Part shown: piece by piece, positions 1 to 64,000 of the stretch
How positions within the stretch are numbered: the first letter of the stretch is position 1
Layout of the letters: the number at the start of each line of letters is the position of its first letter
Notes under the pieces: generated by a model
What the model saw: the letters and a program-made list of their open reading frames with translations, nothing else
What the model was told of the DNA's origin: nothing
Database searches by the model: none
Program-made: the position numbers and the translations under genes
Source: Dehalococcoidia bacterium
Lineage (GTDB): Bacteria > Chloroflexota > Dehalococcoidia > Lucifugimonadales > UBA1123
Reading direction: 5' to 3'
NCBI GenBank assembly: GCA_965242675.1
Contig: CBDESW010000039.1
Span: 20,122-84,121 of the forward strand
Length of the DNA stretch: 64,000 bases

Positions 1-646
1 CGCGGGCGCCCTTCGGGTGCCAGATTATCAGGCCGGGGCCGGTCTCTTCGTGGGTGGAGAAGAGGTCGAGCTCGCGCCCCAGCGTTCGGTGGTCGCGGCG
101 GCGGGCTTCTTCGATGCGCGCCAGATGCTCGTCAAGCGCCTCTTGGGACTCGAACGCCGTTCCGTAGATGCGCTGGAGCATGGGGCGGCGCTCGTCCCCG
201 CGCCAGTAGGCGCCGGCGACGTTGAGCAGCTTGAACGCCGGTATCGCGCCGGTGGATTCGACGTGGGGGCCCGCGCACAAGTCCTCGAACTCGCCGTGCG
301 TGTAGGTGGAAATCGGCTCATCGTCCGGTATCTCGGCGATGACTTCCAACTTGAGCGGCTCCGCGGCGTTCATTTCGTTCATCGTCTCGCGGGGATATTC
401 GGCGTACACGAAGGCGCAGTCGCGCGCGACGGTCGCCCTCATGCGCTTTTCGATGCGCTCCAGGTCTTCGGGCGTGAAGGGGCTTTCGACTAGGAAGTCG
501 TAGTAGAAGCCGTCGTCGGTGGGGGGGCCTATGCCGAGCTTGGCGTCCGGGAACAGAGACGTCACCGCGTCCGCCATGACGTGGGCGGCGGAGTGTCTGA
601 TGCGCGTTCGCAGCTCGGCGAGTTCGGAGTCCGGCTTGAGGTTCAT
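1..646 (-). CDS. thrS: Threonine--tRNA ligase, N-terminal part (gene runs off the left edge of the window)
   Basis: Manual minus-strand translation from ATG 646-644: MNLKPDSELAELRTRIRHSAAHVMADAV..GPPTDDGFYYDF..CAGPHVEST..AYWRGDERRPMLQRIYGTAF..RRDHRTLGRELDLF, i.e. ThrRS editing-domain and core-entry motifs. Not in the ORF track because it has no stop in the window. The + ORF 17..493 is its antisense shadow. Confidence 0.85.
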   Translation of the reverse strand, partial: MNLKPDSELAELRTRIRHSAAHVMADAVTSLFPDAKLGIGPPTDDGFYYDFLVESPFTPEDLERIEKRMRATVARDCAFVYAEYPRETMNEMNAAEPLKLEVIAEIPDDEPISTYTHGEFEDLCAGPHVESTGAIPAFKLLNVAGAYWRGDERRPMLQRIYGTAFESQEALDEHLARIEEARRRDHRTLGRELDLFSTHEETGPGLIIWHPKGAR

Positions 647-829
647 TTTCGGCGTTCTCTCTCTTGTGTCGGCGGCGGCGGCGCGGCGGGGAGGTTCGGA
701 CGCCGTCCTTAGTTGGGGGCGTCGCGGCTATTTTATGAAAGGGCGGCGCGGTCGGTCAAGGCGCGGGGGCGGGCGGCTAGACAACGCCGCGCGCCGCGTG
801 TACACTGCAATGGCGAGAAAGGCGGGGAT

Positions 830-1723
830 ATGACCACAGTCAACACAGTCGAAGACATCATAGAGGCGCTGGACTCCGACCCGTTTCTGCTGGAGTCCCT
901 GCGCGCGCGCCTGCTGACGCGCGACCTGATCGAGTTGCCGCAGGTCGCGGCGGAGATCGCCGCGTCCCAACTCCGCACGGAGGCTACGCTCCGTCAGTTC
1001 ATGGAGACCACCAACGCGCGGTTCGACTCGGTGGAAGAAAACCAGAAAATCGCCGATGCGCGGTTCGACTCGGTGGAAGAAAACCAGAAGGCCGCCAACG
1101 CGCGGTTTGACTCGGTGGAAGAAAACCAGAAGGCCGCCAACGCGCGGTTCGACTCGGTGGAGGAAAACCAGAAAATCGCCAACGCGCGGTTTGACTCGGT
1201 GGAAGAAAACCAGAAAATCACCAATGCGCGGTTCGACTCGCTGGAAACGATAGTCGTCGCCATGAAGATTGACCTGGACATCATCAAAGGCGACCACATG
1301 GAGTTGCGACTTCAGGGCAAAGTCGAAAGCCTGCTCGCCGAGCGGATGAATCTGCGGCGCGTCCAGATAGTCAGGGCGCTGTTCCCGGCGGGGAACGACC
1401 CTAAATTCCTGGACGCCGTTTACGACGCCGAAGACGGAGGCGTCATCACGGAGCGGCTCTACATGCGAGTCATAAACACCGACTTGATAGTCAGCGCGCG
1501 ACCGCGCGGGGGCGGCGAGACGGTTTACGTTGCCCTGGAAGTGTCGAACAAACTCGACCGGGAGGACGTCGACCGGGTTGCGCTGTCCGGCGAAGCGCTG
1601 GCGCTCATCTTCCCCGAAGCGGAGGTTCTAACCGCCGTGTACGGGTGGGAGATTTCCGACGGGGATAGGGCATACGCCGAAAGCAAGGGCGTGGCGACGC
1701 TTTTGGACGCGTCGCGCCGCTAA
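830..1723 (+). CDS. Hypothetical protein with six in-frame 13-aa tandem repeats (ARFDSVEENQK-x-A-x) and a C-terminal globular domain
   Basis: ORF 713..1723. The internal ATG at 830 is preceded by GAAAGGCGGGG. The coiled-coil-like repeat block is followed by TDLIV..YVALEVSNK, which only loosely resembles a D..E.K nuclease motif. Confidence 0.6.
   Translation: MTTVNTVEDIIEALDSDPFLLESLRARLLTRDLIELPQVAAEIAASQLRTEATLRQFMETTNARFDSVEENQKIADARFDSVEENQKAANARFDSVEENQKAANARFDSVEENQKIANARFDSVEENQKITNARFDSLETIVVAMKIDLDIIKGDHMELRLQGKVESLLAERMNLRRVQIVRALFPAGNDPKFLDAVYDAEDGGVITERLYMRVINTDLIVSARPRGGGETVYVALEVSNKLDREDVDRVALSGEALALIFPEAEVLTAVYGWEISDGDRAYAESKGVATLLDASRR
1012..1245 (+). repeat. 39-bp in-frame tandem repeat x6 inside CDS 830..1723
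   Basis: Direct reading: gcgcggttcgactcggtggaagaaaaccagaa(a/g)(a/g)(t/c)cgcc(a/g)a(c/t) is repeated six times with a few substitutions. Confidence 0.85.
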
Positions 1724-1745
1724 TCCGCCGGGGCGTCAACGCGCC

Positions 1746-2378
1746 CTACCCGCCCGGCTCTTCTTCCGGGCTGTACAGGGGCCTGACCAGCTCGTAAACC
1801 TCGTCCGTTCGGCAGTACATGTTGCCGGCGAGGCGTCCGACGGGCTTCAGGCGGTCGTGGTTTACGCGATGTCCGTCGATGACGTCGTCGCGGACGCGCA
1901 TCAGGGCTATCTCGCCGATTACCAGGGCGTTGCCCGTCCGCGGGTCGCCGAGCGAAATCACTTGGTTCAGACGACATTCCATGTTGACCGGCGATTCGGC
2001 GACGGCGGGAGCGCGGACGATGTCGGAGGGCGTCGGCGTCAGTCCGCTCACTTCGAACTCGTCCACGTCGGCGGGATACTCGGCGGCGGTGGCGTTCATC
2101 GCGGCGGCGATTCCGTCCGATACGACGTTGACGACGAACTCCCCCGTCGCCTCGATGTTCGCCAGCGTGTCCTTTTCCTTCCATCCCGCCTGGCGCGAGA
2201 TGCCGAGAACGACCGTGGGCGGCGAGTAGGCGACGGCGTTGAAGAACGAAAACGGCGCGAGGTTCACGACGCCGCCCCGCGAGACGGTGGACACCAGCGC
2301 TATGGGGCGCGGAACGACCACGCCGGTGAGAACGCGGTTGAAGTTGGGGAATTCGGCGGGGATTATTTTCAATTCCAT
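1746..2378 (-). CDS. Flavin reductase-like (FMN-binding split-barrel) protein
   Basis: ORF 1746..2405. PRPIALVST..NLAPFSFFN is typical of the flavin reductase-like domain. Start placed at the second ATG (MELKII) behind GGAGAG; 2405 is also possible. Confidence 0.7.
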   Translation of the reverse strand: MELKIIPAEFPNFNRVLTGVVVPRPIALVSTVSRGGVVNLAPFSFFNAVAYSPPTVVLGISRQAGWKEKDTLANIEATGEFVVNVVSDGIAAAMNATAAEYPADVDEFEVSGLTPTPSDIVRAPAVAESPVNMECRLNQVISLGDPRTGNALVIGEIALMRVRDDVIDGHRVNHDRLKPVGRLAGNMYCRTDEVYELVRPLYSPEEEPGG

Positions 2379-2534
2379 TCTCTCCGGATTGGGGTTTAGA
2401 CGCAAGGCGGCGGACAGGGCGGCAATCCGAAACGGAAGCGTCCGGGGATTGCGCCGCGCGGCTGCGTATGTTAATCTGATTTCAGCGAGAGCCGGAAGTG
2501 ACTCCCAGCGGGGGTTGCAGCCGGCTCTTTTCCG

Positions 2535-3282
2535 TCATGCGCCGCCGTCAACGCGCGCGGGCATGCGGTAGATGCCATATCTGTCAAACCCTTCCGGGGA
2601 AGCCAGGTTGACTGTCTTGCGCTCTATGATTCTATAGTAGCGCCGGATTGCCAGAAGGAAAAGGTCGCCCGCGGGGGGCTGACGATGATTCAACTCCGCT
2701 TCGTGGTAGTGGCGCGCGACGGACGCCGCCATATCCGCTATCTGTATTCCGACGGATGTCTTGGAATCCACGAAAAACGGGGCGTCGGTTATGCGGTTCC
2801 AGGACTGGCCCAAATTGCGACCTGTATAGGAACGAGTTGAATTTTTCGGAGAGGCCTCCGAACAGCCCGCCGTCTCCGTCGAACAGGATTGTCGCCATTT
2901 GGTCGCGTTCGTCCGCCAGCAGTTGAATTCGCTCCACCAAGAATTGGAACTGCCTGGGCAGAAACTCGCTCTCCGCCTCTTGGTCCGAATTCGGGCGCTC
3001 CATCACAATCGCGAAGATTGCTATGGGCATACCCAGCATCGCGCTGAAGAATTCCTCTACGAACAGCGCGTAATCGGGTTTCTTTCGGAACGTTCTGCGA
3101 TTGAGCAGGCTTCTACCCTTCAATTCCATTCGCTCCCGTTGCAGAATGTCCCGCTTCAGAGCGTGGACCGCGCCGGCGATTTTGCGAGCGTCCGATTCCT
3201 CTATGCAGGTCGCGACGATGACCGACCTCTCGTTGGGGTCGTTTGGATGCGGATGGCCGCTTTCGTCGATGAACGCCAACAT
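2535..3282 (-). pseudogene. DUF3800-family protein with one reading-frame break (~2813-2830)
   Basis: ORF 2632..3282 starts MLAFIDESGHP, the DUF3800 hallmark. Overlapping ORF 2535..2813 carries the family's C-terminal SVGIQIADMAA motif in another frame. Confidence 0.6.
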
Positions 3283-3359
3283 GCGATGACAACCTCGCTT
3301 CGCAATTTGTTCGCCGGATGCTCGGATGGGCTTCCTTACAACCCATTATACGCCAAAAA

Positions 3360-4409
3360 TCACGTCTCGAAAAACCGCGCCAGCTCGTCCCGCTCGAATT
3401 TCGGAAAATCCGAATCCGGCGCGTCTCGGCGGCGCAGGATTACGCGGGAATGACGGTCTGTGGCGAACCCTATGGCGCGGGCGGCGATTCCGGCGTCGGC
3501 GAGCGCGGACACCGCCTTCGGCGCGTCGCCGGGCGCGACCGCCGCCAGCAGCGCGCCGGACGCTATCAAGCCCAGCGCGTCCAAGCCCAGCGCGGCGCAT
3601 ATCGCGCGGCACTCCGGCGCGACTGGGACGGATTCGGCGTCTATCTCCAAACCGGCGCCGGACGCCGCCGACAGCTCGTAGAGCGCGCCGGACAAGCCGC
3701 CTTCGGTCGGGTCGGTCATCGCGTGGACTTCGGCGGCGCGGACTAGGGCGCGGGCGTCCGGGACGACGCTGATTCCCGGATCGAACAGAAAGCCCGCCGC
3801 GCGCCGAATGTCCGCGCCGCCGACGCCCGCCGCCGACAGGCGCTCCGACGCCTCGCGCGCCAGTATGGACGCGCCTTCGAGCGCGATTCCCTTCGTGAGA
3901 ATCAGCGCGTCGCCGGGGCGGACGCCGGCGCTTAGGACGGCGTCCGCCTTGCCGACTTCCCCCAGCATCGCGCCCGCCGCGATGGGCCTGTCCAAGCCGA
4001 CGGTGATTTCGGTGTGGCCTCCGATGAGCGAGACGCCCAACTCGGCGCAGGCGGCGCGAATCTGCGCGAAGATGTCCGAAACCAGAGTTTCGTCCGCGCC
4101 CGGCGGCAGAAGCAACGTCGCCATCAGCCACTTGGGAACGCCGCCCATCGCGGCGATGTCGTTGGCGTTGACGTTGACCATGTACCATCCGATGAGGTCG
4201 GTGGCGAAGGTAATCGGGTCGGCTTTGGCGACTAGGTAGCGGTCGCCGAAGTCTATCAGCGCGGCGTCCTCGCCGACGGCGGGTCCGAGCGCCACGCGCG
4301 GGTCGGACGCGGGGGCGGCGGACAGCAGGCTTGCGAGCGCGTCCATCGGCAGCTTGCCGGGGCGGAACCCCGCTTGATTGCGAATCTTGTCCGTTTCCAT
4401 AGCGTTCAT
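3360..4409 (-). CDS. AIR synthase-related protein (PurM/HypE/ThiL superfamily)
   Basis: 349-aa ORF with GEDAALIDF..VAKADPITF..NDIAAMGG..IGGHTE motifs characteristic of the PurM-like fold. Confidence 0.7.
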   Translation of the reverse strand: MNAMETDKIRNQAGFRPGKLPMDALASLLSAAPASDPRVALGPAVGEDAALIDFGDRYLVAKADPITFATDLIGWYMVNVNANDIAAMGGVPKWLMATLLLPPGADETLVSDIFAQIRAACAELGVSLIGGHTEITVGLDRPIAAGAMLGEVGKADAVLSAGVRPGDALILTKGIALEGASILAREASERLSAAGVGGADIRRAAGFLFDPGISVVPDARALVRAAEVHAMTDPTEGGLSGALYELSAASGAGLEIDAESVPVAPECRAICAALGLDALGLIASGALLAAVAPGDAPKAVSALADAGIAARAIGFATDRHSRVILRRRDAPDSDFPKFERDELARFFET

Positions 4410-4430
4410 TTCCGAATTAGGCGGATGGGG

Positions 4431-4549
4431 CGAAGGGGATGCGTTGGCTTCAATTCAGGTTTGATTTCGGTCGGCTATCATGTCCCCGCTTTCGCGAGGA
4501 TGACGTTGTTGGGCGACTCTGGATTCCCGCTTTCGCGGGAATGACGGGG
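4431..4549. repeat. Modular intergenic palindromic repeat (modules B-C-D)
   Basis: gcgttggcttca..tgatttcgg / tgtccccgctttcgcgaggatgacgttgttgg / tctggattcccgctttcgcgggaatgacgggg. The same modules recur at >=12 other loci. Confidence 0.85.
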
Positions 4550-4685
4550 AGACAAACAAGGGAGAATGGGACGCGCCCTTCGCGCCTCTGCGCCTTTGCG
4601 TTTTGGATTTCTTGACCATTCGCGGATTTCCCGCCCGGACAATCCGCTGGCGGCCCGCGCCGTTTCATGCTATCATATCCGAGCC

Positions 4686-5396
4686 ATGATTGAAGCGGTT
4701 TTCTTCGATTTGTACGGGACGCTCGCCGGGTTCAGCCCCGGTCGTTTCGAGGTGCAGTCCCAAGCCTGCGCCGAGTTCGGCATCGAGCTGACTCCGGAGG
4801 GGGTGTTGCGCGGCTACGCGCTGGCGGACGCCTTCATGTCCGCCCAGAACGCCGCGCGCCCGCTGCGCCTGCTGGGCGCGGACGAGCGCGACGGCTTCTT
4901 CGCGGAGTACGAGCGGCGCGTTCTGAGAGGTTGCGGCGTGGAAGTTTCGCCGGAAGAGGCGGCGCGGATCTGGGCGGCGGTGCGAAGAATCCCCTACCGC
5001 ATGGAGCGTTTCGACGACGTCCTGCCGGCGATGGACATTCTCAAGCAACAAGGCTTCACGCTGGGGCTTGTGTCCAACATGAATACCCCGGCGGACGAGC
5101 TCGCGGACAGCATGGGCTTGACGCCCTATCTCGATTTGGCGGTGACTTCCGGCGAAGTGGGCGCGGAGAAGCCGCATCCGCCCATCTTCCGCGAGGCGCT
5201 GCGGCGGGCGGGCGTGGGCGCGGAAGCCGCCGTCCACGTGGGCGACCAGATTATGTCGGACGTGCGGGGCGCGGAGGGCGCCGGCGTGTCGCCCATTCTA
5301 ATCGACCGGGACGGGATGCACCCGGACTTCGCCGACTGCCCGCGCATCGAGACGCTGATGGAGCTGCCCGCCCTGCTGTCGGCGGCGGCGGTCTAG
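4686..5396 (+). CDS. HAD-superfamily hydrolase (subfamily IA-like)
   Basis: ATG at 4686 within ORF 4566..5396. N-terminal FFDLYGTL (motif I) and C-terminal VGDQIMSDV (motif IV-like). Confidence 0.75.
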   Translation: MIEAVFFDLYGTLAGFSPGRFEVQSQACAEFGIELTPEGVLRGYALADAFMSAQNAARPLRLLGADERDGFFAEYERRVLRGCGVEVSPEEAARIWAAVRRIPYRMERFDDVLPAMDILKQQGFTLGLVSNMNTPADELADSMGLTPYLDLAVTSGEVGAEKPHPPIFREALRRAGVGAEAAVHVGDQIMSDVRGAEGAGVSPILIDRDGMHPDFADCPRIETLMELPALLSAAAV

Positions 5397-5405
5397 GGCG
5401 GGCGC

Positions 5406-5660
5406 TTAGGCTTCCGCTTCCGCGCCGGCTTCGACCATCTCCGCCAGCATCATCTGGAGCGCCATTATGTGGGCGCAGGTGTCGCGCCCTATCAGGTAGT
5501 CGCAGTCGCAGTTCCACTTCCCCGCGTCGTAAGAAATGGCGTGGTCTCCGTTGTCGCCCCGAAAGAGCGCGGCGCAACTGACGAAGCTCACGCGCTCCCT
5601 CTGCAGGGCGTAGTCTTTGGCTTTCTCGACCTTTCGCTTTCTTATGAAGCTGGAGTCCAT
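5406..5660 (-). CDS. SWIM zinc-finger domain protein
   Basis: CDCDYLIGRDTCAHIMAL matches the CxC..CxH SWIM signature. Confidence 0.6.
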   Translation of the reverse strand: MDSSFIRKRKVEKAKDYALQRERVSFVSCAALFRGDNGDHAISYDAGKWNCDCDYLIGRDTCAHIMALQMMLAEMVEAGAEAEA

Positions 5661-5832
5661 GTGCGGGAGCGCCTCTCTTTCGGGAATCTTCGGCTGAAAT
5701 CCGCGGCTAAGGCGGTTGGGATGTTCGGGCGTCCGCGCCGACGCCCGAACGCGGCGAATTGTAGCGAGATTGGCGGTCGGCGGTCAACGATGGAATCGCC
5801 GCCGTCCGACCGCCGCCGCGCTCGCGCCGCCC

Positions 5833-6972
5833 TTATCCGCCCAGCGACATGAGCCGCGCCATGCGCGCCTTGTGGTAGACGTGGTCGCCCAGATAGTGCT
5901 GCAGCGTTCGGGCGCGCTTGGTGTACTGCGTCAAGCCGTATTCCAAATCCGCGCCGATGCCGGCGTGGACGTGGTGGGCGGCGTCGCATGCGCGGGGGAA
6001 GCCGAGGCTGGCGACCCGCCTTGGCGGTGGAGACGCCCACTTGCGCGTCCGACATGCCTTCGTCCAGTTGCCAGAGCGCCTCGAAGGCGGTCCACTTGGC
6101 GGAATCGGCGTCCGTGAGCGCGTCTATGACGTGGTTCTTGGACGCGCTGGAAGGTGCCGATGGGGACTCCGAAGGCGATGCGCGACTGGCTGTATTCGCG
6201 GGTCATGTCATAGACGCGCTGGGTGCCGCCCGCCATGAAGGCGCAGAGGACGGCGGTCGCCCTGTCCATGGCGGACTCGACCGCGCTCCACGCGCCCGCC
6301 GGGTCGCCGATGACGTCGGCGGCGCCCACGGAGACGTTGTTGAAGTTCACTTCGCAAGCCTTGGGCCCTATCCAGCCGTCCATGACGCGGACGGAGACGC
6401 CGGGGGCGACGCGGTCGACCGCGAACAGCCCAAGCCCGCCTTCCGCGCCCGCCGCCGTCCGCGCCACGACCAGGATGCGGTCGGCGATGTTGGCGTCCGG
6501 GATGAACAGCTTGGTGCCGTTCAGCGTGTAGCCGCCGTTTGTTCGCGGTCGCCCGGAGTTTCACCGCGCTAGGCGACCATGAGTAATCCGGCTCGGTGTA
6601 GGCGAGGGTGTAGATCTGCTGTCCGGCGGCGATGCCGGGGAGCATCGCCTGCTTCTGCTCTTCGGAGCCGGCGGCGAGAATCGCCTGCGCCGCCAGGACG
6701 GCGGACGACAGCAGCGGGCTGGGGCAGGCGTAGTTGCCCATCACTTCGGACACCACGCCCAAGTCCACCCATCCCTGCCCCAGTCCGCCGTACTCTTCCG
6801 GCACGGCGAGCGAGGGCCAGCCGAGGTCTGCCATCTGCCCCCACAGGTCGGGGTCGAAGCCGGATTCGCTGTCGTCTATCTCCAAGACGCGGGTCTTCGG
6901 CAGCTGGTCTTCCATGAACTCCCGCGCCGAAGTCTGGAGCATGGTCTGAATTTCGTTGAGGGTAAGGTCCAT
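5833..6972 (-). pseudogene. Acyl-CoA dehydrogenase-like gene with three frame breaks
   Basis: ORF pieces 6208..6972, 5931..6467 and 5642..6055, plus a tail to TAA (5835-5833), join into one ACAD-like protein (..NGGYTLNGTKLFIPDANIADRILVVART.., ..GTFQRVQ/NHVIDALTDADSAKW.., ..VASLGFPRACDAAHHVHAGIGADLEYGLTQYTKRARTLQHYLGD..). Joining requires removing 1 nt near 6538-6540, ~6138 and ~6015. Confidence 0.75.
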
Positions 6973-7128
6973 CGCGTATCAACCTCTGACAAATGAATTT
7001 CGCGCGGCGAACGCGGGAAGGCGCGCCGCTCGGATAAGATTATACTTTGCGCGGGCGATTCAGGGCAATTTTCCCGCGGCGCCGGAGAAATTCGCGGAAG
7101 TCCCCCTCGTCAATACCCCCGCCCGCCG

Positions 7129-7667
7129 GCGCGCGGGGTTCGGCGGGAATCAGCCGCCGTTGCGGTCGATGTGGTTGCGGAAGGTCAGGAGCGTGTGGAG
7201 CTGCTCCGCGGTGATTTCGCCCCTCTCGTAGCGGGCGAGGATGCCGTCGACCAGCTCGCGCTCTTGGGCGCGACCTTTCTCGACGCCCTCTTGGACGCCC
7301 TCGGCATATCCCTCGTCCTTGAGTTTTTTGATTCTTCTCGGTATTAGCAGAACCACGCATCCCACCCCCTCGGCGATGATTGCGGACAGCGGCGCGCGGG
7401 GTTCGGGGGGAATCAGCCGCCGTTGCGGTCGATGTGGTTGCGGAAGGTCAGGAGCATGTGGAGCTGCTCCGCGGTGATTTCGCCCCTTTCGTAGCGGGCG
7501 AGGATGCCGTTGACCAGTTCGCGCTCTTGGGCGCGGCCCTCGGCGCGTCCTTTCTCGACGCCCTCTTGGACGCCTTCGGCGCGCCCCTCGTCCTTGAGTT
7601 TTTTGATTCTTCTCGGTATTAGCAGAACCATGTATCCCACCCCCTCGGCGATGATTGCGGACAGCAA
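7129..7667. repeat. Direct tandem duplication (~263-bp period) of the 3' third of CDS 7413..7838
   Basis: 7129-7390 and 7392-7667 are near-identical apart from a 12-nt indel. The left copy encodes only ..LSAIIAEGVG..RRIKKLKDEG..ARYERGEITAEQLHTLLTFRNHIDRNGG. Confidence 0.85.
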
Positions 7668-7838
7668 CGCCATGCCCGCCGACACCGCGAATATGGCGGC
7701 GGCGACGAACAGGCTTTCGGTTTCGGGCCAAGTCCTGAGCGGGGCGCGGAAGACCGCCGTGAGCAACGCGGTCATCAGCACGTACACGGCGTAGTATCCC
7801 GCCCAGTAGTTCGGAGCCAGCCTTTTCAGCATTTCCAT
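7413..7838 (-). CDS. Small membrane protein (about 3 TM helices plus a charged C-terminal helix)
   Basis: Internal ATG at 7838 (MEMLKRLAPNYWAGYYAVYVLM..) within the 351-aa composite ORF 7413..8468. The upstream part of that ORF is IS1 transposase read-through. Confidence 0.55.
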   Translation of the reverse strand: MEMLKRLAPNYWAGYYAVYVLMTALLTAVFRAPLRTWPETESLFVAAAIFAVSAGMALLSAIIAEGVGYMVLLIPRRIKKLKDEGRAEGVQEGVEKGRAEGRAQERELVNGILARYERGEITAEQLHMLLTFRNHIDRNGG

Positions 7839-7869
7839 TATAGCGCTTCCTTTCCGCGACGGCGTAAAT

Positions 7870-7928
7870 GGGGAATCAAACCCGTTTTTCAGCCTATTAT
7901 GCAATTTCCGGCGGGCGTTATGAAGGCC
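7870..7928. mobile_element. Relic of a related IS end (degenerate IR plus 5'-UTR-like segment)
   Basis: ggggaatcaaacccgtttttcagcctattatgcaatttccggcgggcgttatgaaggcc aligns in direct orientation with 8768-8825 of the intact IS (ggggattcaagcctgttttcagactattatacgatttccagcgagtgctatgaatacc). Confidence 0.45.
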
Positions 7929-7936
7929 GCCGCGCA

Positions 7937-8468
7937 GGTATTCATAGCACTCGCTGGTATTCATATCAGACCCTCCCTGAGCCACACCAAAGCCAGCGAA
8001 TTTGCGAGCATCTCCAGCTTTTTTGCTGTACCCGCTCGTCGCCCGACCCAGACGATTCAGCCGAGTCCGCAACTTCGTGTGAAGCCCCTCGTTCCGGTTC
8101 ACCTCGCTCCCCTTCCCCCGCTTATGGCGGTCATCGGGAAGATGCCCATACACCTCGTACCCGTCGCTCCTGTACTTCTCCGCCGCCGGCAGACGGCTCA
8201 GAAGCCGGTGGAACGTAAGCAAGTCCCGGTCCCCAACCTCGAAGTCGAACCACACGCTGCCGTCCGCCTCCTCGACCATCGCCGTCCACACCCACACCGA
8301 ACGGCGCTTCTTCCCCTTCCGAACCCTGACGTACGACCACATCTCATCGAATGAGATCACTTTCGCCTTCGGCCTTTCGGCGTCCATGCCCCGAATCGCT
8401 CTCACCGAGTGGGGAACGTCCGCCGCGGACGGGTTGCGCCGCTCGCGCTCCATGTCCATTATCGCCAT
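7937..8468 (-). CDS. insB: IS1 InsB-like DDE transposase frame (no stop codon before the IS end)
   Basis: ..KVISFDEMWSYVRVRKGKKRRSVWVWTAMVEE..DFEVGDRD..YRSDGYEVYG..NEGLHTKLRTRLNRL.. are IS1 transposase motifs. The ORF reads through the IR into flanking DNA. Confidence 0.75.
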
Positions 8469-8748
8469 CGCCTCGCGGGCTTTTTTTGACCCAGCCGTAC
8501 ACGGTGACGTAGCTCACGCCCATGGCGCGGGCGATTGCGGACACGCTCATGCCCTCCTTGTAGCAGTCGAGAGCGCGGCTGACGGTTTTCTCCGGGTGGA
8601 AATGGCGGTTGCCGTCCGGGGTGTATCGGTATTTGCACTCCCCGCAACGGTAGGTCTGCTTGCCGTAGGAATGTCCGTCCTTGGGCATCCAGTTGGAGCC
8701 GCAGTGCGGGCACCGGATGTCGTGTCGGTATGAGCGAGGGCGAGGCAT
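8344..8748 (-). CDS. insA: IS1 InsA-like protein (zinc finger + HTH); frame changes at an A7 run
   Basis: MPRPRSYRHDIRCPHCGS..YRCGECKYRY..MSVSAIARAMGVSYVTVYGWVKK. The A7 run (7 T on the + strand, ~8482-8488) sits where the InsB frame takes over. Confidence 0.75.
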   Translation of the reverse strand: MPRPRSYRHDIRCPHCGSNWMPKDGHSYGKQTYRCGECKYRYTPDGNRHFHPEKTVSRALDCYKEGMSVSAIARAMGVSYVTVYGWVKKSPRGDGDNGHGARAAQPVRGGRSPLGESDSGHGRRKAEGESDLIR

Positions 8749-8907
8749 GTTCGGAGCTCCTAAAAACGGGGATTCAAGCCTGTTTTCAGACTATTATACG
8801 ATTTCCAGCGAGTGCTATGAATACCGCCGCGCAAGCGCCTTGACCATAATCCAATCCCATATCTATAATTTCGGTTAACGCTAGACGGAAGGAACGGCAT
8901 ATCCAAG

Positions 8908-9960
8908 ATGAGCGAAACGGCGGGCGCCTCGCGGGTCGATGAGTTGGCGGCGCGGGCGCTTTCGGAGTTGGATTCGGCGGCGGATTCGCGGGCGCTGGAT
9001 GAGTGGCGCGCGGCGTTTCTCGGACGGCGCGGCGAGCTGACCGCCCTTCTGCGCGGGCTCGGCTCCCTGCCGCCGGCGGAGCGCCCCCAAGCCGGCGCCG
9101 CCGCCAACGCCGCCCGACGCGCCCTCGAGCGCGCGCTGGCGGAGCGCGAAGACGCCGTCCGCCGCGCCGAAGCGGACGCCGAGTCGGACGCGCTGGACGT
9201 CACCCTGCCCGGCTGGCCCGCCCCGCGCGGCGGACTGCACCCGACGACCCGCATCGTGCGCGAAATCTGCGCCGCCTTCGCGTCGATGGGCTTCGGCGTG
9301 GTGGAAGGGCCGGAAATCGAGCTCGACCGCTACAACTTCGAGATGCTGAACATCCCCAAAGACCACCCCGCGCGCGACATGTGGGATACGCTTTGGATAG
9401 ACCAAGAAGGCGCGGACGGCGAGCGCTCGATGCTTCTGCGGACGCACACCTCGCCGATGCAGGCGCGGATTATGGAAAGTACGCGCCCGCCGGTGCGCGT
9501 GGTCGTCCCCGGCAAGTGCTACCGCTACGAAGCCACCGACCCGCGCCACGAATGGCACTTCTACCAGATAGAGGGCTTGGCGGTGGACCGCGGAATCACC
9601 ATGGCGGACTTGAAAGGGACGCTCTACGAATTCGCGCGCCGAGTGTTCGGCGAAGACCGCCAAGTGCGATTCCGATGCGACTACTTCCCGTTCGTCGAGC
9701 CGGGGGTGGACATGTCCATAGACTGCTTCCTATGCGACGGCGGCGGCTGCCGCGTGTGCAGCCGGACGGGGTGGATAGAGATAATGGGCGCGGGCATGGT
9801 TCATCCCAAAGTGCTGTCGGGCGTGGGCTACGACCCGAACATCTACACCGGCTTCGCCTTCGGCATGGGGCCGGAGCGCATATCGATGCTCAAGCACGGC
9901 ATAGACGACATCCGCCTGTTCTACGCCAACGACCTGCGCTTTTTGAGACAGTTCGGCTAA
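8908..9960 (+). CDS. pheS: Phenylalanine--tRNA ligase alpha subunit
   Basis: 350-aa ORF with ..HPARDMWDT..LLRTHTSPMQ..GKCYRYE..FYQIEGL..FPFVEPG..GFAFGMGPERI.. class II motifs. Confidence 0.95.
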   Translation: MSETAGASRVDELAARALSELDSAADSRALDEWRAAFLGRRGELTALLRGLGSLPPAERPQAGAAANAARRALERALAEREDAVRRAEADAESDALDVTLPGWPAPRGGLHPTTRIVREICAAFASMGFGVVEGPEIELDRYNFEMLNIPKDHPARDMWDTLWIDQEGADGERSMLLRTHTSPMQARIMESTRPPVRVVVPGKCYRYEATDPRHEWHFYQIEGLAVDRGITMADLKGTLYEFARRVFGEDRQVRFRCDYFPFVEPGVDMSIDCFLCDGGGCRVCSRTGWIEIMGAGMVHPKVLSGVGYDPNIYTGFAFGMGPERISMLKHGIDDIRLFYANDLRFLRQFG

Positions 9961-9998
9961 ACGGCGGCGAATCGGCGAATCATCTAGGGAGCGAGAAA

Positions 9999-10790
9999 AT
10001 GACCGACAGCGGAATCAAGTACGTGGGCGTGGACGGTTGCACAGGCGGCTGGGTCGCTGTGGGGTTGGGCGACGGCGATGAGTCTTGCGTCAAAGTGTTT
10101 GGGCGCGGGGAGTTCCCCGTGTTGCTCGACCACTTCAGCGGCGCTAGCGTCGTTCTCGTGGACATGCCGATTGGGTTGCGAGAGGACGGGCCTATGTGCT
10201 ACCGCGCCTGCGACAACGAAGCGCGGTGTCTGTTGCGGGAGCGCAAAGGGTCGGTCTTCCAAGTCCCATCCAGACAATATCTGGATGAGGCGGAGCGCAA
10301 CGGATGGTGGAGTCATAACGACTATGGCGACGCCAACAAATGGTCAAAGCGCGTGTTGGGGGGCGGGATTAGCAAACAATCGTTTGGCATAATTCCGAAA
10401 ATAGACGAAGTGGACAAGGCGTTGTCGTCCGACGAAAATGCCTCTCCAAAAGTTCGGGAAGTCCATCCCGAAGTTTGCTTCTGGGCGTTGAATGGCAAAA
10501 CGCCTATGCAACACGGAAAGCGCGATGCCCTAGGTTTCGATGAACGCATCGAGACTCTGCGCCGTTGCGCTCACGATGTCAACGGAATAGACGTCGATGC
10601 AATACACACAAAAGCGCGCCGCGAAGAGCCTAGGAAAACCAAATTGGCGGACGACGACATTCTCGACGCCCTAGCCCTCGCAATCACCGCCAAAATCGGC
10701 TGTCAGCGGGGCGGATTCAAGACGCTGCCCGAAAGCCCGCCGACCGATTCCAAAGGCTTGCCGATGGAAATGGTTTACGCAATCCCATAG
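9999..10790 (+). CDS. DUF429-family protein (predicted RNase H-like fold), copy 1
   Basis: ATG 9999 behind GGGAGCGAG, inside the spurious 595-aa ORF 9003..10790. VGVDGCTGGWV..VLVDMPIGL..RACD..EVHPEVCFWAL..DDILDALALAITA match my memory of DUF429. Confidence 0.65.
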   Translation: MTDSGIKYVGVDGCTGGWVAVGLGDGDESCVKVFGRGEFPVLLDHFSGASVVLVDMPIGLREDGPMCYRACDNEARCLLRERKGSVFQVPSRQYLDEAERNGWWSHNDYGDANKWSKRVLGGGISKQSFGIIPKIDEVDKALSSDENASPKVREVHPEVCFWALNGKTPMQHGKRDALGFDERIETLRRCAHDVNGIDVDAIHTKARREEPRKTKLADDDILDALALAITAKIGCQRGGFKTLPESPPTDSKGLPMEMVYAIP

Positions 10791-10799
10791 GAGCGGAAA

Positions 10800-11591
10800 A
10801 TGACCGACAGCGAAATCAAGTACGTGGGCGTGGACGGTTGCAAAGCCGGGTGGATTGGCGTGGGGCTTAGCGATAGCGGTTGCTGGGATGTCAAGGTCTG
10901 CGTGGACTTCCCCGACTTGCTGACGCATTTCGGGGACGCTTGCGTCGTCCTCGTGGACATGCCAATCGGGTTGCCCGAAGACGGAGCGCCGATACTTCGG
11001 GCTTGCGACAAGCAAGCTCAAGCCCTGCTTGGTGACCGCAAGCAGTCGGTGTTCCATGTGCCGTCCAGACCATTCGTGGACGAGGTGATAAACAACCCAT
11101 GCTGGGAACATCACAAGGCTAACAAATGGTCAAAAGCCCGATACGACTGCGCCGGCATTAGCGTTCAGGCGTTTTCCATAACTAGGAAGATAGGCGAAGT
11201 GGGTAGGGCGCTGGCGTCCGAAAAAGGCGATTCTTCCAAAGTCAGGGAAGCCCATCCCGAAGTTTGCTTCTGGGCGCTGAATGGGAAGCAGTCCATGTCC
11301 AAAAACAAGGGTGGACATGCGGGTTACGATGAACGCCTTACAGTCTTGCGCGGTTGCGCTCACGCCGTTGCCGACATTGACGTCGACTCCATAGCCGGCG
11401 AAATACGTTGCAACTATACAAAAGGGCAAGTGGCGAACGACGACATCCTAGACGCCCTAGCCCTCGCAATCACCGCCAAACTCGGTTCGCAGGAAGGAAA
11501 CGAACTTAAAACGCTCCCCAAAAACCCGCAACCCGGTAGCGTCGGAGAAATGGTTTACGCCCTCCATAAGGACAAAACAACCCAATGCTAA
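10800..11591 (+). CDS. DUF429-family protein, copy 2 (paralog of 9999..10790)
   Basis: 263-aa ORF collinear with copy 1: MTDSEIKYVGVDGCKAGWI..VLVDMPIGLPEDG..EAHPEVCFWAL..DDILDALALAITA. Its stop overlaps the pheT start. Confidence 0.65.
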   Translation: MTDSEIKYVGVDGCKAGWIGVGLSDSGCWDVKVCVDFPDLLTHFGDACVVLVDMPIGLPEDGAPILRACDKQAQALLGDRKQSVFHVPSRPFVDEVINNPCWEHHKANKWSKARYDCAGISVQAFSITRKIGEVGRALASEKGDSSKVREAHPEVCFWALNGKQSMSKNKGGHAGYDERLTVLRGCAHAVADIDVDSIAGEIRCNYTKGQVANDDILDALALAITAKLGSQEGNELKTLPKNPQPGSVGEMVYALHKDKTTQC

Positions 11592-14068
11592 TACCCCTCT
11601 CCTGGCTCAAAAAATACGTCCCCCTATCCGATTCCCCCGCCGCGCTTGCTCACAAGCTCACTATGGCGGGGACCGAAATCGGCGGCGTCCGCGTCATCGG
11701 CGCGGATTGGGACGCGGATAAGGTCGTCGTGGGCGAGGTTTTGCGCGTTGAGCCGCATCCGAACGCCGACCGCCTGCGGTTGCCGACGGTGGATTTCGGC
11801 GGCGGACGGACGGCGACCGTCGTCTGCGGCGCGCCGAATGTGGCGGCGGGGCAGAAAATCGCCTTCGCCCAAGAGGGCGCGGCGCTCTTCAGCCCGCGCT
11901 CCGGCAAGACCGAGACGCTCAAGCGCGCCCGGATTCGCGGCGTGGAATCGCGCGGGATGGTCTGCTCGTCGCTCGAATTGGGGCTTGGCGAAGACCACGA
12001 CGGCATCCTCGTTCTCGACGCCGGCGCCCCCGTCGGCGCGCCGCTGGCGGACTATCTCGGCGACGCCGTTCTGGACGCCGAAGTGACGCCCAACCGCCCC
12101 GATTGCCTTTCCATCTTGGGAATCGCCCATGAAGCGGCGGCGATTGGCGGCGCGAGCGTCTCGGAGCCGGACATTTCCTACCCCGAAGAGGGCGAGCCGA
12201 TAGAGAATCTGGCGACGGTCGAGATAGCCGACCCCGATCTCTGCTACCGCTACACCGCCAGCCTAATCGCGGGCGTCAAGATGGGCGATTCCCCCAAGTG
12301 GATGCAGGACGCGCTCATCAAGGCGGGCCAGCGCCCCATCAACAACGTGGTGGACATCACCAACTACGTGATGCTGGAGTACGGGCAGCCGCTGCACGCC
12401 TTCGACTTCGACAAGTGCCGCGACCGGACGATTATCGTCCGCCAGGCGCGCGCGGGCGAGACGCTGGTCACGCTCGACGGCGAACGGCGCGAGCTGCGCC
12501 CGCCGATGCTGGCGATAGCCGATTCGCAAGACGCCATCGGGCTGGCGGGAATCATGGGCGGCGCGAACTCGGAGATGGACGAAAACACGCGGACAGTGTT
12601 GCTGGAATCCGCCAGTTTCGCCCCGGTGAACACGCGCTTGACGCGGACGGCGCTCGAGTTGCGAACGGAGGCGTCCGACAGATTCGAGCGCGGCATACGC
12701 TCGGTGCTCGCCCCAATCGCGCTGCGGCGGGCGACCAAACTCATCGTGGAGCTGTGCGGCGGAGTGGCGGCGAAGGGCGTCATAGACCTCTACCCGACCA
12801 AGCGCGAGCCGCCCGCGCTGAGCCTGAGCCGCGCGCGAATCCGTCAGGTGCTTGGCGTGGATTACCCCATGCCGCAAGTGCGGCGCGTGCTGGAATCGCT
12901 CGGATTCGAGGAGACGGACGCGCCCGGCGGACTGATAGACCTGATAGAAGCGGTCGAAGCCGCGCCCGCGCCGGAGCGCGCCGATGCGCTGTGGGTGAAA
13001 GTCCCCTACTGGCGCTCGGACATCTCGATGGAAGACGACCTGGTGGAAGAAGTGGCGCGAATCATCGGCTACGACTCGTTGCCGGCGACGATGCTTTCGA
13101 CGCCGATTCCGAACCGCCCGCCGCAGCCCGTCGCCGAGATTAAAGACGCATTGCGCGACATGCTCGCCGCCGCCGGGATGCAGGAAACCATATCGTACTC
13201 GCCGACCACGCTTGAAGATTTGCGGAAGATAGGCGCGCTGGACGAATCCAACCCGCCGCTCCGCATCGCCAACCCGCTCAGCAGCCGCTGGGAGTACATG
13301 CGGACGAGCCTGCGCTCCAGCGTCCTGAACACGCTCGCCTACAACCGCCGCCTCGCGCAGGGCGAGGGCATACGCATCTTCGAGGTCGGGCGCGTCTATA
13401 TCCCCAAGCCGGATGCGGAAGGGGACGGTCTGCCGGACGAGCTGGAAATGGCGGTCGGCGCCTTCTCAGGGCCTCGCTTCCCCGCCTCATGGCTAGCGGA
13501 CGAGGACGACATGGGCTTCTACGACGCCAAAGGCGCGCTGGAGTCGGTATTCGCCGCTCTGAATCTGGACGCGGCGTTCGAGCCGGCGGATGGCGACCCG
13601 GTTCTGCGCCCAGGACGGGCGGCGAGCGTAACCGCCGGCGGCGTCCATCTGGGCGTCGTGGGCGAAGTGCGGCGCGAAGTCCTGGCGGGCTTCGGCTTGG
13701 AATCGCGCCCGGTCGCATTGTTCGAGCTGAGCGCGGCGTCGCTGCTGGCGGCGCTCGGCGGCGCGGGCGTCTCATACGAAAGCGCCAGCCGCTACCCGGA
13801 GTCTTACCGCGACCTCGCCATCGTGGTGGACGCGGACGTGTCCGCCGCCCGCATGCGGCGGATAATCGAGCGCCACGCGCTGGCGGTCCGCAGCGCCCCG
13901 TTCGACATCTACGCCGGCGAGGGCGTGCCGGCGGGGAAGAAATCGGTCGCCTTCCGAGTGGCGTTCCAATCCGACAGGGGGACGCTCACATCCGAGCAGG
14001 TCGACCGCTTCCAGAACGACATACTGCGCCAACTGCGCCGAGAGCTGGGCGCGGAACTGCGGGGCTAA
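11585..14068 (+). CDS. pheT: Phenylalanine--tRNA ligase beta subunit
   Basis: 827-aa ORF starting MLIPLSWLKKYV, with tRNA-binding, B3/4, B5 and FDX-ACB-like segments in canonical order. Confidence 0.95.
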   Translation: MLIPLSWLKKYVPLSDSPAALAHKLTMAGTEIGGVRVIGADWDADKVVVGEVLRVEPHPNADRLRLPTVDFGGGRTATVVCGAPNVAAGQKIAFAQEGAALFSPRSGKTETLKRARIRGVESRGMVCSSLELGLGEDHDGILVLDAGAPVGAPLADYLGDAVLDAEVTPNRPDCLSILGIAHEAAAIGGASVSEPDISYPEEGEPIENLATVEIADPDLCYRYTASLIAGVKMGDSPKWMQDALIKAGQRPINNVVDITNYVMLEYGQPLHAFDFDKCRDRTIIVRQARAGETLVTLDGERRELRPPMLAIADSQDAIGLAGIMGGANSEMDENTRTVLLESASFAPVNTRLTRTALELRTEASDRFERGIRSVLAPIALRRATKLIVELCGGVAAKGVIDLYPTKREPPALSLSRARIRQVLGVDYPMPQVRRVLESLGFEETDAPGGLIDLIEAVEAAPAPERADALWVKVPYWRSDISMEDDLVEEVARIIGYDSLPATMLSTPIPNRPPQPVAEIKDALRDMLAAAGMQETISYSPTTLEDLRKIGALDESNPPLRIANPLSSRWEYMRTSLRSSVLNTLAYNRRLAQGEGIRIFEVGRVYIPKPDAEGDGLPDELEMAVGAFSGPRFPASWLADEDDMGFYDAKGALESVFAALNLDAAFEPADGDPVLRPGRAASVTAGGVHLGVVGEVRREVLAGFGLESRPVALFELSAASLLAALGGAGVSYESASRYPESYRDLAIVVDADVSAARMRRIIERHALAVRSAPFDIYAGEGVPAGKKSVAFRVAFQSDRGTLTSEQVDRFQNDILRQLRRELGAELRG

Positions 14069-14125
14069 CGGCGGCGCGCGTTCGCGTTCAGCGCCCGTCC
14101 GTCAAGGCTGGGCGGCGCTCGGCGC

Positions 14126-15328
14126 TTACCCGTCCGCCGCCTTTTCGCCCGCCAGCCCTTCGCGCTCCATCACTCGCGCGGCGCGCTCGTGGCTGTTTAT
14201 CGCGCTTGTCCGCGCGTCGGCGGCGCGCTTCCAGGTCTCGCGGTTTTCGTTGACGAACTTGTACGACTCCAGATAGCCGTCCAGCATCCCGTTGACTTGC
14301 GGGACGACGTACCGCGCCGCCAAGTCCCAGCTTCTCAGGGTGTCTTCGCGGTTCGCCCAGTCGTGGACGAATCCGACCACGCAGCCGAAGCCGCCGGTCA
14401 GCTCCATCATCTCGCGGATGCGCGCCGTCAGGTCGTCCGGCGTGCCTATCACCGCCGTGCTTTCGTCCGAGAACGCCACGTCGTCCACCGCTTCATCCGG
14501 CGTCTTGTAGATAGGCCCTTCGCCCGCCGCCAGCGTGCCGACGGTGTATTCGTTGTTGTGGCGCATCAGTCCATCCCGCGCCTGCTTTCGCGCTTCCTCG
14601 CGGCTTTCGGCTATGTGCCAATTCATCACGATGCGCCAATTCCTGCGGTCAACAGTCTTGCCGTGTTTGGCGGCGGATTCTTCCGCGAAGCTCCACTGGA
14701 GCGGCAGCGAGCGCATCCCCGCCCGCGTCATCGAGCCGATGGACAGAACGCCCGCCTCGTGCTTGCCGGCGAGCGTCATGCCGGAGGGCGTCACGATGGA
14801 CGCGACGGCGAATTCCATGCGCTCCTGAAGCGGCTTGAGCTGCAGGCGGGCGTCGCGCAGACGGAACCAGTCCGATTCGTAGCTGAAGCGCTCGTCCGAC
14901 TCGAACAGTCGGCGGATTACCCCCATCGCCTCATCCTGCCGGTCGCGCAGGAGCATCGGATCCATGCCCAGCATGTGGGCGTCGGACGGCAGGGCGCCGG
15001 GGCCGGAGCCGAAAATGGCGCGCCCGCGCGACTGGTGGTCGAGTTGCGCCATGCGCTGGGCGACCATGAACGGGTGGTGATAGGGCAGCGAAACGACGCC
15101 CGTGCCGAGCATGATTCGCTGCGTCCGCTCGGCGGCGGCGGCGAGGAATACCTCCGGCGAGGCTATCACCTCCCAGCCGGTGGAGTGATGCTCGCCGCAC
15201 CAGAACTCGTCGTAGCCGAGATAGTCCAGCCGGCGGACGAACTCCAGGTCGTTCTGGAGCTGCAGCGTCGGGTTTTCGCCAATCGGGTGATGCGGCGCGA
15301 GAAAAGCGCCGAAACGCAGTTTTGCCAT
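14126..15328 (-). CDS. LLM-class flavin-dependent oxidoreductase (luciferase-like monooxygenase)
   Basis: 400-aa ORF. MAKLRFGAFLAPHH..GYDEFWCGEHHS..LGTGVVSLPYHHP are typical of the bacterial luciferase-like family. Confidence 0.8.
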   Translation of the reverse strand: MAKLRFGAFLAPHHPIGENPTLQLQNDLEFVRRLDYLGYDEFWCGEHHSTGWEVIASPEVFLAAAAERTQRIMLGTGVVSLPYHHPFMVAQRMAQLDHQSRGRAIFGSGPGALPSDAHMLGMDPMLLRDRQDEAMGVIRRLFESDERFSYESDWFRLRDARLQLKPLQERMEFAVASIVTPSGMTLAGKHEAGVLSIGSMTRAGMRSLPLQWSFAEESAAKHGKTVDRRNWRIVMNWHIAESREEARKQARDGLMRHNNEYTVGTLAAGEGPIYKTPDEAVDDVAFSDESTAVIGTPDDLTARIREMMELTGGFGCVVGFVHDWANREDTLRSWDLAARYVVPQVNGMLDGYLESYKFVNENRETWKRAADARTSAINSHERAARVMEREGLAGEKAADG

Positions 15329-15418
15329 TTTGGGGATACGCCTTTCGTCGGGTTGGTTGAAAATCGGTCAAGGCTATTCTAGGGGATTCGGGCGGTCGGG
15401 GGTTAGCCCCCCTTTCCA

Positions 15419-15660
15419 TTCCGTCATTCCCGCGAAAGCGGGAATCCAGAAAGCGGCTGGATCCGCGAATCCGGAACGCCCCGCGCGCAAAGCCGCGCTT
15501 GCGCGCGGCTCACCCTCACCCTAGCCCTCTCCCATCAAGGGAGAGGGGATGCGTTGGCTTCAGTTCAAGCCTGATTTCAAGCGGCGGTCTTGTCCCCGCT
15601 TTCGCGAGGATGACGTTGTTGGTCGACTCTGGATTCCCGCCTTCGCGGGAATGACGGGGG
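15419..15660. repeat. Cluster of modular intergenic repeats (D inverted, then A-B-C-D)
   Basis: ccgtcattcccgcgaaagcgggaatccaga, then caccctcaccctagccctctcccatcaagggagaggggat + gcgttggcttcagttcaagc.. + ttgtccccgctttcgcgaggatgacgttgttgg + tctggattcccgccttcgcgggaatgacgggg. Confidence 0.9.
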
Positions 15661-15775
15661 GATGGAGAAGGAATTTGTCTCCCCATCCCCGCCTAAAACG
15701 CGCGCTTTCGCAACCGCCAATGTTGTGGTATATTGAAACCGCATCCCCAAACGAACAGGCGCGGAGGGCAGACCG

Positions 15776-17233
15776 ATGGCGAACGACGCGATGACGACCG
15801 ACAAGACCGATCTGAAGCTGATAGCCCACTTGACGCGGCGCGCCGGCTTCGGCGCGGACAGAGCGCGGCTGGAGCGATACGCCGAGAACGGCTACGAGGC
15901 GGCGGTGGACGAACTGCTGAACGCCCCCGACCGCTCCGAAATGCCCGACGACCTCATCCGCCGCTACCACCACGAGCAGTCGGGGATGATGGGGCAGATA
16001 GCCCCCGGCTCGAACTGGCTCTACAAGCTGTCGACCTCCGCCGACCCGCTGCGCGAGAAGATGGCGCTGTTCTGGCACGGCATCTTCGCCACGGGCTACC
16101 CGAAAATCACGCAGGGGAAGGTGCTGAGCGACCAGATCCGCATGTTCCGCCGCTACGGGATGGGGAACTTCCGCGATCTGCTCCTGCAGCTCGCCAAAGA
16201 CCCGGCGATGATTGTCTGGCTGGACAACCACGACAACCGCAAGGGCGCCATCAACGAGAACTTCGGGCGGGAGCTGCTGGAGCTCTTCTCGATGGGCGTG
16301 GGCAACTACGATGAGGACGACATCAAAGAGGCGTCCCGCGCCTTCACCGGGTGGACGATTGACAACACCGAGTACATGGCGCTGCGGGCGATGCGCGATT
16401 CCATTTGGCCCTACGGCAGACTCGCCTGGCGATTCCGCTTCGACGAGGGCGACCACGACGGCGGCGAGAAGGAATTTCTGGGCGAGCGCGGCGATTTCGA
16501 CGGCGATGCCATCGTGGACATCATCTGCCGCCAAGAGGCGACGGCGCGGTTCATCGCGCGGCACATGTACCACTTCTTCGTCGCGGACGAGCCGCCCGTG
16601 CCGCAGTGGCCCTACGCGGAGCCGCGCGACCCGGACGCCATCGAGACGCTCGCCGCCGCCTACTTCGAGAGCGAAGGCGACATATCCCAGATGCTCCGCG
16701 TTCTGTTCACTTCGGACTTCTTCAAGTCCGAAGACTGCCGCTACGCCCGCGTCAAAAGCCCGGCGGAGTTGGTCGCCGGCGTCCTGCGCCTCACCGGCGA
16801 ATTCGACCGCCCCAGGCGGCAGATAATCGACCGCCAGCAGCAGATGACTTGGATGGGGCAGTTCCTCATCAACCCGCCGTCGGTGGAGGGTTGGACGGAA
16901 GGGCTGAATTGGATAGACACCGGCGCGCTGGTGGAGCGCGTCAACTTCGCGTCCGAGCAGATGGGCAACGCCGAGCGCCCCGGAATCCGCGCCATCATCG
17001 AGCGCGTGGCGACCGACGGCGGAGCCGCCATCGCCCCCGACAGCCTAGTCGACCGCTGCCTGGACGAGATGGGCATGATGGAGGTGTCCGCCGAGACGCG
17101 CGACCGCCTAATCGCCTTCGCCGCCCAAGAGGGCGACCTGACGGCGGGCGCGGAAGTGACGCCGGAATCGGAGCGCCGCGTGTCGGGCTTGCTCCGCATA
17201 ATAGCCGCGACGCACGAATTCCAGCGGGCTTAG
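15776..17233 (+). CDS. DUF1800 domain-containing protein
   Basis: 485-aa ORF. LTRRAGFGA..MALFWHGIFAT..ENFGRELLELFSMGVGNY..FTGW are DUF1800 hallmarks. Confidence 0.8.
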   Translation: MANDAMTTDKTDLKLIAHLTRRAGFGADRARLERYAENGYEAAVDELLNAPDRSEMPDDLIRRYHHEQSGMMGQIAPGSNWLYKLSTSADPLREKMALFWHGIFATGYPKITQGKVLSDQIRMFRRYGMGNFRDLLLQLAKDPAMIVWLDNHDNRKGAINENFGRELLELFSMGVGNYDEDDIKEASRAFTGWTIDNTEYMALRAMRDSIWPYGRLAWRFRFDEGDHDGGEKEFLGERGDFDGDAIVDIICRQEATARFIARHMYHFFVADEPPVPQWPYAEPRDPDAIETLAAAYFESEGDISQMLRVLFTSDFFKSEDCRYARVKSPAELVAGVLRLTGEFDRPRRQIIDRQQQMTWMGQFLINPPSVEGWTEGLNWIDTGALVERVNFASEQMGNAERPGIRAIIERVATDGGAAIAPDSLVDRCLDEMGMMEVSAETRDRLIAFAAQEGDLTAGAEVTPESERRVSGLLRIIAATHEFQRA

Positions 17234-17338
17234 CGCGAACGCCGCCGGACGCCAAGCGAGACGGGGCGCGGGCTTTCGTAGTAGAATGTCCGCGCCGCCG
17301 CCGCGCCGTCGAGCGAAAGACATGAGAGGCGAAACCGA

Positions 17339-17791
17339 ATGACGGAAGAGACCACTGAAGAGCGAACCGAGCGAACCGAGCGCCCCGCCGCGCCGAGATT
17401 CTCGGAATCCGAATCGCCCCCCGCCTGGCTAATCGCCACGCGCGGGGACTTGCGCGAGCTGGAATTCCGCGTCAACACGCGCATTGACGACGCGAAAGCG
17501 GATGTCATCGCGCGCATAGACGACGCAAAGGCGAATACGCGGTCGCGCGCAGACGTCTCGAAGCCGGACGTCATCGCTGGGCTAGACGACATTATCGCTG
17601 GGCTAGACGAACTGAAAGAGCAAGGCAGGGCGGAGGACGCCAAGTTGGCCGTCATTTCGGAAGCGCTCGCCCGCATAGAGGCGCGACAGAAATACCGAGA
17701 TCCCCGCGAATACGTCCCGATATGGATTGGAATCGCGGTCGCGGCGGCGGCGATAATCGCCGGAATCATCCTGAGAATCGCGGCGGGCTAG
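17339..17791 (+). CDS. Hypothetical coiled-coil protein with a C-terminal TM anchor
   Basis: 150-aa ORF behind GAGAGG. Internal RIDDAKADVIARIDDAKAN repeats and a hydrophobic tail IWIGIAVAAAAIIAGIILRIAAG. Confidence 0.45.
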   Translation: MTEETTEERTERTERPAAPRFSESESPPAWLIATRGDLRELEFRVNTRIDDAKADVIARIDDAKANTRSRADVSKPDVIAGLDDIIAGLDELKEQGRAEDAKLAVISEALARIEARQKYRDPREYVPIWIGIAVAAAAIIAGIILRIAAG

Positions 17792-17813
17792 GAAGCGCTG
17801 GCGTCCGCGACAT

Positions 17814-17845
17814 TCTGGATTCCCGCTTTCGCGGGAATGACGGGG
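17814..17845. repeat. Solo D module of the interspersed repeat family
   Basis: tctggattcccgctttcgcgggaatgacgggg. Confidence 0.85.
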
Positions 17846-17975
17846 CGGGAATCAGGCGGCGTCCGCAGACCGCGAAACCATCGACCTAAGCGCCTTCCCG
17901 CCCTAGCCGCGCCCCAACCCCATACCACCGCGACTACCCGAACCCAGCGACACCCGAACGGAGGCGAGCGAAAAC

Positions 17976-19016
17976 ATGACCACCCAAACCATCGAAAAGA
18001 CCGCGACCGGCAGGCTGGTTTACAGCCACTCCATCGGCTTGTCCACCATGGAGGGGCGCGGATTCTACTACCCCTCCGACACGCTCTGCGGCGCGGACGG
18101 CAGGCTTTACACCGTCAGCCGCTCGCTGGAGGGCGATACGCGCGGCGTCCGCGTCACCGTTTACGACATAGACAGCGAATACTACGGCGCGTTCGCCTCG
18201 TTCGGCGAAGCCGCCGGGCAGTTCATCTGGCCCGTCGCCATCGCCCAAAGCCGCGCGGGGCTGATCTACGTCAGCGACGAGGACAAAAACGACGTCACGG
18301 CGCTCGACTCGGACGGAAACGTCGTCCACCATTGGGGCGAGACGGGGAGCGCGCCGGGCGAGCTTGACGGGCCAGCCGGTCTCGCCTTCGACTCCGACGA
18401 CCGCCTCTACGTCGCCGACCAGCGCAACCACCGCGTGCAGATTTTCAGCGCGGCGGGCGACTATCTCGGCGGATTCGGATCGCGCGGAGACGGCGACGGC
18501 GAGTTCGCGCTCCCCTGGGGCGCGACGATAGCGCCGGACAGCGACCTCTACGTCGCCGACTGGGGCAACGACCGCGTCCAGCGGCTCACGGCGGACGGCG
18601 AGTTCGTCGCGCAATACGGCGCGTCTGGGCGTGGCGAGGGGCAGTTGCGCCGACCGTCCGCCGTCGCGGTGGACGAAGACGGCTTCGTGTACGCATCCGA
18701 CTGGGGCAACGAGCGCGTCGTGGTGTTCGACGCGGACGGCGGCCACGTCCAAACCCTGCGCGGCGAGGCGACCGATTCCAAGTGGGCGGAGGCGTTCCTG
18801 TCGATCAACCTAGAGGAAGCCGCCGCCAGAAGCCGCGCGGACATGGAGCCGAAACTGGACGGCTTCTTCGCGGACGACCCGCACGAAGAATCGTCCCACA
18901 TAGAAAAATACTTCTGGGCGCCCACGTCGGTGAAGCTGGACGCCGAAGGCAGGCTGTACGTCACCGAAAGCAACCGCCACCGGGTGCAGATATACCGGCG
19001 GAACGGCGGGGCGTAG
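17976..19016 (+). CDS. NHL repeat-containing protein (beta-propeller)
   Basis: 346-aa ORF with repeated ..G.G.GQF..P.G.A.D..G.iYV.D..N.RVQ.F motifs, about 6 blades. Confidence 0.8.
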   Translation: MTTQTIEKTATGRLVYSHSIGLSTMEGRGFYYPSDTLCGADGRLYTVSRSLEGDTRGVRVTVYDIDSEYYGAFASFGEAAGQFIWPVAIAQSRAGLIYVSDEDKNDVTALDSDGNVVHHWGETGSAPGELDGPAGLAFDSDDRLYVADQRNHRVQIFSAAGDYLGGFGSRGDGDGEFALPWGATIAPDSDLYVADWGNDRVQRLTADGEFVAQYGASGRGEGQLRRPSAVAVDEDGFVYASDWGNERVVVFDADGGHVQTLRGEATDSKWAEAFLSINLEEAAARSRADMEPKLDGFFADDPHEESSHIEKYFWAPTSVKLDAEGRLYVTESNRHRVQIYRRNGGA

Positions 19017-19145
19017 GGGGGGCGGCGAATTCTTGCGGACTCCGCGTTTCCCCGTTCATTCGCCCTGTTGCAACTTTCCGCTCAGGCGCTACAATACTCT
19101 TGAACGACCCAAAGCCCGCGACACACGCCGCTCGGACGCATCGCC

Positions 19146-19811
19146 ATGCCGACTCTGGACGCTCCCAGCATATCCACGCTCATCATCTCCGCCGCGCTCG
19201 CCTATCTCATCGGGGCGTTGCCGGTCGCCGACCGCGTCAGCCGGCGGCGGGGGGTCAACATTTTCGAGTCCGGCACCGGGCTCGCCGGGGCGACCAACGT
19301 CCTCAAAAGCGTCGGCAAGCTGCCCGCCATCGTCGTGTTCATCTGCGACATGGCGAAGGGCGTCATCGTGGTGTTCGCCGCCCAGCGTTTGTTCGGCATG
19401 GACGGCGCCTGGATAGTCGTCCCCGTCGCCGCCGCCGTCGTGGGGCAGTGGAACTCGGTGTTCAACCGATTCAAGGGCGGGGACGGGCTGGTCGTTCTCG
19501 GCGGCGCGACCATCATCGCCTTCCCCGAATACGCCATCGGCTTCATCGGCGTGGCTTGCGCCGCCGCCATCGCCCTCGTCGCCCAGCGGATGCCATTCAG
19601 CTCGCTGTTCAACGTTCCCATAGGCTACGGCGTCATCATCGCCCTGTCCAACGCCGTGGGGAATGACATCAACGCGCCGATTGCGATGGGCTGCCTAGGG
19701 GTAGCCGTGTTCGGACACGCCCTGCTGGGACACGCCCGCCGGCGGCGGTCGTCCGAAGACGAGGAAGAGGATTCAGACGACGTCTTCGAGAGCGAAGTCG
19801 AACGGCGGTGA
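19146..19811 (+). CDS. plsY: PlsY-family membrane protein (glycerol-3-phosphate acyltransferase-like)
   Basis: AYLIGALPVAD..GTGLAGATNVLKSVGK..VFICDMAKG..FKGGDGL parallels the PlsY motifs GSGNPGATNV / D.LKG / FKGGKG. It has an acidic C-terminal tail and some motif residues diverge. Confidence 0.6.
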   Translation: MPTLDAPSISTLIISAALAYLIGALPVADRVSRRRGVNIFESGTGLAGATNVLKSVGKLPAIVVFICDMAKGVIVVFAAQRLFGMDGAWIVVPVAAAVVGQWNSVFNRFKGGDGLVVLGGATIIAFPEYAIGFIGVACAAAIALVAQRMPFSSLFNVPIGYGVIIALSNAVGNDINAPIAMGCLGVAVFGHALLGHARRRRSSEDEEEDSDDVFESEVERR

Positions 19812-19870
19812 GCGGGGGCGCCGGGATTCGGCGCTTTGGGGCATGTTTGGATTGGCGGGCAATCCGCGCG

Positions 19871-20070
19871 GGACTGCGCCTGGCGGCGCAGGCGCCCTCA
19901 CCCTAGCCCTCTCCCATCAAGGGAGAGGGGATTCGTTGGCTTCTTCATTTCAAGACTGGTTGTCAGCGGCTGTCTTGTCCCCGCTTTCGCGAGAATGACG
20001 TTGTTGGGCGACTCTGGATTCCCGCCCCCGCTTCCGCGAGGGTGACGTTCCTTCGCGGGAATGGCGGGGG
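19871..20070. repeat. Modular intergenic repeat cluster (A0-A-B-C-D variant)
   Basis: gactgcgcctggcggcgcag + ccctcaccctagccctctcccatcaagggagaggggat + .. + ttgtccccgctttcgcgagaatgacgttgttgg + tctggattcccgccccc..cgcgggaatggcgggg. Confidence 0.85.
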
Positions 20071-20096
20071 AATGGAAATCAGGGCGCGAAACCGCT

Positions 20097-21056
20097 CTAT
20101 CCCCCGCCCGCCGGCGGCTCCTCCGCCACTTCCGCGAGCCTTAGCAGCAAGCCCGCCGCCGCTCGGTTGTCCACTATGTAAACCGTCTGCGTGGACGGAA
20201 TCGAGAGATACATGCTTTGGGCGTCCCGCCGCAGGAAGCGCAGGCGGGTTCCGGGGGTTTGGGAGTCTTCGCGCGTCCGGACGCGGACCATGGCGTCCGG
20301 GACGGCGAAATTCAGCGCGTCCGCCTCTTCTTCGTCGGCGAAGCCGGACGCCACCACCAGTTGAATCGCCGAGAATACGCTCCCCAGCGCGAACTGGTTG
20401 ACCGCCAGATCGCCGCCGTCCGGCGTCAGGGCGCGCCATTCGCCGTCCTCGTTCTGGCGCAGGGCGAACTGCTCGTCCAGATACGCGAACTGAATCTCGC
20501 TTATCTCATTCGGCGGGATGGACGCGGCGACAGGGTTCTTCCAAGTGTCCGGGTCCGGGTCGAATATGTTGCCGGCGGGGCAGGGGATGCCGTAAGTTTC
20601 GTCCTGCCCGGAGCGGCGGAAGTAGCACAGGCGGACATTCTGCTTCCAAGTCCCCACTATGAACTTTTCCTGAAGCGAGCGCCCGCCCTGGAAGTAGGAA
20701 ACCTCTATCGCGTCGCCGTCGACCACGCCCATGCGGGGGTGGTTGTTCGGGTTTATCGAGACCAGCTGGGCGTCGTAGAGGTCGGAAGTCGCCTGCCAGA
20801 ACTGCGCCATGCGCGGCTCGAACACCGGCTGATTGTCCACGAACCAGGTGAACTCTTCCGCCGAGCCGAGACGCCTTATCTCCGTGCTGAACTCGCCGCC
20901 TTCCACTAGGATGCGGTCGCTCGCCTGCGGGCCCACTTGCACAAGCCCCTCAAGCACGACTTCATCGCCGCCGGAGGCGATTACGCGGAAGGCGATTCCC
21001 GCCAAGCCGACGGCGATTAGGGCTATGAGGACGTATCCGAGTTGTCTGCTTTTCAT
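20097..21056 (-). CDS. DUF4340-like protein (third gene of the GldG-type ABC cluster)
   Basis: 319-aa ORF with an N-terminal TM anchor, 4-nt overlap with the upstream GldG-like gene, and the usual DUF4340 position. Confidence 0.55.
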   Translation of the reverse strand: MKSRQLGYVLIALIAVGLAGIAFRVIASGGDEVVLEGLVQVGPQASDRILVEGGEFSTEIRRLGSAEEFTWFVDNQPVFEPRMAQFWQATSDLYDAQLVSINPNNHPRMGVVDGDAIEVSYFQGGRSLQEKFIVGTWKQNVRLCYFRRSGQDETYGIPCPAGNIFDPDPDTWKNPVAASIPPNEISEIQFAYLDEQFALRQNEDGEWRALTPDGGDLAVNQFALGSVFSAIQLVVASGFADEEEADALNFAVPDAMVRVRTREDSQTPGTRLRFLRRDAQSMYLSIPSTQTVYIVDNRAAAGLLLRLAEVAEEPPAGGG

Positions 21057-23392
21057 TCGGAGTCATTCTCCTCGCCGCGTTCGCGCCGTTCGCGCCGCCG
21101 CCGTCCGCGCAAGCCGCTGATTCCCGACGACCGAACCGATTGCCCGTAGCGGAAGAATCCGAACCGCCGCCGCCGCAGGGCGCGCGCCAAGCCAATCGCA
21201 ATCAGCAACGCGGGGACGCCCGCGACGTTCGCCCAGCGCGCGACGTTCTCATGCGTCGGCGACGTGAACAGCAGCGCGCGGGACGTCACGACCTTCTTGC
21301 GGACGTCCGCCAGAATATCCTCTTGCGCCAGCCAATCGACCATGTTCAAGCCGAGAAATATGTTCCCCTGCGCGCGCGCGACTATGGAATCCGAAAGCCA
21401 CTCGGCGTCGCCGGCGACGAACAGGCGGTATCCGCGCTCCCCCTCGCCGCGCTCGCTTTCGGAAATGGCGACTCCCATGAGGCTCTGAACCATGTTGCCG
21501 GGTTGGATTTCGTTGAAAATCGGCGCGTTGGGGCTGACGTCTCCGTACTGGAAATCAATGGCGGCGAACTCGGTGCTTTCGATGATGGGCAGGACTTCCA
21601 CGCGCCCGCGCGCCGATTCCGCCACGCCGATGGAGCTCGCCCACGGCATGAGCGCCGACTGTATGCCGCCGGCGACAGTGGCGTCCACAACCCGCGCGCG
21701 CGCCCAGAAGGGGTAGGGGATGAACACGCTTCCCTGCTGGCTGTTGAAGGACAGCGTTTCGTTGGACTGCAGGTCGAAAATCAGGTCGTCCTCCACAATC
21801 ACGCCGAACTCGGCGGGCAGGCGCGCGAAGCTGTTTCTGTTCGGAACCGCCACAAGCCGCGACTGGTCAATGACGACCGATTCAATGAGAATCATCGCCT
21901 TGCCGCCCGCCAGAATGTACTCGCGGACGGCGTCCGCCGTCTCGTCCGGAATCGCCGCGTTGGGGCCCGCGATTACCAGAACGTCCACCCCGCCCAAGTC
22001 AATGGCGGCGGTTTCGGATGCGTCTATTTCCGTCACGTCGTAAGTGTCCGAAAGCAGTCCGGCGAAGGCGGCGTAGCCGGCGGACGGTCCCAACTCGCCG
22101 TGTCCGGTGAGGAACGCCACGGTCTTCTTCTCGCTCTCGAGCATCCGATACGCCAGCGACGCCAGGCGATACTCGAAGCCGTCGAATCCGGCGATGAACG
22201 GCAATGTCAGGCGCTGGTCGACGTAAGTCATCGCCATGCCGGAGTAGCCGCTGGTGATTTCCAAGCGCCCCTGGCTTTGGACATTGAACTGCCTGGGCGC
22301 GACGCCGGCGTTTTGCGCCTTGCGGGTTTCGTCCGGGTCGTCTTCGGGGTAGCGGCGAACTAGGTTCACTCTGCCGTCGGACGCGGCTTCGAAATCCGCC
22401 AGAAAGTCCCCGACGTCGCGCGCCGTCGCCGCTATCTGCACCGGCGGCTCGCGCGATTCGAAGAATTCGACCGTGAGGACGTCGTCCAGGCGCTCCAGTA
22501 TGCTAGCCGTCGCCGGGCTTAGGGTGAAGAGCCGGTCTTCGGTCAAATCGAGCCGCCCCGCGATGGAGCTGCCCGACCATCCGATGAGCAGGCTGAAGAC
22601 GATTAGCCCGACCGTCCCCAGTTGCAGGTTGCGGTACTGCGCCGATTTGCGGCTGAGCGTGCGCCCGCGAATTATCAGGAATGTGGCGCTCAGGAAGGTC
22701 GAAACCAGCGCCGCGAAGTACAGCACGTCGCGCAGATGAACCACGCCGCGCGCGATGCTGGAGAAGTGCGTCACCGGGCTTAGCGCCTGCAACAATGCCG
22801 CCACATTCTGCGGCAATGTCACCGCCACAATGTCGAGACCCATCACCATCAGCAGCATCGTCGTGAGCAGCCCCAGAATGAACGCCACTATCTGGTTGCG
22901 CGTGAGGCTTGAGGTGAACAGTCCGATGGAGACGAACGCCGCCGCCAGCAGCAGGGCGCTCAGATACTGCCCGACCGCCGCGCCGACGTCCAAATCGCCC
23001 GCCGTCATGACCGCTATGGGCAGCCCCAGCGTGGCGATGATGGCGAACGCCACGAAGGCGAACCCGGACAGGAACTTGGAGAACAGCACCGTCCAGCCGC
23101 GTATCGGATGCGTGAGGAGCAGCTCCAGCGTTCCGTCGCGGTTCTCTTCCGCCAGCAGGCGCATGGTCGCCGCCGGGACGAAAATCGCCAGCAACCAGGG
23201 GAGGGACGGGTTCTGGATTTGGAACTCGACCGTGAACAGCGGGCGGAGCGAGGCTTCGCCGGCGAGTATCGCCTGCCCGAAGAACACCAGCGACAGCGCC
23301 GCCACGAACGGCACGATGAGAATGTACGCCGCCGGCTGGTCGAAGTAGCCCTTGAGGTCTTTTTTGATGAGCGCGAAAAGGGGCGAGCGCAT
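21053..23392 (-). CDS. Fused ABC-2 type permease / GldG-like auxiliary protein
   Basis: 779-aa ORF. The N-terminal ~250 aa form a multi-TM ABC-2 permease. A large extracytoplasmic GldG-like domain follows, then a C-terminal TM. Confidence 0.75.
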   Translation of the reverse strand: MRSPLFALIKKDLKGYFDQPAAYILIVPFVAALSLVFFGQAILAGEASLRPLFTVEFQIQNPSLPWLLAIFVPAATMRLLAEENRDGTLELLLTHPIRGWTVLFSKFLSGFAFVAFAIIATLGLPIAVMTAGDLDVGAAVGQYLSALLLAAAFVSIGLFTSSLTRNQIVAFILGLLTTMLLMVMGLDIVAVTLPQNVAALLQALSPVTHFSSIARGVVHLRDVLYFAALVSTFLSATFLIIRGRTLSRKSAQYRNLQLGTVGLIVFSLLIGWSGSSIAGRLDLTEDRLFTLSPATASILERLDDVLTVEFFESREPPVQIAATARDVGDFLADFEAASDGRVNLVRRYPEDDPDETRKAQNAGVAPRQFNVQSQGRLEITSGYSGMAMTYVDQRLTLPFIAGFDGFEYRLASLAYRMLESEKKTVAFLTGHGELGPSAGYAAFAGLLSDTYDVTEIDASETAAIDLGGVDVLVIAGPNAAIPDETADAVREYILAGGKAMILIESVVIDQSRLVAVPNRNSFARLPAEFGVIVEDDLIFDLQSNETLSFNSQQGSVFIPYPFWARARVVDATVAGGIQSALMPWASSIGVAESARGRVEVLPIIESTEFAAIDFQYGDVSPNAPIFNEIQPGNMVQSLMGVAISESERGEGERGYRLFVAGDAEWLSDSIVARAQGNIFLGLNMVDWLAQEDILADVRKKVVTSRALLFTSPTHENVARWANVAGVPALLIAIGLARALRRRRFGFFRYGQSVRSSGISGLRGRRRRERRERGEENDSE

Positions 23393-23395
23393 CGT

Positions 23396-24313
23396 TTAGG
23401 AATCGCCTCCGTCGTCTTCGGACGCCGCCGACGCGTCGGCGGTGAGATTGTGGAACACGTCTTCAAGGCGCGGACGCTCCTCGCGCAGCTCCCACAGCGT
23501 CCAACCGCGCGCCTTCGCCAGTCGGAAGATGTCGGCGCGCGGGTCGTCGTCGCCGGCGACCTTGAGGCGGTAGCGCTTGCGACCGCCGTCAACGCCCTCG
23601 CTGACCGCCTCCGCGACGGAGTCCAAAGTGGCGAGCGCCGCTTCCACGCCGTCGCCTTCCACTTCGATGTGGACGCTCCGCGACGCCAGCGCCTGCTTGA
23701 GCAAATCCTGAACCGGGCTGTTGGCGACCAGCTTGCCGCGGCTTATCACAAGAACGCGCTCGCAAGTGTTTTCCACTTCCTGCATGACGTGGGTGCTGAG
23801 AAGCACAGTCCGATTGCCGCCGAGCCGCCGTATCAAGTCGCGTATCGTGATGCGCTGGTTGGGGTCTAGCCCTTCGGTGGGCTCGTCCAAAACCAAGACG
23901 GAAGGGCGATGCAGAATCGCCTGCGCCAGCCCGACGCGCTGATGGTAGCCTTTGGACAGCTCGTGAATCGGGCGGTAGTAGTATTCCTGAAGCCCGGTTT
24001 CCTCGACTGTCAGATCGAGATTGCGCTTGCGCTCCGCGCCCGCAAGCCCGCGCAACTCGGCGACGAACGCCAGATACTCCGAGACAAGCATATCCTCATA
24101 CAGCGGGTTGTTCTCCGGCAGATAGCCGATGGAGGCGCGGGTCTCGATGTCGTCCTCCTGCGTGTCGCGCCCGTTGATGGCGATGGCGCCGATGTCGGGG
24201 GTGTAGTAGGACGTGAGCATCCGCATGGTGGTGGTTTTGCCGGAGCCGTTGGGCCCCAGAAACCCCACAATCTCGCCGCGCAGGACGTCGAACGACAAGT
24301 TGTCGACCGCCAC
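23396..24313 (-). CDS. ABC transporter ATP-binding protein (N-terminal ~30 codons lie in another frame up to 24410)
   Basis: GPNGSGKTTT (Walker A), LSKGYHQRVGLA (signature) and VLVLDEPT (Walker B). ORF 24096..24410 supplies MADDITKE..VKGVTKRFG. Removing one C from the CCCC run at 24320-24323 joins them as ..KRFGPRVAVDNLSF.. Confidence 0.85.
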   Translation of the reverse strand: MAVDNLSFDVLRGEIVGFLGPNGSGKTTTMRMLTSYYTPDIGAIAINGRDTQEDDIETRASIGYLPENNPLYEDMLVSEYLAFVAELRGLAGAERKRNLDLTVEETGLQEYYYRPIHELSKGYHQRVGLAQAILHRPSVLVLDEPTEGLDPNQRITIRDLIRRLGGNRTVLLSTHVMQEVENTCERVLVISRGKLVANSPVQDLLKQALASRSVHIEVEGDGVEAALATLDSVAEAVSEGVDGGRKRYRLKVAGDDDPRADIFRLAKARGWTLWELREERPRLEDVFHNLTADASAASEDDGGDS

Positions 24314-24576
24314 CCGCGGCCCCGAACCGCTTGGTGACGCCCTTGACGCTGATAGTGGCGGCGGCGGATTCCGCGCCGTTTGATTTTTCTTTGGTTATGT
24401 CGTCTGCCATGAAACGCCTTTCTTCGTCAAGAAGATATACGCAGGGGGCGGGGTTAGCGGATTTATGGGGTTGTTGATTTGCTAAATCGGCTCACTTGTC
24501 AGAGTGAACCTTCCATCGCCGTGTCTATTCCCAAACCGGAAGTCCACGGCGTTACATGTCCGACAATGGAACGGCA

Positions 24577-24984
24577 TTACCAGCGACCTATAATCCTTTT
24601 TATCTCGTCCATGATGTTCGTTATCCACATTTCCATAGGCGTGAGGAGACGAGACCGAACGACATACAGGTAGTATGGCGGCTTTGCCAACTGACCGCCG
24701 CCTCCGCCCTGCTTGTTGTCGGAATCTTGATGCTTGCTGACCAAGATGGCTTCTAGTTTCCGAATCGGATTAGACGTCTCCGTCTGACAGAGAACCACCA
24801 TCTCCTGATACCTGTCCCCAGTATCATAGCAATACTCGTCAGCTCTTCTTCTGGGGTCGGAGGTGATGCCAATCTTGAATTTTCTGTTGCTCGTGAGTCG
24901 GGTTATCCTCCTGCTCGCGTTAGCGACTATTTTGTCGCTAAGCGGTCCTGATTTCACTTTCTTTACTTTCCAAGTAACAATCAT
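24577..24984 (-). CDS. Hypothetical small protein, cassette family A copy 1 (possible GIY-YIG-like core)
   Basis: 135-aa ORF. FKIGITSDPRRRADEY .. LEAILV .. N..GGGGG .. YYLYVV follows the order of YIG / R / E / N motifs of GIY-YIG nucleases. Paralog at 26087..26479. Confidence 0.45.
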   Translation of the reverse strand: MIVTWKVKKVKSGPLSDKIVANASRRITRLTSNRKFKIGITSDPRRRADEYCYDTGDRYQEMVVLCQTETSNPIRKLEAILVSKHQDSDNKQGGGGGQLAKPPYYLYVVRSRLLTPMEMWITNIMDEIKRIIGRW

Positions 24985-25056
24985 CGCATCCCTCCCAGCG
25001 AAGCGAATTTTGCGTCTTGACGCCGAACTCGGATTTTACCCCCAACTCGAGCCTCA

Positions 25057-25284
25057 TCACAACCTATCGAACTCATCCCGCGTCAAGCCGGCTTGTCGGA
25101 TTATCGTTCTCAGCGTCCCCACAGCCACCTCTCTGTGACGCGGCACGATTGTGACGAAGGGGCGACTTCCATCGCTCCGTTTCACGAACTTCACGTGGCT
25201 GCCGTTTTGACTTTCTTCAACGAACCCCGCCGCCCGAAGTTTGCGGACGACGCGGCGATACGGCATGGGTCTAAGTGGCGGCAA
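25057..25284 (-). CDS. hicA: HicA-family toxin (mRNA interferase)
   Basis: 75 aa. ..LRAAGFVEESQNGSHVKFVK..VTIVPRH.EVAVGTLRTIIRQAGL.. is a typical HicA/YcfA signature. Confidence 0.8.
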   Translation of the reverse strand: MPPLRPMPYRRVVRKLRAAGFVEESQNGSHVKFVKRSDGSRPFVTIVPRHREVAVGTLRTIIRQAGLTRDEFDRL

Positions 25285-25477
25285 TCTCCACCTCGACCCG
25301 CCTGATTTTCGGCAACGCTTTCGCGACCGGCGGCTGAAAGTACAACTCCAGCGCCTCGCGCAGGTTGTCGAGCGCCTCGTCTTCCGAAAGCCCCTGACTC
25401 GCCACGTCCACCTCTAGCGCTTGCGCCACGTACCAATCGCCCTCTCGCGTGACGCTTGCGTTGAAAGACCGTTTCAT
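25271..25477 (-). CDS. hicB: HicB-family antitoxin (short form)
   Basis: 68 aa. ..EGDWYVAQALEVDVASQGLSEDEALDNLREALELYF.. Overlaps hicA by 14 nt. Confidence 0.75.
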   Translation of the reverse strand: MKRSFNASVTREGDWYVAQALEVDVASQGLSEDEALDNLREALELYFQPPVAKALPKIRRVEVEIAAT

Positions 25478-25501
25478 TTTTTGCCGCCTCTCTGAATTCC
25501 G

Positions 25502-25855
25502 CTAAGCCAGCCCTTCCACCGGGACGAGCAACTTGTTCACCAGGTCTATTCCCAGACCGAAGTTTTCGAGCGTCACCGCCCCCAGCAACGGAGTGGCGCT
25601 GTCGTCGCTGAAAATCACCGGGGTGGTGCCGTTCATGCCATTCAACTTCGCCCAGGTGTATCCGATGTGGCGGACAATCCGGGAACCGTCCGCCAACCTG
25701 AAAGCCATTGTCCGGTCCGGCTTCACTCCCAACCCGTACAGCAACGTGGACGGGAGGAAAGTGTAAGTCGACCCCGAATCCACAAGCGCATTGACCGGTT
25801 CGAACCGCTTGCCGTCCGGGTCGCCTATTCCCAAATCGACTCTGAACGTTCCCAT
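25502..25855 (-). CDS. Retropepsin-like (clan AA) aspartyl protease, intact D-S-G copy (P1)
   Basis: MGTFRVDLGIGDPDGKRFEPVNALVDSGSTYTFLP.. with the catalytic DSG. Start at the second ATG of ORF 25502..25891. Confidence 0.7.
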   Translation of the reverse strand: MGTFRVDLGIGDPDGKRFEPVNALVDSGSTYTFLPSTLLYGLGVKPDRTMAFRLADGSRIVRHIGYTWAKLNGMNGTTPVIFSDDSATPLLGAVTLENFGLGIDLVNKLLVPVEGLA

Positions 25856-25865
25856 ATTGCCCTCC

Positions 25866-26099
25866 TTACAACCGCGCTCTGATTGGAACAATCCTGCCGT
25901 TCGCTTCGTCTATCTCCCGGAAGACCGACGCCAGCGTCACATGCCCCAGCGTGGGAACGGCGCCGTCATCGCCGAAAACCACGGGGGCGATGCCCTCCGC
26001 GCCGTTCACCCTAACCCAAGTCTGGGCGAATCTGCGCTCGATGCGCGAGCCGTCCGGCAACTCGAAAGCGGCCATCCGATGGGATTTCATCCCCACCAC
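25866..26099 (-). pseudogene. C-terminal fragment of a retropepsin-like paralog (P2)
   Basis: ..HRMAAFELPDGSRIERRFAQTWVRVNGAEGIAPVVFGDDGAVPTLGHVTL..ANGRIVPIRARL is collinear with the C-terminal two-thirds of 27610..27963. The N-terminal active-site half is missing. Confidence 0.6.
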
Positions 26100-26479
26100 C
26101 GGAATCGTCTTATGAGGCGAGAGCGAACGATGTACAGGTAGTATGGTCCACGCCTTCCTATGAGGCCGCCGCCGCCGCCCTGTTCGTTATCGGAGCCTTG
26201 CATGTGCTTTCTGACCAACATGGCTTCCATGTCCCGAACTCTCTGGCGGCCCCCCGTCTGATAGAGAACCACCATTTGGTGATACCTACCAGAGTCACGA
26301 GAGTCATACTCGCTGGCTCTTCTTTCGGGGTCGTTGGTGATGCCTATCTTGAAGTTTCTCCTGAAGTTTCTCTTGCCCCTCTTGTATTGAGCTATCCTCC
26401 TGTGCAAGGTCAAGAACTCGTCCGAGTTTTCGGTGAGCGGCCCAGACTTCCCTTTTTCTACCCTCCAAGTGACAATCAT
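26087..26479 (-). CDS. Hypothetical small protein, cassette family A copy 2
   Basis: Starts at MIVTWRVEKGK within ORF 26087..26560. It has the same motif order as 24577..24984. About 60 nt upstream of both ATGs is conserved (gggtaaaatccgagttc.gc.tcaagacgcaaa.tt.gc..ggaggga). Confidence 0.45.
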   Translation of the reverse strand: MIVTWRVEKGKSGPLTENSDEFLTLHRRIAQYKRGKRNFRRNFKIGITNDPERRASEYDSRDSGRYHQMVVLYQTGGRQRVRDMEAMLVRKHMQGSDNEQGGGGGLIGRRGPYYLYIVRSRLIRRFRWWG

Positions 26480-26574
26480 TGCATCCCTCCTTCGCCATGC
26501 AAACTTTGCGTCTTGATGCTGAACTCGGATTTTACCCTCGTCGCAGATAAAGCCGTCCATTCCGCTAAGGTTTA

Positions 26575-26740
26575 CCCAAGTCTGGGCGAACCCTCACTTG
26601 ATGCGTGAACCGTCCACCAACTTGAAAGTCACCGTCCGATGCGGTTTGACGCACAAATCGGCGAGTAGGGCGGACGGCAGGACAGCGTAAGGCGTCCAAG
26701 AACCCGCGAGCGCATCAACCCGCTTGCAGTCCGGTCGACT
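26575..26740 (-). pseudogene. Degenerate N-terminal fragment of a retropepsin-like paralog (P3)
   Basis: The nucleotide string acccaagtctgggcgaa..ccgatgcggtttgacgc..agggcggacggcagga..gcgtaaggcgtcc aligns with 27760-27880 of P4. It contains an in-frame stop. Confidence 0.4.
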
Positions 26741-27314
26741 ATCTCGATTTTGGCAACGGGACGCCTCTCAGCCAGTCGTTCACCCCTTTGATTCCGATTT
26801 TCTTAGCGGCTAGCAGGACGAGTTCAGCCGCCGCTCTAGCGTCTTCGCCAGCGTCGTGGGAGTCGTAGCGGATTCCCAATCTCGGCGCTATTTTCGGCAA
26901 ACTATGGCTTGACCTGCGGGGCCAGACCTTCTTCGCTAGCGCCCAGCAACTGTCCCGCCACTCATTTCTGAGCATCGGCAATCTGTGACGCCTACAGGCT
27001 CGGCGAATGACGTCTTCGTCAGACAGCGTATGGCTCACTATTCTCCCGCCCGCGACGCTTCCCTTGATTTCGGGGTATACGTCCCTAAAGGACGGCTCGC
27101 CGCGCACATCAGCGGGGTGGATGCCATGTGTCTCGCTATTTTTCCACCACCACTCACTGGCGTCGATTTGCGGGTCTATCAACTGAGACCAGTTGTCCAC
27201 AATTTCCCCTGATTTTACGACGGCGACTCCGACCTGACAGATGCTCCACTTCAGATCTCTAGTGGGGTTCGCAGTTTCAACATCTATCACCGCGAAGTTC
27301 AAGATTCTCGCCAT
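26739..27314 (-). CDS. DEDDh-type 3'-5' exonuclease (DnaQ/epsilon-like)
   Basis: Starts at MARILNFAVIDVETAN (Exo I DxE). SHDAGEDARAAAEL gives Exo III H-x4-D. ORF 26739..27401. Confidence 0.7.
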   Translation of the reverse strand: MARILNFAVIDVETANPTRDLKWSICQVGVAVVKSGEIVDNWSQLIDPQIDASEWWWKNSETHGIHPADVRGEPSFRDVYPEIKGSVAGGRIVSHTLSDEDVIRRACRRHRLPMLRNEWRDSCWALAKKVWPRRSSHSLPKIAPRLGIRYDSHDAGEDARAAAELVLLAAKKIGIKGVNDWLRGVPLPKSR

Positions 27315-27454
27315 TCCAGTCTCCGTTCGTTTAGTTAATCTAAAAGAGGCTTGTCGCCCAACGTACTTTATAGGATACCCCACTTCCTTTATCGTCCGCA
27401 AACAATTTAGGAAGGTTGGGAAATTCGCAATAGGTCAACCCGTCCGCGCGCAAA

Positions 27455-27513
27455 CCTGCGCATAGCGGCGCAGTCACCCTCACCCTAGCCCTCTCCCATC
27501 AAGGGAGAGGTGA
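27455..27513. repeat. A0-A modules of the interspersed repeat family
   Basis: cctgcgcatagcggcgcag + tcaccctcaccctagccctctcccatcaagggagaggtgat. Confidence 0.8.
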
Positions 27514-27609
27514 TTTGTCGACCGATATTCGCGCTTGTTTTCGGTTTGACATCGCTGGAGGGAGACTTTGGCAAATTTTTCTCGTCGTAAATTCACCAAC
27601 CGCCCAACC

Positions 27610-27963
27610 TTACAACCTCGCCTTGATTGGAACAATCCTGCCGTTCGCTTCGTCTATCTCCAGTCTGATCGCCGCCAGCGTCACATGCCCCAGCGCAGGA
27701 ACGGCGTCATCATCGCCGAAAACCACGGGGGCGATGCCTTCCGCGCCGTTCACCCTGACCCAAGTCTGGGCGAATCCGAGTTCGATGCGCGAGCCGTCCG
27801 CCGTCTCGAAAGCCGCCATCCGATGCGGTTTGACGCCTAGACTTTCGAGCAGGGCGGACGGCAGGACGGCGTAAGGCGTCCGCGAATTGGCGAGCGCGTT
27901 GATTCGTATGAACTGTCTGCCGTCCGGGTCGCCTATTTGGATTTCGACGTTGAACGTTCCCAT
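27610..27963 (-). CDS. Retropepsin-like paralog with a degenerate active site (P4)
   Basis: MGTFNVEIQIGDPDGRQFIRINALANSRTPYAVLP.. has N-S-R where P1 has D-S-G. Flanked on both sides by A-module repeats. Confidence 0.6.
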   Translation of the reverse strand: MGTFNVEIQIGDPDGRQFIRINALANSRTPYAVLPSALLESLGVKPHRMAAFETADGSRIELGFAQTWVRVNGAEGIAPVVFGDDDAVPALGHVTLAAIRLEIDEANGRIVPIKARL

Positions 27964-27996
27964 GTCGTCCGCGCTTAATTGGACTTGCGGGGGCAA

Positions 27997-28055
27997 CTGC
28001 GCCTAGCGGCGCAGGCACCCTCACCCTAACCCTCTCCCATCAAGGGAGAGGGGAT
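27997..28055. repeat. A0-A modules of the interspersed repeat family
   Basis: actgcgcctagcggcgcag + gcaccctcaccctaaccctctcccatcaagggagaggggat. Confidence 0.8.
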
Positions 28056-28102
28056 TTGTTGGTTGAGATTCGCGCCTGTTTTCGGCGGACACGCCTCCCG
28101 CA

Positions 28103-28175
28103 AGCCACTGACCACTAGCCACTAATCACTGACCACTAGCCACTGGCAACTAGCCACTGCCAACTGGCCGCTACC
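28103..28175. repeat. Short-period (6-7 nt) low-complexity repeat CCACT(R)(R) directly 3' of the groEL stop
   Basis: agccactgaccactagccactaatcactgaccactagccactggcaactagccactgccaactggccgct. Confidence 0.8.
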
Positions 28176-28177
28176 CC

Positions 28178-29779
28178 CTAATCGTCATACGGCGCGGGCA
28201 GTTTCATCGGGTTCAGCTCGGTGATTAGCGATTCGGTGGTCAGCACCATGCCGGCGACGCTGGCGGCGTTTTCCAGCGCCGCGCGCGTCACTTTCGCCGG
28301 GTCGACTATGCCCAGGTCGAACATGTCGCCGTAGCTTTCCGTCTCGGCGTCGAAGCCGAACTCGCCGCCGCCCGCTCGGACTCGGTGCAGGACGACCTCG
28401 CCCGACAAGCCCGCGTTGGAGGATATGACTTTCACCGGCTCTTCCGCCGCTCGGAGCGCCAGGTTGACGCCGGCGGCTTCGTCGCCTTGCGATTCTATCT
28501 TGGACACCGCCCGCTGCGCCGCGCGGAGCATCGCCGTGCCGCCGCCGGGGACTATGCCCTCTTCCATCGCCGCGCGGGACGCCGAGAGCGCGTCCTCGAG
28601 GCGCTGCTTCTTCTCGCGCAGCTCGATTTCGGTCGCCGCGCCCACGCGCAGAACCGAGACGCCGCCCGACAGCTTCGCCGCGCGCTCCTGCAACTTCTCG
28701 CGGTCGTAGTCCGACGTGGTGTCCTCCGCCTGCGCGAGTATCTGCGACACGCGGGACTGGATGGCGTCTTCCGCGCCGCCGCCGTCCACGAAGGTGGTGT
28801 TGTCCTTGTCGGCGATGACCCGCCGGCAGCGCCCCAGGTCGGCTACCGTGACGGACTGCAGGTCGCGCCCCGTTTCCTCGCTGATGACCTGGCAGCCGAA
28901 CAGGATGGACATGTCCTCCAGAATCGCCTTGCGGCGGTCGCCGAACGCGGGCGCTTTCATGGCGACGCAGTTCAGAACCCCGCGCAACTTGTTCACCACC
29001 AGCGTGGCGAGCGCCTCGCCGTCCACATCCTCCGCTATCAGCACGAAGTCTTTGGACACCTGCGAAACCTGCTCCAAGACGGGCAGAAGGTCGCCCACCG
29101 CCGACACTTTGGCGGACGTCACCAGAATGTAGGGGTTCTCCACTTCCGCTATCATCCTGTCCTGATTCGTGGCGAAATAGGGCGACAGGTAGCCTCTGTC
29201 GACCTGCATCCCCTCGACGTAGTCCACTTCGTAGTCGAGCCCCTTGGACTCTTCCACCGTCACGACGCCGTTCGCCCCGACCTTGTCGAGGACGTCGGCG
29301 ATGAGCTCGCCCATCTCCGGGTCGTGCGCCGAGAGGACGGCGACTTGGCGGATGCGGTCTTTGTCGCCGACGGGCTGGGACATGCCGCGGATTTCTTCGC
29401 GCATCCCCGAAACCGCCTTCTCGATGCCGCGCTTGACGGACATCGGATTGGCGCCCGCCGCGAGTATCCTGAAGCCGTCCCGAATCATCGCCTGCGCGAC
29501 GACGGTGGACGTGGTGGTTCCGTCGCCCACGTCGTCGTTGGTCTTGCTGGACGCCTCTTTGAGCAGCTGCGCGCCCATGTTGGGGAAGGGCTCTTTGAGC
29601 TCGACCTCTTTGGCGATGGTCACGCCGTCGCTGCACACGTGGGGGGGTCCGAACTCTTTGTCCAGCACCACGTTTCTGCCGCCGGGGCCGAGCGTGACCC
29701 CGACCGCCGCCGCCAGCGTGTCTATGCCCGACATAAGTTGCTGCCGGGCGTCCGCGTCGAATTGAAACTGCTTAGCCAT
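28178..29779 (-). CDS. groEL: Chaperonin GroEL (60 kDa), no adjacent groES
   Basis: ATG at 29779 within ORF 28178..30034. MAKQFQFDADARQQLMSGIDTLAAAVGVTLGPGGRNVVLDK..DGVTIAKEVEL..VGDGTTTSTVVAQ.. The C-terminus ends ..PAPYDD, with no GGM repeats. Confidence 0.95.
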   Translation of the reverse strand: MAKQFQFDADARQQLMSGIDTLAAAVGVTLGPGGRNVVLDKEFGPPHVCSDGVTIAKEVELKEPFPNMGAQLLKEASSKTNDDVGDGTTTSTVVAQAMIRDGFRILAAGANPMSVKRGIEKAVSGMREEIRGMSQPVGDKDRIRQVAVLSAHDPEMGELIADVLDKVGANGVVTVEESKGLDYEVDYVEGMQVDRGYLSPYFATNQDRMIAEVENPYILVTSAKVSAVGDLLPVLEQVSQVSKDFVLIAEDVDGEALATLVVNKLRGVLNCVAMKAPAFGDRRKAILEDMSILFGCQVISEETGRDLQSVTVADLGRCRRVIADKDNTTFVDGGGAEDAIQSRVSQILAQAEDTTSDYDREKLQERAAKLSGGVSVLRVGAATEIELREKKQRLEDALSASRAAMEEGIVPGGGTAMLRAAQRAVSKIESQGDEAAGVNLALRAAEEPVKVISSNAGLSGEVVLHRVRAGGGEFGFDAETESYGDMFDLGIVDPAKVTRAALENAASVAGMVLTTESLITELNPMKLPAPYDD

Positions 29780-29912
29780 TTTTGCGCTCGCTCCGCTTTG
29801 ATTTGCGCGTCCGAATGAACCGAACAATGCGTTTGGCTTTATTTTAGCGCATCGGGGCGGCGCTGTTACAGTGGGGGCGGGAAAGGCAATCGTGCGGGCG
29901 CGTCCGGGCGCG

Positions 29913-29950
29913 AAAAGACCGCCCTTCCGCATGTCGCGGGAAGGGCGGTC
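29913..29950 (-). terminator. Putative rho-independent terminator after small-peptide gene 1
   Basis: On the minus strand, gaccgcccttcc-cgcgacatgc-ggaagggcggtc is followed by TTTT. Confidence 0.5.
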
Positions 29951-29985
29951 TGGGTTTGATTGGGGCGGGTTCGCTCGCCGCTCGG

Positions 29986-30345
29986 CTAATGGCCGCAGAC
30001 GCGCTGGAACAGCCAAGGGTCCTGCCAGGGCCAAACGCCGTAGATGAGGGGGAAGGACTGGCGGCAGTCGTCGTCGAGGAAGTCCTCGCTCGCCTGCGCC
30101 TGCCCCGCGTCCATCGAATCCAACGCCATGAATGCCCAGCCGAGGGGTCCGAAGATTATGGGGTCCCTGATGTCGCCGTACCAGGGGCGATGCGGTCGCG
30201 GCTCCGACAGCCAGCCCTGCGCGGGCTCCGCCGCCTCAGTGACGGCGGGGACGGCAAAGGCGGCGATTCCGATGACTAGGGCGGCGGCTACGACGGCGAG
30301 TTTCGCGGCGCGGGCGCGGGCGGCTAGATTGAGCAGAGCGGTCAC
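29986..30345 (-). CDS. Small secreted/membrane peptide, leader-conserved family, member 1 (119 aa)
   Basis: GTG 30345 behind AAGGAGA. The VTALLNLAARARAAKLAVVAAALVIGIAAFAVPAVTEA leader is followed by a Trp-rich, 2-Cys C-terminal region. Confidence 0.55.
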   Translation of the reverse strand: MTALLNLAARARAAKLAVVAAALVIGIAAFAVPAVTEAAEPAQGWLSEPRPHRPWYGDIRDPIIFGPLGWAFMALDSMDAGQAQASEDFLDDDCRQSFPLIYGVWPWQDPWLFQRVCGH

Positions 30346-30604
30346 TGGTTTCGTCTCCTTGCGGCGGTTTCGCCGTTTGATATTTTGATTTGCATATAGA
30401 ATATCATATATCAACGGACAAGCGCAACCCCTGTTTCAGGGAGATTCGGGGGGATTCTCAAATTCGCCGAAAATCGGCAGGGGCTTTGCCGGAATCAGGA
30501 TTTTCTTTCCCCAGCGCGCGTTTTCGAGGGGAAGCCGTCGCCGCGCGAAACGAAATCCTGAAAATCCCGCCAATCCTATAAATCCTGATTCCGGCGAAGA
30601 CGCG

Positions 30605-30639
30605 AAAAGACCGCCCGCCGCATGTCGCGGGGGGCGGTC
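30605..30639 (-). terminator. Putative rho-independent terminator after small-peptide gene 2
   Basis: On the minus strand, gaccgcccc..cgacatgcggcgggcggtc is followed by TTTT. Paralogous to 29913-29950. Confidence 0.45.
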
Positions 30640-30673
30640 TCGATTCGGTTGGGCGGGTTCATTCGCCGCGCGG

Positions 30674-30916
30674 CTAGCAGAGCGTCCTCTCAAGGGCGCC
30701 TCCGGTCATCAGGTCTATCAGCCAGCCGAAGAACCCCATGAAGATGATGGAGCAGACGGGGGTGTTTTCGGACGCTCCGGCGGCTGCCTGCCCCGCGCCC
30801 GCCGCCTCCGTTACGGCGGGGACGCCGAAGGCGACGATTCCGATTACGAGCGCGGCGGCTATGACGGCGAGCCTTCCAACGCGGACGCATGCGGCTAGAT
30901 TGAGTAGAGCGGTCAT
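30674..30916 (-). CDS. Small secreted/membrane peptide, leader-conserved family, member 2 (80 aa)
   Basis: The MTALLNLAACVRVGRLAVIAAALVIGIVAFGVPAVTEA leader is followed by AGAGQAAAGASEN and a hydrophobic 2-Cys tail. RBS is GGGAGA. Confidence 0.55.
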   Translation of the reverse strand: MTALLNLAACVRVGRLAVIAAALVIGIVAFGVPAVTEAAGAGQAAAGASENTPVCSIIFMGFFGWLIDLMTGGALERTLC

Positions 30917-31004
30917 TGTTTCATCTCCCTTTCCGGCGGTTTCGCGCCGTTTGATGTTTTGATTTCGGGTTTTCGAGCGTTTGGCTGTCGGTTCGGCGTT
31001 CGGC

Positions 31005-31247
31005 TTACATGACCGCGCCGGCGACTGCGCCGGCGGCGGCGGACGCCGCGAATATGATGCCGAACAGCAGGAGCAGGAAGGTGAAGAGTTCGTTTTCGGA
31101 CGCTCCGGCGGTCTGCGCTCCGCTTCCGGCGGCTTCGGCGGCGGCGGGCGCGCCGAGGGCGATTATGCCGATGACGATGGCGGCGGCTATGACGGCGAGC
31201 CTTCCAACGCGGGGATCGGCGGCGGCTAGATTGAACATCGTGGTCAT
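31005..31247 (-). CDS. Small secreted/membrane peptide, leader-conserved family, member 3 (80 aa)
   Basis: ATG 31247 behind GAGGAGA. The MTTMFNLAAADPRVGRLAVIAAAIVIGIIALGAPAAAEA leader is followed by AGSGAQTAGASEN and a hydrophobic tail. Confidence 0.5.
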   Translation of the reverse strand: MTTMFNLAAADPRVGRLAVIAAAIVIGIIALGAPAAAEAAGSGAQTAGASENELFTFLLLLFGIIFAASAAAGAVAGAVM

Positions 31248-31580
31248 TGGTTTCGTCTCCTCGCGGCGGTTTCGCCGGTTGATATTTGTAACTTGGATAT
31301 ACAATATCATGCGCGAAGTATCGAGCGCAAGCCCTAAATCAGGGAATTCGGGGCGAATTTGGGACTGATTTGGGCGAATTCGCCGAATTCGGGGGCGATT
31401 TTCGGTTTCGGGGCTGTTTCCGCCCCGCGAGGGATGCGGGAAAGCCCACCCCCAACCGAGACCGAGCGCGAAAGCGGGAATCCGCGGGGGACGCCGCCGC
31501 CGGCTCTCATCGCTCGCTACTATCCGGCTTCGCGCCCCCTAGCCCCAACCCGCCGCGCCCACTATAATAAAAGACACGGC

Positions 31581-31665
31581 GGGGAAGTGTCGGAATTGGC
31601 AGACGAGCATGACTTAGGATCATGTGCCTTAGGGCGTCCGGGTTCGAATCCCGGCTTCCCCACCA
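31581..31665 (+). tRNA. tRNA-Leu (anticodon TAG), class II with a long variable arm, CCA encoded
   Basis: Manual fold: acceptor ggggaag/cttcccc, D stem tcg/cga, anticodon stem catga/tcatg with loop cTTAGga, variable arm tgccttagggcgt, T arm ccggg-ttcgaat-cccgg, then A-CCA. Confidence 0.9.
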
Positions 31666-31725
31666 CCGCGCCTAGCCCGCCGCGCGCGGCATGATCGCGG
31701 CACGATATAGAGAGAGGATTCCGCC

Positions 31726-32424
31726 ATGGCGACCGACCGAGCGCCCGCGCCCGCCGACCTGGACGAGCTGTATTCGCCGCCGGAGTACGTCGCCGCCGCG
31801 CGCGCCGCGATGGGCGGCATCGAGCTGGATCCGGCGTCCTGCGCCGCCGCCAACCGAGTGGTCCGCGCCGAGCGCTACTACGCCAAAGCGGACGCCGGCG
31901 AAACGCGCGACTGGCGCGCCGAAACCGTCTGGCTAAGCCCGCCGCGCAGGGAGGGGGTTATCGACAAATTCGTCTGGCGCATGGCGGCGGACTACGAAGC
32001 GGGCGTCTTCGGGCAGGGGATAGCGCTGGTGGACGCCTCCACAGGATCCGACTGGTTCCAAACGCTCGGCGCGAGCGCGGACGCCATCATCTTCCCGCCC
32101 AACCGCGCCCATTTCTGGCGCGCGGACGCCAACGGCGAAAAGACGCAATCCGAGACGCTCGGCGGACACGCCCTCATCTACTTCGGCGACGCCCCAGAGC
32201 GCTTTCTAGCCGTGATGCGAAATAACGTAGGCGGCTTCGGCTATCAAGGGAACCCGGCGACGTTGGGCGCGCCCGGACGCCTGCCCGCCGCGAATCGCGC
32301 CCCCAAAACCGCGCTGAAAGAGGGCGAGCAAACATTCGTCGAGTGCTGGCGCGGCAAGTTCAGCCCCGCCGAGCGCGACGACGACTCCAGATACCTCGCC
32401 CTAGCCCGAAAGTATCTGACATGA
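31726..32424 (+). CDS. Phage-type Dam-like (N6-adenine methyltransferase fold) protein with SPPR in place of (D/N)PPY and a C-terminal extension
   Basis: ..LYSPPEYV..IELDPASC..DW..VWLSPPR..STGSDWF..NRAHFW.. is collinear with the PF05869-type Dam motifs as I remember them. The stop overlaps the vapC start (ATGA). Confidence 0.5.
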   Translation: MATDRAPAPADLDELYSPPEYVAAARAAMGGIELDPASCAAANRVVRAERYYAKADAGETRDWRAETVWLSPPRREGVIDKFVWRMAADYEAGVFGQGIALVDASTGSDWFQTLGASADAIIFPPNRAHFWRADANGEKTQSETLGGHALIYFGDAPERFLAVMRNNVGGFGYQGNPATLGAPGRLPAANRAPKTALKEGEQTFVECWRGKFSPAERDDDSRYLALARKYLT

Positions 32425-32831
32425 TGCTTCTGGATACGGACGTCCTGATAGACGTCGCCCTAGACAGGCGCCCCCATTCCGACGCCTCGTCGGATATTCT
32501 TGAATGGGTTGAGAGCGGCGGCGAGAGCGCCTGCGTCGCGTGGCATACGGTTTCCAACTTCCACTACATGGTCAATCGAGAGCTCGGCGGAGATTCCGCG
32601 CTCGGATTCATACTTGACCTGACGCGCTTCGTGTCAGTGTCGGCGACTGATACCGAATCCGTCCGCTACGCCGCGCGGCTTCCCATGCCGGATTTCGAGG
32701 ACGCCATGCAAGTCGCCGCCGCCCGCGCCTGCGGCGCTCGGCTTATAATCACGCGGAACATCGCCGACTACCGCCAATCGCCGATACCCGCCATCACGCC
32801 CGCCCAAGCGCTTGACGGAATCGCGGGATGA
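32421..32831 (+). CDS. vapC: PIN-domain toxin (VapC family)
   Basis: MMLLDTDVLIDVAL..(D)..FEDAMQVAAA..LIITRNIADY has the PIN acidic residues in canonical positions. Confidence 0.8.
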   Translation: MMLLDTDVLIDVALDRRPHSDASSDILEWVESGGESACVAWHTVSNFHYMVNRELGGDSALGFILDLTRFVSVSATDTESVRYAARLPMPDFEDAMQVAAARACGARLIITRNIADYRQSPIPAITPAQALDGIAG

Positions 32832-32835
32832 ATCT

Positions 32836-33633
32836 ATGAACGGAGAACAACCCAACCCCATGACCAAAAACCGCTTCCTCCCCGGCGTTCCCGCCCGTTT
32901 GGTTGAAGAGATGCTGAACGCGGGCGCCGGAAACGAAATAGCCAGCGGCAAGTTCGACAGCGCCGAATCGTCCGCCGCGCTGTCCGCCAACGCTTTCGGA
33001 TTCTTCATGGAGCGCCCCGCCGACATGCCGCCGATTCCCGGACGCGCCGCGGAGACGGCTTCGCCCGCCGTCTCCGTCGCGCTCGAAAAGCAGGTCAACT
33101 TCCCGTGGCGCGGCGGACGGCATCCCGTCTTGGACGTCCTCATAACCGCGCCTTCCGCGCTCGTCGGCGTCGAATCCAAGCGTTTCGAGCCGTTCCGAGA
33201 TACGCCCAAAGCCAAGTTCTCCGACGCCTTTTGGCGTCCCAAGTGGGGCGAGAGCATGGACGGTTTCCAATCCGTCCGCGACGCGCTGGCCGCCGACCCG
33301 GACATGTACGCCCATCTGAAAGCCGACCAGCTCGTGAAACACGCGCTCGCCCTGCGCGCGCAGGTCAACCGCCCAAGCCACTTGGGGCTGACGCCGGTTC
33401 TCGCGTATCTATACGCGGAGCCGGACATTCTGCCCAACTCCGGCAAGCCGGCGCTCGAAAGCGCCCGCGCCGCGCATCGGAGCGAAATCGCCGACTTCGC
33501 CAGCCGAACGGCGGACGACGAAGTTCGCTTCGTCCCATGCCCGTACCGCGCCCTGCTCGCCGCGTGGGGCGGACGCCGAGCGCCCGGCGTCCGCGACCAC
33601 GCCGCCGCCGTCGCCCGGCGATTCAACCCGTAA
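32836..33633 (+). CDS. Hypothetical protein with a PD-(D/E)XK-like motif (possible restriction-endonuclease fold)
   Basis: ORF 32812..33633, ATG at 32836. SSAALSANAFGFF..HPVLDVLITAPSALVGVESKRFEP gives a D-x13-E-x-K pattern. Confidence 0.4.
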   Translation: MNGEQPNPMTKNRFLPGVPARLVEEMLNAGAGNEIASGKFDSAESSAALSANAFGFFMERPADMPPIPGRAAETASPAVSVALEKQVNFPWRGGRHPVLDVLITAPSALVGVESKRFEPFRDTPKAKFSDAFWRPKWGESMDGFQSVRDALAADPDMYAHLKADQLVKHALALRAQVNRPSHLGLTPVLAYLYAEPDILPNSGKPALESARAAHRSEIADFASRTADDEVRFVPCPYRALLAAWGGRRAPGVRDHAAAVARRFNP

Positions 33634-33687
33634 ACCCGCCGCCGGCAAACCGACCGCAACCCTTTATATAAGGAAGGAAAACCCTCC

Positions 33688-34827
33688 ATGAAAATCACCG
33701 GCATCAAGACCAACATTTTCTCGTCCCAGCACCGCAACGCCAAGCGCAACTGGCTCATCCTGCGGTTGCAGACCGATGAGGGATTGGAGGGCATCGGCGA
33801 GGCGTCCATGCTCTCTTACGACCCGCTCGTGGCGCGGCTGCTGGAGGAGTGGACGGAGCGCTACCTAGTCGGCAAAGACCCGATGGCGCGCGAGCTGCAT
33901 TGGATGCGGATGCACCAGGACAACCTCGGACGCGGCGGGCGGCTGTTCTCGACCGCCCTTTCGGGGGTGGACATCGCGCTGTGGGACCTCGCGGGGAAGG
34001 CGCTCGGCGTCCCCGTTCACGCGCTCTTGGGCGGGCCCATCCGCGACAAAATCCGCGTGTACGCCAACGGCTGGTACACGAATCCGGGAACGCCCGCCCA
34101 GAACGCGGAGGAAGCCCTGCGCGTGGTCGAGATGGGCTACGACGCCATGAAGTTCGACCCGTTCGGGCAGCATAACTACTACACGATTTCGCCGTCGGAG
34201 GCGCGGCTCGCCGAAGAGCGCGTCGCCGCCGTGCGCGAAGCGGTGGGGCCCGACGTCGAGATTCTGGTGGAAGTCCACGCCAAATTCAGCGTCGCCGCCG
34301 CCGTCCACTTGGGCAGGCGTCTCGAACAGTACCGCCCGTTCTGGTTCGAGGAGCCGACTTCGCAGGAAAACGTCTCCGAAATGGCGCAGGTTCGCCAGAA
34401 GGTGAACATACCCATCGCCACCGGCGAGCGCCTGTATCTCAAGTTCCCCTTCTACGAGCTGGTGGCGGCGGACGCGGTGGACATACTCCAGCCGGACATG
34501 TGCAACGCGGGCGGCATCACCGAGTTGCGGAAAATCGCCGCCATAGCGGAGCCGAGGCATGTCCTCATGGCGCCGCACAACACCAACTCCGCCGTCGGCA
34601 CGGTCGCCAGCATGCATCTGGACGCCGCCACGCCCAACTTCCTAATCCAGGAATACCACGCCGAGTTTTACGAGCCGCACTACTTCGACATATTCCCCGG
34701 CTTCCCCCGCCAGCGGAACGGATACGTCGACCTGCCGCAAGGGCCGGGGCTGGGCGTGGAGTTCGACGAAGTCCTGGCGAACAAGCATCCCTACCTGCCG
34801 CTGGGACATTCGGAGCGGGGGATTTAG
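33688..34827 (+). CDS. Enolase-superfamily enzyme (mandelate racemase / D-galactonate dehydratase-like)
   Basis: 379-aa ORF. MKITGIKT..GLEGIGEAS..ALSGVDIALWDLAGKALGVPV..LLGG..FEEP..IATGE..QPD.. are MR/MLE family motifs. Confidence 0.8.
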   Translation: MKITGIKTNIFSSQHRNAKRNWLILRLQTDEGLEGIGEASMLSYDPLVARLLEEWTERYLVGKDPMARELHWMRMHQDNLGRGGRLFSTALSGVDIALWDLAGKALGVPVHALLGGPIRDKIRVYANGWYTNPGTPAQNAEEALRVVEMGYDAMKFDPFGQHNYYTISPSEARLAEERVAAVREAVGPDVEILVEVHAKFSVAAAVHLGRRLEQYRPFWFEEPTSQENVSEMAQVRQKVNIPIATGERLYLKFPFYELVAADAVDILQPDMCNAGGITELRKIAAIAEPRHVLMAPHNTNSAVGTVASMHLDAATPNFLIQEYHAEFYEPHYFDIFPGFPRQRNGYVDLPQGPGLGVEFDEVLANKHPYLPLGHSERGI

Positions 34828-34952
34828 CGGGCGTTCGGCGGCGCCCCGCCTTGAATTTCGTCCGCGCCTATCCCTTAGAATAAGCGCGGACATTTTCAGA
34901 CAATCGTCCGCGCTAACCCAACCGCCTTCCGACGCCTAGGAGACTCCATATC

Positions 34953-35609
34953 TTGAACAGCCAAACCGCCGCGCGCGGGTCCGGGATACTGACCGTCATA
35001 ACCGCCGCGGCGATCATCGTCGGCTTGTTCGCCCGCGTCGCGGCGGGCGCGGACGGCCACGAAACCATGCGCGAAACCATGCAAGCCATCGCCGACAACC
35101 GCGCGCCCTACGCCATCTACGGCGCGCTCACCCTGCTGTCGGGAATCGCCATGATGGGCGCGGCTTGGCTCATCGCCTCCGCCGCCGCCTTCCGAGCGCT
35201 GACCGCGCTCCCCATAGTCCCGCTCATCTTCGGAGTCGCGGGCGCGATATACATTCTGTCCGGCGCGTCCGCCGTATTCTTGGCGTCCATCGCCCCGGAC
35301 ATGGCTCAAGGCGGCATGGCGTCCCAAATCAGGGAAATATCCGCCACGCTCGCCTTCATCGTCTCCGGCTGGGGGCTGATGGCGTCCGGGTTCCACCAGT
35401 GGAAAGCGGGGCGGCCCCTGCGGTTCATAGCCCCCGCCTCGGTCGCAATCGGCGCGCTGATGCAGATAATGTTCATCCGCCTGCTGACCGGCGACGGGAT
35501 AGCCTTCTACGACCAGATAGTCGGGTTGCTGTTCGTGATATGGCTGTTCATCGCGGGCTTCACGCTGGCGTTCGTTTCGACCGACCGGCTGAGCGGCGGG
35601 GATAGGTAG
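34953..35609 (+). CDS. Hypothetical multi-pass membrane protein
   Basis: 218-aa ORF (TTG start as listed) with 6-7 hydrophobic segments. No recognisable family. Confidence 0.45.
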   Translation: MNSQTAARGSGILTVITAAAIIVGLFARVAAGADGHETMRETMQAIADNRAPYAIYGALTLLSGIAMMGAAWLIASAAAFRALTALPIVPLIFGVAGAIYILSGASAVFLASIAPDMAQGGMASQIREISATLAFIVSGWGLMASGFHQWKAGRPLRFIAPASVAIGALMQIMFIRLLTGDGIAFYDQIVGLLFVIWLFIAGFTLAFVSTDRLSGGDR

Positions 35610-35661
35610 AGACTGCGCCTAGCGTCCTTGCCGTTTCCGCGCCGCCATTCCCCTGTTTCTA

Positions 35662-35693
35662 CCCCGTCATTCCCGCGAAGGCGGGAATCCAGA
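35662..35693. repeat. Solo D module (inverted orientation)
   Basis: ccccgtcattcccgcgaaggcgggaatccaga. Confidence 0.85.
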
Positions 35694-35769
35694 AGGGCGC
35701 GACGACCACTCGCCGACATCTGATAAAATTGATACAGGTAGCTGGCGCGGGGCCGTCCGCGCGCGGAAA

Positions 35770-36255
35770 ATGGGAGTTGATGAAATGGCAAACCGCTCAT
35801 TCGATGAAGTGGTATGCAAGATGCCTGAATACTTGCAAACCTTGAAAAGCCGAGAGTTCTCGCCCGACATCAGTGGGAACCTCCCTTTAGGGTTGCGCAA
35901 CGCGCCGGGCATCTACTGTTTCTACGAAAACGGCAAGCCGCTCTACGTGGGCAGGTCGCAGACCGTTAGGAGCAGAGTCCTAGAGCATCGCAGACTAAGC
36001 GGCGACCACTACACGTCGTCTTTCGCCTTCAACATCGCCAAGAAAGAGTTTGGCTTGGACAGGGCGCGCGGCATGATGAGGCGCGAGTTGGAAAAGGACC
36101 CTGAATTCGCCGCGCTCTTTGACGCCGCCAAAGCGCGCGTCCGAAGAATGTCCGTCCGATTCGTAGAGATTCACGACCCCATTGAGCAGACCATCTTTGA
36201 GGTGTGCGCCCATGTGGAGTTGGGGACGGAGTTCAACGACTTCGACACTCACTAG
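35770..36255 (+). CDS. GIY-YIG nuclease domain protein
   Basis: PGIYCFYENGKPLYVGRSQTVRSRVLEHRR (GIY..YVG..R..H), then a later ..EQTIFEV.. Glu and ..FND.. Flanked on both sides by interspersed repeats. Confidence 0.7.
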   Translation: MGVDEMANRSFDEVVCKMPEYLQTLKSREFSPDISGNLPLGLRNAPGIYCFYENGKPLYVGRSQTVRSRVLEHRRLSGDHYTSSFAFNIAKKEFGLDRARGMMRRELEKDPEFAALFDAAKARVRRMSVRFVEIHDPIEQTIFEVCAHVELGTEFNDFDTH

Positions 36256-36285
36256 GGCGCGCCGGCATGTCGAGGTCTGGCGAAA

Positions 36286-36816
36286 CTGCGCCTAGCGGCG
36301 CAGACACCCTCAACCCAGCCTTCTCCCATCAAGGGAGAAGGGACACGTTGGCTGGGATTTGGGATTGGTTGCTAGTGGCTATCTTGTCCCCGCTTTCGCG
36401 AGGATGACGTTGTTGGTCGACTCTGGATTCCCGCCTTCGCGGGAATGACGGGGGCGGGGCACGTAAGCGGCGAAAAGCGTCCAATCCGCGCCTAAATCCG
36501 CCGAACATGCCCCTGTTGTTAGACCATCAATGGAGACGGGACACGTTGGCTGGGATTGGTTGCTAATGGCTATCTCGGTTGTCAAACTCTGGATTCCCGC
36601 CTTCGCGGGAATGACGGGGCGGGACGACGGGGAAGTGGCGGAAATAGTCCAATCCGCGCCTAAATCCGCCGAACATATCCCTGCAAGCCCATCAAGAGAG
36701 AAGGGATTTATCGTTCGCGATTCGGGCTTGGTTCCGAGCGGCTGGCTTGTCCCCGCTTTCGCGAGGATGACGTTGTTGGTCGACTCTGGATTCCCGCCTT
36801 CGCGGGAATGACGGGG
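36286..36816. repeat. Three consecutive composite copies of the modular repeat family
   Basis: D modules lie at ~36421-36452, ~36587-36618 and ~36785-36816, each preceded by A/E/B/C-type modules. Confidence 0.9.
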
Positions 36817-36850
36817 CGAACGCCCCATCGCGGATAAGCGCGTTCGCCCC

Positions 36851-39067
36851 CTAAACCCCCGCCGCCGCTTGCGGCAAGCCTTCGCGGTACGCCGTTTCCA
36901 AATCCGACACCGGGACGCTCAGCATGTCGCCGATTGCCAGGGCGTCCCCGCCGACGGTTCCGATTCGGGCGATTGGGACGCTTTCGCGCTCGCAGGCGGC
37001 GATGGCTTTGGGCAGGTCGTCCGGCGCGATTGTTGCGATTATGCGCGATTGCCCCTCTCCGAACAGCATGGCGTCCCATCTGGCGGCGTTCGGCGCGTTC
37101 ACGTCCGCGCCGATTCCGCCGGATAGGCAACTCTCGGCGAGCGCGACGGCGATTCCGCCTTCCGCGCAGTCGTGGGCGCTTTTGGCGATTCCGCCGGCTA
37201 TCAGCGCGCGGCAGACGCGCTGGACGGCGATTTCCAGGCCGATGTCTATGCGCGGCGCGCCGGCTACCGTTCCGTGAACGCGCTCTAGATACTCGGACGC
37301 CGCCAGGTCGGCGGGGTCGGCGTCCAGCGCCTCGCGCCCCAGCAGGATTATCAGGTCGCCGGCGTCGCGGAAGGCGGGCGTCGCGCGGATTCGGACGTCG
37401 TCCGACAAGCCCAGCGCGCCCACTATGGGCGTGGGATGGATGCTCTCGCCGCGTGTCTCGTTGTACAGGCTGGCGTTGCCGCTTATCACGGGGGCGGCGA
37501 AACGGCGCGCGGCTTCCGCCATCCCCGCCACGGCGCGCTCCAGTTGCCAGTAAACTTCCGGTCGCTCCGGGTTGCCGAAGTTCAGGCAGTCTGTGAGCGC
37601 TATCGGAAGCGCGCCTACGCAGGAGACGTTTCGGCAGGCTTCCGCAACGGCTATCATCCCGCCCGCGTAGGGGTCGAGAAAGCATATCCGCCCGTTGCCG
37701 TCCGTCGACAGCGCGATTCCCTTCTCCGCGCCGCGAATCCGCAACAGGGCGGCGTCCCCGCCGGGGGGGATTACCGTGTTGGTCTGAACCTGATGGTCGT
37801 ACTGGCGATAGACCCATTCGCGGCTGGCGATGTTGGGCGACGCGAGCAAGTCCAAAAGAACGTCCGCCGGGGACGCCTGCGGAAGCGGAATCGCGGACAA
37901 GTCCGCATCGCGCAGGGCGGCGATTTCGGGGGATTCGGCGGACGGCGGGCGGTACAGCGGCGGGTCCGTGAGCAAGCCGACGGGGGCTTCGCCCACAATC
38001 TCGCCGTCTTGCAGAATCCGCGCCACGCTGTCCGACGTGGATTTCCCGATGACGTCCGCGCGCAGATCCCAGCGCTCGAACGCGGCGCGGACTTCGGCTT
38101 CCCGCCCCGCCTTGACGATTATCAGCATCCGCTCCTGCGACTCGCTCAGCATGACTTCGTAGGGCTGCATGCCGGATTCGCGGCGGGGGACTAGGGCGAC
38201 GTCTATCTCGACTCCGGCGCCGGCGGCGCGGGCGGCTTCCACGGCGGCGCTGGTCAAGCCCGCCGCGCCCAAGTCTTGGATTCCGACCACGGCGTCGCTC
38301 TGGGCGGCTTCGAGACAGGCTTCGATGAGCGTCTTTTCCATGAAGGGGTTGCCCACTTGGACGGTGGGGCGCAGCTCGCGCTCGTCCTCGAAAGAGCGCG
38401 ACGCCAAGCCGGACGCGCCGTGTATGCCGTCGCGCCCGGTGTCCGCGCCGACGAGCATCAGCAGGTTGCCCGGCTCCCCGACTGTGGCGCGGCGCAAATC
38501 GCCATGTCGCAGAATCCCCACGCACATGGCGTTGACCAGCGGGTTGCCGGCGTAGGACGGCGAGAATTGGATTTCGCCGCCCACGTTCGGCACGCCGATG
38601 CAATTTCCGTAGCCGGAGATGCCGGCGACCACGCCCCGAAACAGGCGGCGGTTGGCGGGGTCGTCCGGCGGCCCGAAGCGGAGCGAGTTCAGCAACGCCA
38701 CCGGGCGCGCGCCCATAGCGAAAATGTCGCGGACGATTCCCCCGACGCCCGTCGCCGCGCCTTCGTAAGGCTCCACGGCGGACGGGTGGTTGTGCGACTC
38801 TATCTTCATCACCGCCGCCCAGCCGCCGCCGATGTCCACCGCGCCGGCGTTCTCGCTGCCCGGCTCCACCAGCAGGCGGTCGGATGAGGCGGCGAACATG
38901 GACAGCAGCGGCTTGGTGTGCTGGTAGCCGCAATGCTCGCTCCAGAGCGAGCCGAACAAGCCCAGCTCCAGCGCGTTCGGCTCGCGCCCCAGCCTTTCCA
39001 CTATGGCTTCGTACTCGCCCTCCGTCAGGGCGAGGTCGTCCAGCGCTTGGCGCGTGTCGGCGTTCAA
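36851..39067 (-). CDS. purL: Phosphoribosylformylglycinamidine synthase subunit PurL (FGAM synthase II)
   Basis: Part of the 1003-aa ORF 36851..39862. A likely TTG start at 39067 overlaps the purQ stop. ..LTEGEYEAIVERLGREPNALELGLFGSLWSEHCGYQHTK.. and downstream PurM-like repeats. Confidence 0.9.
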   Translation of the reverse strand: MNADTRQALDDLALTEGEYEAIVERLGREPNALELGLFGSLWSEHCGYQHTKPLLSMFAASSDRLLVEPGSENAGAVDIGGGWAAVMKIESHNHPSAVEPYEGAATGVGGIVRDIFAMGARPVALLNSLRFGPPDDPANRRLFRGVVAGISGYGNCIGVPNVGGEIQFSPSYAGNPLVNAMCVGILRHGDLRRATVGEPGNLLMLVGADTGRDGIHGASGLASRSFEDERELRPTVQVGNPFMEKTLIEACLEAAQSDAVVGIQDLGAAGLTSAAVEAARAAGAGVEIDVALVPRRESGMQPYEVMLSESQERMLIIVKAGREAEVRAAFERWDLRADVIGKSTSDSVARILQDGEIVGEAPVGLLTDPPLYRPPSAESPEIAALRDADLSAIPLPQASPADVLLDLLASPNIASREWVYRQYDHQVQTNTVIPPGGDAALLRIRGAEKGIALSTDGNGRICFLDPYAGGMIAVAEACRNVSCVGALPIALTDCLNFGNPERPEVYWQLERAVAGMAEAARRFAAPVISGNASLYNETRGESIHPTPIVGALGLSDDVRIRATPAFRDAGDLIILLGREALDADPADLAASEYLERVHGTVAGAPRIDIGLEIAVQRVCRALIAGGIAKSAHDCAEGGIAVALAESCLSGGIGADVNAPNAARWDAMLFGEGQSRIIATIAPDDLPKAIAACERESVPIARIGTVGGDALAIGDMLSVPVSDLETAYREGLPQAAAGV

Positions 39068-39786
39068 TTCTCGCTCATCCTTCCCGAAACCGGCGCTTGC
39101 GTCAGGGATTGGACTATGGATTGGAATATCGCCAAGCCGTCCGTCCCGCCCAGCAGGGCGTCGCAGCATCGCTCCGGATGCGGCATCATGCCCAGCACGT
39201 TGCCGGCGCGGTTGGTCACGCCGGCGATGTTGCGTCGGGAGCCGTTGGGGTTGGATTCGGCGGTCGCCTCGCCGTCCGCGCCGCAGTAGCGGAATACGAC
39301 CTGCCCGTTGGCGTCGAGGGCGTCCAGGGTGGCGTCGTCCGCGTAGTAGCAGCCTTCGCCGTGCGAGATGGGGACGGAGAGGACGTCGCCGCGCTCGCAT
39401 CGGTTGGTGAAGGCGGTTCGGGCGTTCTCGACTCTCAGGTTCGTCCACTGGCAACGGAACTGCAGATGGGCGTTCCGCGTGAGCGCGCCGGGGAGCAGGC
39501 CGGCTTCGCAGAGTATCTGGAATCCGTTGCAGATGCCGATGACCGCGCCGCCGTCTTGGGCGAACTTCTCCACCGAGCGCATGATGGGCGAAAACCGCGC
39601 CAGCGCGCCCGCCCGCAGATAGTCCCCGTATGAGAAGCCCCCCGGCAGGATTACGCAGTCCACGCCGGACAAGTCCGCGTCCTTGTGCCAAAGGTATCGG
39701 GCGGACGCGCCCAGATTGTCGGTGACGGCGTGGAAGCAGTCCGCGTCGCTCCAAGTGCCGGGGAAGACTATGATTCCGAATCGCAT
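39064..39786 (-). CDS. purQ: Phosphoribosylformylglycinamidine synthase subunit PurQ (glutaminase)
   Basis: MRFGIIVFPGT..ILPGGFSYGDYLR..GICNGFQIL..MMPHPER has the class I amidotransferase triad. Confidence 0.9.
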   Translation of the reverse strand: MRFGIIVFPGTWSDADCFHAVTDNLGASARYLWHKDADLSGVDCVILPGGFSYGDYLRAGALARFSPIMRSVEKFAQDGGAVIGICNGFQILCEAGLLPGALTRNAHLQFRCQWTNLRVENARTAFTNRCERGDVLSVPISHGEGCYYADDATLDALDANGQVVFRYCGADGEATAESNPNGSRRNIAGVTNRAGNVLGMMPHPERCCDALLGGTDGLAIFQSIVQSLTQAPVSGRMSEN

Positions 39787-39803
39787 GAGCGCTTTTCCCC
39801 TTT

Positions 39804-40193
39804 CTACCGCCCGTTCGCGCCGTTTTCGGACGCCAGCGCGGTGACGCGGCGGACGAACTCATGCACCAGAGGGCGGTCTATCTCTATCTGGTAGTCCTCC
39901 TTGTTGTTGTAGTAGAAGTTTATGTGGAACCCCTCGGCGAGGCCGAACCGCGCTTCGATGAGCGGGTCGTTCAGCTCCGTTGCGAGTCGGAGCGCCGCGT
40001 TCTTCAGCGCGCGGTGGCTGCCGTGGTTCCAGCCCCTGCTTTCGGCGACGGCTATCACGGCGTGGGACGCCGCCCACCACAGTTTTTCGGACGCCTGCAA
40101 GACGTCGCCGGCGGCGAATTCGCGGTCGGAGTCCTCTAGGAAGCAGAACGCGGTTCGGATGTGGTCTTGGATTGTCATCGGCTCCGTGGTCAT
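39804..40193 (-). CDS. PaREP1-like (HEPN-clan-like helical) protein, tandem copy 1
   Basis: 129 aa. ..DREFAAGDVLQASEKLWWAASHAVIAVAESRGWNHGSHRAL..AEGFHINFYYN.. matches my memory of the PaREP1 signature (AEKLWGA..H..L..LH.NFY). Confidence 0.55.
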   Translation of the reverse strand: MTTEPMTIQDHIRTAFCFLEDSDREFAAGDVLQASEKLWWAASHAVIAVAESRGWNHGSHRALKNAALRLATELNDPLIEARFGLAEGFHINFYYNNKEDYQIEIDRPLVHEFVRRVTALASENGANGR

Positions 40194-40211
40194 GCGCTTT
40201 TCCCCCTTTCT

Positions 40212-40601
40212 TTACCGCCCGTTCGCGCCGTTCCCGGACGCCAGCGCGGTGACCTGGCGGACGAATTCGTGTACGTGAGGGCGGTCTAGCTCTATCTGGT
40301 AGTCCTCCATTGTGTTGTAGTAGAAGTTTATGTGAAACTTCTCGGCGGCGAGGAATCGCGTTTCGATGAGCGGGTCGTTCCGCTCGATGGCGAGACGTCT
40401 CACCGCGTTCTTCAGCGCGCGGTGGCTGCCGTGGTTCCAGCCCCTGCTTTCGGCGACGGCTATCACGGCGTGGGACGCCGCGCCCCACAGTTTTTCGGAC
40501 GCCTGCAAGACGTCGCCGGCGGCGAATTCGCGGTCGGAGTCCTCTAGGAAGCCGAACGCGGTTCGGATGTGGTCTTGGATTGTCATCGGCTCCGTGGTCA
40601 T
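40212..40601 (-). CDS. PaREP1-like protein, tandem copy 2
   Basis: 129 aa, near-identical to copies 1 and 3; 408-bp period. Confidence 0.55.
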   Translation of the reverse strand: MTTEPMTIQDHIRTAFGFLEDSDREFAAGDVLQASEKLWGAASHAVIAVAESRGWNHGSHRALKNAVRRLAIERNDPLIETRFLAAEKFHINFYYNTMEDYQIELDRPHVHEFVRQVTALASGNGANGR

Positions 40602-40618
40602 GCGCTTTTCCCCTTTCT

Positions 40619-41008
40619 TTACCGCCCGTTCGCGCCGTTTTCGGACGCCAGGGCGGCGACTTGGCGGACGAATTCGTGTACGTGAGGGCGGTCTAGCTCT
40701 ATCTGGTAGTCCTCCATCGTGTTGTAGTAGAAGTTTATGTGAAACTTCTCGGCGGCGAGGAACCGCGTTTCGATGAGCGGGTCGTTCCGCTCAATGGCGA
40801 GACGTCTCACCGCGTTCTTCAGCGCTCGGTGGCTGCCGTGATTCCAGCCCCTGCTTTCAGCGACGGCTATCACGGCGTGGGACGCCGCGCCCCAGAGCTT
40901 TTCGGACGCCTGCAGGACGTCGCCGGCGGCGAATTCGCGGTCGGAGTCCTCTAGGAAATCGAACGCGGTTCGGATGTGGTCTTGGATTGTCATCGGCTCC
41001 GTGGTCAT
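40619..41008 (-). CDS. PaREP1-like protein, tandem copy 3
   Basis: 129 aa, differs from copy 2 at only a few residues. Confidence 0.55.
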   Translation of the reverse strand: MTTEPMTIQDHIRTAFDFLEDSDREFAAGDVLQASEKLWGAASHAVIAVAESRGWNHGSHRALKNAVRRLAIERNDPLIETRFLAAEKFHINFYYNTMEDYQIELDRPHVHEFVRQVAALASENGANGR

Positions 41009-41025
41009 GCGATTTCCCCTTTTCT

Positions 41026-41424
41026 TTACCGCCCGTTCGCGCCGTTTTCGGACGCCAGGGCGGTGACCTGGCGGACGAATTCGTGGATTTCGGGGCGGTC
41101 TTGCTCTATCTCGAAGTCCTCCATCGTGTTGTAGTAGAAGTTTATGTGAAACTTCTCGGCGAGGCCGAACCGCGTCTTGATGAGCGGGTCGTCCAGCTCG
41201 GTGGCGAGCCGGAACACGGCGTTTTTCAGCGCGCGGTGGCTGCCGTGATTCCAGCCTCTGCTTTCGGCGACCGCTATGACGGCGTGGGACGCCGCGCCCC
41301 AGAGCTTTTCGGACGCCTGCAGGACGTCGCCGGCGGCGAATTCGCGGTCGGAGTCCGCCAGGAAATCGAACGCGGTTCGGATGTGGTCTTGGATTGTCAT
41401 CGGCGTTGGCGGCATGGCGCTCAC
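41026..41424 (-). CDS. PaREP1-like protein, tandem copy 4
   Basis: 132 aa, the most diverged copy. Its start overlaps the stop of the GatB/YqeY gene. Confidence 0.55.
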   Translation of the reverse strand: MSAMPPTPMTIQDHIRTAFDFLADSDREFAAGDVLQASEKLWGAASHAVIAVAESRGWNHGSHRALKNAVFRLATELDDPLIKTRFGLAEKFHINFYYNTMEDFEIEQDRPEIHEFVRQVTALASENGANGR

Positions 41425-41882
41425 AGGCTCCTGAGTTTTTCGGACACTAGGGCGCTGACGAGCTTGCCTTCGGCGCGCCCGCGCGCTTGGGGCATTATGG
41501 CGCTCATCACCTTGCCCATGTCGCGGGGGCCGGACGGCTGGACTTCCGCCACGGTTCGCTCGACCAGCTCGCGGAGCTCGTCCTCGCTCATCTGGCGCGG
41601 CAGGTACTCCGTTATCAGTTCCAGCTCCGCGCGCTCCTTCCGCGCCAGGTCTTCGCGCCCGGCGCCTTCGAACGCCTCGATGCTGTCGCGGCGCTGCTGG
41701 GCTTGGCGCGACAGCACCTGAACGGCGTCCGCGTCTTCGAGGTCGCGCTGGAGGCGAATCTCTTGGTTGCGGATTTCCGAGCGGATGTAGCGGATGACGT
41801 CGCGCCGCAGGGCGTCGCGCTCGCGCATCGCTTGCTTCAGGTCGTCTTCGAGTTTGGCTTTGATTTCAGACATTGTCCTCAC
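41421..41882 (-). CDS. yqeY: GatB/YqeY domain-containing protein
   Basis: ..IKAKLEDDLKQAMRERDALRRDVIRYIRSEI..ELELITEYLPRQMSEDEL..MGKVMSAIMPQARGRAEGKLVSALV.. is the YqeY family pattern. Confidence 0.8.
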   Translation of the reverse strand: MRTMSEIKAKLEDDLKQAMRERDALRRDVIRYIRSEIRNQEIRLQRDLEDADAVQVLSRQAQQRRDSIEAFEGAGREDLARKERAELELITEYLPRQMSEDELRELVERTVAEVQPSGPRDMGKVMSAIMPQARGRAEGKLVSALVSEKLRSL

Positions 41883-41940
41883 TTCCTTATATCTATTGCG
41901 AAAGAACGAATCGCCCGCGCGAACCCGCCCTTGCGGGCGG

Positions 41941-42340
41941 GCGCCCTCACCCCAGCTCTATCCCATAAAGGGCTTGCAGGGGTATGTTCGTGGCTGGCGA
42001 GACTGCGCCTAGCGGCGCAGACACCCTCACCCTAGCCCTCTCCCATCAAGGGAGAGGGGATTCATAGCTCGCGATTCAGGCTTGGTTTCCGTGAACATAC
42101 CCCTGTAAGCCCATCAGGGGAAAGGGGATACGCTGGCTTCAGTTCAGGTTTTGATTTCGGGTAGCTATCTTGTCCCCGCCTTCGCGAGGATGACGTTGTT
42201 GGTCGACTCTGGATTCCCGCCCCCGCTTCCGCGAGGGCGACGTTCTTGCGAGGGAATGACGGGGGCGGCGCGCGGAACGGGCAATCCGCGCCTAAATCCG
42301 TCAAATACACCTCTGAAAGCCCATCAAGGGAGAGGGGACG
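41941..42340. repeat. Modular intergenic repeat cluster (A-type hairpins x3, B, C, D variant, E)
   Basis: Contains ctgcgcctagcggcgcag, caccctcaccctagccctctcccatcaagggagaggggat, ttgtccccgccttcgcgaggatgacgttgttgg and tctggattcccgccccc..gagggaatgacgggg. It overlaps the 3' end of gltX. Confidence 0.85.
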
Positions 42341-43818
42341 CCGTTCGCGCCCTCTAGGGCGGATATGGCGGCGCGGATGGATTTCAGCGCGCGGTCGCGC
42401 CCGACCGCTTCTATGGATTCGAATATCGGCGGCGAAACCTTTTGGGCGGTCACGGCGGCGCGCAATGTTCCGAGCAGCTGGCCGACTTTGATTTCCAACT
42501 CCGCCGCCAGCGCCCTGAGCAGCGTTTCGATGGTCGGGGCGTCGAACGGCGCGGCGTCCGCCAGGCAATCGCGGGCGGCGCGCAGGGCGCGGACGGTTTT
42601 CGGGGCGTCCATCCCGCGCTGAATCAGGCTGTCGGCGTCCGGCGGCGCGCCGCCTTCGGCGAACATGAAGCGGACCAGCGGCGCGGCGTCCCGGAGCGTC
42701 TTCAGGCGGTTTCGGACGAGCGGGACGACTTTGGGCATGTCGTTGGCGCGCGGCTCGGCGTCGAACTCCGGCGGCGGGTCGTCGCGCCAGGCGCGCGCGA
42801 GGGCGGCGGCTAGGCGGTCGTCCGAGGCGCGCCGGATGTGCTGGCCGTTCAGCCACATGAGCTTGTCGGAGTCGAAAACGGCGTCCGAGCGGCTCACGCG
42901 CGCCAGGTCGAAGGCGGCGATCAGCTCTTCCGGCGAGAAAATCTCCGTTTCGCCGTCCAGCGACCAGCCCAGCAGGGCGAGATAGTTCATAAGCGCCTCC
43001 GGCAGAATCCCCATGCGGCGGTAGTCCATGGCGGACGCCGCGCCGTGCCGTTTGCTCAGTTTGGAGCGGTCGGGCGCGAGTATCACGGGCAGATGCGCGA
43101 AGGCGGGCGGCTGCCAGCCGAAGGCGGCGTACAGGCTCAGGTGGCGCGGAAGGCTGGGCATCCATTCCTTGCCGCGCGCCACGTGGGTGACGCCCATGCG
43201 ATGGTCGTCTATCACCGACGCCAGATGATATGTCGGGAAGCCGTCCGATTTCAGCGCGATGAAGTCGTCGTAGAGGCGGTTTTCGAACTCCAGCCTGCCG
43301 AAAACGACGTCGTCCACGACGGACGCGCCGCCGTCGGGCATGCGGAAGCGGACGGCGGGGCGCGCGCCGCGGGCGTCCAGGGCGGCGCGGCGGGACGGCG
43401 GCAAGTCGCGGCAACGCCCGTCGTAGCCGATGATTTCGTCCCCGCGCGCCTGCTGTTCGCGGCGGAGCGTCTCTAGGCGGTCGGGCGGGCAGTAGCAGGG
43501 ATACGCCAAGCCCGCGTCCGCCAGCCGCTCGGTTTCGGCGCGGTAGAGCTCAAGGCGCTCGGACTGGACGTATGGCGCGCGGGGGCCGCCGATGTCGGGG
43601 CCTTCGTCCCAGTCGAGTCCGATCCATCGCAGGGATTCGAGCATCGTCTCGACCGCGCCTTCGGTCTTGCGCCGCTGGTCGGTGTCCTCCACGCGGATGA
43701 TGAACGACCCGCCGCGCCGCCGCGCGTAGAGCCAGGCGAAAATGGCGGTCCTCACGTTGCCGACATGAGGGTCGCCGGTGGGGCTTGGGGCGAATCGGAG
43801 CGCGGTATGCGGTTTCAT
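42301..43818 (-). CDS. gltX: Glutamate--tRNA ligase
   Basis: ATG 43818 within ORF 42301..43935. RFAPSPTGDPHVGNVRTA (HIGH) and KLSKRHGA (KMSKS). Confidence 0.9.
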   Translation of the reverse strand: MKPHTALRFAPSPTGDPHVGNVRTAIFAWLYARRRGGSFIIRVEDTDQRRKTEGAVETMLESLRWIGLDWDEGPDIGGPRAPYVQSERLELYRAETERLADAGLAYPCYCPPDRLETLRREQQARGDEIIGYDGRCRDLPPSRRAALDARGARPAVRFRMPDGGASVVDDVVFGRLEFENRLYDDFIALKSDGFPTYHLASVIDDHRMGVTHVARGKEWMPSLPRHLSLYAAFGWQPPAFAHLPVILAPDRSKLSKRHGAASAMDYRRMGILPEALMNYLALLGWSLDGETEIFSPEELIAAFDLARVSRSDAVFDSDKLMWLNGQHIRRASDDRLAAALARAWRDDPPPEFDAEPRANDMPKVVPLVRNRLKTLRDAAPLVRFMFAEGGAPPDADSLIQRGMDAPKTVRALRAARDCLADAAPFDAPTIETLLRALAAELEIKVGQLLGTLRAAVTAQKVSPPIFESIEAVGRDRALKSIRAAISALEGANGVPSPLMGFQRCI

Positions 43819-43921
43819 GCTGTTGATTCTAGCGCAATTCGGTCGTCTGGGGTTAGGGCGCGCTTTCGCAGCCGCGCCGCTTTGCCCCTTCGCCGACTTT
43901 CCCCCTATACTCAAGCCTGGA

Positions 43922-46244
43922 ATGTCCCCAGCCATGAAAGCCGTTCTAAAACCGCCCGCGCCGGCAATCGCCGCCTTCTTCGCGCGCCATGCCCATCTCG
44001 TCGCGCTGGCGCTGTTCGCCGTTGTCGGAATCGCCGTCCTCGACGATTACGGAATCACGCTGGACGAGGACAATTTTCGAAAAATCGGCTACGCCGCTTT
44101 CAACTATGTTTTCGGCGACGCGGACAGTCTGACGGGCTACCAGCAGGGACATGAGATTTACTACGGCGTCGCCTTCGAGCTTCCCCTAGTCGCCGCCGAG
44201 CGCCTTTTGGGGCTGGAAGACCCGCGCGGCGCATTTCTGCTCCGCCGCCTGCTCACGCATCTCTTCTTCCTCGTCGGCGGATTCTTCGCGTGGCTGCTGA
44301 CTTATCGGCTGTTCGGGAATCGGCTCGTCGCCCTGTTCGCCATGCTGGTTTTCCTGCTGCATCCGCGCGTTTACGGACATTCCTTCTTCAACTCGCGCGA
44401 CGTGCCGTTCCTCAGCATGTTCATGGTTTCGCTGTATCTGATTCACCGCGCGTTTCGGCGGGATTCGCTCTGGGCGTTCGCCCTTTGCGGCGCGGGCGCC
44501 GCGATTCTGGCGAACATTCGGATTATGGGCGTCATGATTCCCCCCATCGTGTTGGGGACGCTGGCGCTTGACGCCTTTCACAGCATGAGACGCGGGGGGG
44601 GGGGGGGTAAAACACGCTCTCGCCAGCATGGGCGCGTTTTCAGCCGCGTTCGGCGCGATTTTCTACGCCGCCTGGCCGTTGCTGTGGAGCGAGCCGCTCG
44701 CGTGGATGGACGCGCTTCGGGTCTTGTCCGTTCACCCTACGCATGCAACCTCGATCTTTCGGGGCGGGATTGTTCAGTGGCCCCATATCCCCTGGGATTT
44801 CGTCCCGACGTGGATTCTGATAACCACTCCGCCGGTCTTTCTCGCGCTCGCCGCGATTGGGGCGGCTTGCGTCGCCGGTCTTTGCGCCGCCGACTGGCGC
44901 GGCGTGTTCGACAACTCGACCGCGCGGTTCGGACTGCTCGCCGCCGCCTGCCTGGTTCCGCCGGTCGCCGCCGCAATCGCGCTGAACTCCAACCTGTACG
45001 GCGACTGGCGGCACATGTTTTTTCTCTGGGCGCCGCTTTGCGTCTTGGCGGCTTTCGGATTGCGGGCGCTGGCGGATATTCCCAAGCCGCGCCTTCGCGC
45101 CGGGGCGTTCGCCATCGCCGCGCTCGGAATCGCCGCCGTCGTATTGCAAATGGCGGCTTTGCACCCATATCAAAGCGAATACTTCAGCCCGGCGCTCGAC
45201 AAGACCGGCCTCGCCGAGCGCTGGGAGATGAACTATCACATGGCGTCTTACAAAGAGGCGCTCGGCGAACTGCTGAAAATCCAGCCCGCCGGACTCATCG
45301 CCGTATTCGACGACAGCAACTACCGGACGCGCCGCCACATCAGGAGACTTTTCCGGCGGGAGGACAGAGCGCGATTCGCCTTCGCCGAGGAATATCCGTC
45401 CTACCGCGCCGCCGTTCTCATCGGAGGCGTCGTCTGGGACGGCGTCCGAGACGGCGTCCCCGTCTGGCGGCGCGAGGTTTACGGGGTTCCGCTCGCCGAG
45501 ATTTTCGACGTCCGCGCCGAATCGGAAGCCGCCTTCGATGTCGCCTACGCGGACGCGCGGGCGGCGAATATCGTGGCGTCCGCCGGCGGGTTCGACATCC
45601 GCGCGGACGGCGGTTCGCTCATCTATATAAAGGAAAACTGCGATGAATCCGATACGCGCGGACGGTTCCGCGCCCGCGTATTCCCGTCGCATCCCGCTCT
45701 TCTGCCCGCCGCCGCGCGGGATGCGGGGCGCGGCTATAAAGAGCTTGATTTCAACTTCTGGCGGAACGGGGGAATGTTCGGCGGCAGGTGCATGACGTCT
45801 GTGGCGCTTCCCGAATACCCCATCCGCGCCGTGGAGACTTATCAGACGGATGGCGGCTCCGAAGGCGATTCCGAGAGCGCCGTCTGGCGGGCATTCTGGA
45901 CGCTGGCGGACGCGCCCGCCGCTTCCGCCGGCGGATTCGACATATACGTCAACGGCGGAACGCTCACATACATCAAGCGCGGATGCGGCGAAGGGGATAG
46001 GCGGGGGCGCTTCTTCCTATCCATATTCCCAGCCGACGCCGCCGACTTGCCGCAATCCGCGCGCGACGCCGGCAGGGGGCATGAGGCGCTGAATTTCAAC
46101 TTCGAGGCATACGGCGAGACATCCGGCGGGGACTGCGTGATAAGCCGCGGGTTGCCGGATTACGCCATGGACCGCATCGAAACGGGGCAGTGGATCCCCG
46201 GCGAGGGGCATTTGTGGAGCGCGCGGATAGGGGTTGGGGAGTAG
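43922..46244 (+). CDS. Membrane glycosyltransferase (GT39/GT83-like, PMT_2-type) split by a frameshift in a G14 tract
   Basis: The N-terminal part is in the frame of ORF 43778..45646 (MSPAMKAV..DDYGITLDEDNF..FFNSRDVPF..). After 44594-44607 the sensible sequence continues in ORF 44628..46244 (multi-TM, then two ~90-aa repeats). Deleting one G joins the frames. Confidence 0.65.
44594..44607 (+). repeat. Homopolymeric G14 tract
   Basis: Direct reading: cgc gggggggggggggg taa. Confidence 0.95.
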
Positions 46245-46311
46245 GGGGTTGGCGGACGGATCCGCGGATTCCCCGCGCATGCGCTTATGGGGCATGTTTG
46301 GGGCTGGCGGA

Positions 46312-47104
46312 CCTGCGCCTAGCGGCGCGGACGCGCTTATACTAGCCTTCTCCCATCAAGGAAGAAGGGATTTGTCGCTCGCGGTTCGGGCTTGGTTTCC
46401 GGTTGCCAAGTTGGTCGCTCGAATCTGGATTCCCGCCTTCGCGGGAATGACGGCGGCGGGGGGCGCGAAAATGGATTTGTCGCTCGCGGTTCGGGCTTGC
46501 TTTCTAGGTTGCCAAGTTGGTCGCTCGAATCTGGATTCCCGCCTTCGCGGGAATGACAGCGGCGGGGGGCGCGAAAATGGATTTGTCGCTCGCGATTCGG
46601 GCTTGGTTTCTAGGTTGCCAAGTTGGTCGCTCGAATCTGGATTCCCGCCTTCGCGGGAATGACGGCGGCAGGGGGCGCGAAAATGGATTTGTCGCTCGCG
46701 GTTCGGGCTTGGTTTCCGGTTGCCAAGTTGGTCGCTCGAATCTGGATTCCCGCCTTCGCGGGAATGACGGCGGCGGGGGGCGCGAAAATGGATTTGTCGC
46801 TCGCGGTTCGGGCTTGGTTTCCGGTTGCCAAGTTGGTCGCTCGAATCTGGATTCCCGCCTTCGCGGGAATGACGGCGGCGGGGGGACGCGAAAATGGATT
46901 TGTCGCTCGCGGTTCGGGCTTGGTTTCTAAGTTGCCAAGTTGGTCGCTCGAATCTGGATTCCCGCCTTCGCGGGAATGACGGGGGCGGCGGGCGCGAAAA
47001 TGGATTTGTCGCTCGCGGTTCAGGCTTGGTTTCCGGTTGCCAAGTTGGTCGCTCGAATCTGGATTCCCGCCTTCGCGGGAATGACGGGGGCGGCGGGCGC
47101 GAAA
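46312..47104. repeat. Tandem array: 7 copies of a 105-107-bp composite (B'-D) unit of the interspersed repeat family
   Basis: tctggattcccgccttcgcgggaatgac starts at 46424, 46530, 46636, 46741, 46846, 46953 and 47058. The intervening gatttgtcgctcgcggttcgggcttggtttc..gttgccaagttggtcgctcgaa is conserved. Confidence 0.9.
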
Positions 47105-47226
47105 GCGGCGAAAAGCGTCCAAGCCGCGCATGGGGGAATACGCGGGGGCGAGAAGGGGAAAAGCCGCCAGCGCCCGCCGTCCGCGCCCAAAACTTGATTC
47201 GCGCCTATGCGCCGCTTTATTCTCTA

Positions 47227-48615
47227 ATGGCGGCTTTCATCGTCGCCAAACATTCACTTCCGCGAGGGGTTACGGTGGAGCATACAGCGTCAGAAGTAGA
47301 GTTGGAGAGCGTCGTGTCGCTTTGCAAGCGGCGCGGGTTCATCTTTCAGAGCAGCGAGATTTACGGCGGCTTGGCTAGCACGTGGGATTACGGGCCGCTG
47401 GGCGTCGAGATGAAGAAGAACGTCAAGGATTCGTGGTGGCGGACGTTCGTCTGGCGGCGGGATGACATCGTGGGGCTGGACGCGGCTATCATCATGCGCC
47501 CGGAGGTCTGGCGCGCGAGCGGGCATGTCGCGGGGTTCCACGACCCGCTGGTGCAGTGCGCCGCGTGCCGGCGGCGCTTCCGGGAAGACCACGTCGAGGG
47601 CGAGGGCTGCCCGGATTGCGGCGGCGCGCTGGGGGAGCCGCGGCAGTTCAACCTCATGTTCAAGACGTCCATCGGGCCCGCGGAGGACAGCTCGTCCGAA
47701 GCCTATCTGCGCCCGGAGACCGCGCAGGGGATATTCGTCAACTTCCCCAACGTCCTCACGGCGTCCCGCAAGCGCCCGCCGTTCGGAATCGCCCAAATCG
47801 GCAAGGCGTTCAGAAACGAAATCACCACCGGCAACTTCATCTTCCGAACGCGCGAGTTCGAGATGATGGAGATAGAGTACTTCGTCATGCCCGGCGAGGA
47901 TGAGGAAGCGCATGAGAAGTGGATAGAGGACTGCCTGGCGTGGTACGCCGGTCTGGGGGTGGATCCGTCCCGCCTGCGCGTCCGCCAGCACGGGGCGGAA
48001 GAGCTTTCGCACTACGCCAAAGCCACTTACGACATTGAGTACCGCTACCCCTGGGGCTGGGGCGAGATACAGGGGATAGCCAATCGGACGGATTACGACC
48101 TGAAGGCGCACGCGGAGGCGAGCGGGCAGAATCTGAGTTACTACGACCAGCAGACCGATCGGCACATCGTCCCCTATGTCATAGAGCCGTCCGCCGGCGT
48201 GGATAGGGCGGTGATGACTTTTCTGGTGGACGCCTATACCCAAGAAGAGGTCGTCTCGGCGTCCGGCAAAGCGGAGAAGCGCGTTGTGCTGAAGTTGCAT
48301 CCGGAGATAGCGCCGGTGAAGGTGGCGATTCTGCCGCTTTCGCGCAATGAGCGTCTGGCGCCGACGGCGCGGGAGGTGTTTCGCCGCGTCCAAAGCTCCG
48401 GGCTGATTCCGGGCTTCGTGCAGTACGACGACACGCAAAGCATCGGCAGGCGCTACCGGCGGCAGGACGAAGTGGGGACGCCGCTTTGCGTGACGGTGGA
48501 TTTCGATACGCTGGACGACCAAGCGGCGACCATCCGCGACCGCGACACGATGCGGCAGACGCGGGTTCCGATAGAGCGCCTGCCGGCTGAGCTGGCGGGG
48601 ATGCTGTCGGGCTGA
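47227..48615 (+). CDS. glyQS: Glycine--tRNA ligase (homodimeric GlyQS type)
   Basis: Within ORF 46894..48615. ..CKRRGFIFQSSEIYGGLASTWDYGPLGVE..RPETAQGIF..FRNEI..FRTREFEMMEIEYF.. The start is ATG 47227 or GTG 47275. Confidence 0.9.
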   Translation: MAAFIVAKHSLPRGVTVEHTASEVELESVVSLCKRRGFIFQSSEIYGGLASTWDYGPLGVEMKKNVKDSWWRTFVWRRDDIVGLDAAIIMRPEVWRASGHVAGFHDPLVQCAACRRRFREDHVEGEGCPDCGGALGEPRQFNLMFKTSIGPAEDSSSEAYLRPETAQGIFVNFPNVLTASRKRPPFGIAQIGKAFRNEITTGNFIFRTREFEMMEIEYFVMPGEDEEAHEKWIEDCLAWYAGLGVDPSRLRVRQHGAEELSHYAKATYDIEYRYPWGWGEIQGIANRTDYDLKAHAEASGQNLSYYDQQTDRHIVPYVIEPSAGVDRAVMTFLVDAYTQEEVVSASGKAEKRVVLKLHPEIAPVKVAILPLSRNERLAPTAREVFRRVQSSGLIPGFVQYDDTQSIGRRYRRQDEVGTPLCVTVDFDTLDDQAATIRDRDTMRQTRVPIERLPAELAGMLSG

Positions 48616-48623
48616 GCGGCGGC

Positions 48624-49211
48624 GTGGCGCCCAAGACCAAGACGGCGGCGCTTTCGTCCGCGCCCAAGACGGCGTTGGCGGCGGCGCTCGCCGTTCTGAT
48701 TGCCGTCTTGTTCGCCATGCTCGCCGCAGCCTGCGGGGTCGTCGACGTCGTCGGGGGCGGCGAAGGGGGCGAGTCCGCGCCGGATTTCGAGCTGGCGCTG
48801 TTCGGGAACGACGATTACCAAGCCGGCGAAACCCTGCGGCTGTCGGATTTGGAAGGGCGCCCCGTCGTGCTGAACTTCTGGTTTCCGTCCTGCCCGCCCT
48901 GCGTGGCGGAGATGCCGCATTTCGAGGAAGCCTATCAGCGTTTCAAGCCGGAAGGCGTGGCGTTCGTGGGCGTTCAGCTGCTGGGATTGGATTCGGCGGA
49001 AGACGGGCAGCGCTTCGTGGAGCGCCTCATGGTAAACTACGCGGTGGGCGCGGACGAGCGCGACGGCGTCTTCGGCGAAATCGTGAAGGATTACGGCGTG
49101 GCGGGCTTCCCGACGACGGTGTTCATAGACCGCGACCATCGCATCCGCCGAACGTGGACGGGCTCGCTGGACGCGGATACGCTGGACGCGCTGATTCGCG
49201 AGACGCTCTAG
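48624..49211 (+). CDS. TlpA/ResA-like thiol:disulfide oxidoreductase lipoprotein
   Basis: Lipobox-like ..MLAAAC, then the thioredoxin motif FWFPSCPPCVAEMP. Confidence 0.8.
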   Translation: MAPKTKTAALSSAPKTALAAALAVLIAVLFAMLAAACGVVDVVGGGEGGESAPDFELALFGNDDYQAGETLRLSDLEGRPVVLNFWFPSCPPCVAEMPHFEEAYQRFKPEGVAFVGVQLLGLDSAEDGQRFVERLMVNYAVGADERDGVFGEIVKDYGVAGFPTTVFIDRDHRIRRTWTGSLDADTLDALIRETL

Positions 49212-49344
49212 GGAAGGGGCGAAAGAATGGGAAACGCAAGGGCGCGACGGGAAGGGATTGGCGGGTTGCGAGTCGCGCTTGGTTTCGATTGGACGCCGCT
49301 AGAGACGGGGCTTCGGCGAATTTCCGCTAGGGAGAGGCTTTCGC

Positions 49345-49857
49345 TTGATTCTGTTCGGGCTTACTGAAAACGATCTGTTTCTGGCGGCGGTCAGATGGGT
49401 TCACGCGGCGGCGTCTGCCGTTTGGGTGGGCGGCGGGTTGTTCTATCTGATAGTTCTGCGCCCGGCGCTTCGCAAATCCGGCGAATCGGGGGGGCGGGTG
49501 AACGCGCTCGCCGCCGCCGAGTTCAGAACGCTGGTGGACGTGTGCTTCTTCCTGCTGGTAATCACCGGGATAAGCCTGACGCTCGACCGGCTGACTTCGG
49601 GCGCGGCGGGGGTGGCTTACGCGGCGGTTTTGGGAATCAAAGTCGCCCTGAGCTTGTGGATGTTTGTCCTAGCCCGCCGCCGCCGCGCGCGAACCGCCCT
49701 GTTGGAACGATACCGAGACCAACCCCAACCGCCCGGCGGAAGGCTGGCGAAAACGCTCCGCGCCATATCCGGCTACAATCTGGTGATGATGCTGGGGCTT
49801 GTCATAATCCTGCTGGCGGAGCTGCTCAACGCGCTGTACGAATCGGCGCTGAGATGA
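49345..49857 (+). CDS. CopD-like integral membrane protein (putative)
   Basis: 170-aa ORF (TTG start) with 4 TM segments. ..VRWVHAAASAVWVGGGLFYLIVLRPAL.. resembles the CopD family. Confidence 0.45.
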   Translation: MILFGLTENDLFLAAVRWVHAAASAVWVGGGLFYLIVLRPALRKSGESGGRVNALAAAEFRTLVDVCFFLLVITGISLTLDRLTSGAAGVAYAAVLGIKVALSLWMFVLARRRRARTALLERYRDQPQPPGGRLAKTLRAISGYNLVMMLGLVIILLAELLNALYESALR

Positions 49858-49878
49858 TGACTGCGAGGCGAAACGCGC

Positions 49879-50070
49879 ATGAGAATGGAATTGTTGGAAA
49901 TCCTAGTCTGCCCGCTGTGCAGGGGCGAGCTGGAGCTTGCCGCGACCAAGCGGGACGGCGATGAGATAGTGGAAGGCAGCCTGACTTGCCAAGCGCAAGA
50001 TTGCGGGGAGCGCTATCCGATAGAGGATACGATTCCCAACATGCTGCCGCCGGGTCTTCGGGGGGACTAG
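49879..50070 (+). CDS. Trm112-family small zinc-ribbon protein
   Basis: LLEILVCPLCRGEL..LTC....CGERYPIEDTIPNMLP. Confidence 0.8.
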   Translation: MRMELLEILVCPLCRGELELAATKRDGDEIVEGSLTCQAQDCGERYPIEDTIPNMLPPGLRGD

Positions 50071-50104
50071 GGGGCGCGGTCAGCGGATTGCCGCCCGCGC
50101 CGAC

Positions 50105-50310
50105 AAATCCCCTCTGCCTTGATGGGCTTACAGGGGTATGTTTGGAGTTGGCGGGCAATCCGCGCGGGACTGCCCTTGCGGGCAGACACCCTCACCCTAG
50201 CCCTCTCCCATCAAGGGAGAGGGGATTCGTTGGCTTCAGTTCAAGCATGATTTCGGGTGGCGGGCTTGGTCGGTCTTTCTGGATTCCCGCCTTCGCGGGA
50301 ATGACGGGGG
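50105..50310. repeat. Modular intergenic repeat cluster (inverted A-like, A0-A-B-D)
   Basis: cccctctgccttgatgggc.., ggactgcccttgcgggcag, caccctcaccctagccctctcccatcaagggagaggggat, ..tctggattcccgccttcgcgggaatgacgggg. Confidence 0.85.
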
Positions 50311-50342
50311 CGGGGGCGTGAAAGCACTTACTGCCGACCGCC

Positions 50343-52631
50343 CTATCCCCCGTTCGCCGCCCCCGGCGTCGGCGCGCTCACCGTTCGGAATTCCCCCGTT
50401 GCGTCGGGGACGCGGGCGTATGATGTCCCCCCGTCCGAGTCGCCGTCTTCCCAGTCCACCGAATCCACCGGCGCGCCGTCCGCCGTCCATACGCCCAGCT
50501 CTTCGTCGGAGCCTAGGGCGAAGCCGGGCCAGGCGTCTTTGTCCAGCTCGATTCGCAGATATTCCCCCGGCGCGATAGCCATGTCGGGCGGGAAGGGGAC
50601 GCGCTTGGACGCGTCGGCGAGGTCGTCCGCGAATACGAAATCGGCTAGGGCGATATGCGAATCCGTGTAGTTATGCAGCTCGAACCAGTCCAGCGGGTCG
50701 CCTTTGGCGGCGATTTCGTTGATTGCCAAGCCGATGGCGGGCGCGTCGGCGTCGCCAGTCGTCGCGGACGGCGGCGGCGATGATGACGACGTCTGAGCGG
50801 GCGGCGGCGCGACGTAGCCCACGGCGCCGATGAATTGGGCGGAAATCGGCGCGCCCGGTTCGGCGGACGCTTCCGAGAGGGTGAGCGCGCCCGTCGATAC
50901 TGGCAGGAACTCGCTCGGCTCCGCCGCGCCGGGGGGGATGCGCCAGACGCCGCCGCCGATTTCGTCCGCGCCGAAGGCGAGCGTCTCGCCGTCCGCCAGG
51001 CGCGGCGCGGGGAATGTGAGCGTCAAGCCCTGAATCGCGCCGTCCGCCGCGTATCCCAAAACGGTGAGCGAGACGGCGTTGTCGATTCTGAACGCCTCGC
51101 GCTCATCCTCGCCCGCCTCGCCGGCGATTGCGCCGATGCCGTCCGCGGGCAGCTCCGCGCCGTTGAAGGCGAAGCGGGTTATTTCGCCTTCCGCGAACGG
51201 GTTGGGGCTGTCGCTCGTCCCCCAGACGGCGCTGAAGCTCAGCTCCATCTCGCCGGGCGCCAGCTCGCCCCAGGCGGCGACCGCCTGCCCGCCGCCGTCG
51301 GGCCACTCCGGCGGCTGGGGGCGCAAGTCGGCTAGAATCGCCGCGCGCCGTCCGCGTATGAACTCGCGGACGCGCTCCGCGCCCTTCTCGGCGGCGGCGC
51401 GGTTTTTCGGCAGGGCGCGGCTTTGGACAATCGCCGCCATTTCGTCCGCCAGCGCGATGAGCGCGTCTTCGTCCCAGACCGCATCGAGAAGCGCGTTCAG
51501 GCGCGCGACGTAGGCGGCGCGCGATTGCGGGTCGTTGTACAGCCGGTTGGCGAGCGCCCCGTTGGCGAGAACGGACAGCGGCGGCTCCGTCACGTCGTCA
51601 AATGGGTTGGGGTCTTTCTCGTCGTCCGAAAACACTTGGTCGACGCCCCAGGGGATGAAAATGAACGCGCCATCCGGCTCGCGATAAAACCAGTAGTTGT
51701 TGCGGTTGCCGGCGTATCCGTCCCAGTGGGCGATGATTACTTCCAGCGCCCAGAAAGTGAGGAAGCGGTCTAGGTCGACGGCGTCTTTCACGGCGTCCAA
51801 GCCGGCGGCGGACGGGTCGGCGAGAGCGGCGGCCAGGGCGTCTATGTCCGACCAGTCGTCCGCGCCCGAATTGGTTTTCTTCTCGAAAGTGCCGCGATAA
51901 GTCGGGTTGAAATCGCTCACCGTGCCTTCGTAGAGATTGCCGTCCGGGTCTGCGAATACGCGCGCCAGCATGGAGTGTTCGATGTCCTCGACATTGGCGT
52001 ACACGCCCAGATTTTCGCCGTTGACGGATACTGTGGCGAAGTTGCATCGCGGCGCGGGATAGTCGGCGGCGGCGAAGGCGGCGAACGACATGCAAGTCGC
52101 GATGAGCGAATCGTCCTGAACGCCGTTGTTGAGCGTCATGCGCTCCAAAACGCCGCCGAGCGCCTTGCCGTCCGCGTACTTGTCGAAGCGTATCTTGAGC
52201 GACGGCTTGACGTCGCTCTGCGAGCCGACGAACCCTTTTTTGCGGACGCCGACGCCGGAATGGGTTTCGCCGTCGACGGTCACGTCGGCTTGGAACCAGG
52301 TGTAGATGTCCGCGAACGGCTGCGAGAGGCGGTTCTCGGCAATCTCGGCGAAGACGTCCTCCAGAGTGCGGCTTTGGCTGCGGAGCGCGTCCCAATCCTC
52401 CGGCGCGATTCTTATGGATATGTCCAGAACCCGGTCTAGGGCGTAGTAGTCGCCGGCGGGGGCGGTTGAAGCCGGCGGCGGCGGCGTATTCGGCGCGGCG
52501 GCGTCGGGGCGTCCGCAGGCGGCGGACATGGCGGCGAGCGCGAGGGCGGCGAGCGCCGTCCAAAAAATCGGGCGCGCGTTTAGGGGACGGGCGATGATGA
52601 TGGGCTCCTTATTCGGCGTCGGGGGCGTCAA
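50343..52631 (-). CDS. CotH kinase-family protein with a C-terminal lamin-tail-like domain, probable lipoprotein
   Basis: ..KPSLKIRFDKY..LNNG.QDDS..FWALEVIIAHWDGYAGNRNNYWFY.. (CotH). C-terminal INEIAAKGDPLDWFELHN..GEYL..LG..DE..SY (LTD-like). LAAMSAAC lipobox. TTG start as listed. Confidence 0.75.
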   Translation of the reverse strand: MTPPTPNKEPIIIARPLNARPIFWTALAALALAAMSAACGRPDAAAPNTPPPPASTAPAGDYYALDRVLDISIRIAPEDWDALRSQSRTLEDVFAEIAENRLSQPFADIYTWFQADVTVDGETHSGVGVRKKGFVGSQSDVKPSLKIRFDKYADGKALGGVLERMTLNNGVQDDSLIATCMSFAAFAAADYPAPRCNFATVSVNGENLGVYANVEDIEHSMLARVFADPDGNLYEGTVSDFNPTYRGTFEKKTNSGADDWSDIDALAAALADPSAAGLDAVKDAVDLDRFLTFWALEVIIAHWDGYAGNRNNYWFYREPDGAFIFIPWGVDQVFSDDEKDPNPFDDVTEPPLSVLANGALANRLYNDPQSRAAYVARLNALLDAVWDEDALIALADEMAAIVQSRALPKNRAAAEKGAERVREFIRGRRAAILADLRPQPPEWPDGGGQAVAAWGELAPGEMELSFSAVWGTSDSPNPFAEGEITRFAFNGAELPADGIGAIAGEAGEDEREAFRIDNAVSLTVLGYAADGAIQGLTLTFPAPRLADGETLAFGADEIGGGVWRIPPGAAEPSEFLPVSTGALTLSEASAEPGAPISAQFIGAVGYVAPPPAQTSSSSPPPSATTGDADAPAIGLAINEIAAKGDPLDWFELHNYTDSHIALADFVFADDLADASKRVPFPPDMAIAPGEYLRIELDKDAWPGFALGSDEELGVWTADGAPVDSVDWEDGDSDGGTSYARVPDATGEFRTVSAPTPGAANGG

Positions 52632-52766
52632 CCCGCCTATTTTGCCAAAGGGGGCATGGCGAAAACCAGCGGCGAAAAGCGCGCGTCCAAGCTGGCGGCG
52701 GACGGGGCCGCGTCCTCAAGATTCCCACGCAAGCCGCCGTCGGGGGGTTATGCGGGGAACTTTCAA

Positions 52767-54060
52767 GTTGCAATGGGGCCAACACCTTTCAGCGTTGAAT
52801 ACAGATTACGCCGCTACCATCAAAGGCGCGATGCTCCAACTGCAATGGGGCCAACGCCTTTCAGCGTTGGATACTCATCTTGGCGGGGGTAATCGGGTCG
52901 CAGATAACGACGCTTCAATGGGGCCAACGCCTTTCAGCGTTGGATTCAATTTCATGGAACAAGAGGTGTACCAGATTCGCTACGGACTGCAATGGGGCCA
53001 ACGCCTTTCAGCGTTGGATACTTCCAGTGCACTCAGTGCGACCTGCCGATGGGCGACGGGTGGTTGCAATGGGGCCAACGCTTTTCAGCGTTGGATACCC
53101 TGGGGCTGGCGACGGTCGGGACGGTCATGGAAGGGCTGCAATGGGGCCAACGCCTTTCAGCGTTGGATACACATTCGCAAGAGAGTCGACCGCGCTGTCT
53201 CCTCGGGTCTGCAATGGGGCCAACTCCTTTCAGCGTTGGATACTCAGCATGTACAAAATCCGACAGGTCCGCGGATTCACGCTGCAATGGGGCCAACGCC
53301 TTTCAGCGTTGGATACGTGGAGGGCGAGCTGGAATTCTGGCGCACGAACAGCGAGCTGCAATGGGGCCAACGCCTTTCAGCGTTGGATACGCCCTGGACT
53401 TGGACGGCGAAGCGCATAGCATCGTCCGCCATTCAGGTGCTGCAATGGGGCCAACGCCTTTCAGCGTTGGATACGAGAGCGCAGCTGCACATCGCGGGGA
53501 TAACCGAAAAGCTGCAATGGGGCCAACGCCTTTCAGCGTTGGATACGCCACTACGAGGCGCAATTCCGCGTCGGGTCGACTGCCGCTGCAATGGGGCCAA
53601 CGCCTTTCAGCGTTGGATACTCCTCGGGGATGGACAGGGCCCAAGCCGAATCCGCCGTGCTGCAATGGGGCCAACGCCTTTCAGCGTTGGATACTTTCAG
53701 CGTCAATCTCGAAGGCGGGCGGTGGGCGACGCTGCAATGGGGCCAACGCCTTTCAGCGTTGGATACGCATCGAGCGGGTGTGGAGCCGATTCGCCCGCCG
53801 ATACATGCTGCAATGGGGCCAACGCCTTTCAGCGTTGGATACTCCACTTCGTCCGCGAACCCCACCGCGGCGGTGGTCGCTGCAATGGGGCCAACGCCTT
53901 TCAGCGTTGGATACTTATGGAAGGCGACGCGCGGCAGCTGGCAGGGGCGGTGCTGCAATGGGGCCAACGCCTTTCAGCGTTGGATACGGGACGCGATCAG
54001 ACCCATCATTGGCGCGGTCGCGGCGCTGCAATGGGGCCAACGCCTTTCAGCGTTGGATAC
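52767..54060 (-). CRISPR. CRISPR array: 18 x 36-nt repeats, 17 spacers (36-48 nt)
   Basis: + strand consensus: GCTGCAATGGGGCCAACGCCTTTCAGCGTTGGATAC. Transcribed sense: GTATCCAACGCTGAAAGGCGTTGGCCCCATTGCAGC, with a 7-bp stem CCAACGC/GCGTTGG and 3' ATTGCAGC. Repeats 8-18 are identical. Repeats 1, 3, 5 and 7 at the left end carry internal substitutions, and repeats 1-5 and 7 vary at their first 1-3 bases. Confidence 0.97.
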
Positions 54061-54329
54061 AGTGTTTTCGCCGCGCTTTTCGCTCATTATAGCGCTTTGG
54101 GGCGGACGAATTTCGCCATTTGACGCTCGGCGGCTGGTTTTCGGACCGAATCAAGGCATTTTTTCGCCGCCCGGAGACCGTTTTCGCCCTCTTTTTTGCG
54201 AACGCGAACGCTTGGGATGTTCACCGCCGGAGCGTTCGCATCGCTGTTTTGGCGATTGCGTGGGTTTCCCGCGCGCTTGGCGCGGCGGGGGATATTCGGC
54301 TGTGAAATCTGCGTCCGGCGGCTGTCGCA
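54061..54329 (-). promoter_or_regulatory. Putative CRISPR leader, with a TATAAT box at 54091-54086 about 25 nt upstream of the first repeat
   Basis: Lies between the last cas gene and the non-degenerate end of the array. The minus strand reads ..aaagcgcTATAATgagcgaaaagcgcggcgaaaacact|GTATCC.. Several A/T runs. No convincing -35. Confidence 0.45.
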
Positions 54330-55607
54330 TCACAGGGTTAGCGTCATCGGGGGCCAGCGGGGGATTTCGGATTCCTCGACGTCCAGAACCTCCAGCGCGG
54401 CTTGCCGGAAATTTTCGAACGTTCTTTGGGACACCGGTATCAAGCCGTGCGCCAGCAACGATTCGTTTCGCGCGGTCAGATGCTTCTTGAGCAGGTCGTA
54501 TTTCGCGCCCTGTTCGCGCAGGCTTTCGTATTCGCTGAACTGCAGGGCGGCGTAGAGGTTTTGGACGCCGAGCAGGAAGATTCCGTTTTCGTCCGGGTCG
54601 CCGAACATGGCTTTGGCGTCCGCGCGGCGGTTGGCGGGGAAGTCGTCCGGGCTTATCTTGCCCAGCTCCGCGCCGAAGGCGGCGCGCGCCAGTTGCTGGC
54701 CTCTCAGCTCCACCGCTCGGTACAGCCTGCCGGTGGCGTCGTCGTAGCGCGACTGCGCGGCGCGGCGCTCGGCGTTCGCCAGCAACTCCAGCAACGTCTC
54801 GCGCCCCGGCGTCTTGGGCGTCTTGACGTTCGCGTTTATTTGGTCGGCGGCTTTGAGCCATCCGCCGGACAACTCCGCCAGGCTTTCGAACGCGGCGCGG
54901 TCGAGCGTGTACTCCAGCACGGTGCGGGCGCGACCGAATGTGTTGACCGCGTCCCGAAAACTGAACGAGTCCGCTTTGCCGAGCGCTTCGGCTAGGCGCG
55001 CGAATCCCCTTATCTTGTTCTTATGCTCCGGGTCGCACTTGTTCGCCGCTTCGTCCAGAATGTCGGCGGCGGCGTCCGCGTGATAGCCGGACAGCAGGTC
55101 GTTGGCGCGCTCCAAGTCGCGGGCGGCGTACTGGTTCCACGGGTTTTGAGACGGTATCACCGCTTCCGTTCCGTCCAAGACGACCCCAAGCCCGCCCTTG
55201 TCTCGCCGCTCGCCGCCCACGTAGGTGAACGCGCTGAACCGCTCCACGCCCGCCAAGACGAGCGCCGCCGACATGGTTTTCGTGCCGCCGGTGTAGTCGA
55301 CATAGACCGATTCCGCCGCCATCCCGACGCTGCCGAGCCACTCGCGCATCGCGTCCCGCATCTCGCGGTAGCAGTCGCCGATGCTCTCGTAGTCGGTCAA
55401 CGTCAGCGTCTGGCACTGCGGGATGTAGTCCAGGGCGGGCAGAATCTCGTTCTCGATCAGCGGTTTCGTGCCTTCCGACGCCGCGAACAGGATGAAGTCC
55501 GGCTTCCGCCGCGCTATGGCTTTGATGACGGGCGCGGGCGTTCCCCCGACGCTAATCACCAGCCCTCTTTTCAGTCCGTCGGTCATGAGTATTTTTCCTT
55601 TTCCCAA
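54330..55607 (-). CDS. CARF-HEPN ancillary effector (Cas02710/Csm6-Csx1-like)
   Basis: N-terminal ..LVISVGGTPAPV..YVDYTGGTKTMSAAL.. (CARF). C-terminal ..LTARNESLLAHG.. (R-x6-H HEPN motif). The alternative start ATG 55586 overlaps the csm4 stop (ATGA). Confidence 0.75.
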   Translation of the reverse strand: MGKGKILMTDGLKRGLVISVGGTPAPVIKAIARRKPDFILFAASEGTKPLIENEILPALDYIPQCQTLTLTDYESIGDCYREMRDAMREWLGSVGMAAESVYVDYTGGTKTMSAALVLAGVERFSAFTYVGGERRDKGGLGVVLDGTEAVIPSQNPWNQYAARDLERANDLLSGYHADAAADILDEAANKCDPEHKNKIRGFARLAEALGKADSFSFRDAVNTFGRARTVLEYTLDRAAFESLAELSGGWLKAADQINANVKTPKTPGRETLLELLANAERRAAQSRYDDATGRLYRAVELRGQQLARAAFGAELGKISPDDFPANRRADAKAMFGDPDENGIFLLGVQNLYAALQFSEYESLREQGAKYDLLKKHLTARNESLLAHGLIPVSQRTFENFRQAALEVLDVEESEIPRWPPMTLTL

Positions 55608-56542
55608 ATCATCGGCAGGGCGAGCGCGAAGGCGGGTTGGAGCGGGCGGACGTCCATTTCGGCGAGGCGGCGGCGGTCGCCCTCGCTCAGCAACCGTTCG
55701 GGTTCGATGGCGGTTCCGTAGAACGGTCGCGGAGCGCCGCCGACGTGGAAGCAGGCGCCGGGTTCGAGCATCGCCTGCGGACGCTTGAAAATCGCAGCCG
55801 ATTGGAACTCCGGCGCCATCTTGCCGTACTTGACGAACGTGCGCCAGCAGCCTTCGGTGGGGTCGGAAGGCGCGGGCTGGTAGGTCGAGAGCGAAACGAA
55901 GGCGTCCGCGCCGGGGACGTCGTCCAAATCCGGGCGCGGCTTCGGGTCGCCGTCCAAATCGAACGCGCCGTATCCGCTGGTCGCCCGCGCGCCGTATCCG
56001 GTTCGCCCCAGCGTCTCGAGCGCCTCAAGCAAGACCGCCAAGCCGTCGGAGGCGGCGCGGGCGTAAACCGTCAGCCGCCCGTCCGCGTCGTCCAGCTCCG
56101 AGTAGCGGACTTCGAACAAGCCGTCCGATTCGGCGGCGGAGTCGGTGAGGCGCGAGATCGAGTTTCGCATCCGAACGCCGTCGCGCGTGGACGCTATCGG
56201 CGCGTCGCCGTTCTTGGGCAACGGCGGCTTGCGTCCGCTCTGCGTCTCGCGGAAGGCGCCGGCGGAGAGCAGGCGCGTCTTCTTCACCGCCTTGCGCGCG
56301 CTCGGCTGCCAGTCCATGAGCGGCAGAATGGCGGGCGCGGGCAGGGCGTCGCCGGGGAAGGCGTCCGAGAGGACGAACGGCGGCTCGCCGGCGCGCCACG
56401 GGTCGAGGAAGTCGCGCCGCAGGGCGTCCGCGCCGCGCGAGCGCGCCCAAGTCGCCGCCAGCGCGCCGAGCAGCGAATCCGCCCGCCACGCCGTGACCCA
56501 CGCCCCGACCGGCTTCAGCGCTATTGCGACCAGATTGTCCAC
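55583..56542 (-). CDS. csm4: Type III RAMP, Csm4 (Cas5-group) like
   Basis: ..RADSLLGALAATW..PPFVLSDAFP..LGRTGYGARATSGYGAF.. (G-rich loop). GTG start. Confidence 0.7.
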   Translation of the reverse strand: MDNLVAIALKPVGAWVTAWRADSLLGALAATWARSRGADALRRDFLDPWRAGEPPFVLSDAFPGDALPAPAILPLMDWQPSARKAVKKTRLLSAGAFRETQSGRKPPLPKNGDAPIASTRDGVRMRNSISRLTDSAAESDGLFEVRYSELDDADGRLTVYARAASDGLAVLLEALETLGRTGYGARATSGYGAFDLDGDPKPRPDLDDVPGADAFVSLSTYQPAPSDPTEGCWRTFVKYGKMAPEFQSAAIFKRPQAMLEPGACFHVGGAPRPFYGTAIEPERLLSEGDRRRLAEMDVRPLQPAFALALPMIWEKEKYS

Positions 56543-57199
56543 GTTTCGCCATCCATCTTGAAGTCATGGAAGCTGATTTCGCCCGACCCGCGGCTGATTC
56601 CACCGCCGAGTCCGGTGCTTTGGACGAGCAGCAACCCGTCCGCGACGACCGCCTGCAGCGCCTCGCCGCCCTCGCGGGACGCGCCGCTCATGTCGTCGTA
56701 CTTGAACTTGGCGTCGTATTCGAACACCTGGAGCGCGATTTTCATGCGGAACTCCGCGCCCGCCGCCACGCGCTCATTCGAGCGCGGATGCTGTGCGGAG
56801 CCTGCGCCGGTCGATGACGTTCTCCGTCTTGTTTTCTATGCGGAAACCGCCCGCCATGCTGCCGTCGCGGACGATTATGCGGGACGGGCCGAGCTCGCTC
56901 CGCGTATTCATGTGAGCGCCGAACACGCGGCATATGGGGCAGTCCGCGCCGGCGCATCCGCACGGTCTGTCGCCCTCGCTTTCCCCATTGCGCCCGAACT
57001 TTCCTAGCTTCTTTTCGAGCTCGCCGCGCATCTTGCCCTTCAGCGAGGAGCCGGGGATGTACGGTTCGCCGTTCGCGGGGTTTTTGATTACGGGGTTGTC
57101 CGCGCCGCCGATGGCGAGCTCGTCTTGGGAGCCGCCGATGTGCAAGCCGCTCTCGCAGCGCGCGGTGAAGGTTATGTCGTGGATGCCCGTTCTTATCAT
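56521..57199 (-). CDS. csm3: Type III Cas7 RAMP Csm3, reading frame broken once (~56800-56806)
   Basis: ORF 56774..57199: ..GLHIGGSQDELAIGGADNPVIKNPANGEPYIPGSSLKGKMRGELE..CPICRVFG..ENVIDRR. It continues in ORF 56521..56769 as GSAQHPRSNERVAAGAEF..GLGGGISRGSGEISF after a 1-nt shift. Confidence 0.75.
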
Positions 57200-57217
57200 C
57201 GTTCGCGGACCTCCTTT

Positions 57218-57811
57218 CTATCCTCTGTCTCTCATGTAAGCCGCGCCGAAGCCGATGAGCGCCTCGAAGTGCGGCAGGAAGCCGCGCAGGAAGGCGTCGC
57301 CGGGGTCGTCCGACGACGCGACTCGCCGGACGTTGTCATCGATGAAGGTTTGGAACTCCGCCGGTATCTTGCCGCCGCTTTCGGCGTATTGGGCGTGATA
57401 CCGAAGGCCGTCGAACTCCGCCGCCACGCTCTGCCAGCTTTCGCCCTCCACTTGCATCCGCCGCTCGATTTCGCGGCAGTGGTTGAAGAACCGCCGCGCC
57501 TGCCCGGTGGTGAGGTTGGGATAGGCGTCCCTAGCCAGCGCCCGCGCCAAGCCGTCCATGTTCTCTTTGGACACGAAATCGGTTCGCAGGCAGAGTTTGC
57601 CGCCGTCGTCCGGCGCGAAATAGGCGTCCGGGAGTTTCGGCATGTTCACGGGTCGGCGCTCCCGCCCGCCGCCGCGATTGCCGCCGCCGCGATTGCCGCC
57701 GCGATTGCCCCGATTGGGCGGTCTAGCCATGTCGTCTCTCCTTTCCGGTTCTTCCGACTCTTCCGGCGGCACGTCGATCCCCGCCCTGCGAAAGGCGTCT
57801 CTCATCGCCAT
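57218..57811 (-). CDS. csm2: Type III small subunit Csm2 (Cas11) with an N-terminal RGG-rich extension
   Basis: ..NLTTGQARRFFNHCREIE..LRYHAQYAE..FLPHFEALIGF.. (Csm2-like), preceded by PPNRGNRGGNRGGGNRGGGRERR. Strong RBS GGAGAGGG. Confidence 0.65.
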   Translation of the reverse strand: MAMRDAFRRAGIDVPPEESEEPERRDDMARPPNRGNRGGNRGGGNRGGGRERRPVNMPKLPDAYFAPDDGGKLCLRTDFVSKENMDGLARALARDAYPNLTTGQARRFFNHCREIERRMQVEGESWQSVAAEFDGLRYHAQYAESGGKIPAEFQTFIDDNVRRVASSDDPGDAFLRGFLPHFEALIGFGAAYMRDRG

Positions 57812-57853
57812 TGTTCTACCCTCTCCAGTGTATCATCTTGTCCGATTGTCCGC

Positions 57854-59383
57854 TTATCCGCGCGTCGCCAGAAGCGCGTATCGGAGGCTTGCGGATATTT
57901 CGTTCGCGCGAATCGCGTCGCGCTCCAAAGCGAGCGCCGCTTCGGTTGACCAGCCGCGGAACTCGGCGGTTCGGCGGTTTCGGGGGACATTGCGATTCGT
58001 CTGATACGTCCATCGCGCCGCCCGCGTCGGCTCGTCGCTTTCGGCGAGGCGCAGAAGGCGGTGCAGCAGCGAGCGCGACATTCCGTCCAGTTCGCGCGTC
58101 CACCGCGCCAGTTTCTTGCCCTCGCCAATCACCAAGCCGTGATACTCCCAACTCCAGATGGATTCCAGCGCCGCGCAGCCGTTCTTGCCATCCCGCGCCT
58201 TCGCCTTCGTCTCCAGCGCGTCCGCCCGCTCCGCGGCGTGGCGAACGGGCAGGCGGTACGGGAACAGCGCGATTCCGGCGCTCAGGGTCAGCGGGGCGCT
58301 GATGGTCGGGGGCGCGTATTTGCGCGCCGGACCGTCCTCGAACGCGCTCGCCAGTTCCCCCGCGAAATCAAGCGTCTTGTCCCAGGGACCTATCAGAAGC
58401 AGGTCGTCGCCGCCCGCGTAGATGGTGTAGATGGAGCGCCAAGATTCGGCGAGCATGTCCTGAACCGTCTCGGCGAAGAACGCATGCAGGTCGCGGCTGA
58501 ACGCCTTGAGCGTCGCGAGGGACGGGTCGGCGGCGGCGATTTCGCCGACTCGGACGCCCATGTCGTCCACATCCGCCTTGAGGGCGGCTAGGCGCTTGTC
58601 GCCGGCGGCTTGCTGGGCGATTTCCTCGAAAGTCAGCGGTTCGCGTCCATTGTCGGAGCGCGGTATCCATCGCCCGGCGCGGAAGGCGTCGGGCGTCCCC
58701 GCGTCCGCCGCGCCGAAAGTCGCGCCCAGCGCCTCGATGCGGAATCCGCCGCCGCGCGCGCCGCCGCCGGATGGTTCGCCGCCGGGTTCCAGGACGCGCA
58801 TCCACTCCAAGCCCGTCAGCCGCTCGCCCAGGTCGCGCGCCTTTAGGCAGGCGGCGCAGTGCAACTCGCCGCTATCCGCGTCGCCGTCCGCGTCTTGGAC
58901 GCGCCGCTGACCGGGGGCTTGTCCGCAGACTTCGCATGGGTCTCCGAGCGGGGGCAGGCTCATGCGCTCGGCGCTCCACGCGCCGCCGTTTTGGAGCGAG
59001 GAGAGCGCGGGGCGCCGCTTGCGCCTCTCCAGCCGCGCGCGGGCGTCTTCCGGCGTCTCGCCCCAGACCAGCGACGCCTGAACGCCGCCGCCCGTCTCGT
59101 CCCAGACCATGCGCTGCAGGTCGGCGTTCAGCTCATCGACGGCGCGCCTGTCCGCGTCGCCGTCCGCCCGCGCCAGAAAGCCGCCGCCGCCTCGGATGAG
59201 AACGTCGTCCTCCGAAATCGCCAGCCGCTCTTTCGCTTTGGCGAGCGCGGCGCACTCGAACAGTTCAAGCAGAAAAGACCTCGCGCGCAACCGCTTCGCC
59301 TGCGCGCCGCCGGCGCTTTTGACGCCCAGCACATAATCCTGTATGCCCGAAAAGTCGCCCGCGAGATAGATGGGTTCGCTCAT
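57854..59383 (-). CDS. cas10: Cas10 (Csm1-like) lacking the N-terminal HD domain; cyclase GGDD intact
   Basis: Starts MSEPIYLAGDFSGIQDYVLGVKSAGGAQAKRLRARSFLLE (start of Palm1 in other Cas10s). CEVCG..CAAC zinc finger and IYAGGDDLLLIG. Only 509 aa. The start overlaps the upstream stop (ATGA). Confidence 0.8.
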   Translation of the reverse strand: MSEPIYLAGDFSGIQDYVLGVKSAGGAQAKRLRARSFLLELFECAALAKAKERLAISEDDVLIRGGGGFLARADGDADRRAVDELNADLQRMVWDETGGGVQASLVWGETPEDARARLERRKRRPALSSLQNGGAWSAERMSLPPLGDPCEVCGQAPGQRRVQDADGDADSGELHCAACLKARDLGERLTGLEWMRVLEPGGEPSGGGARGGGFRIEALGATFGAADAGTPDAFRAGRWIPRSDNGREPLTFEEIAQQAAGDKRLAALKADVDDMGVRVGEIAAADPSLATLKAFSRDLHAFFAETVQDMLAESWRSIYTIYAGGDDLLLIGPWDKTLDFAGELASAFEDGPARKYAPPTISAPLTLSAGIALFPYRLPVRHAAERADALETKAKARDGKNGCAALESIWSWEYHGLVIGEGKKLARWTRELDGMSRSLLHRLLRLAESDEPTRAARWTYQTNRNVPRNRRTAEFRGWSTEAALALERDAIRANEISASLRYALLATRG

Positions 59384-60243
59384 GCTTCTTCCTTTTCCCG
59401 GATTCCGCAGGCTGACTGCGGCGAAACTTCTTTTTGCCGGTCGTCGTCCGTCTGAGGCGTGAACAAGCCAAGCCCGTAGTGGCAGGCGAAGCCGAGCGCG
59501 ACGGGTCCGGCGACGGGTTTATCGAATTCCACGCTGAAATTGAACGCGCCGCCGCCGTTGGAGCCTTTGCGCCGGTATCGGAAGAAGTCGAACGGTCGGA
59601 ATCCCGCGAAATCGCCCGCCGGCGCGATGGGGGCGATGGGCTTGCGGACGTCGGCGAACTCGGCGCTTATCAGCCGCGCGTCGGGGAATCGGCGGTTGGC
59701 TTCGCGCGTTATCTGCTCTTTCGCGCCGTCCACCAATTGGCGGCGTCCGTCGGCGTCTTTCGGACCGCGCAACTTGGCGTGGCGCGGGGGGACGTAAGGG
59801 GACGCCGACCGCCAGCGCGCGGCGCGTCCGAACGGCGGGGATTCCGCCGCGAAATCCTCCGCCCGCCCGCTCGCCAGATGCGTCAGCCGCGCCGGTTCGC
59901 GCCCGCGTCCGGGGTTCAGCTCGCGCAGGGATTCCACCGCCGCCAGATCGTCCGCCTCGAAGCCGAACGGCGTCCAGACGGTCAGACGGTCAATATCGCC
60001 GTCGCCGTCCTCGTCGGTGGGCAGATAGAAGGCGTGTCTGTGTCCGGTCAACGGCTTGCCGTCGGCGTCTTTGCCGGAGAGGGTCGGGGAAGGCGCGCCG
60101 CCGTTCATGCGTCCGAAGCGCGCCATCGCCGCCGTCCGCGCCAGGTCGCCCCACCGCGCCGCGTCCGCCAACGCGGGCGGGACGCCGCTCCGCAAAGCGA
60201 ACCGAACCGCCGTCGGCTTGGCGCGGTCGTTGGGAACGTCCAT
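59380..60243 (-). CDS. RAMP-like protein resembling the C-terminal (Cas6-like) portion of type I-G/I-U Csb2 (GSU0054 family)
   Basis: ..LSGKDADGKPLTGHRHAFYLPTDEDGDGDIDRLTVWTP..S.SPYVPPRH..FFRYRRK..FSVEF..GPVALGFACHYGLGLF.. From memory this is the Csb2 pattern. The N-terminal GRYHA..EWPPSP half of full-length Csb2 is absent. Confidence 0.5.
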   Translation of the reverse strand: MDVPNDRAKPTAVRFALRSGVPPALADAARWGDLARTAAMARFGRMNGGAPSPTLSGKDADGKPLTGHRHAFYLPTDEDGDGDIDRLTVWTPFGFEADDLAAVESLRELNPGRGREPARLTHLASGRAEDFAAESPPFGRAARWRSASPYVPPRHAKLRGPKDADGRRQLVDGAKEQITREANRRFPDARLISAEFADVRKPIAPIAPAGDFAGFRPFDFFRYRRKGSNGGGAFNFSVEFDKPVAGPVALGFACHYGLGLFTPQTDDDRQKEVSPQSACGIREKEEA

Positions 60244-60420
60244 CGCGGAACCTCTCTTTATATATATGCGGCGCTTCGCGGAATTAGCCTATCAAGGGCA
60301 TTGTATGATGGATTGGCGGAAGGCGCAAGTTTTGGAGCAAATCAAGCGCGGCTTGTCGCATAACGCCGCCCCAATCCGCTATCATTCACGGCGAACGCAT
60401 ATCACAGGAAAGACACTCAC

Positions 60421-61623
60421 ATGACCACTGCGACAACCCTGCCGGACGCGCGGGGCAGATTCGGCGAGTTCGGCGGGATGTTCGTCCCCGAGACGCTCAT
60501 GGGGGCGATTGGCGAGCTGGAATCCGAGTACCGCGCGGCAAGGGCGGACGGCGGGTTCCGAGACGCGCTCGAATCGCTGGCGCGGGACTACGTCGGGCGT
60601 CCGACGGCGCTCTACTACGCCGAGAACCTGACGCGCGAGCTGGGCGGGGCGCGCATCTTCATCAAGCGCGAAGACTTGGCGCACACGGGGGCGCATAAAA
60701 TCAACAACGCGCTGGGGCAGGGGCTGCTCGCCCAGCGCATGGGCAAGCGCCGCGTCATCGCCGAAACCGGCGCGGGGCAGCACGGCGTCGCAACCGCCAC
60801 CGTCTGCTCCACGCTGGGGCAGGATTGCGTGGTTTACATGGGCGAAGAGGATATAAAGCGCCAGTCGCTCAATGTGTTCAGGATGCGGTTGCTGGGCGCG
60901 GAAGTGCGCTCGGTGACCAGCGGCAGCCGAACGCTCAAAGACGCCATCAACGAAGCGATACGCGACTGGGTGACGAACGTCGAGACCACGCATTACCTCA
61001 TCGGCAGCGTCGTGGGCCCCCATCCGTATCCGATGATTGTGCGCGATTTCCAGGCGGTGATAGGGCGCGAGGCGCGGGCGCAGATTCTGGCGGCGACGGG
61101 GCGGCTTCCCGATTACGCCGTCGCCTGCGTGGGCGGCGGGTCTAACGCCATGGGGCTGTTCTACGAATTCATCGGCGACCCGGATGTGAAGCTGGTCGGC
61201 GTGGAAGCCGGCGGGCGCGGCATCGAAAGCGGCGAACATTCCTCCACCCTGACCGCCGGCGACGTCGGCGTCCTTCACGGTAGCATGTCGTATCTTCTGC
61301 AGGATGAAGACGGGCAAATCCGCGAGGCGCACAGCATATCAGCCGGTTTGGACTACCCCGGCGTAGGCCCTGAACACAGCTGGCTCAAGGACACCGAGCG
61401 CGCCGAGTACGCCAGCGTGACGGACGAGCAGGCGCTGGCGGGCTTCGAGCTGCTCTGCCGGACGGAGGGCATCATCCCCGCGCTGGAGCCCGCCCACGCC
61501 GTCCACTACATATCGCAGCTCGCGCCGCGATTGGGCGGCGACAAGACGATTCTGCTGTGCCTGAGCGGGCGCGGGGACAAGGATATAGACACTGTGGCGC
61601 AGGCGCTGGGGGTGGGGACATGA
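60421..61623 (+). CDS. trpB: Tryptophan synthase beta chain
   Basis: ..[48 protein letters not shown].. are canonical TrpB motifs. Confidence 0.95.
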
Positions 61624-62225
61624 CGCGCCTGCCGCCGCTGCCGCCGCTCGACCCCGACGGCGAGCGCGTCTTGTACCTTCCGATGCAGCCGAGCATGGAA
61701 ATCAGCGCGGAGCGGGCGCGCCGCATGCCCGCCGCGCCCGTCCGCGACGGCTTCGACCTGCGCGGGTGCCGCCCCGGCGACGAGGAATCCTGGATAGAGC
61801 TGATAAACACCGGCGGCTTCGGCATCCCCTGGGACAGGGCGAAGTTGGACGAATATCTGGAAGGCGCGGAGCGTCGCGAGGGCTCCCGCCTAGCCGTCTC
61901 GCGCGCGGACGGACGCATCCTAGCCGCCACATTCGCGTCGCGGGAAGAGCCGGACGGCGGCGGGGACGCCGTCGGGCGGCTGGATTTCGTCGTGGCGCAT
62001 CCGGAAGTTCGCGGAACGGGTCTGGGACGCGCCGTCTGCTCGGCGGTCGTCCGCTGGCTCATCGACGAGCGCGGCTACGAAAGCGTGATCTTGTACACGG
62101 ACGACTGGCGTCTGCCGGCGATAGGGCTGTATCTATCGATGGGATTCGAGCCGCGCCTGAACCGCCCGGACATGGTTGGGCGATGGGCGGCGGCGCGGGC
62201 GAAGTTGGCGGAGGGCGGTCGGTAA
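61620..62225 (+). CDS. GNAT-family N-acetyltransferase
   Basis: ATG 61620 overlaps the trpB stop (ATGA). ..[16 protein letters not shown].. is the acetyl-CoA motif A (R/Q-x-x-G-x-G/A). Confidence 0.7.
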
Positions 62226-62247
62226 ATCGCCGCCCGCTAAGCGCAGT

Positions 62248-62579
62248 CCCCGTCATTCCCGCGAAGGAACGTCACCCTCGCGGAATCGGGGGCGGGAATC
62301 CAGAGTCGCCCAACGAATATAGCCGCCCGAAACCAAGCCCGAATCGCAAACCCCTCTCCCTTGATGGGCTAACAGGGGTATGTTTGCGGTTGGCGGGCAA
62401 TCCGCGCGGAACTGCGCCTGGGGGCGCAGGCACCCTCACCCTAGCCCTCTCCCATAAAGGGAGAGGGGATGCGTTGGTTGGGATTCAAGGTTGATTTCGG
62501 GTGGCTATCTTGTCCCCGCTTTCGCGAGGATGACGTTGTTGGGCGACTCTGGATTCCCGCTTTCGCGGGAATGACGGGG
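62248..62579. repeat. Modular intergenic repeat cluster (inverted D variant, inverted A, A0-A-B-C-D)
   Basis: ccccgtcattcccgcgaagg..gggaatccaga, cccctctcccttgatgggc, actgcgcctgggggcgcag, caccctcaccctagccctctcccataaagggagaggggat, ttgtccccgctttcgcgaggatgacgttgttgg, tctggattcccgctttcgcgggaatgacgggg. Confidence 0.9.
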
Positions 62580-62590
62580 TGAAATGCGCC

Positions 62591-63397
62591 CTAAGCCCCC
62601 ACAGTCAGCGCAGCTTCTCCCAATCCTTCTATATATACTGAAGCGGAGTCCCCCGCGTTCAGCGTGAACGGCGGGGCGAAACTTCCGGTCAAGACAATCA
62701 TCCCCGCCCTCAGCGACTCGCCGCGCTTGGCGAGATTGTTCGCCAGCCACGCCAGCGGCTCCAGCGGATGCCCCATGACGTCCGCGCCGACGCCTTCGCC
62801 GACCGTCTCGCCGTTGACGCGCATCGCGCCGCGCGACGCCGCCAAATCCGCGTTGCGCCAGTCCGCCGCGCGCTCGCCCAAGACGGCGCCGGCGTTGCTG
62901 ATGTTGGTCGCAATCGCGCGGAGGGCGGGGTTTGGCGCGCCGCCGTCCGCCGCGGGGCGTCCGTCCACCAGCTCGAAAGACGCCGCCAGCCAGGCGACGG
63001 CGTCCGACGCCGATTCCCGCGTATAGGGCGCGCCGTCCGCCGGCAGATCCGCCCCCAATCCGACGGCGACTTCGCACTCGATGCCCAGCCGGACGTAATC
63101 CGCCGCCGACAGCGCCGCCGGGGATTCGCGGACATTCGCCGCCAGCATCAGCCCGGAGCAGGGCGCGGATATGCCGGAGCGCTCGCGCATCACGGCGTTG
63201 GTGTAGGCGATTTTATAGCCGGCGAATCCGCCGCCCGCGTCGTCCGCGAGCCGACTGATGAAGACGCGCTGAACGGCGTAAGCCTCCGCCTCGTCCACCG
63301 GCGCGAAGGGTTGCGCCATGACGTCCAGCGGCAGGCGCGCGGCGTGTCGCCCCGCCAGAAACTCGCCGGCGGCTTGGATGCGCGGTTTGGTTGGCAT
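62591..63397 (-). CDS. 2-keto-4-pentenoate hydratase-like enzyme (MhpD/HpcG, FAH superfamily)
   Basis: 268-aa ORF. ..AYAVQ..GYKIAYTN....ECEVAV..LELVD.R..N.SNAG.VLG..GHPL..LAWLAN.L...G..L.AG..VLTGS.. is the hydratase/decarboxylase family pattern. Confidence 0.7.
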   Translation of the reverse strand: MPTKPRIQAAGEFLAGRHAARLPLDVMAQPFAPVDEAEAYAVQRVFISRLADDAGGGFAGYKIAYTNAVMRERSGISAPCSGLMLAANVRESPAALSAADYVRLGIECEVAVGLGADLPADGAPYTRESASDAVAWLAASFELVDGRPAADGGAPNPALRAIATNISNAGAVLGERAADWRNADLAASRGAMRVNGETVGEGVGADVMGHPLEPLAWLANNLAKRGESLRAGMIVLTGSFAPPFTLNAGDSASVYIEGLGEAALTVGA

Positions 63398-63474
63398 GGT
63401 TTTAGTCCTCTCTATATAGCGTTGACACAGCGATTTCGCCGCGTTTTTCGGTTCGCCATTGGCGTTCGCAACCC

Positions 63475-63507
63475 TCTGGATTCCCGCCTTCGCGGGAATG
63501 ACGGGGG
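63475..63507. repeat. Solo D module
   Basis: tctggattcccgccttcgcgggaatgacggggg. Confidence 0.85.
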
Positions 63508-63535
63508 CGAGATTCGGGGTATAACGCCGCCTATT

Positions 63536-64000
63536 CTAAAACTCATTCCGCACGACCGCCGGCTTGCCCGTCCGCAGGGAATCCCAGCAGGATAGGCAGG
63601 TTGACACGACCTTCGCGCCTTCCCGCGCGCCCACCCACGGCGACGCGCCGTTCAGAACGCAGTCCGCCATGTGCCGAAGCATCACCATCATCTCGCCGCT
63701 ATGTCCGCGCTGGGATGGGAATTCGGCGGAGTAAGTCCGCTGGGGAAGCCAGTCATCCGCGTCCAGGCGAACGGCGCCGTCGCGGATTGTCCCCTTCGTT
63801 CCGTACACCGTGAGCGAATTCATCGGGACGCCCGGCGGATGGACTACGCCGAGAAAGTTGGCGACGCGCCCAATCGCGCCGCTGGCGAACTTGACGTTGA
63901 TTACGAAGGTGTCCTCTCGCGGATAGTCCGGCGAGACGCCGCTTTTCAGCCCGTAGCAGTGGACTTCGGCGATGTCGCCCATGAACCAGCGCAGAAGGTC
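63536..64000 (-). CDS. Gfo/Idh/MocA-family oxidoreductase, C-terminal part (N-terminus beyond the right window edge)
   Basis: ORF 63536..63982 continues in frame to 64000 (..DLLRWFMGDIAEVHCYG..). This is the typical C-terminal alpha/beta domain of the family. Confidence 0.6.
   Translation of the reverse strand, partial: DLLRWFMGDIAEVHCYGLKSGVSPDYPREDTFVINVKFASGAIGRVANFLGVVHPPGVPMNSLTVYGTKGTIRDGAVRLDADDWLPQRTYSAEFPSQRGHSGEMMVMLRHMADCVLNGASPWVGAREGAKVVSTCLSCWDSLRTGKPAVVRNEF

Follow-up and report, generated by a model that had tools for sequence, protein, structure and literature searches.

A stand-alone Cas6-like domain derived from type I-G Csb2 in a reduced III-A-like CRISPR operon

Organization of the half-csb2 locus

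The window, by which we mean the whole 64-kb stretch of DNA analyzed, contains a CRISPR array, a putative leader and a type III operon on the minus strand (Table 1). The 287-aa protein encoded at the upstream end of this operon corresponds to the C-terminal part of Csb2, the Cas5-Cas6 fusion protein of type I-G (formerly I-U) systems (GSU0054 family), and we refer to its gene as half-csb2. The open reading frame has an ATG start codon preceded by a Shine-Dalgarno-like GAGAGG, and 177 bp lie between this start codon and a divergent neighbor, which we read as a candidate trpB from its PF00291 homology. The preliminary description of this DNA had proposed translational coupling to cas10 through an ATGA, and we found this overlap as described: plus-strand positions 59380-59383 read TCAT, which is ATGA on the minus strand, and the TGA stop codon of half-csb2 overlaps the ATG of cas10. 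A sigma-70 consensus promoter scan of positions 53900-60500 returned nothing.

The five genes that follow half-csb2 match subtype III-A (Csm) profiles above cutoff, and cas10/csm1, csm2, csm3 (interrupted by a frameshift) and csm4 all do so with the III-A equivalog models. The module nevertheless departs from subtype III-A in that its Cas10 has no N-terminal HD domain, csm5 is missing, and modules of this kind are frequently nested in I-G loci. The Cas10 protein begins at the SGIQ motif and aligns only to positions 232-753 of the TIGR02578 profile, and it keeps the GGDD cyclase motif. Searches with NCBIfam and PADLOC detected no csm5 in the operon or in the related III-A-like modules that we examined, and in both the window and these modules csm4 is directly followed by CARF genes.

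The csm3 gene carries a single frameshift near positions 56800-56806 (sequence context CGGCGCAGGC), and a tblastn comparison with the intact 222-aa orthologue from locus L001 recovered two frames joined at ...VIDRR/AGSAQHP.... Neither cas1 nor cas2 is present within the 64 kb. Given the frameshifted csm3 and the missing cas1 and cas2, the locus in the window may be inactive. The array has perfect repeats at its leader end and degenerate repeats at its far end.

Full-length csb2 relatives adjoin the I-G genes cas3g, cas8g/csb3, cas7g/csb1 and cas4-cas1. In contrast, half-csb2 lies away from such genes, none of which occurs in the 64-kb window, and is transcribed, and probably translated, together with cas10. 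The window also contains no open reading frame resembling the N-terminal domain of Csb2.

Table 1. Coordinates of the half-csb2 locus features within the window
Feature	Coordinates	Strand	Content or supporting match
CRISPR array, 18 repeats of 36 nt	52767..54060	-	GTATCCAACGCTGAAAGGCGTTGGCCCC followed by ATTGCAGC; stem, 4 nt, 8-nt tag
Putative CRISPR leader	54061..54329	-	A+T-richer; TATAAT on minus strand ~30 nt before first repeat
CARF-HEPN effector (Csm6/Csx1-like), 425 aa	54330..55607	-	TIGR02710 199 bits; PF09670 Csm6 HEPN; PADLOC CARF_HEPN E 2.7e-70
csm4 (type III Cas5, binds 8-nt 5' tag), 319 aa	55583..56542	-	TIGR01903 73 bits; PADLOC Csm4 E 7.7e-49
csm3 (Cas7 backbone), frameshifted, 141-aa + 82-aa ORFs	56521..57199	-	TIGR02582 on both pieces
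csm2 (Cas11 small subunit), 197 aa	57218..57811	-	TIGR01870 and PF03750, both above cutoff
cas10/csm1, 509 aa	57854..59383	-	TIGR02578 241 bits; Pfam Cas10 palm2 and Csm1_B
half-csb2 (stand-alone Csb2 C-terminal, Cas6-like protein), 287 aa	59380..60243	-	TIGR02165; PADLOC Cas56g; AF2/Foldseek
PALP-family (PF00291) homologue	60421-61623		Divergent from half-csb2

Homology, predicted fold and conserved residues of the 287-aa protein

The assignment of the 287-aa protein to the Csb2 family in the preliminary description agrees with our profile searches. TIGR02165 matched at 63.3 bits against a curated cutoff of 45 (E 2.4e-17, NCBIfam), over profile positions 249-491 of 492 only, and the PADLOC model Cas56g (PDLC01778) matched at E 2.6e-54, over positions 223-448 of 449 only. 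The protein database contains 379 homologues at E ≤ 1e-3, and with this number and the two E-values above the observation is not one of chance. The closest full-length relatives (~490 aa, Chloroflexota Csb2) align from about residue 230 onward, with the C-terminal ~255 residues sharing 53-60% identity.

What the half-protein lacks is the whole ~235-residue Cas5-like N-domain (residues ~1-235 of Csb2): the consensus start of the relatives, ...NRYHAT...EWPPSPWR..., has no counterpart here, as had been noted, and the protein begins in the inter-domain linker. This N-domain is required for assembly of the I-G Cascade (PMC9638904). Csb2 and the half-protein have in common an invariant GHxHxFY..DEDGDG motif and the histidine of the G-loop. 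Both sequence motifs quoted in the preliminary description are present, LSGKDADGKPLTGHRHAFYLPTDEDGDGDIDRLTVW at residues 55-90 and GFACHYGLGLF at residues 251-261, although the latter is near-terminal rather than terminal, being followed by a non-conserved 26-aa tail. The description had further suggested PF09609 and the Cas6 profiles as a check, and these gave no support: the protein has no Pfam match of any kind, and no match to the curated Cas6 sequence models of Pfam or NCBIfam, at E ≤ 0.1. A phmmer search against PDB sequences likewise returned nothing at E ≤ 10.

The structure predicted for the protein by AF2 (pLDDT 88, pTM 0.86) has an order of strands and helices that fits two β-α-β-β-α-β units. 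The model thus predicts two ferredoxin/RRM-like folds together with a C-terminal glycine-rich loop, as expected of a Cas6. When this model was compared with the PDB using Foldseek, the best eight matches (E ≤ 1e-3) were all Cas6-family enzymes, among them 4c9d (E 1.8e-6), 5yi6, 6h9h (Csf5), 3ufc and 4ilm, and Cas6e (4dzd) stood just under these eight at E 1.5e-3. The Cas6 matches had probabilities of 0.94-1.00 with TM-scores of only 0.32-0.50. Other RAMPs appeared lower in the list and were of the Cas5 type only (Cmr3, type I Cas5), apart from one very weak match to a type III-E gRAMP fusion.

These searches also bear on a possibility that the preliminary description had itself allowed, namely that the operon's absent backbone or cap subunit of the Cas7 type is this very protein, a Csm5-like RAMP mis-scored as Csb2. 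Its glycine-rich loop, its RAMP character and its location in an operon devoid of csm5 would invite such a reading. However, no Csm5, Cmr or Cas7 family matched in NCBIfam or PADLOC, the Csb2 proteins whose C-terminal halves it matches at 53-60% identity are genuine ones encoded in canonical I-G loci, and Cas6 came first in the fold search, so we consider this reading close to untenable.

Across 73 diverse homologues (down to ~31% identity), H68 and H70 are conserved in 100% and H255 in 97% of the sequences. H255 sits within GFACHYGLG, ~244 residues into the domain, and we predict that it is the catalytic histidine. By position in the domain, and not by direct alignment, it is equivalent to H503 of T. 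sulfidiphilus Csb2 (domain start R262), whose substitution by alanine abolished cleavage (PMC9638904), and to H520 of the 545-aa B. animalis Csb2 (bioRxiv 10.1101/2022.08.19.504415). On its own, the C-terminal domain of Csb2 is able to fold, to bind the hairpin and to cut the repeat in vitro (PMC9638904; bioRxiv 10.1101/2022.08.19.504415), and the stable, active domain isolated experimentally has the same boundary as the start of the half-protein (PMC9638904). The I-G Cascade structures 8ANE and 8B2X contain no modelled Csb2 (PMC9638904).

The half-size form is conserved, with 49-93% identity and invariant core residues across 12 homologues, and roughly one in three of the 150 best representative clusters is half-size. 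The half-csb2 gene is under purifying selection (dN/dS 0.14-0.41). These observations argue against the open reading frame being a non-functional remnant, that is, a truncated csb2 of a decayed I-G locus with no role in type III. The occurrence of the half-size form at many loci argues the same way, as do a start in the linker at the boundary of the active isolated domain, the Shine-Dalgarno-like sequence and the overlap with cas10. A remnant would be in keeping with the absence of I-G effector genes and of cas1 and cas2 from the window, with the frameshifted csm3 and with the degeneracy of the array's most distal repeats, but we regard it as very improbable.

Repeat architecture and predicted crRNA processing

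On the minus strand, which is also the strand of the cas genes, the repeat reads GTATCCAACGCTGAAAGGCGTTGGCCCCATTGCAGC. It ends in ATTGCAGC, as the preliminary description stated, and its layout fits the generation of a Cas6-type 8-nt tag. The repeat RNA, GUAUCCAACGCUGAAAGGCGUUGGCCCC followed by AUUGCAGC, is composed of a stem, CCCC and the 8-nt AUUGCAGC, with a hairpin of -12.2 kcal/mol. Judged from its sequence, this architecture is that of type I-G. The I-G repeat of T. sulfidiphilus (GUCAUCCGCGGCAUUUAGCCGCGGCCUC followed by AUUGAAGC), a mapped cleavage substrate, has the same layout, and the site at which its Csb2 cleaves was mapped exactly between the 4-nt spacer 3' of the stem and the 8-nt tag (PMC9638904). 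From this mapped site and from the layout of the window's repeat, we predict a metal-independent cut that would yield an 8-nt 5' tag. The specificity of Csb2 is not uniform, since the B. animalis enzyme was reported to cleave in the 5' region of the repeat independently of the stem (bioRxiv 10.1101/2022.08.19.504415). Csb2 and the half-protein also share the type of their cognate repeat, which is 36 nt long and made up of a stem, 4 nt and an 8-nt tag: repeats with the architecture of the window's repeat occur at I-G loci and at half-csb2 loci alike, and every half-csb2 type III locus with a captured array has such repeats on the operon strand.

Together, profiles, fold, H255, repeat and synteny support the Cas6-like role in a type III system that had been proposed for this Csb2 half. 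We conclude that the gene product is probably a stand-alone Cas6-type pre-crRNA endoribonuclease, consisting of the C-terminal (Cas6) domain of Csb2 without its Cas5-like N-domain, and that its role in the type III operon is most likely crRNA processing.

The canonical III-A gene order is cas6-cas10-csm2-csm3-csm4-csm5-csm6, as in M. tuberculosis and T. thermophilus. Half-csb2 occupies the operon position of cas6, and its product shares with canonical III-A Cas6 the predicted double-ferredoxin fold, the glycine-rich loop and the expected product, a crRNA with an 8-nt 5' tag. It differs from canonical III-A Cas6 in lacking a sequence match to Cas6 models and in deriving from a type I-G fusion protein, in having its predicted catalytic histidine in the C-terminal G-loop, as in Csb2, and in a predicted cut 4 nt past the stem rather than at the stem base.

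We propose that the half-protein, encoded at the start of a reduced III-A-like operon (half-csb2, then cas10-csm2-csm3-csm4-CARF/HEPN, without csm5), would be co-translated with the HD-less Cas10 and would bind the hairpin of the adjacent I-G-type repeat, where the conserved His255 of the glycine-rich loop would cut 4 nt 3' of the stem. The resulting crRNA would keep the 8-nt 5' tag AUUGCAGC, which Csm4 and Cas10 need for assembly and for discrimination of self from non-self. Binding of target RNA would then lead to cOA synthesis by Cas10, the GGDD motif being intact, and to action of the CARF-HEPN RNase.

Recurrence of half-csb2 and its relation to type I-G loci

Half-csb2 occurs inside type III operons at at least 15 independent loci of both III-A-like and III-B type. 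The III-A-like loci are L001-L004, L006 and L007, a Planctomycetota locus (L042) and the metagenome loci L066 and L075, and those of type III-B are L005, L011, L016, L038 and L046; L056, L057 and L070 end at a contig edge, where a half csb2 and a full-length one are not distinguishable. The half-gene is first in the operon at L001-L003 and L007, follows a CARF-HEPN gene at L004 and is last at L006. The overlap with the start of cas10 recurs at L042 and L051.

The III-A-like module is also often found within I-G loci, with csb2 on one side and cas4-cas1 on the other, and at the composite I-G/III-A-like loci L051, L065, L067, L068 and L105 this short cas10 module comes immediately after a full-length csb2. 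These composite loci look like evolutionary intermediates, and the frequent embedding of the module right after full-length csb2 supports the cross-type module exchange put forward in the preliminary description. A csb2 gene is not found upstream of every short-Cas10 module: L060-L062 have none within 6 kb, and L080 and L081 have cas4-cas1 instead.

Alternatively, the Cas6 could also stay on the 3' hairpin of the crRNA and form part of a Csm complex without Csm5, capping it in the way that Cas6 does in type I Cascades, with no 3' trimming. The C-domain of Csb2 indeed keeps a high-affinity hold on its hairpin product (PMC9638904). Neither the window nor any of the related III-A-like modules examined has a csm5, CARF genes coming directly after csm4, and this is consistent with such a cap, as is the translational coupling of half-csb2 to the single-copy subunit Cas10. 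However, the same half-protein also heads III-B loci with a full Cmr1-6 set, so its presence is not tied to loss of the cap subunit, and L006 has the gene at the opposite end of its operon. We consider a capping role unlikely.

A broader and speculative version, which we doubt but would entertain, is that the short-Cas10, Csm5-less III-A-like module is an obligate partner of a Csb2-type Cas6 that caps the untrimmed 3' hairpin and so replaces Csm5. The Cas6 domain would be that of full-length Csb2 in the composite I-G/III loci and of the half-protein in the window. If this were true, the 3' end of the type III complex would resemble that of a type I Cascade in its construction, and recurrent, independent fission of csb2 would mark the emancipation of the module from the I-G locus that hosted it.

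It is common for type III loci to have no cas6 of their own, and their supply of crRNAs is usually explained by borrowing one in trans. Under the crRNA-processing role that we favor, a close precedent is the III-B system of H. ochraceum, which was reconstituted in E. coli with I-G csb2 for crRNA processing (Steens et al., bioRxiv 10.1101/2023.06.23.546230). There, and by prediction in the window, a type III effector receives its crRNAs, which carry I-G-type repeats, from a Csb2-type nuclease. We considered whether the H. ochraceum csb2 is itself a half-gene, and rejected this, as the supplement places the gene in a co-occurring I-G system (bioRxiv 10.1101/2023.06.23.546230). H. ochraceum borrows a full-length Csb2 from a separate I-G locus, whereas the window keeps the Cas6 domain only, inside the type III operon.

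The half-csb2 operon is a case of one CRISPR type reusing a part of another, and no new kind of system; earlier publications have already shown that the C-domain of Csb2 is active as a Cas6 when isolated and that a type III-B system can make use of I-G Csb2. We found no report of a stand-alone Csb2 or I-G-derived Cas6 in type III loci in the literature covered, which included the 2011 and 2025 classification papers. The label "type I-G Csb2" on half-proteins of ~270 aa mis-types the locus, and annotators have reason to drop it. The half-protein offers biochemists a naturally occurring minimal Cas6 from the I-G lineage, and the compact Cas10(ΔHD)-Csm2-Csm3-Csm4 effector without Csm5 merits structural study.

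We infer that the III-A-like module once resided in I-G loci immediately downstream of csb2 and that the half-gene is either what remained after loss of the I-G effector genes or a duplicate of the Cas6 domain, and half-size forms appear to have arisen more than once. We reject one common origin for all the halves linked to type III, which received 0% bootstrap support; these halves cluster with full-length Csb2 proteins from their respective phyla. Within the Chloroflexota clade of the unrooted NJ tree, the halves are paraphyletic to a full-length clade that itself has 91.5% support, and this paraphyly may be a long-branch effect of such a tree. Three stages of borrowing are visible among these loci: I-G and III loci that stand apart, an I-G locus in which csb2 is immediately followed by a nested III-A-like module, and a free-standing type III operon with only the Cas6 domain of Csb2 and an I-G-type repeat.

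The operon and its array

Half-csb2, which encodes the 287-aa half-protein, is followed downstream on a common strand by five genes, cas10, csm2, csm3, csm4 and a CARF-HEPN gene. We confirmed that the protein carries the motif quoted in the preliminary description, LSGKDADGKPLTGHRHAFYLPTDEDGDGDIDRLTVW, at residues 55-90, and that half-csb2 is coupled to cas10 as claimed, since the TGA stop and the cas10 ATG overlap as ATGA (TCAT at plus-strand positions 59380-59383). The G-loop GFACHYGLGLF, which had been called terminal, is present at residues 251-261 but is followed by a 26-aa non-conserved tail. A Shine-Dalgarno-like GAGAGG lies ahead of the half-csb2 ATG, and only 177 bp separate the gene from a divergently oriented neighbor that we read as a putative trpB. 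A consensus scan recognised no promoter at the locus.

Features of the half-csb2 locus in the window (L001 is a related locus)
Feature	Position	Strand	Basis or remark
PALP-family (PF00291) counterpart	60421-61623	divergent from half-csb2	matches L001 gene of that family
half-csb2	59380-60243	minus	287-aa ORF
cas10	57854-59383	minus	TIGR02578, 241 bits
csm2	57218-57811	minus	profile searches
csm3	56521-57199	minus	profile searches
csm4	55583-56542	minus	profile searches
CARF-HEPN protein (TIGR02710)	54330-55607	minus	profile searches
leader	54061-54329	minus	putative; lies at perfect-repeat end
CRISPR array	52767-54060	minus	18 repeats of 36 nt

The alignment of the window Cas10 to TIGR02578 starts only at model position 232, indicating that the protein has no HD domain, and GGDD is kept. 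No csm5 was found in the operon (54330-60243), and no cas1, cas2, cas4 or type I-G effector genes were detectable in the 64-kb window (1-64000). This short-Cas10, csm5-less operon may represent a distinct III-A-like variant. A single frameshift within CGGCGCAGGC (56790-56815, minus strand) splits csm3 into ORFs of 141 and 82 aa; as this site is not a homopolymer, the frameshift could reflect either a sequencing error or genuine decay. The csm3 orthologue of L001 is intact (222 aa), and a split csm3 (156 + 74 aa) also occurs in L004, a related locus of another lineage in a 10x long-read assembly.

Perfect repeats lie beside the cas genes and degenerate ones at the far end, which points to the leader and to the minus strand as the one on which the array is read; there, the repeat is GTATCCAACGCTGAAAGGCGTTGGCCCCATTGCAGC. 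At the leader-distal end (52767-53243) the repeats contain 1-3 substitutions, and a local adaptation module probably no longer supplies the array with new spacers. Folding of the repeat RNA gives an 8-bp stem, then CCCC, then AUUGCAGC.

Identity of the half-protein and its candidate active site

The preliminary description had named TIGR02165, PF09609, the Cas6 profiles and a structure comparison as checks on its Csb2-like assignment. The type I-G Csb2 profile NCBIfam TIGR02165 matched the half-protein at 63.3 bits (cutoff 45), through the C-terminal half only (profile positions 249-491 of 492), and PADLOC Cas56g PDLC01778 matched at E 2.6e-54 (positions 223-448 of 449). A Pfam scan returned no match, for PF09609 or otherwise, and neither did a search of PDB sequences. 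A database of 5.8 billion proteins yielded 379 homologues; among the best 120, most are ~490 aa, with 53-60% identity across query residues ~12-265, and about a dozen are 266-301 aa long. The full-length proteins, from Chloroflexota and other phyla, sit in canonical cas3g-cas8g-cas7g-csb2-cas4/cas1 loci and contain an N-terminal ...NRYHAT...EWPPSPWR... that the half-protein lacks, as the preliminary description had stated. A profile built from the halves recovered 2360 representative clusters at E<=1e-3, and among the best 150, by a count of listed lengths, ~48 measure 245-320 aa and include the whole domain; some may be contig-end fragments.

A confident AlphaFold2 model (115 sequences; pLDDT 88, pTM 0.86) has a strand and helix order that fits two beta-alpha-beta-beta-alpha-beta units. 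In a Foldseek comparison with the PDB, all eight matches at E<=1e-3 were Cas6-family enzymes, led by T. thermophilus TTHB231 (4c9d, E 1.8e-6) and including 5yi6, the type IV Cas6 Csf5 (6h9h), 3ufc and S. solfataricus Cas6 (4ilm); Cas6e (4dzd) came next at E 1.5e-3. TM-scores were modest (0.39-0.50). The non-Cas6 RAMP matches ranked lower and comprised only Cas5-type subunits (Cmr3, type I Cas5) and, very weakly, one type III-E gRAMP fusion (7xso, E 0.45).

In the type I-G system of T. sulfidiphilus, Csb2 cuts its 36-nt repeat, GUCAUCCGCGGCAUUUAGCCGCGGCCUC|AUUGAAGC, 4 nt 3' of a 7-bp stem to leave an 8-nt handle, and cleavage is abolished by H503A (Shangguan et al., PMC9638904). On its own, the C-terminal domain from R262 onward is folded and cleaves the repeat, and its affinity for the hairpin exceeds that of full-length Csb2; only Cascade assembly requires the N-domain (PMC9638904). 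A study of B. animalis Csb2 made the same domain assignment, with catalytic H520 and D530 in a 545-aa protein (bioRxiv 10.1101/2022.08.19.504415). The window repeat equals the T. sulfidiphilus substrate in length and layout, and its 3' half is nearly identical (GGCCCC|AUUGCAGC). Across 73 aligned homologues, with identities as low as ~31%, conserved histidines are H68 (100%), H70 (100%) and H255 (97%), the last being the only one in the C-terminal part. H255 lies ~244 residues into the domain, as does T. sulfidiphilus H503 (503 minus 261), and from this positional equivalence we infer that it is the likely catalytic residue.

The motif SGK..G.P..GHxHxFY.P.DEDGDG (residues 55-80, window 60004-60081) is invariant across the family, and an acidic cluster follows H68 and H70. 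It resembles a site for metal or RNA binding; we found no function assigned to it in the literature.

Proposed crRNA pathway

By homology, transcription of the array would begin at the leader and follow the minus strand, and the half-protein would bind each repeat hairpin and cut between C28 and A29 via H255. Following established type III biology, crRNAs with the 5' tag AUUGCAGC would load onto Csm4/Cas10 and a Csm3/Csm2 backbone, and target RNA binding would activate the GGDD cyclase, whose cOA would activate the CARF-HEPN RNase. Cas10 DNase activity is not expected because the HD domain is missing. An alternative in which the Cas6 domain remains bound to the crRNA hairpin and takes the place of the absent Csm5 seems unlikely.

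All ingredients of this arrangement were known beforehand: the use of type I Cas6 in trans by type III systems, the activity of the Csb2 C-domain alone as a Cas6 (PMC9638904; bioRxiv 10.1101/2022.08.19.504415) and the support of a III-B system by I-G Csb2 (bioRxiv 10.1101/2023.06.23.546230). We found no published account of type III operons that encode the Cas6 domain of Csb2 as a separate protein.

Recurrence and origins of half-csb2 in type III loci

The association of half-csb2 with type III genes is recurrent. Half-csb2, short cas10 (489-503 aa), csm2, csm3, csm4 and CARF-HEPN genes occur together in the related III-A-like loci L001, L002, L003, L004 and L006, and L007 has the same order as far as csm4, where its contig ends. 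Half-csb2 is first in these loci, except in L004 (CARF-HEPN gene ahead) and L006 (operon end). L005 is a III-B locus (cmr1-6) with two CARF-HEPN genes. A genome scan added III-B loci L011 and L016 (SAR202) and L038 (Blastocatellia), III-A-like L042 (Planctomycetota), and the I-G + III-B locus L046 (Blastocatellaceae), where an I-G locus that includes full-length Csb2 is in line with a half-protein and with cmr genes; a metagenome scan seeded with short Cas10 added L066 and L075. In L056, L057 and L070, a Csb2 C-domain lies directly upstream of cas10 in ORFs that reach the contig end, where half and full length are indistinguishable. All half-csb2 type III loci with a captured array have I-G-type repeats (...GGC[C/T]CCATTGAA[G/A]C) on the operon strand, and the L001 repeat is exactly that of the window. 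In L042 and L051, too, the csb2 (or half-csb2) stop overlaps the cas10 start. Pairwise comparisons of the half-gene gave dN/dS values of 0.14-0.41. The reduced cas10-csm2-csm3-csm4 set, together with CARF effectors, is found again in every related locus.

The short-Cas10 module frequently lies within an I-G locus, directly after full-length csb2 and ahead of cas4-cas1. Such composite I-G/III-A-like loci (L051, from Planctomycetota PLA2, L065, L067, L068 and L105) have the order cas3g-cas8g(or csb3)-cas7g-csb2(full length)-[cas10-csm2-csm3-csm4-CARF]-cas4/cas1-array, and that of L105 carries csb3-csb1-csb2. They look like intermediates in which two effectors share a single Csb2, adaptation module and array; we found no description of them in the literature. 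In a neighbor-joining (NJ) tree of the Cas6 domain (200 bootstraps), Chloroflexota halves and full-length proteins formed one clade (98%), an Acidobacteriota-type group that includes the L038 half formed another (96%), and the L030 half paired with full-length L022 (100%). A single clade of all type III-linked halves received 0% support. Together these groupings indicate that half-size forms arose at least three times.

Other combinations were also observed. In L046 (7222-8763 / 8831-9640 region), Ser replaces the catalytic His of full-length Csb2 (GHSSSFGLG) and the adjacent stand-alone half retains it (GFGSHFGLG), which suggests a division of labour. L024 (Pyrinomonadaceae; 4583-6052, 6056-6904) is a csb3-type I-G locus in which a full-length GSU0054-type Csb2 is directly followed by an additional, half-size paralogue of the PDLC01778 type. 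L041 (Bacillota; 1832-10831) combines a III-D-like Cas7 fusion, a CARF protein, cas3g, a small cas8g, half-csb2 and cas4-cas1.
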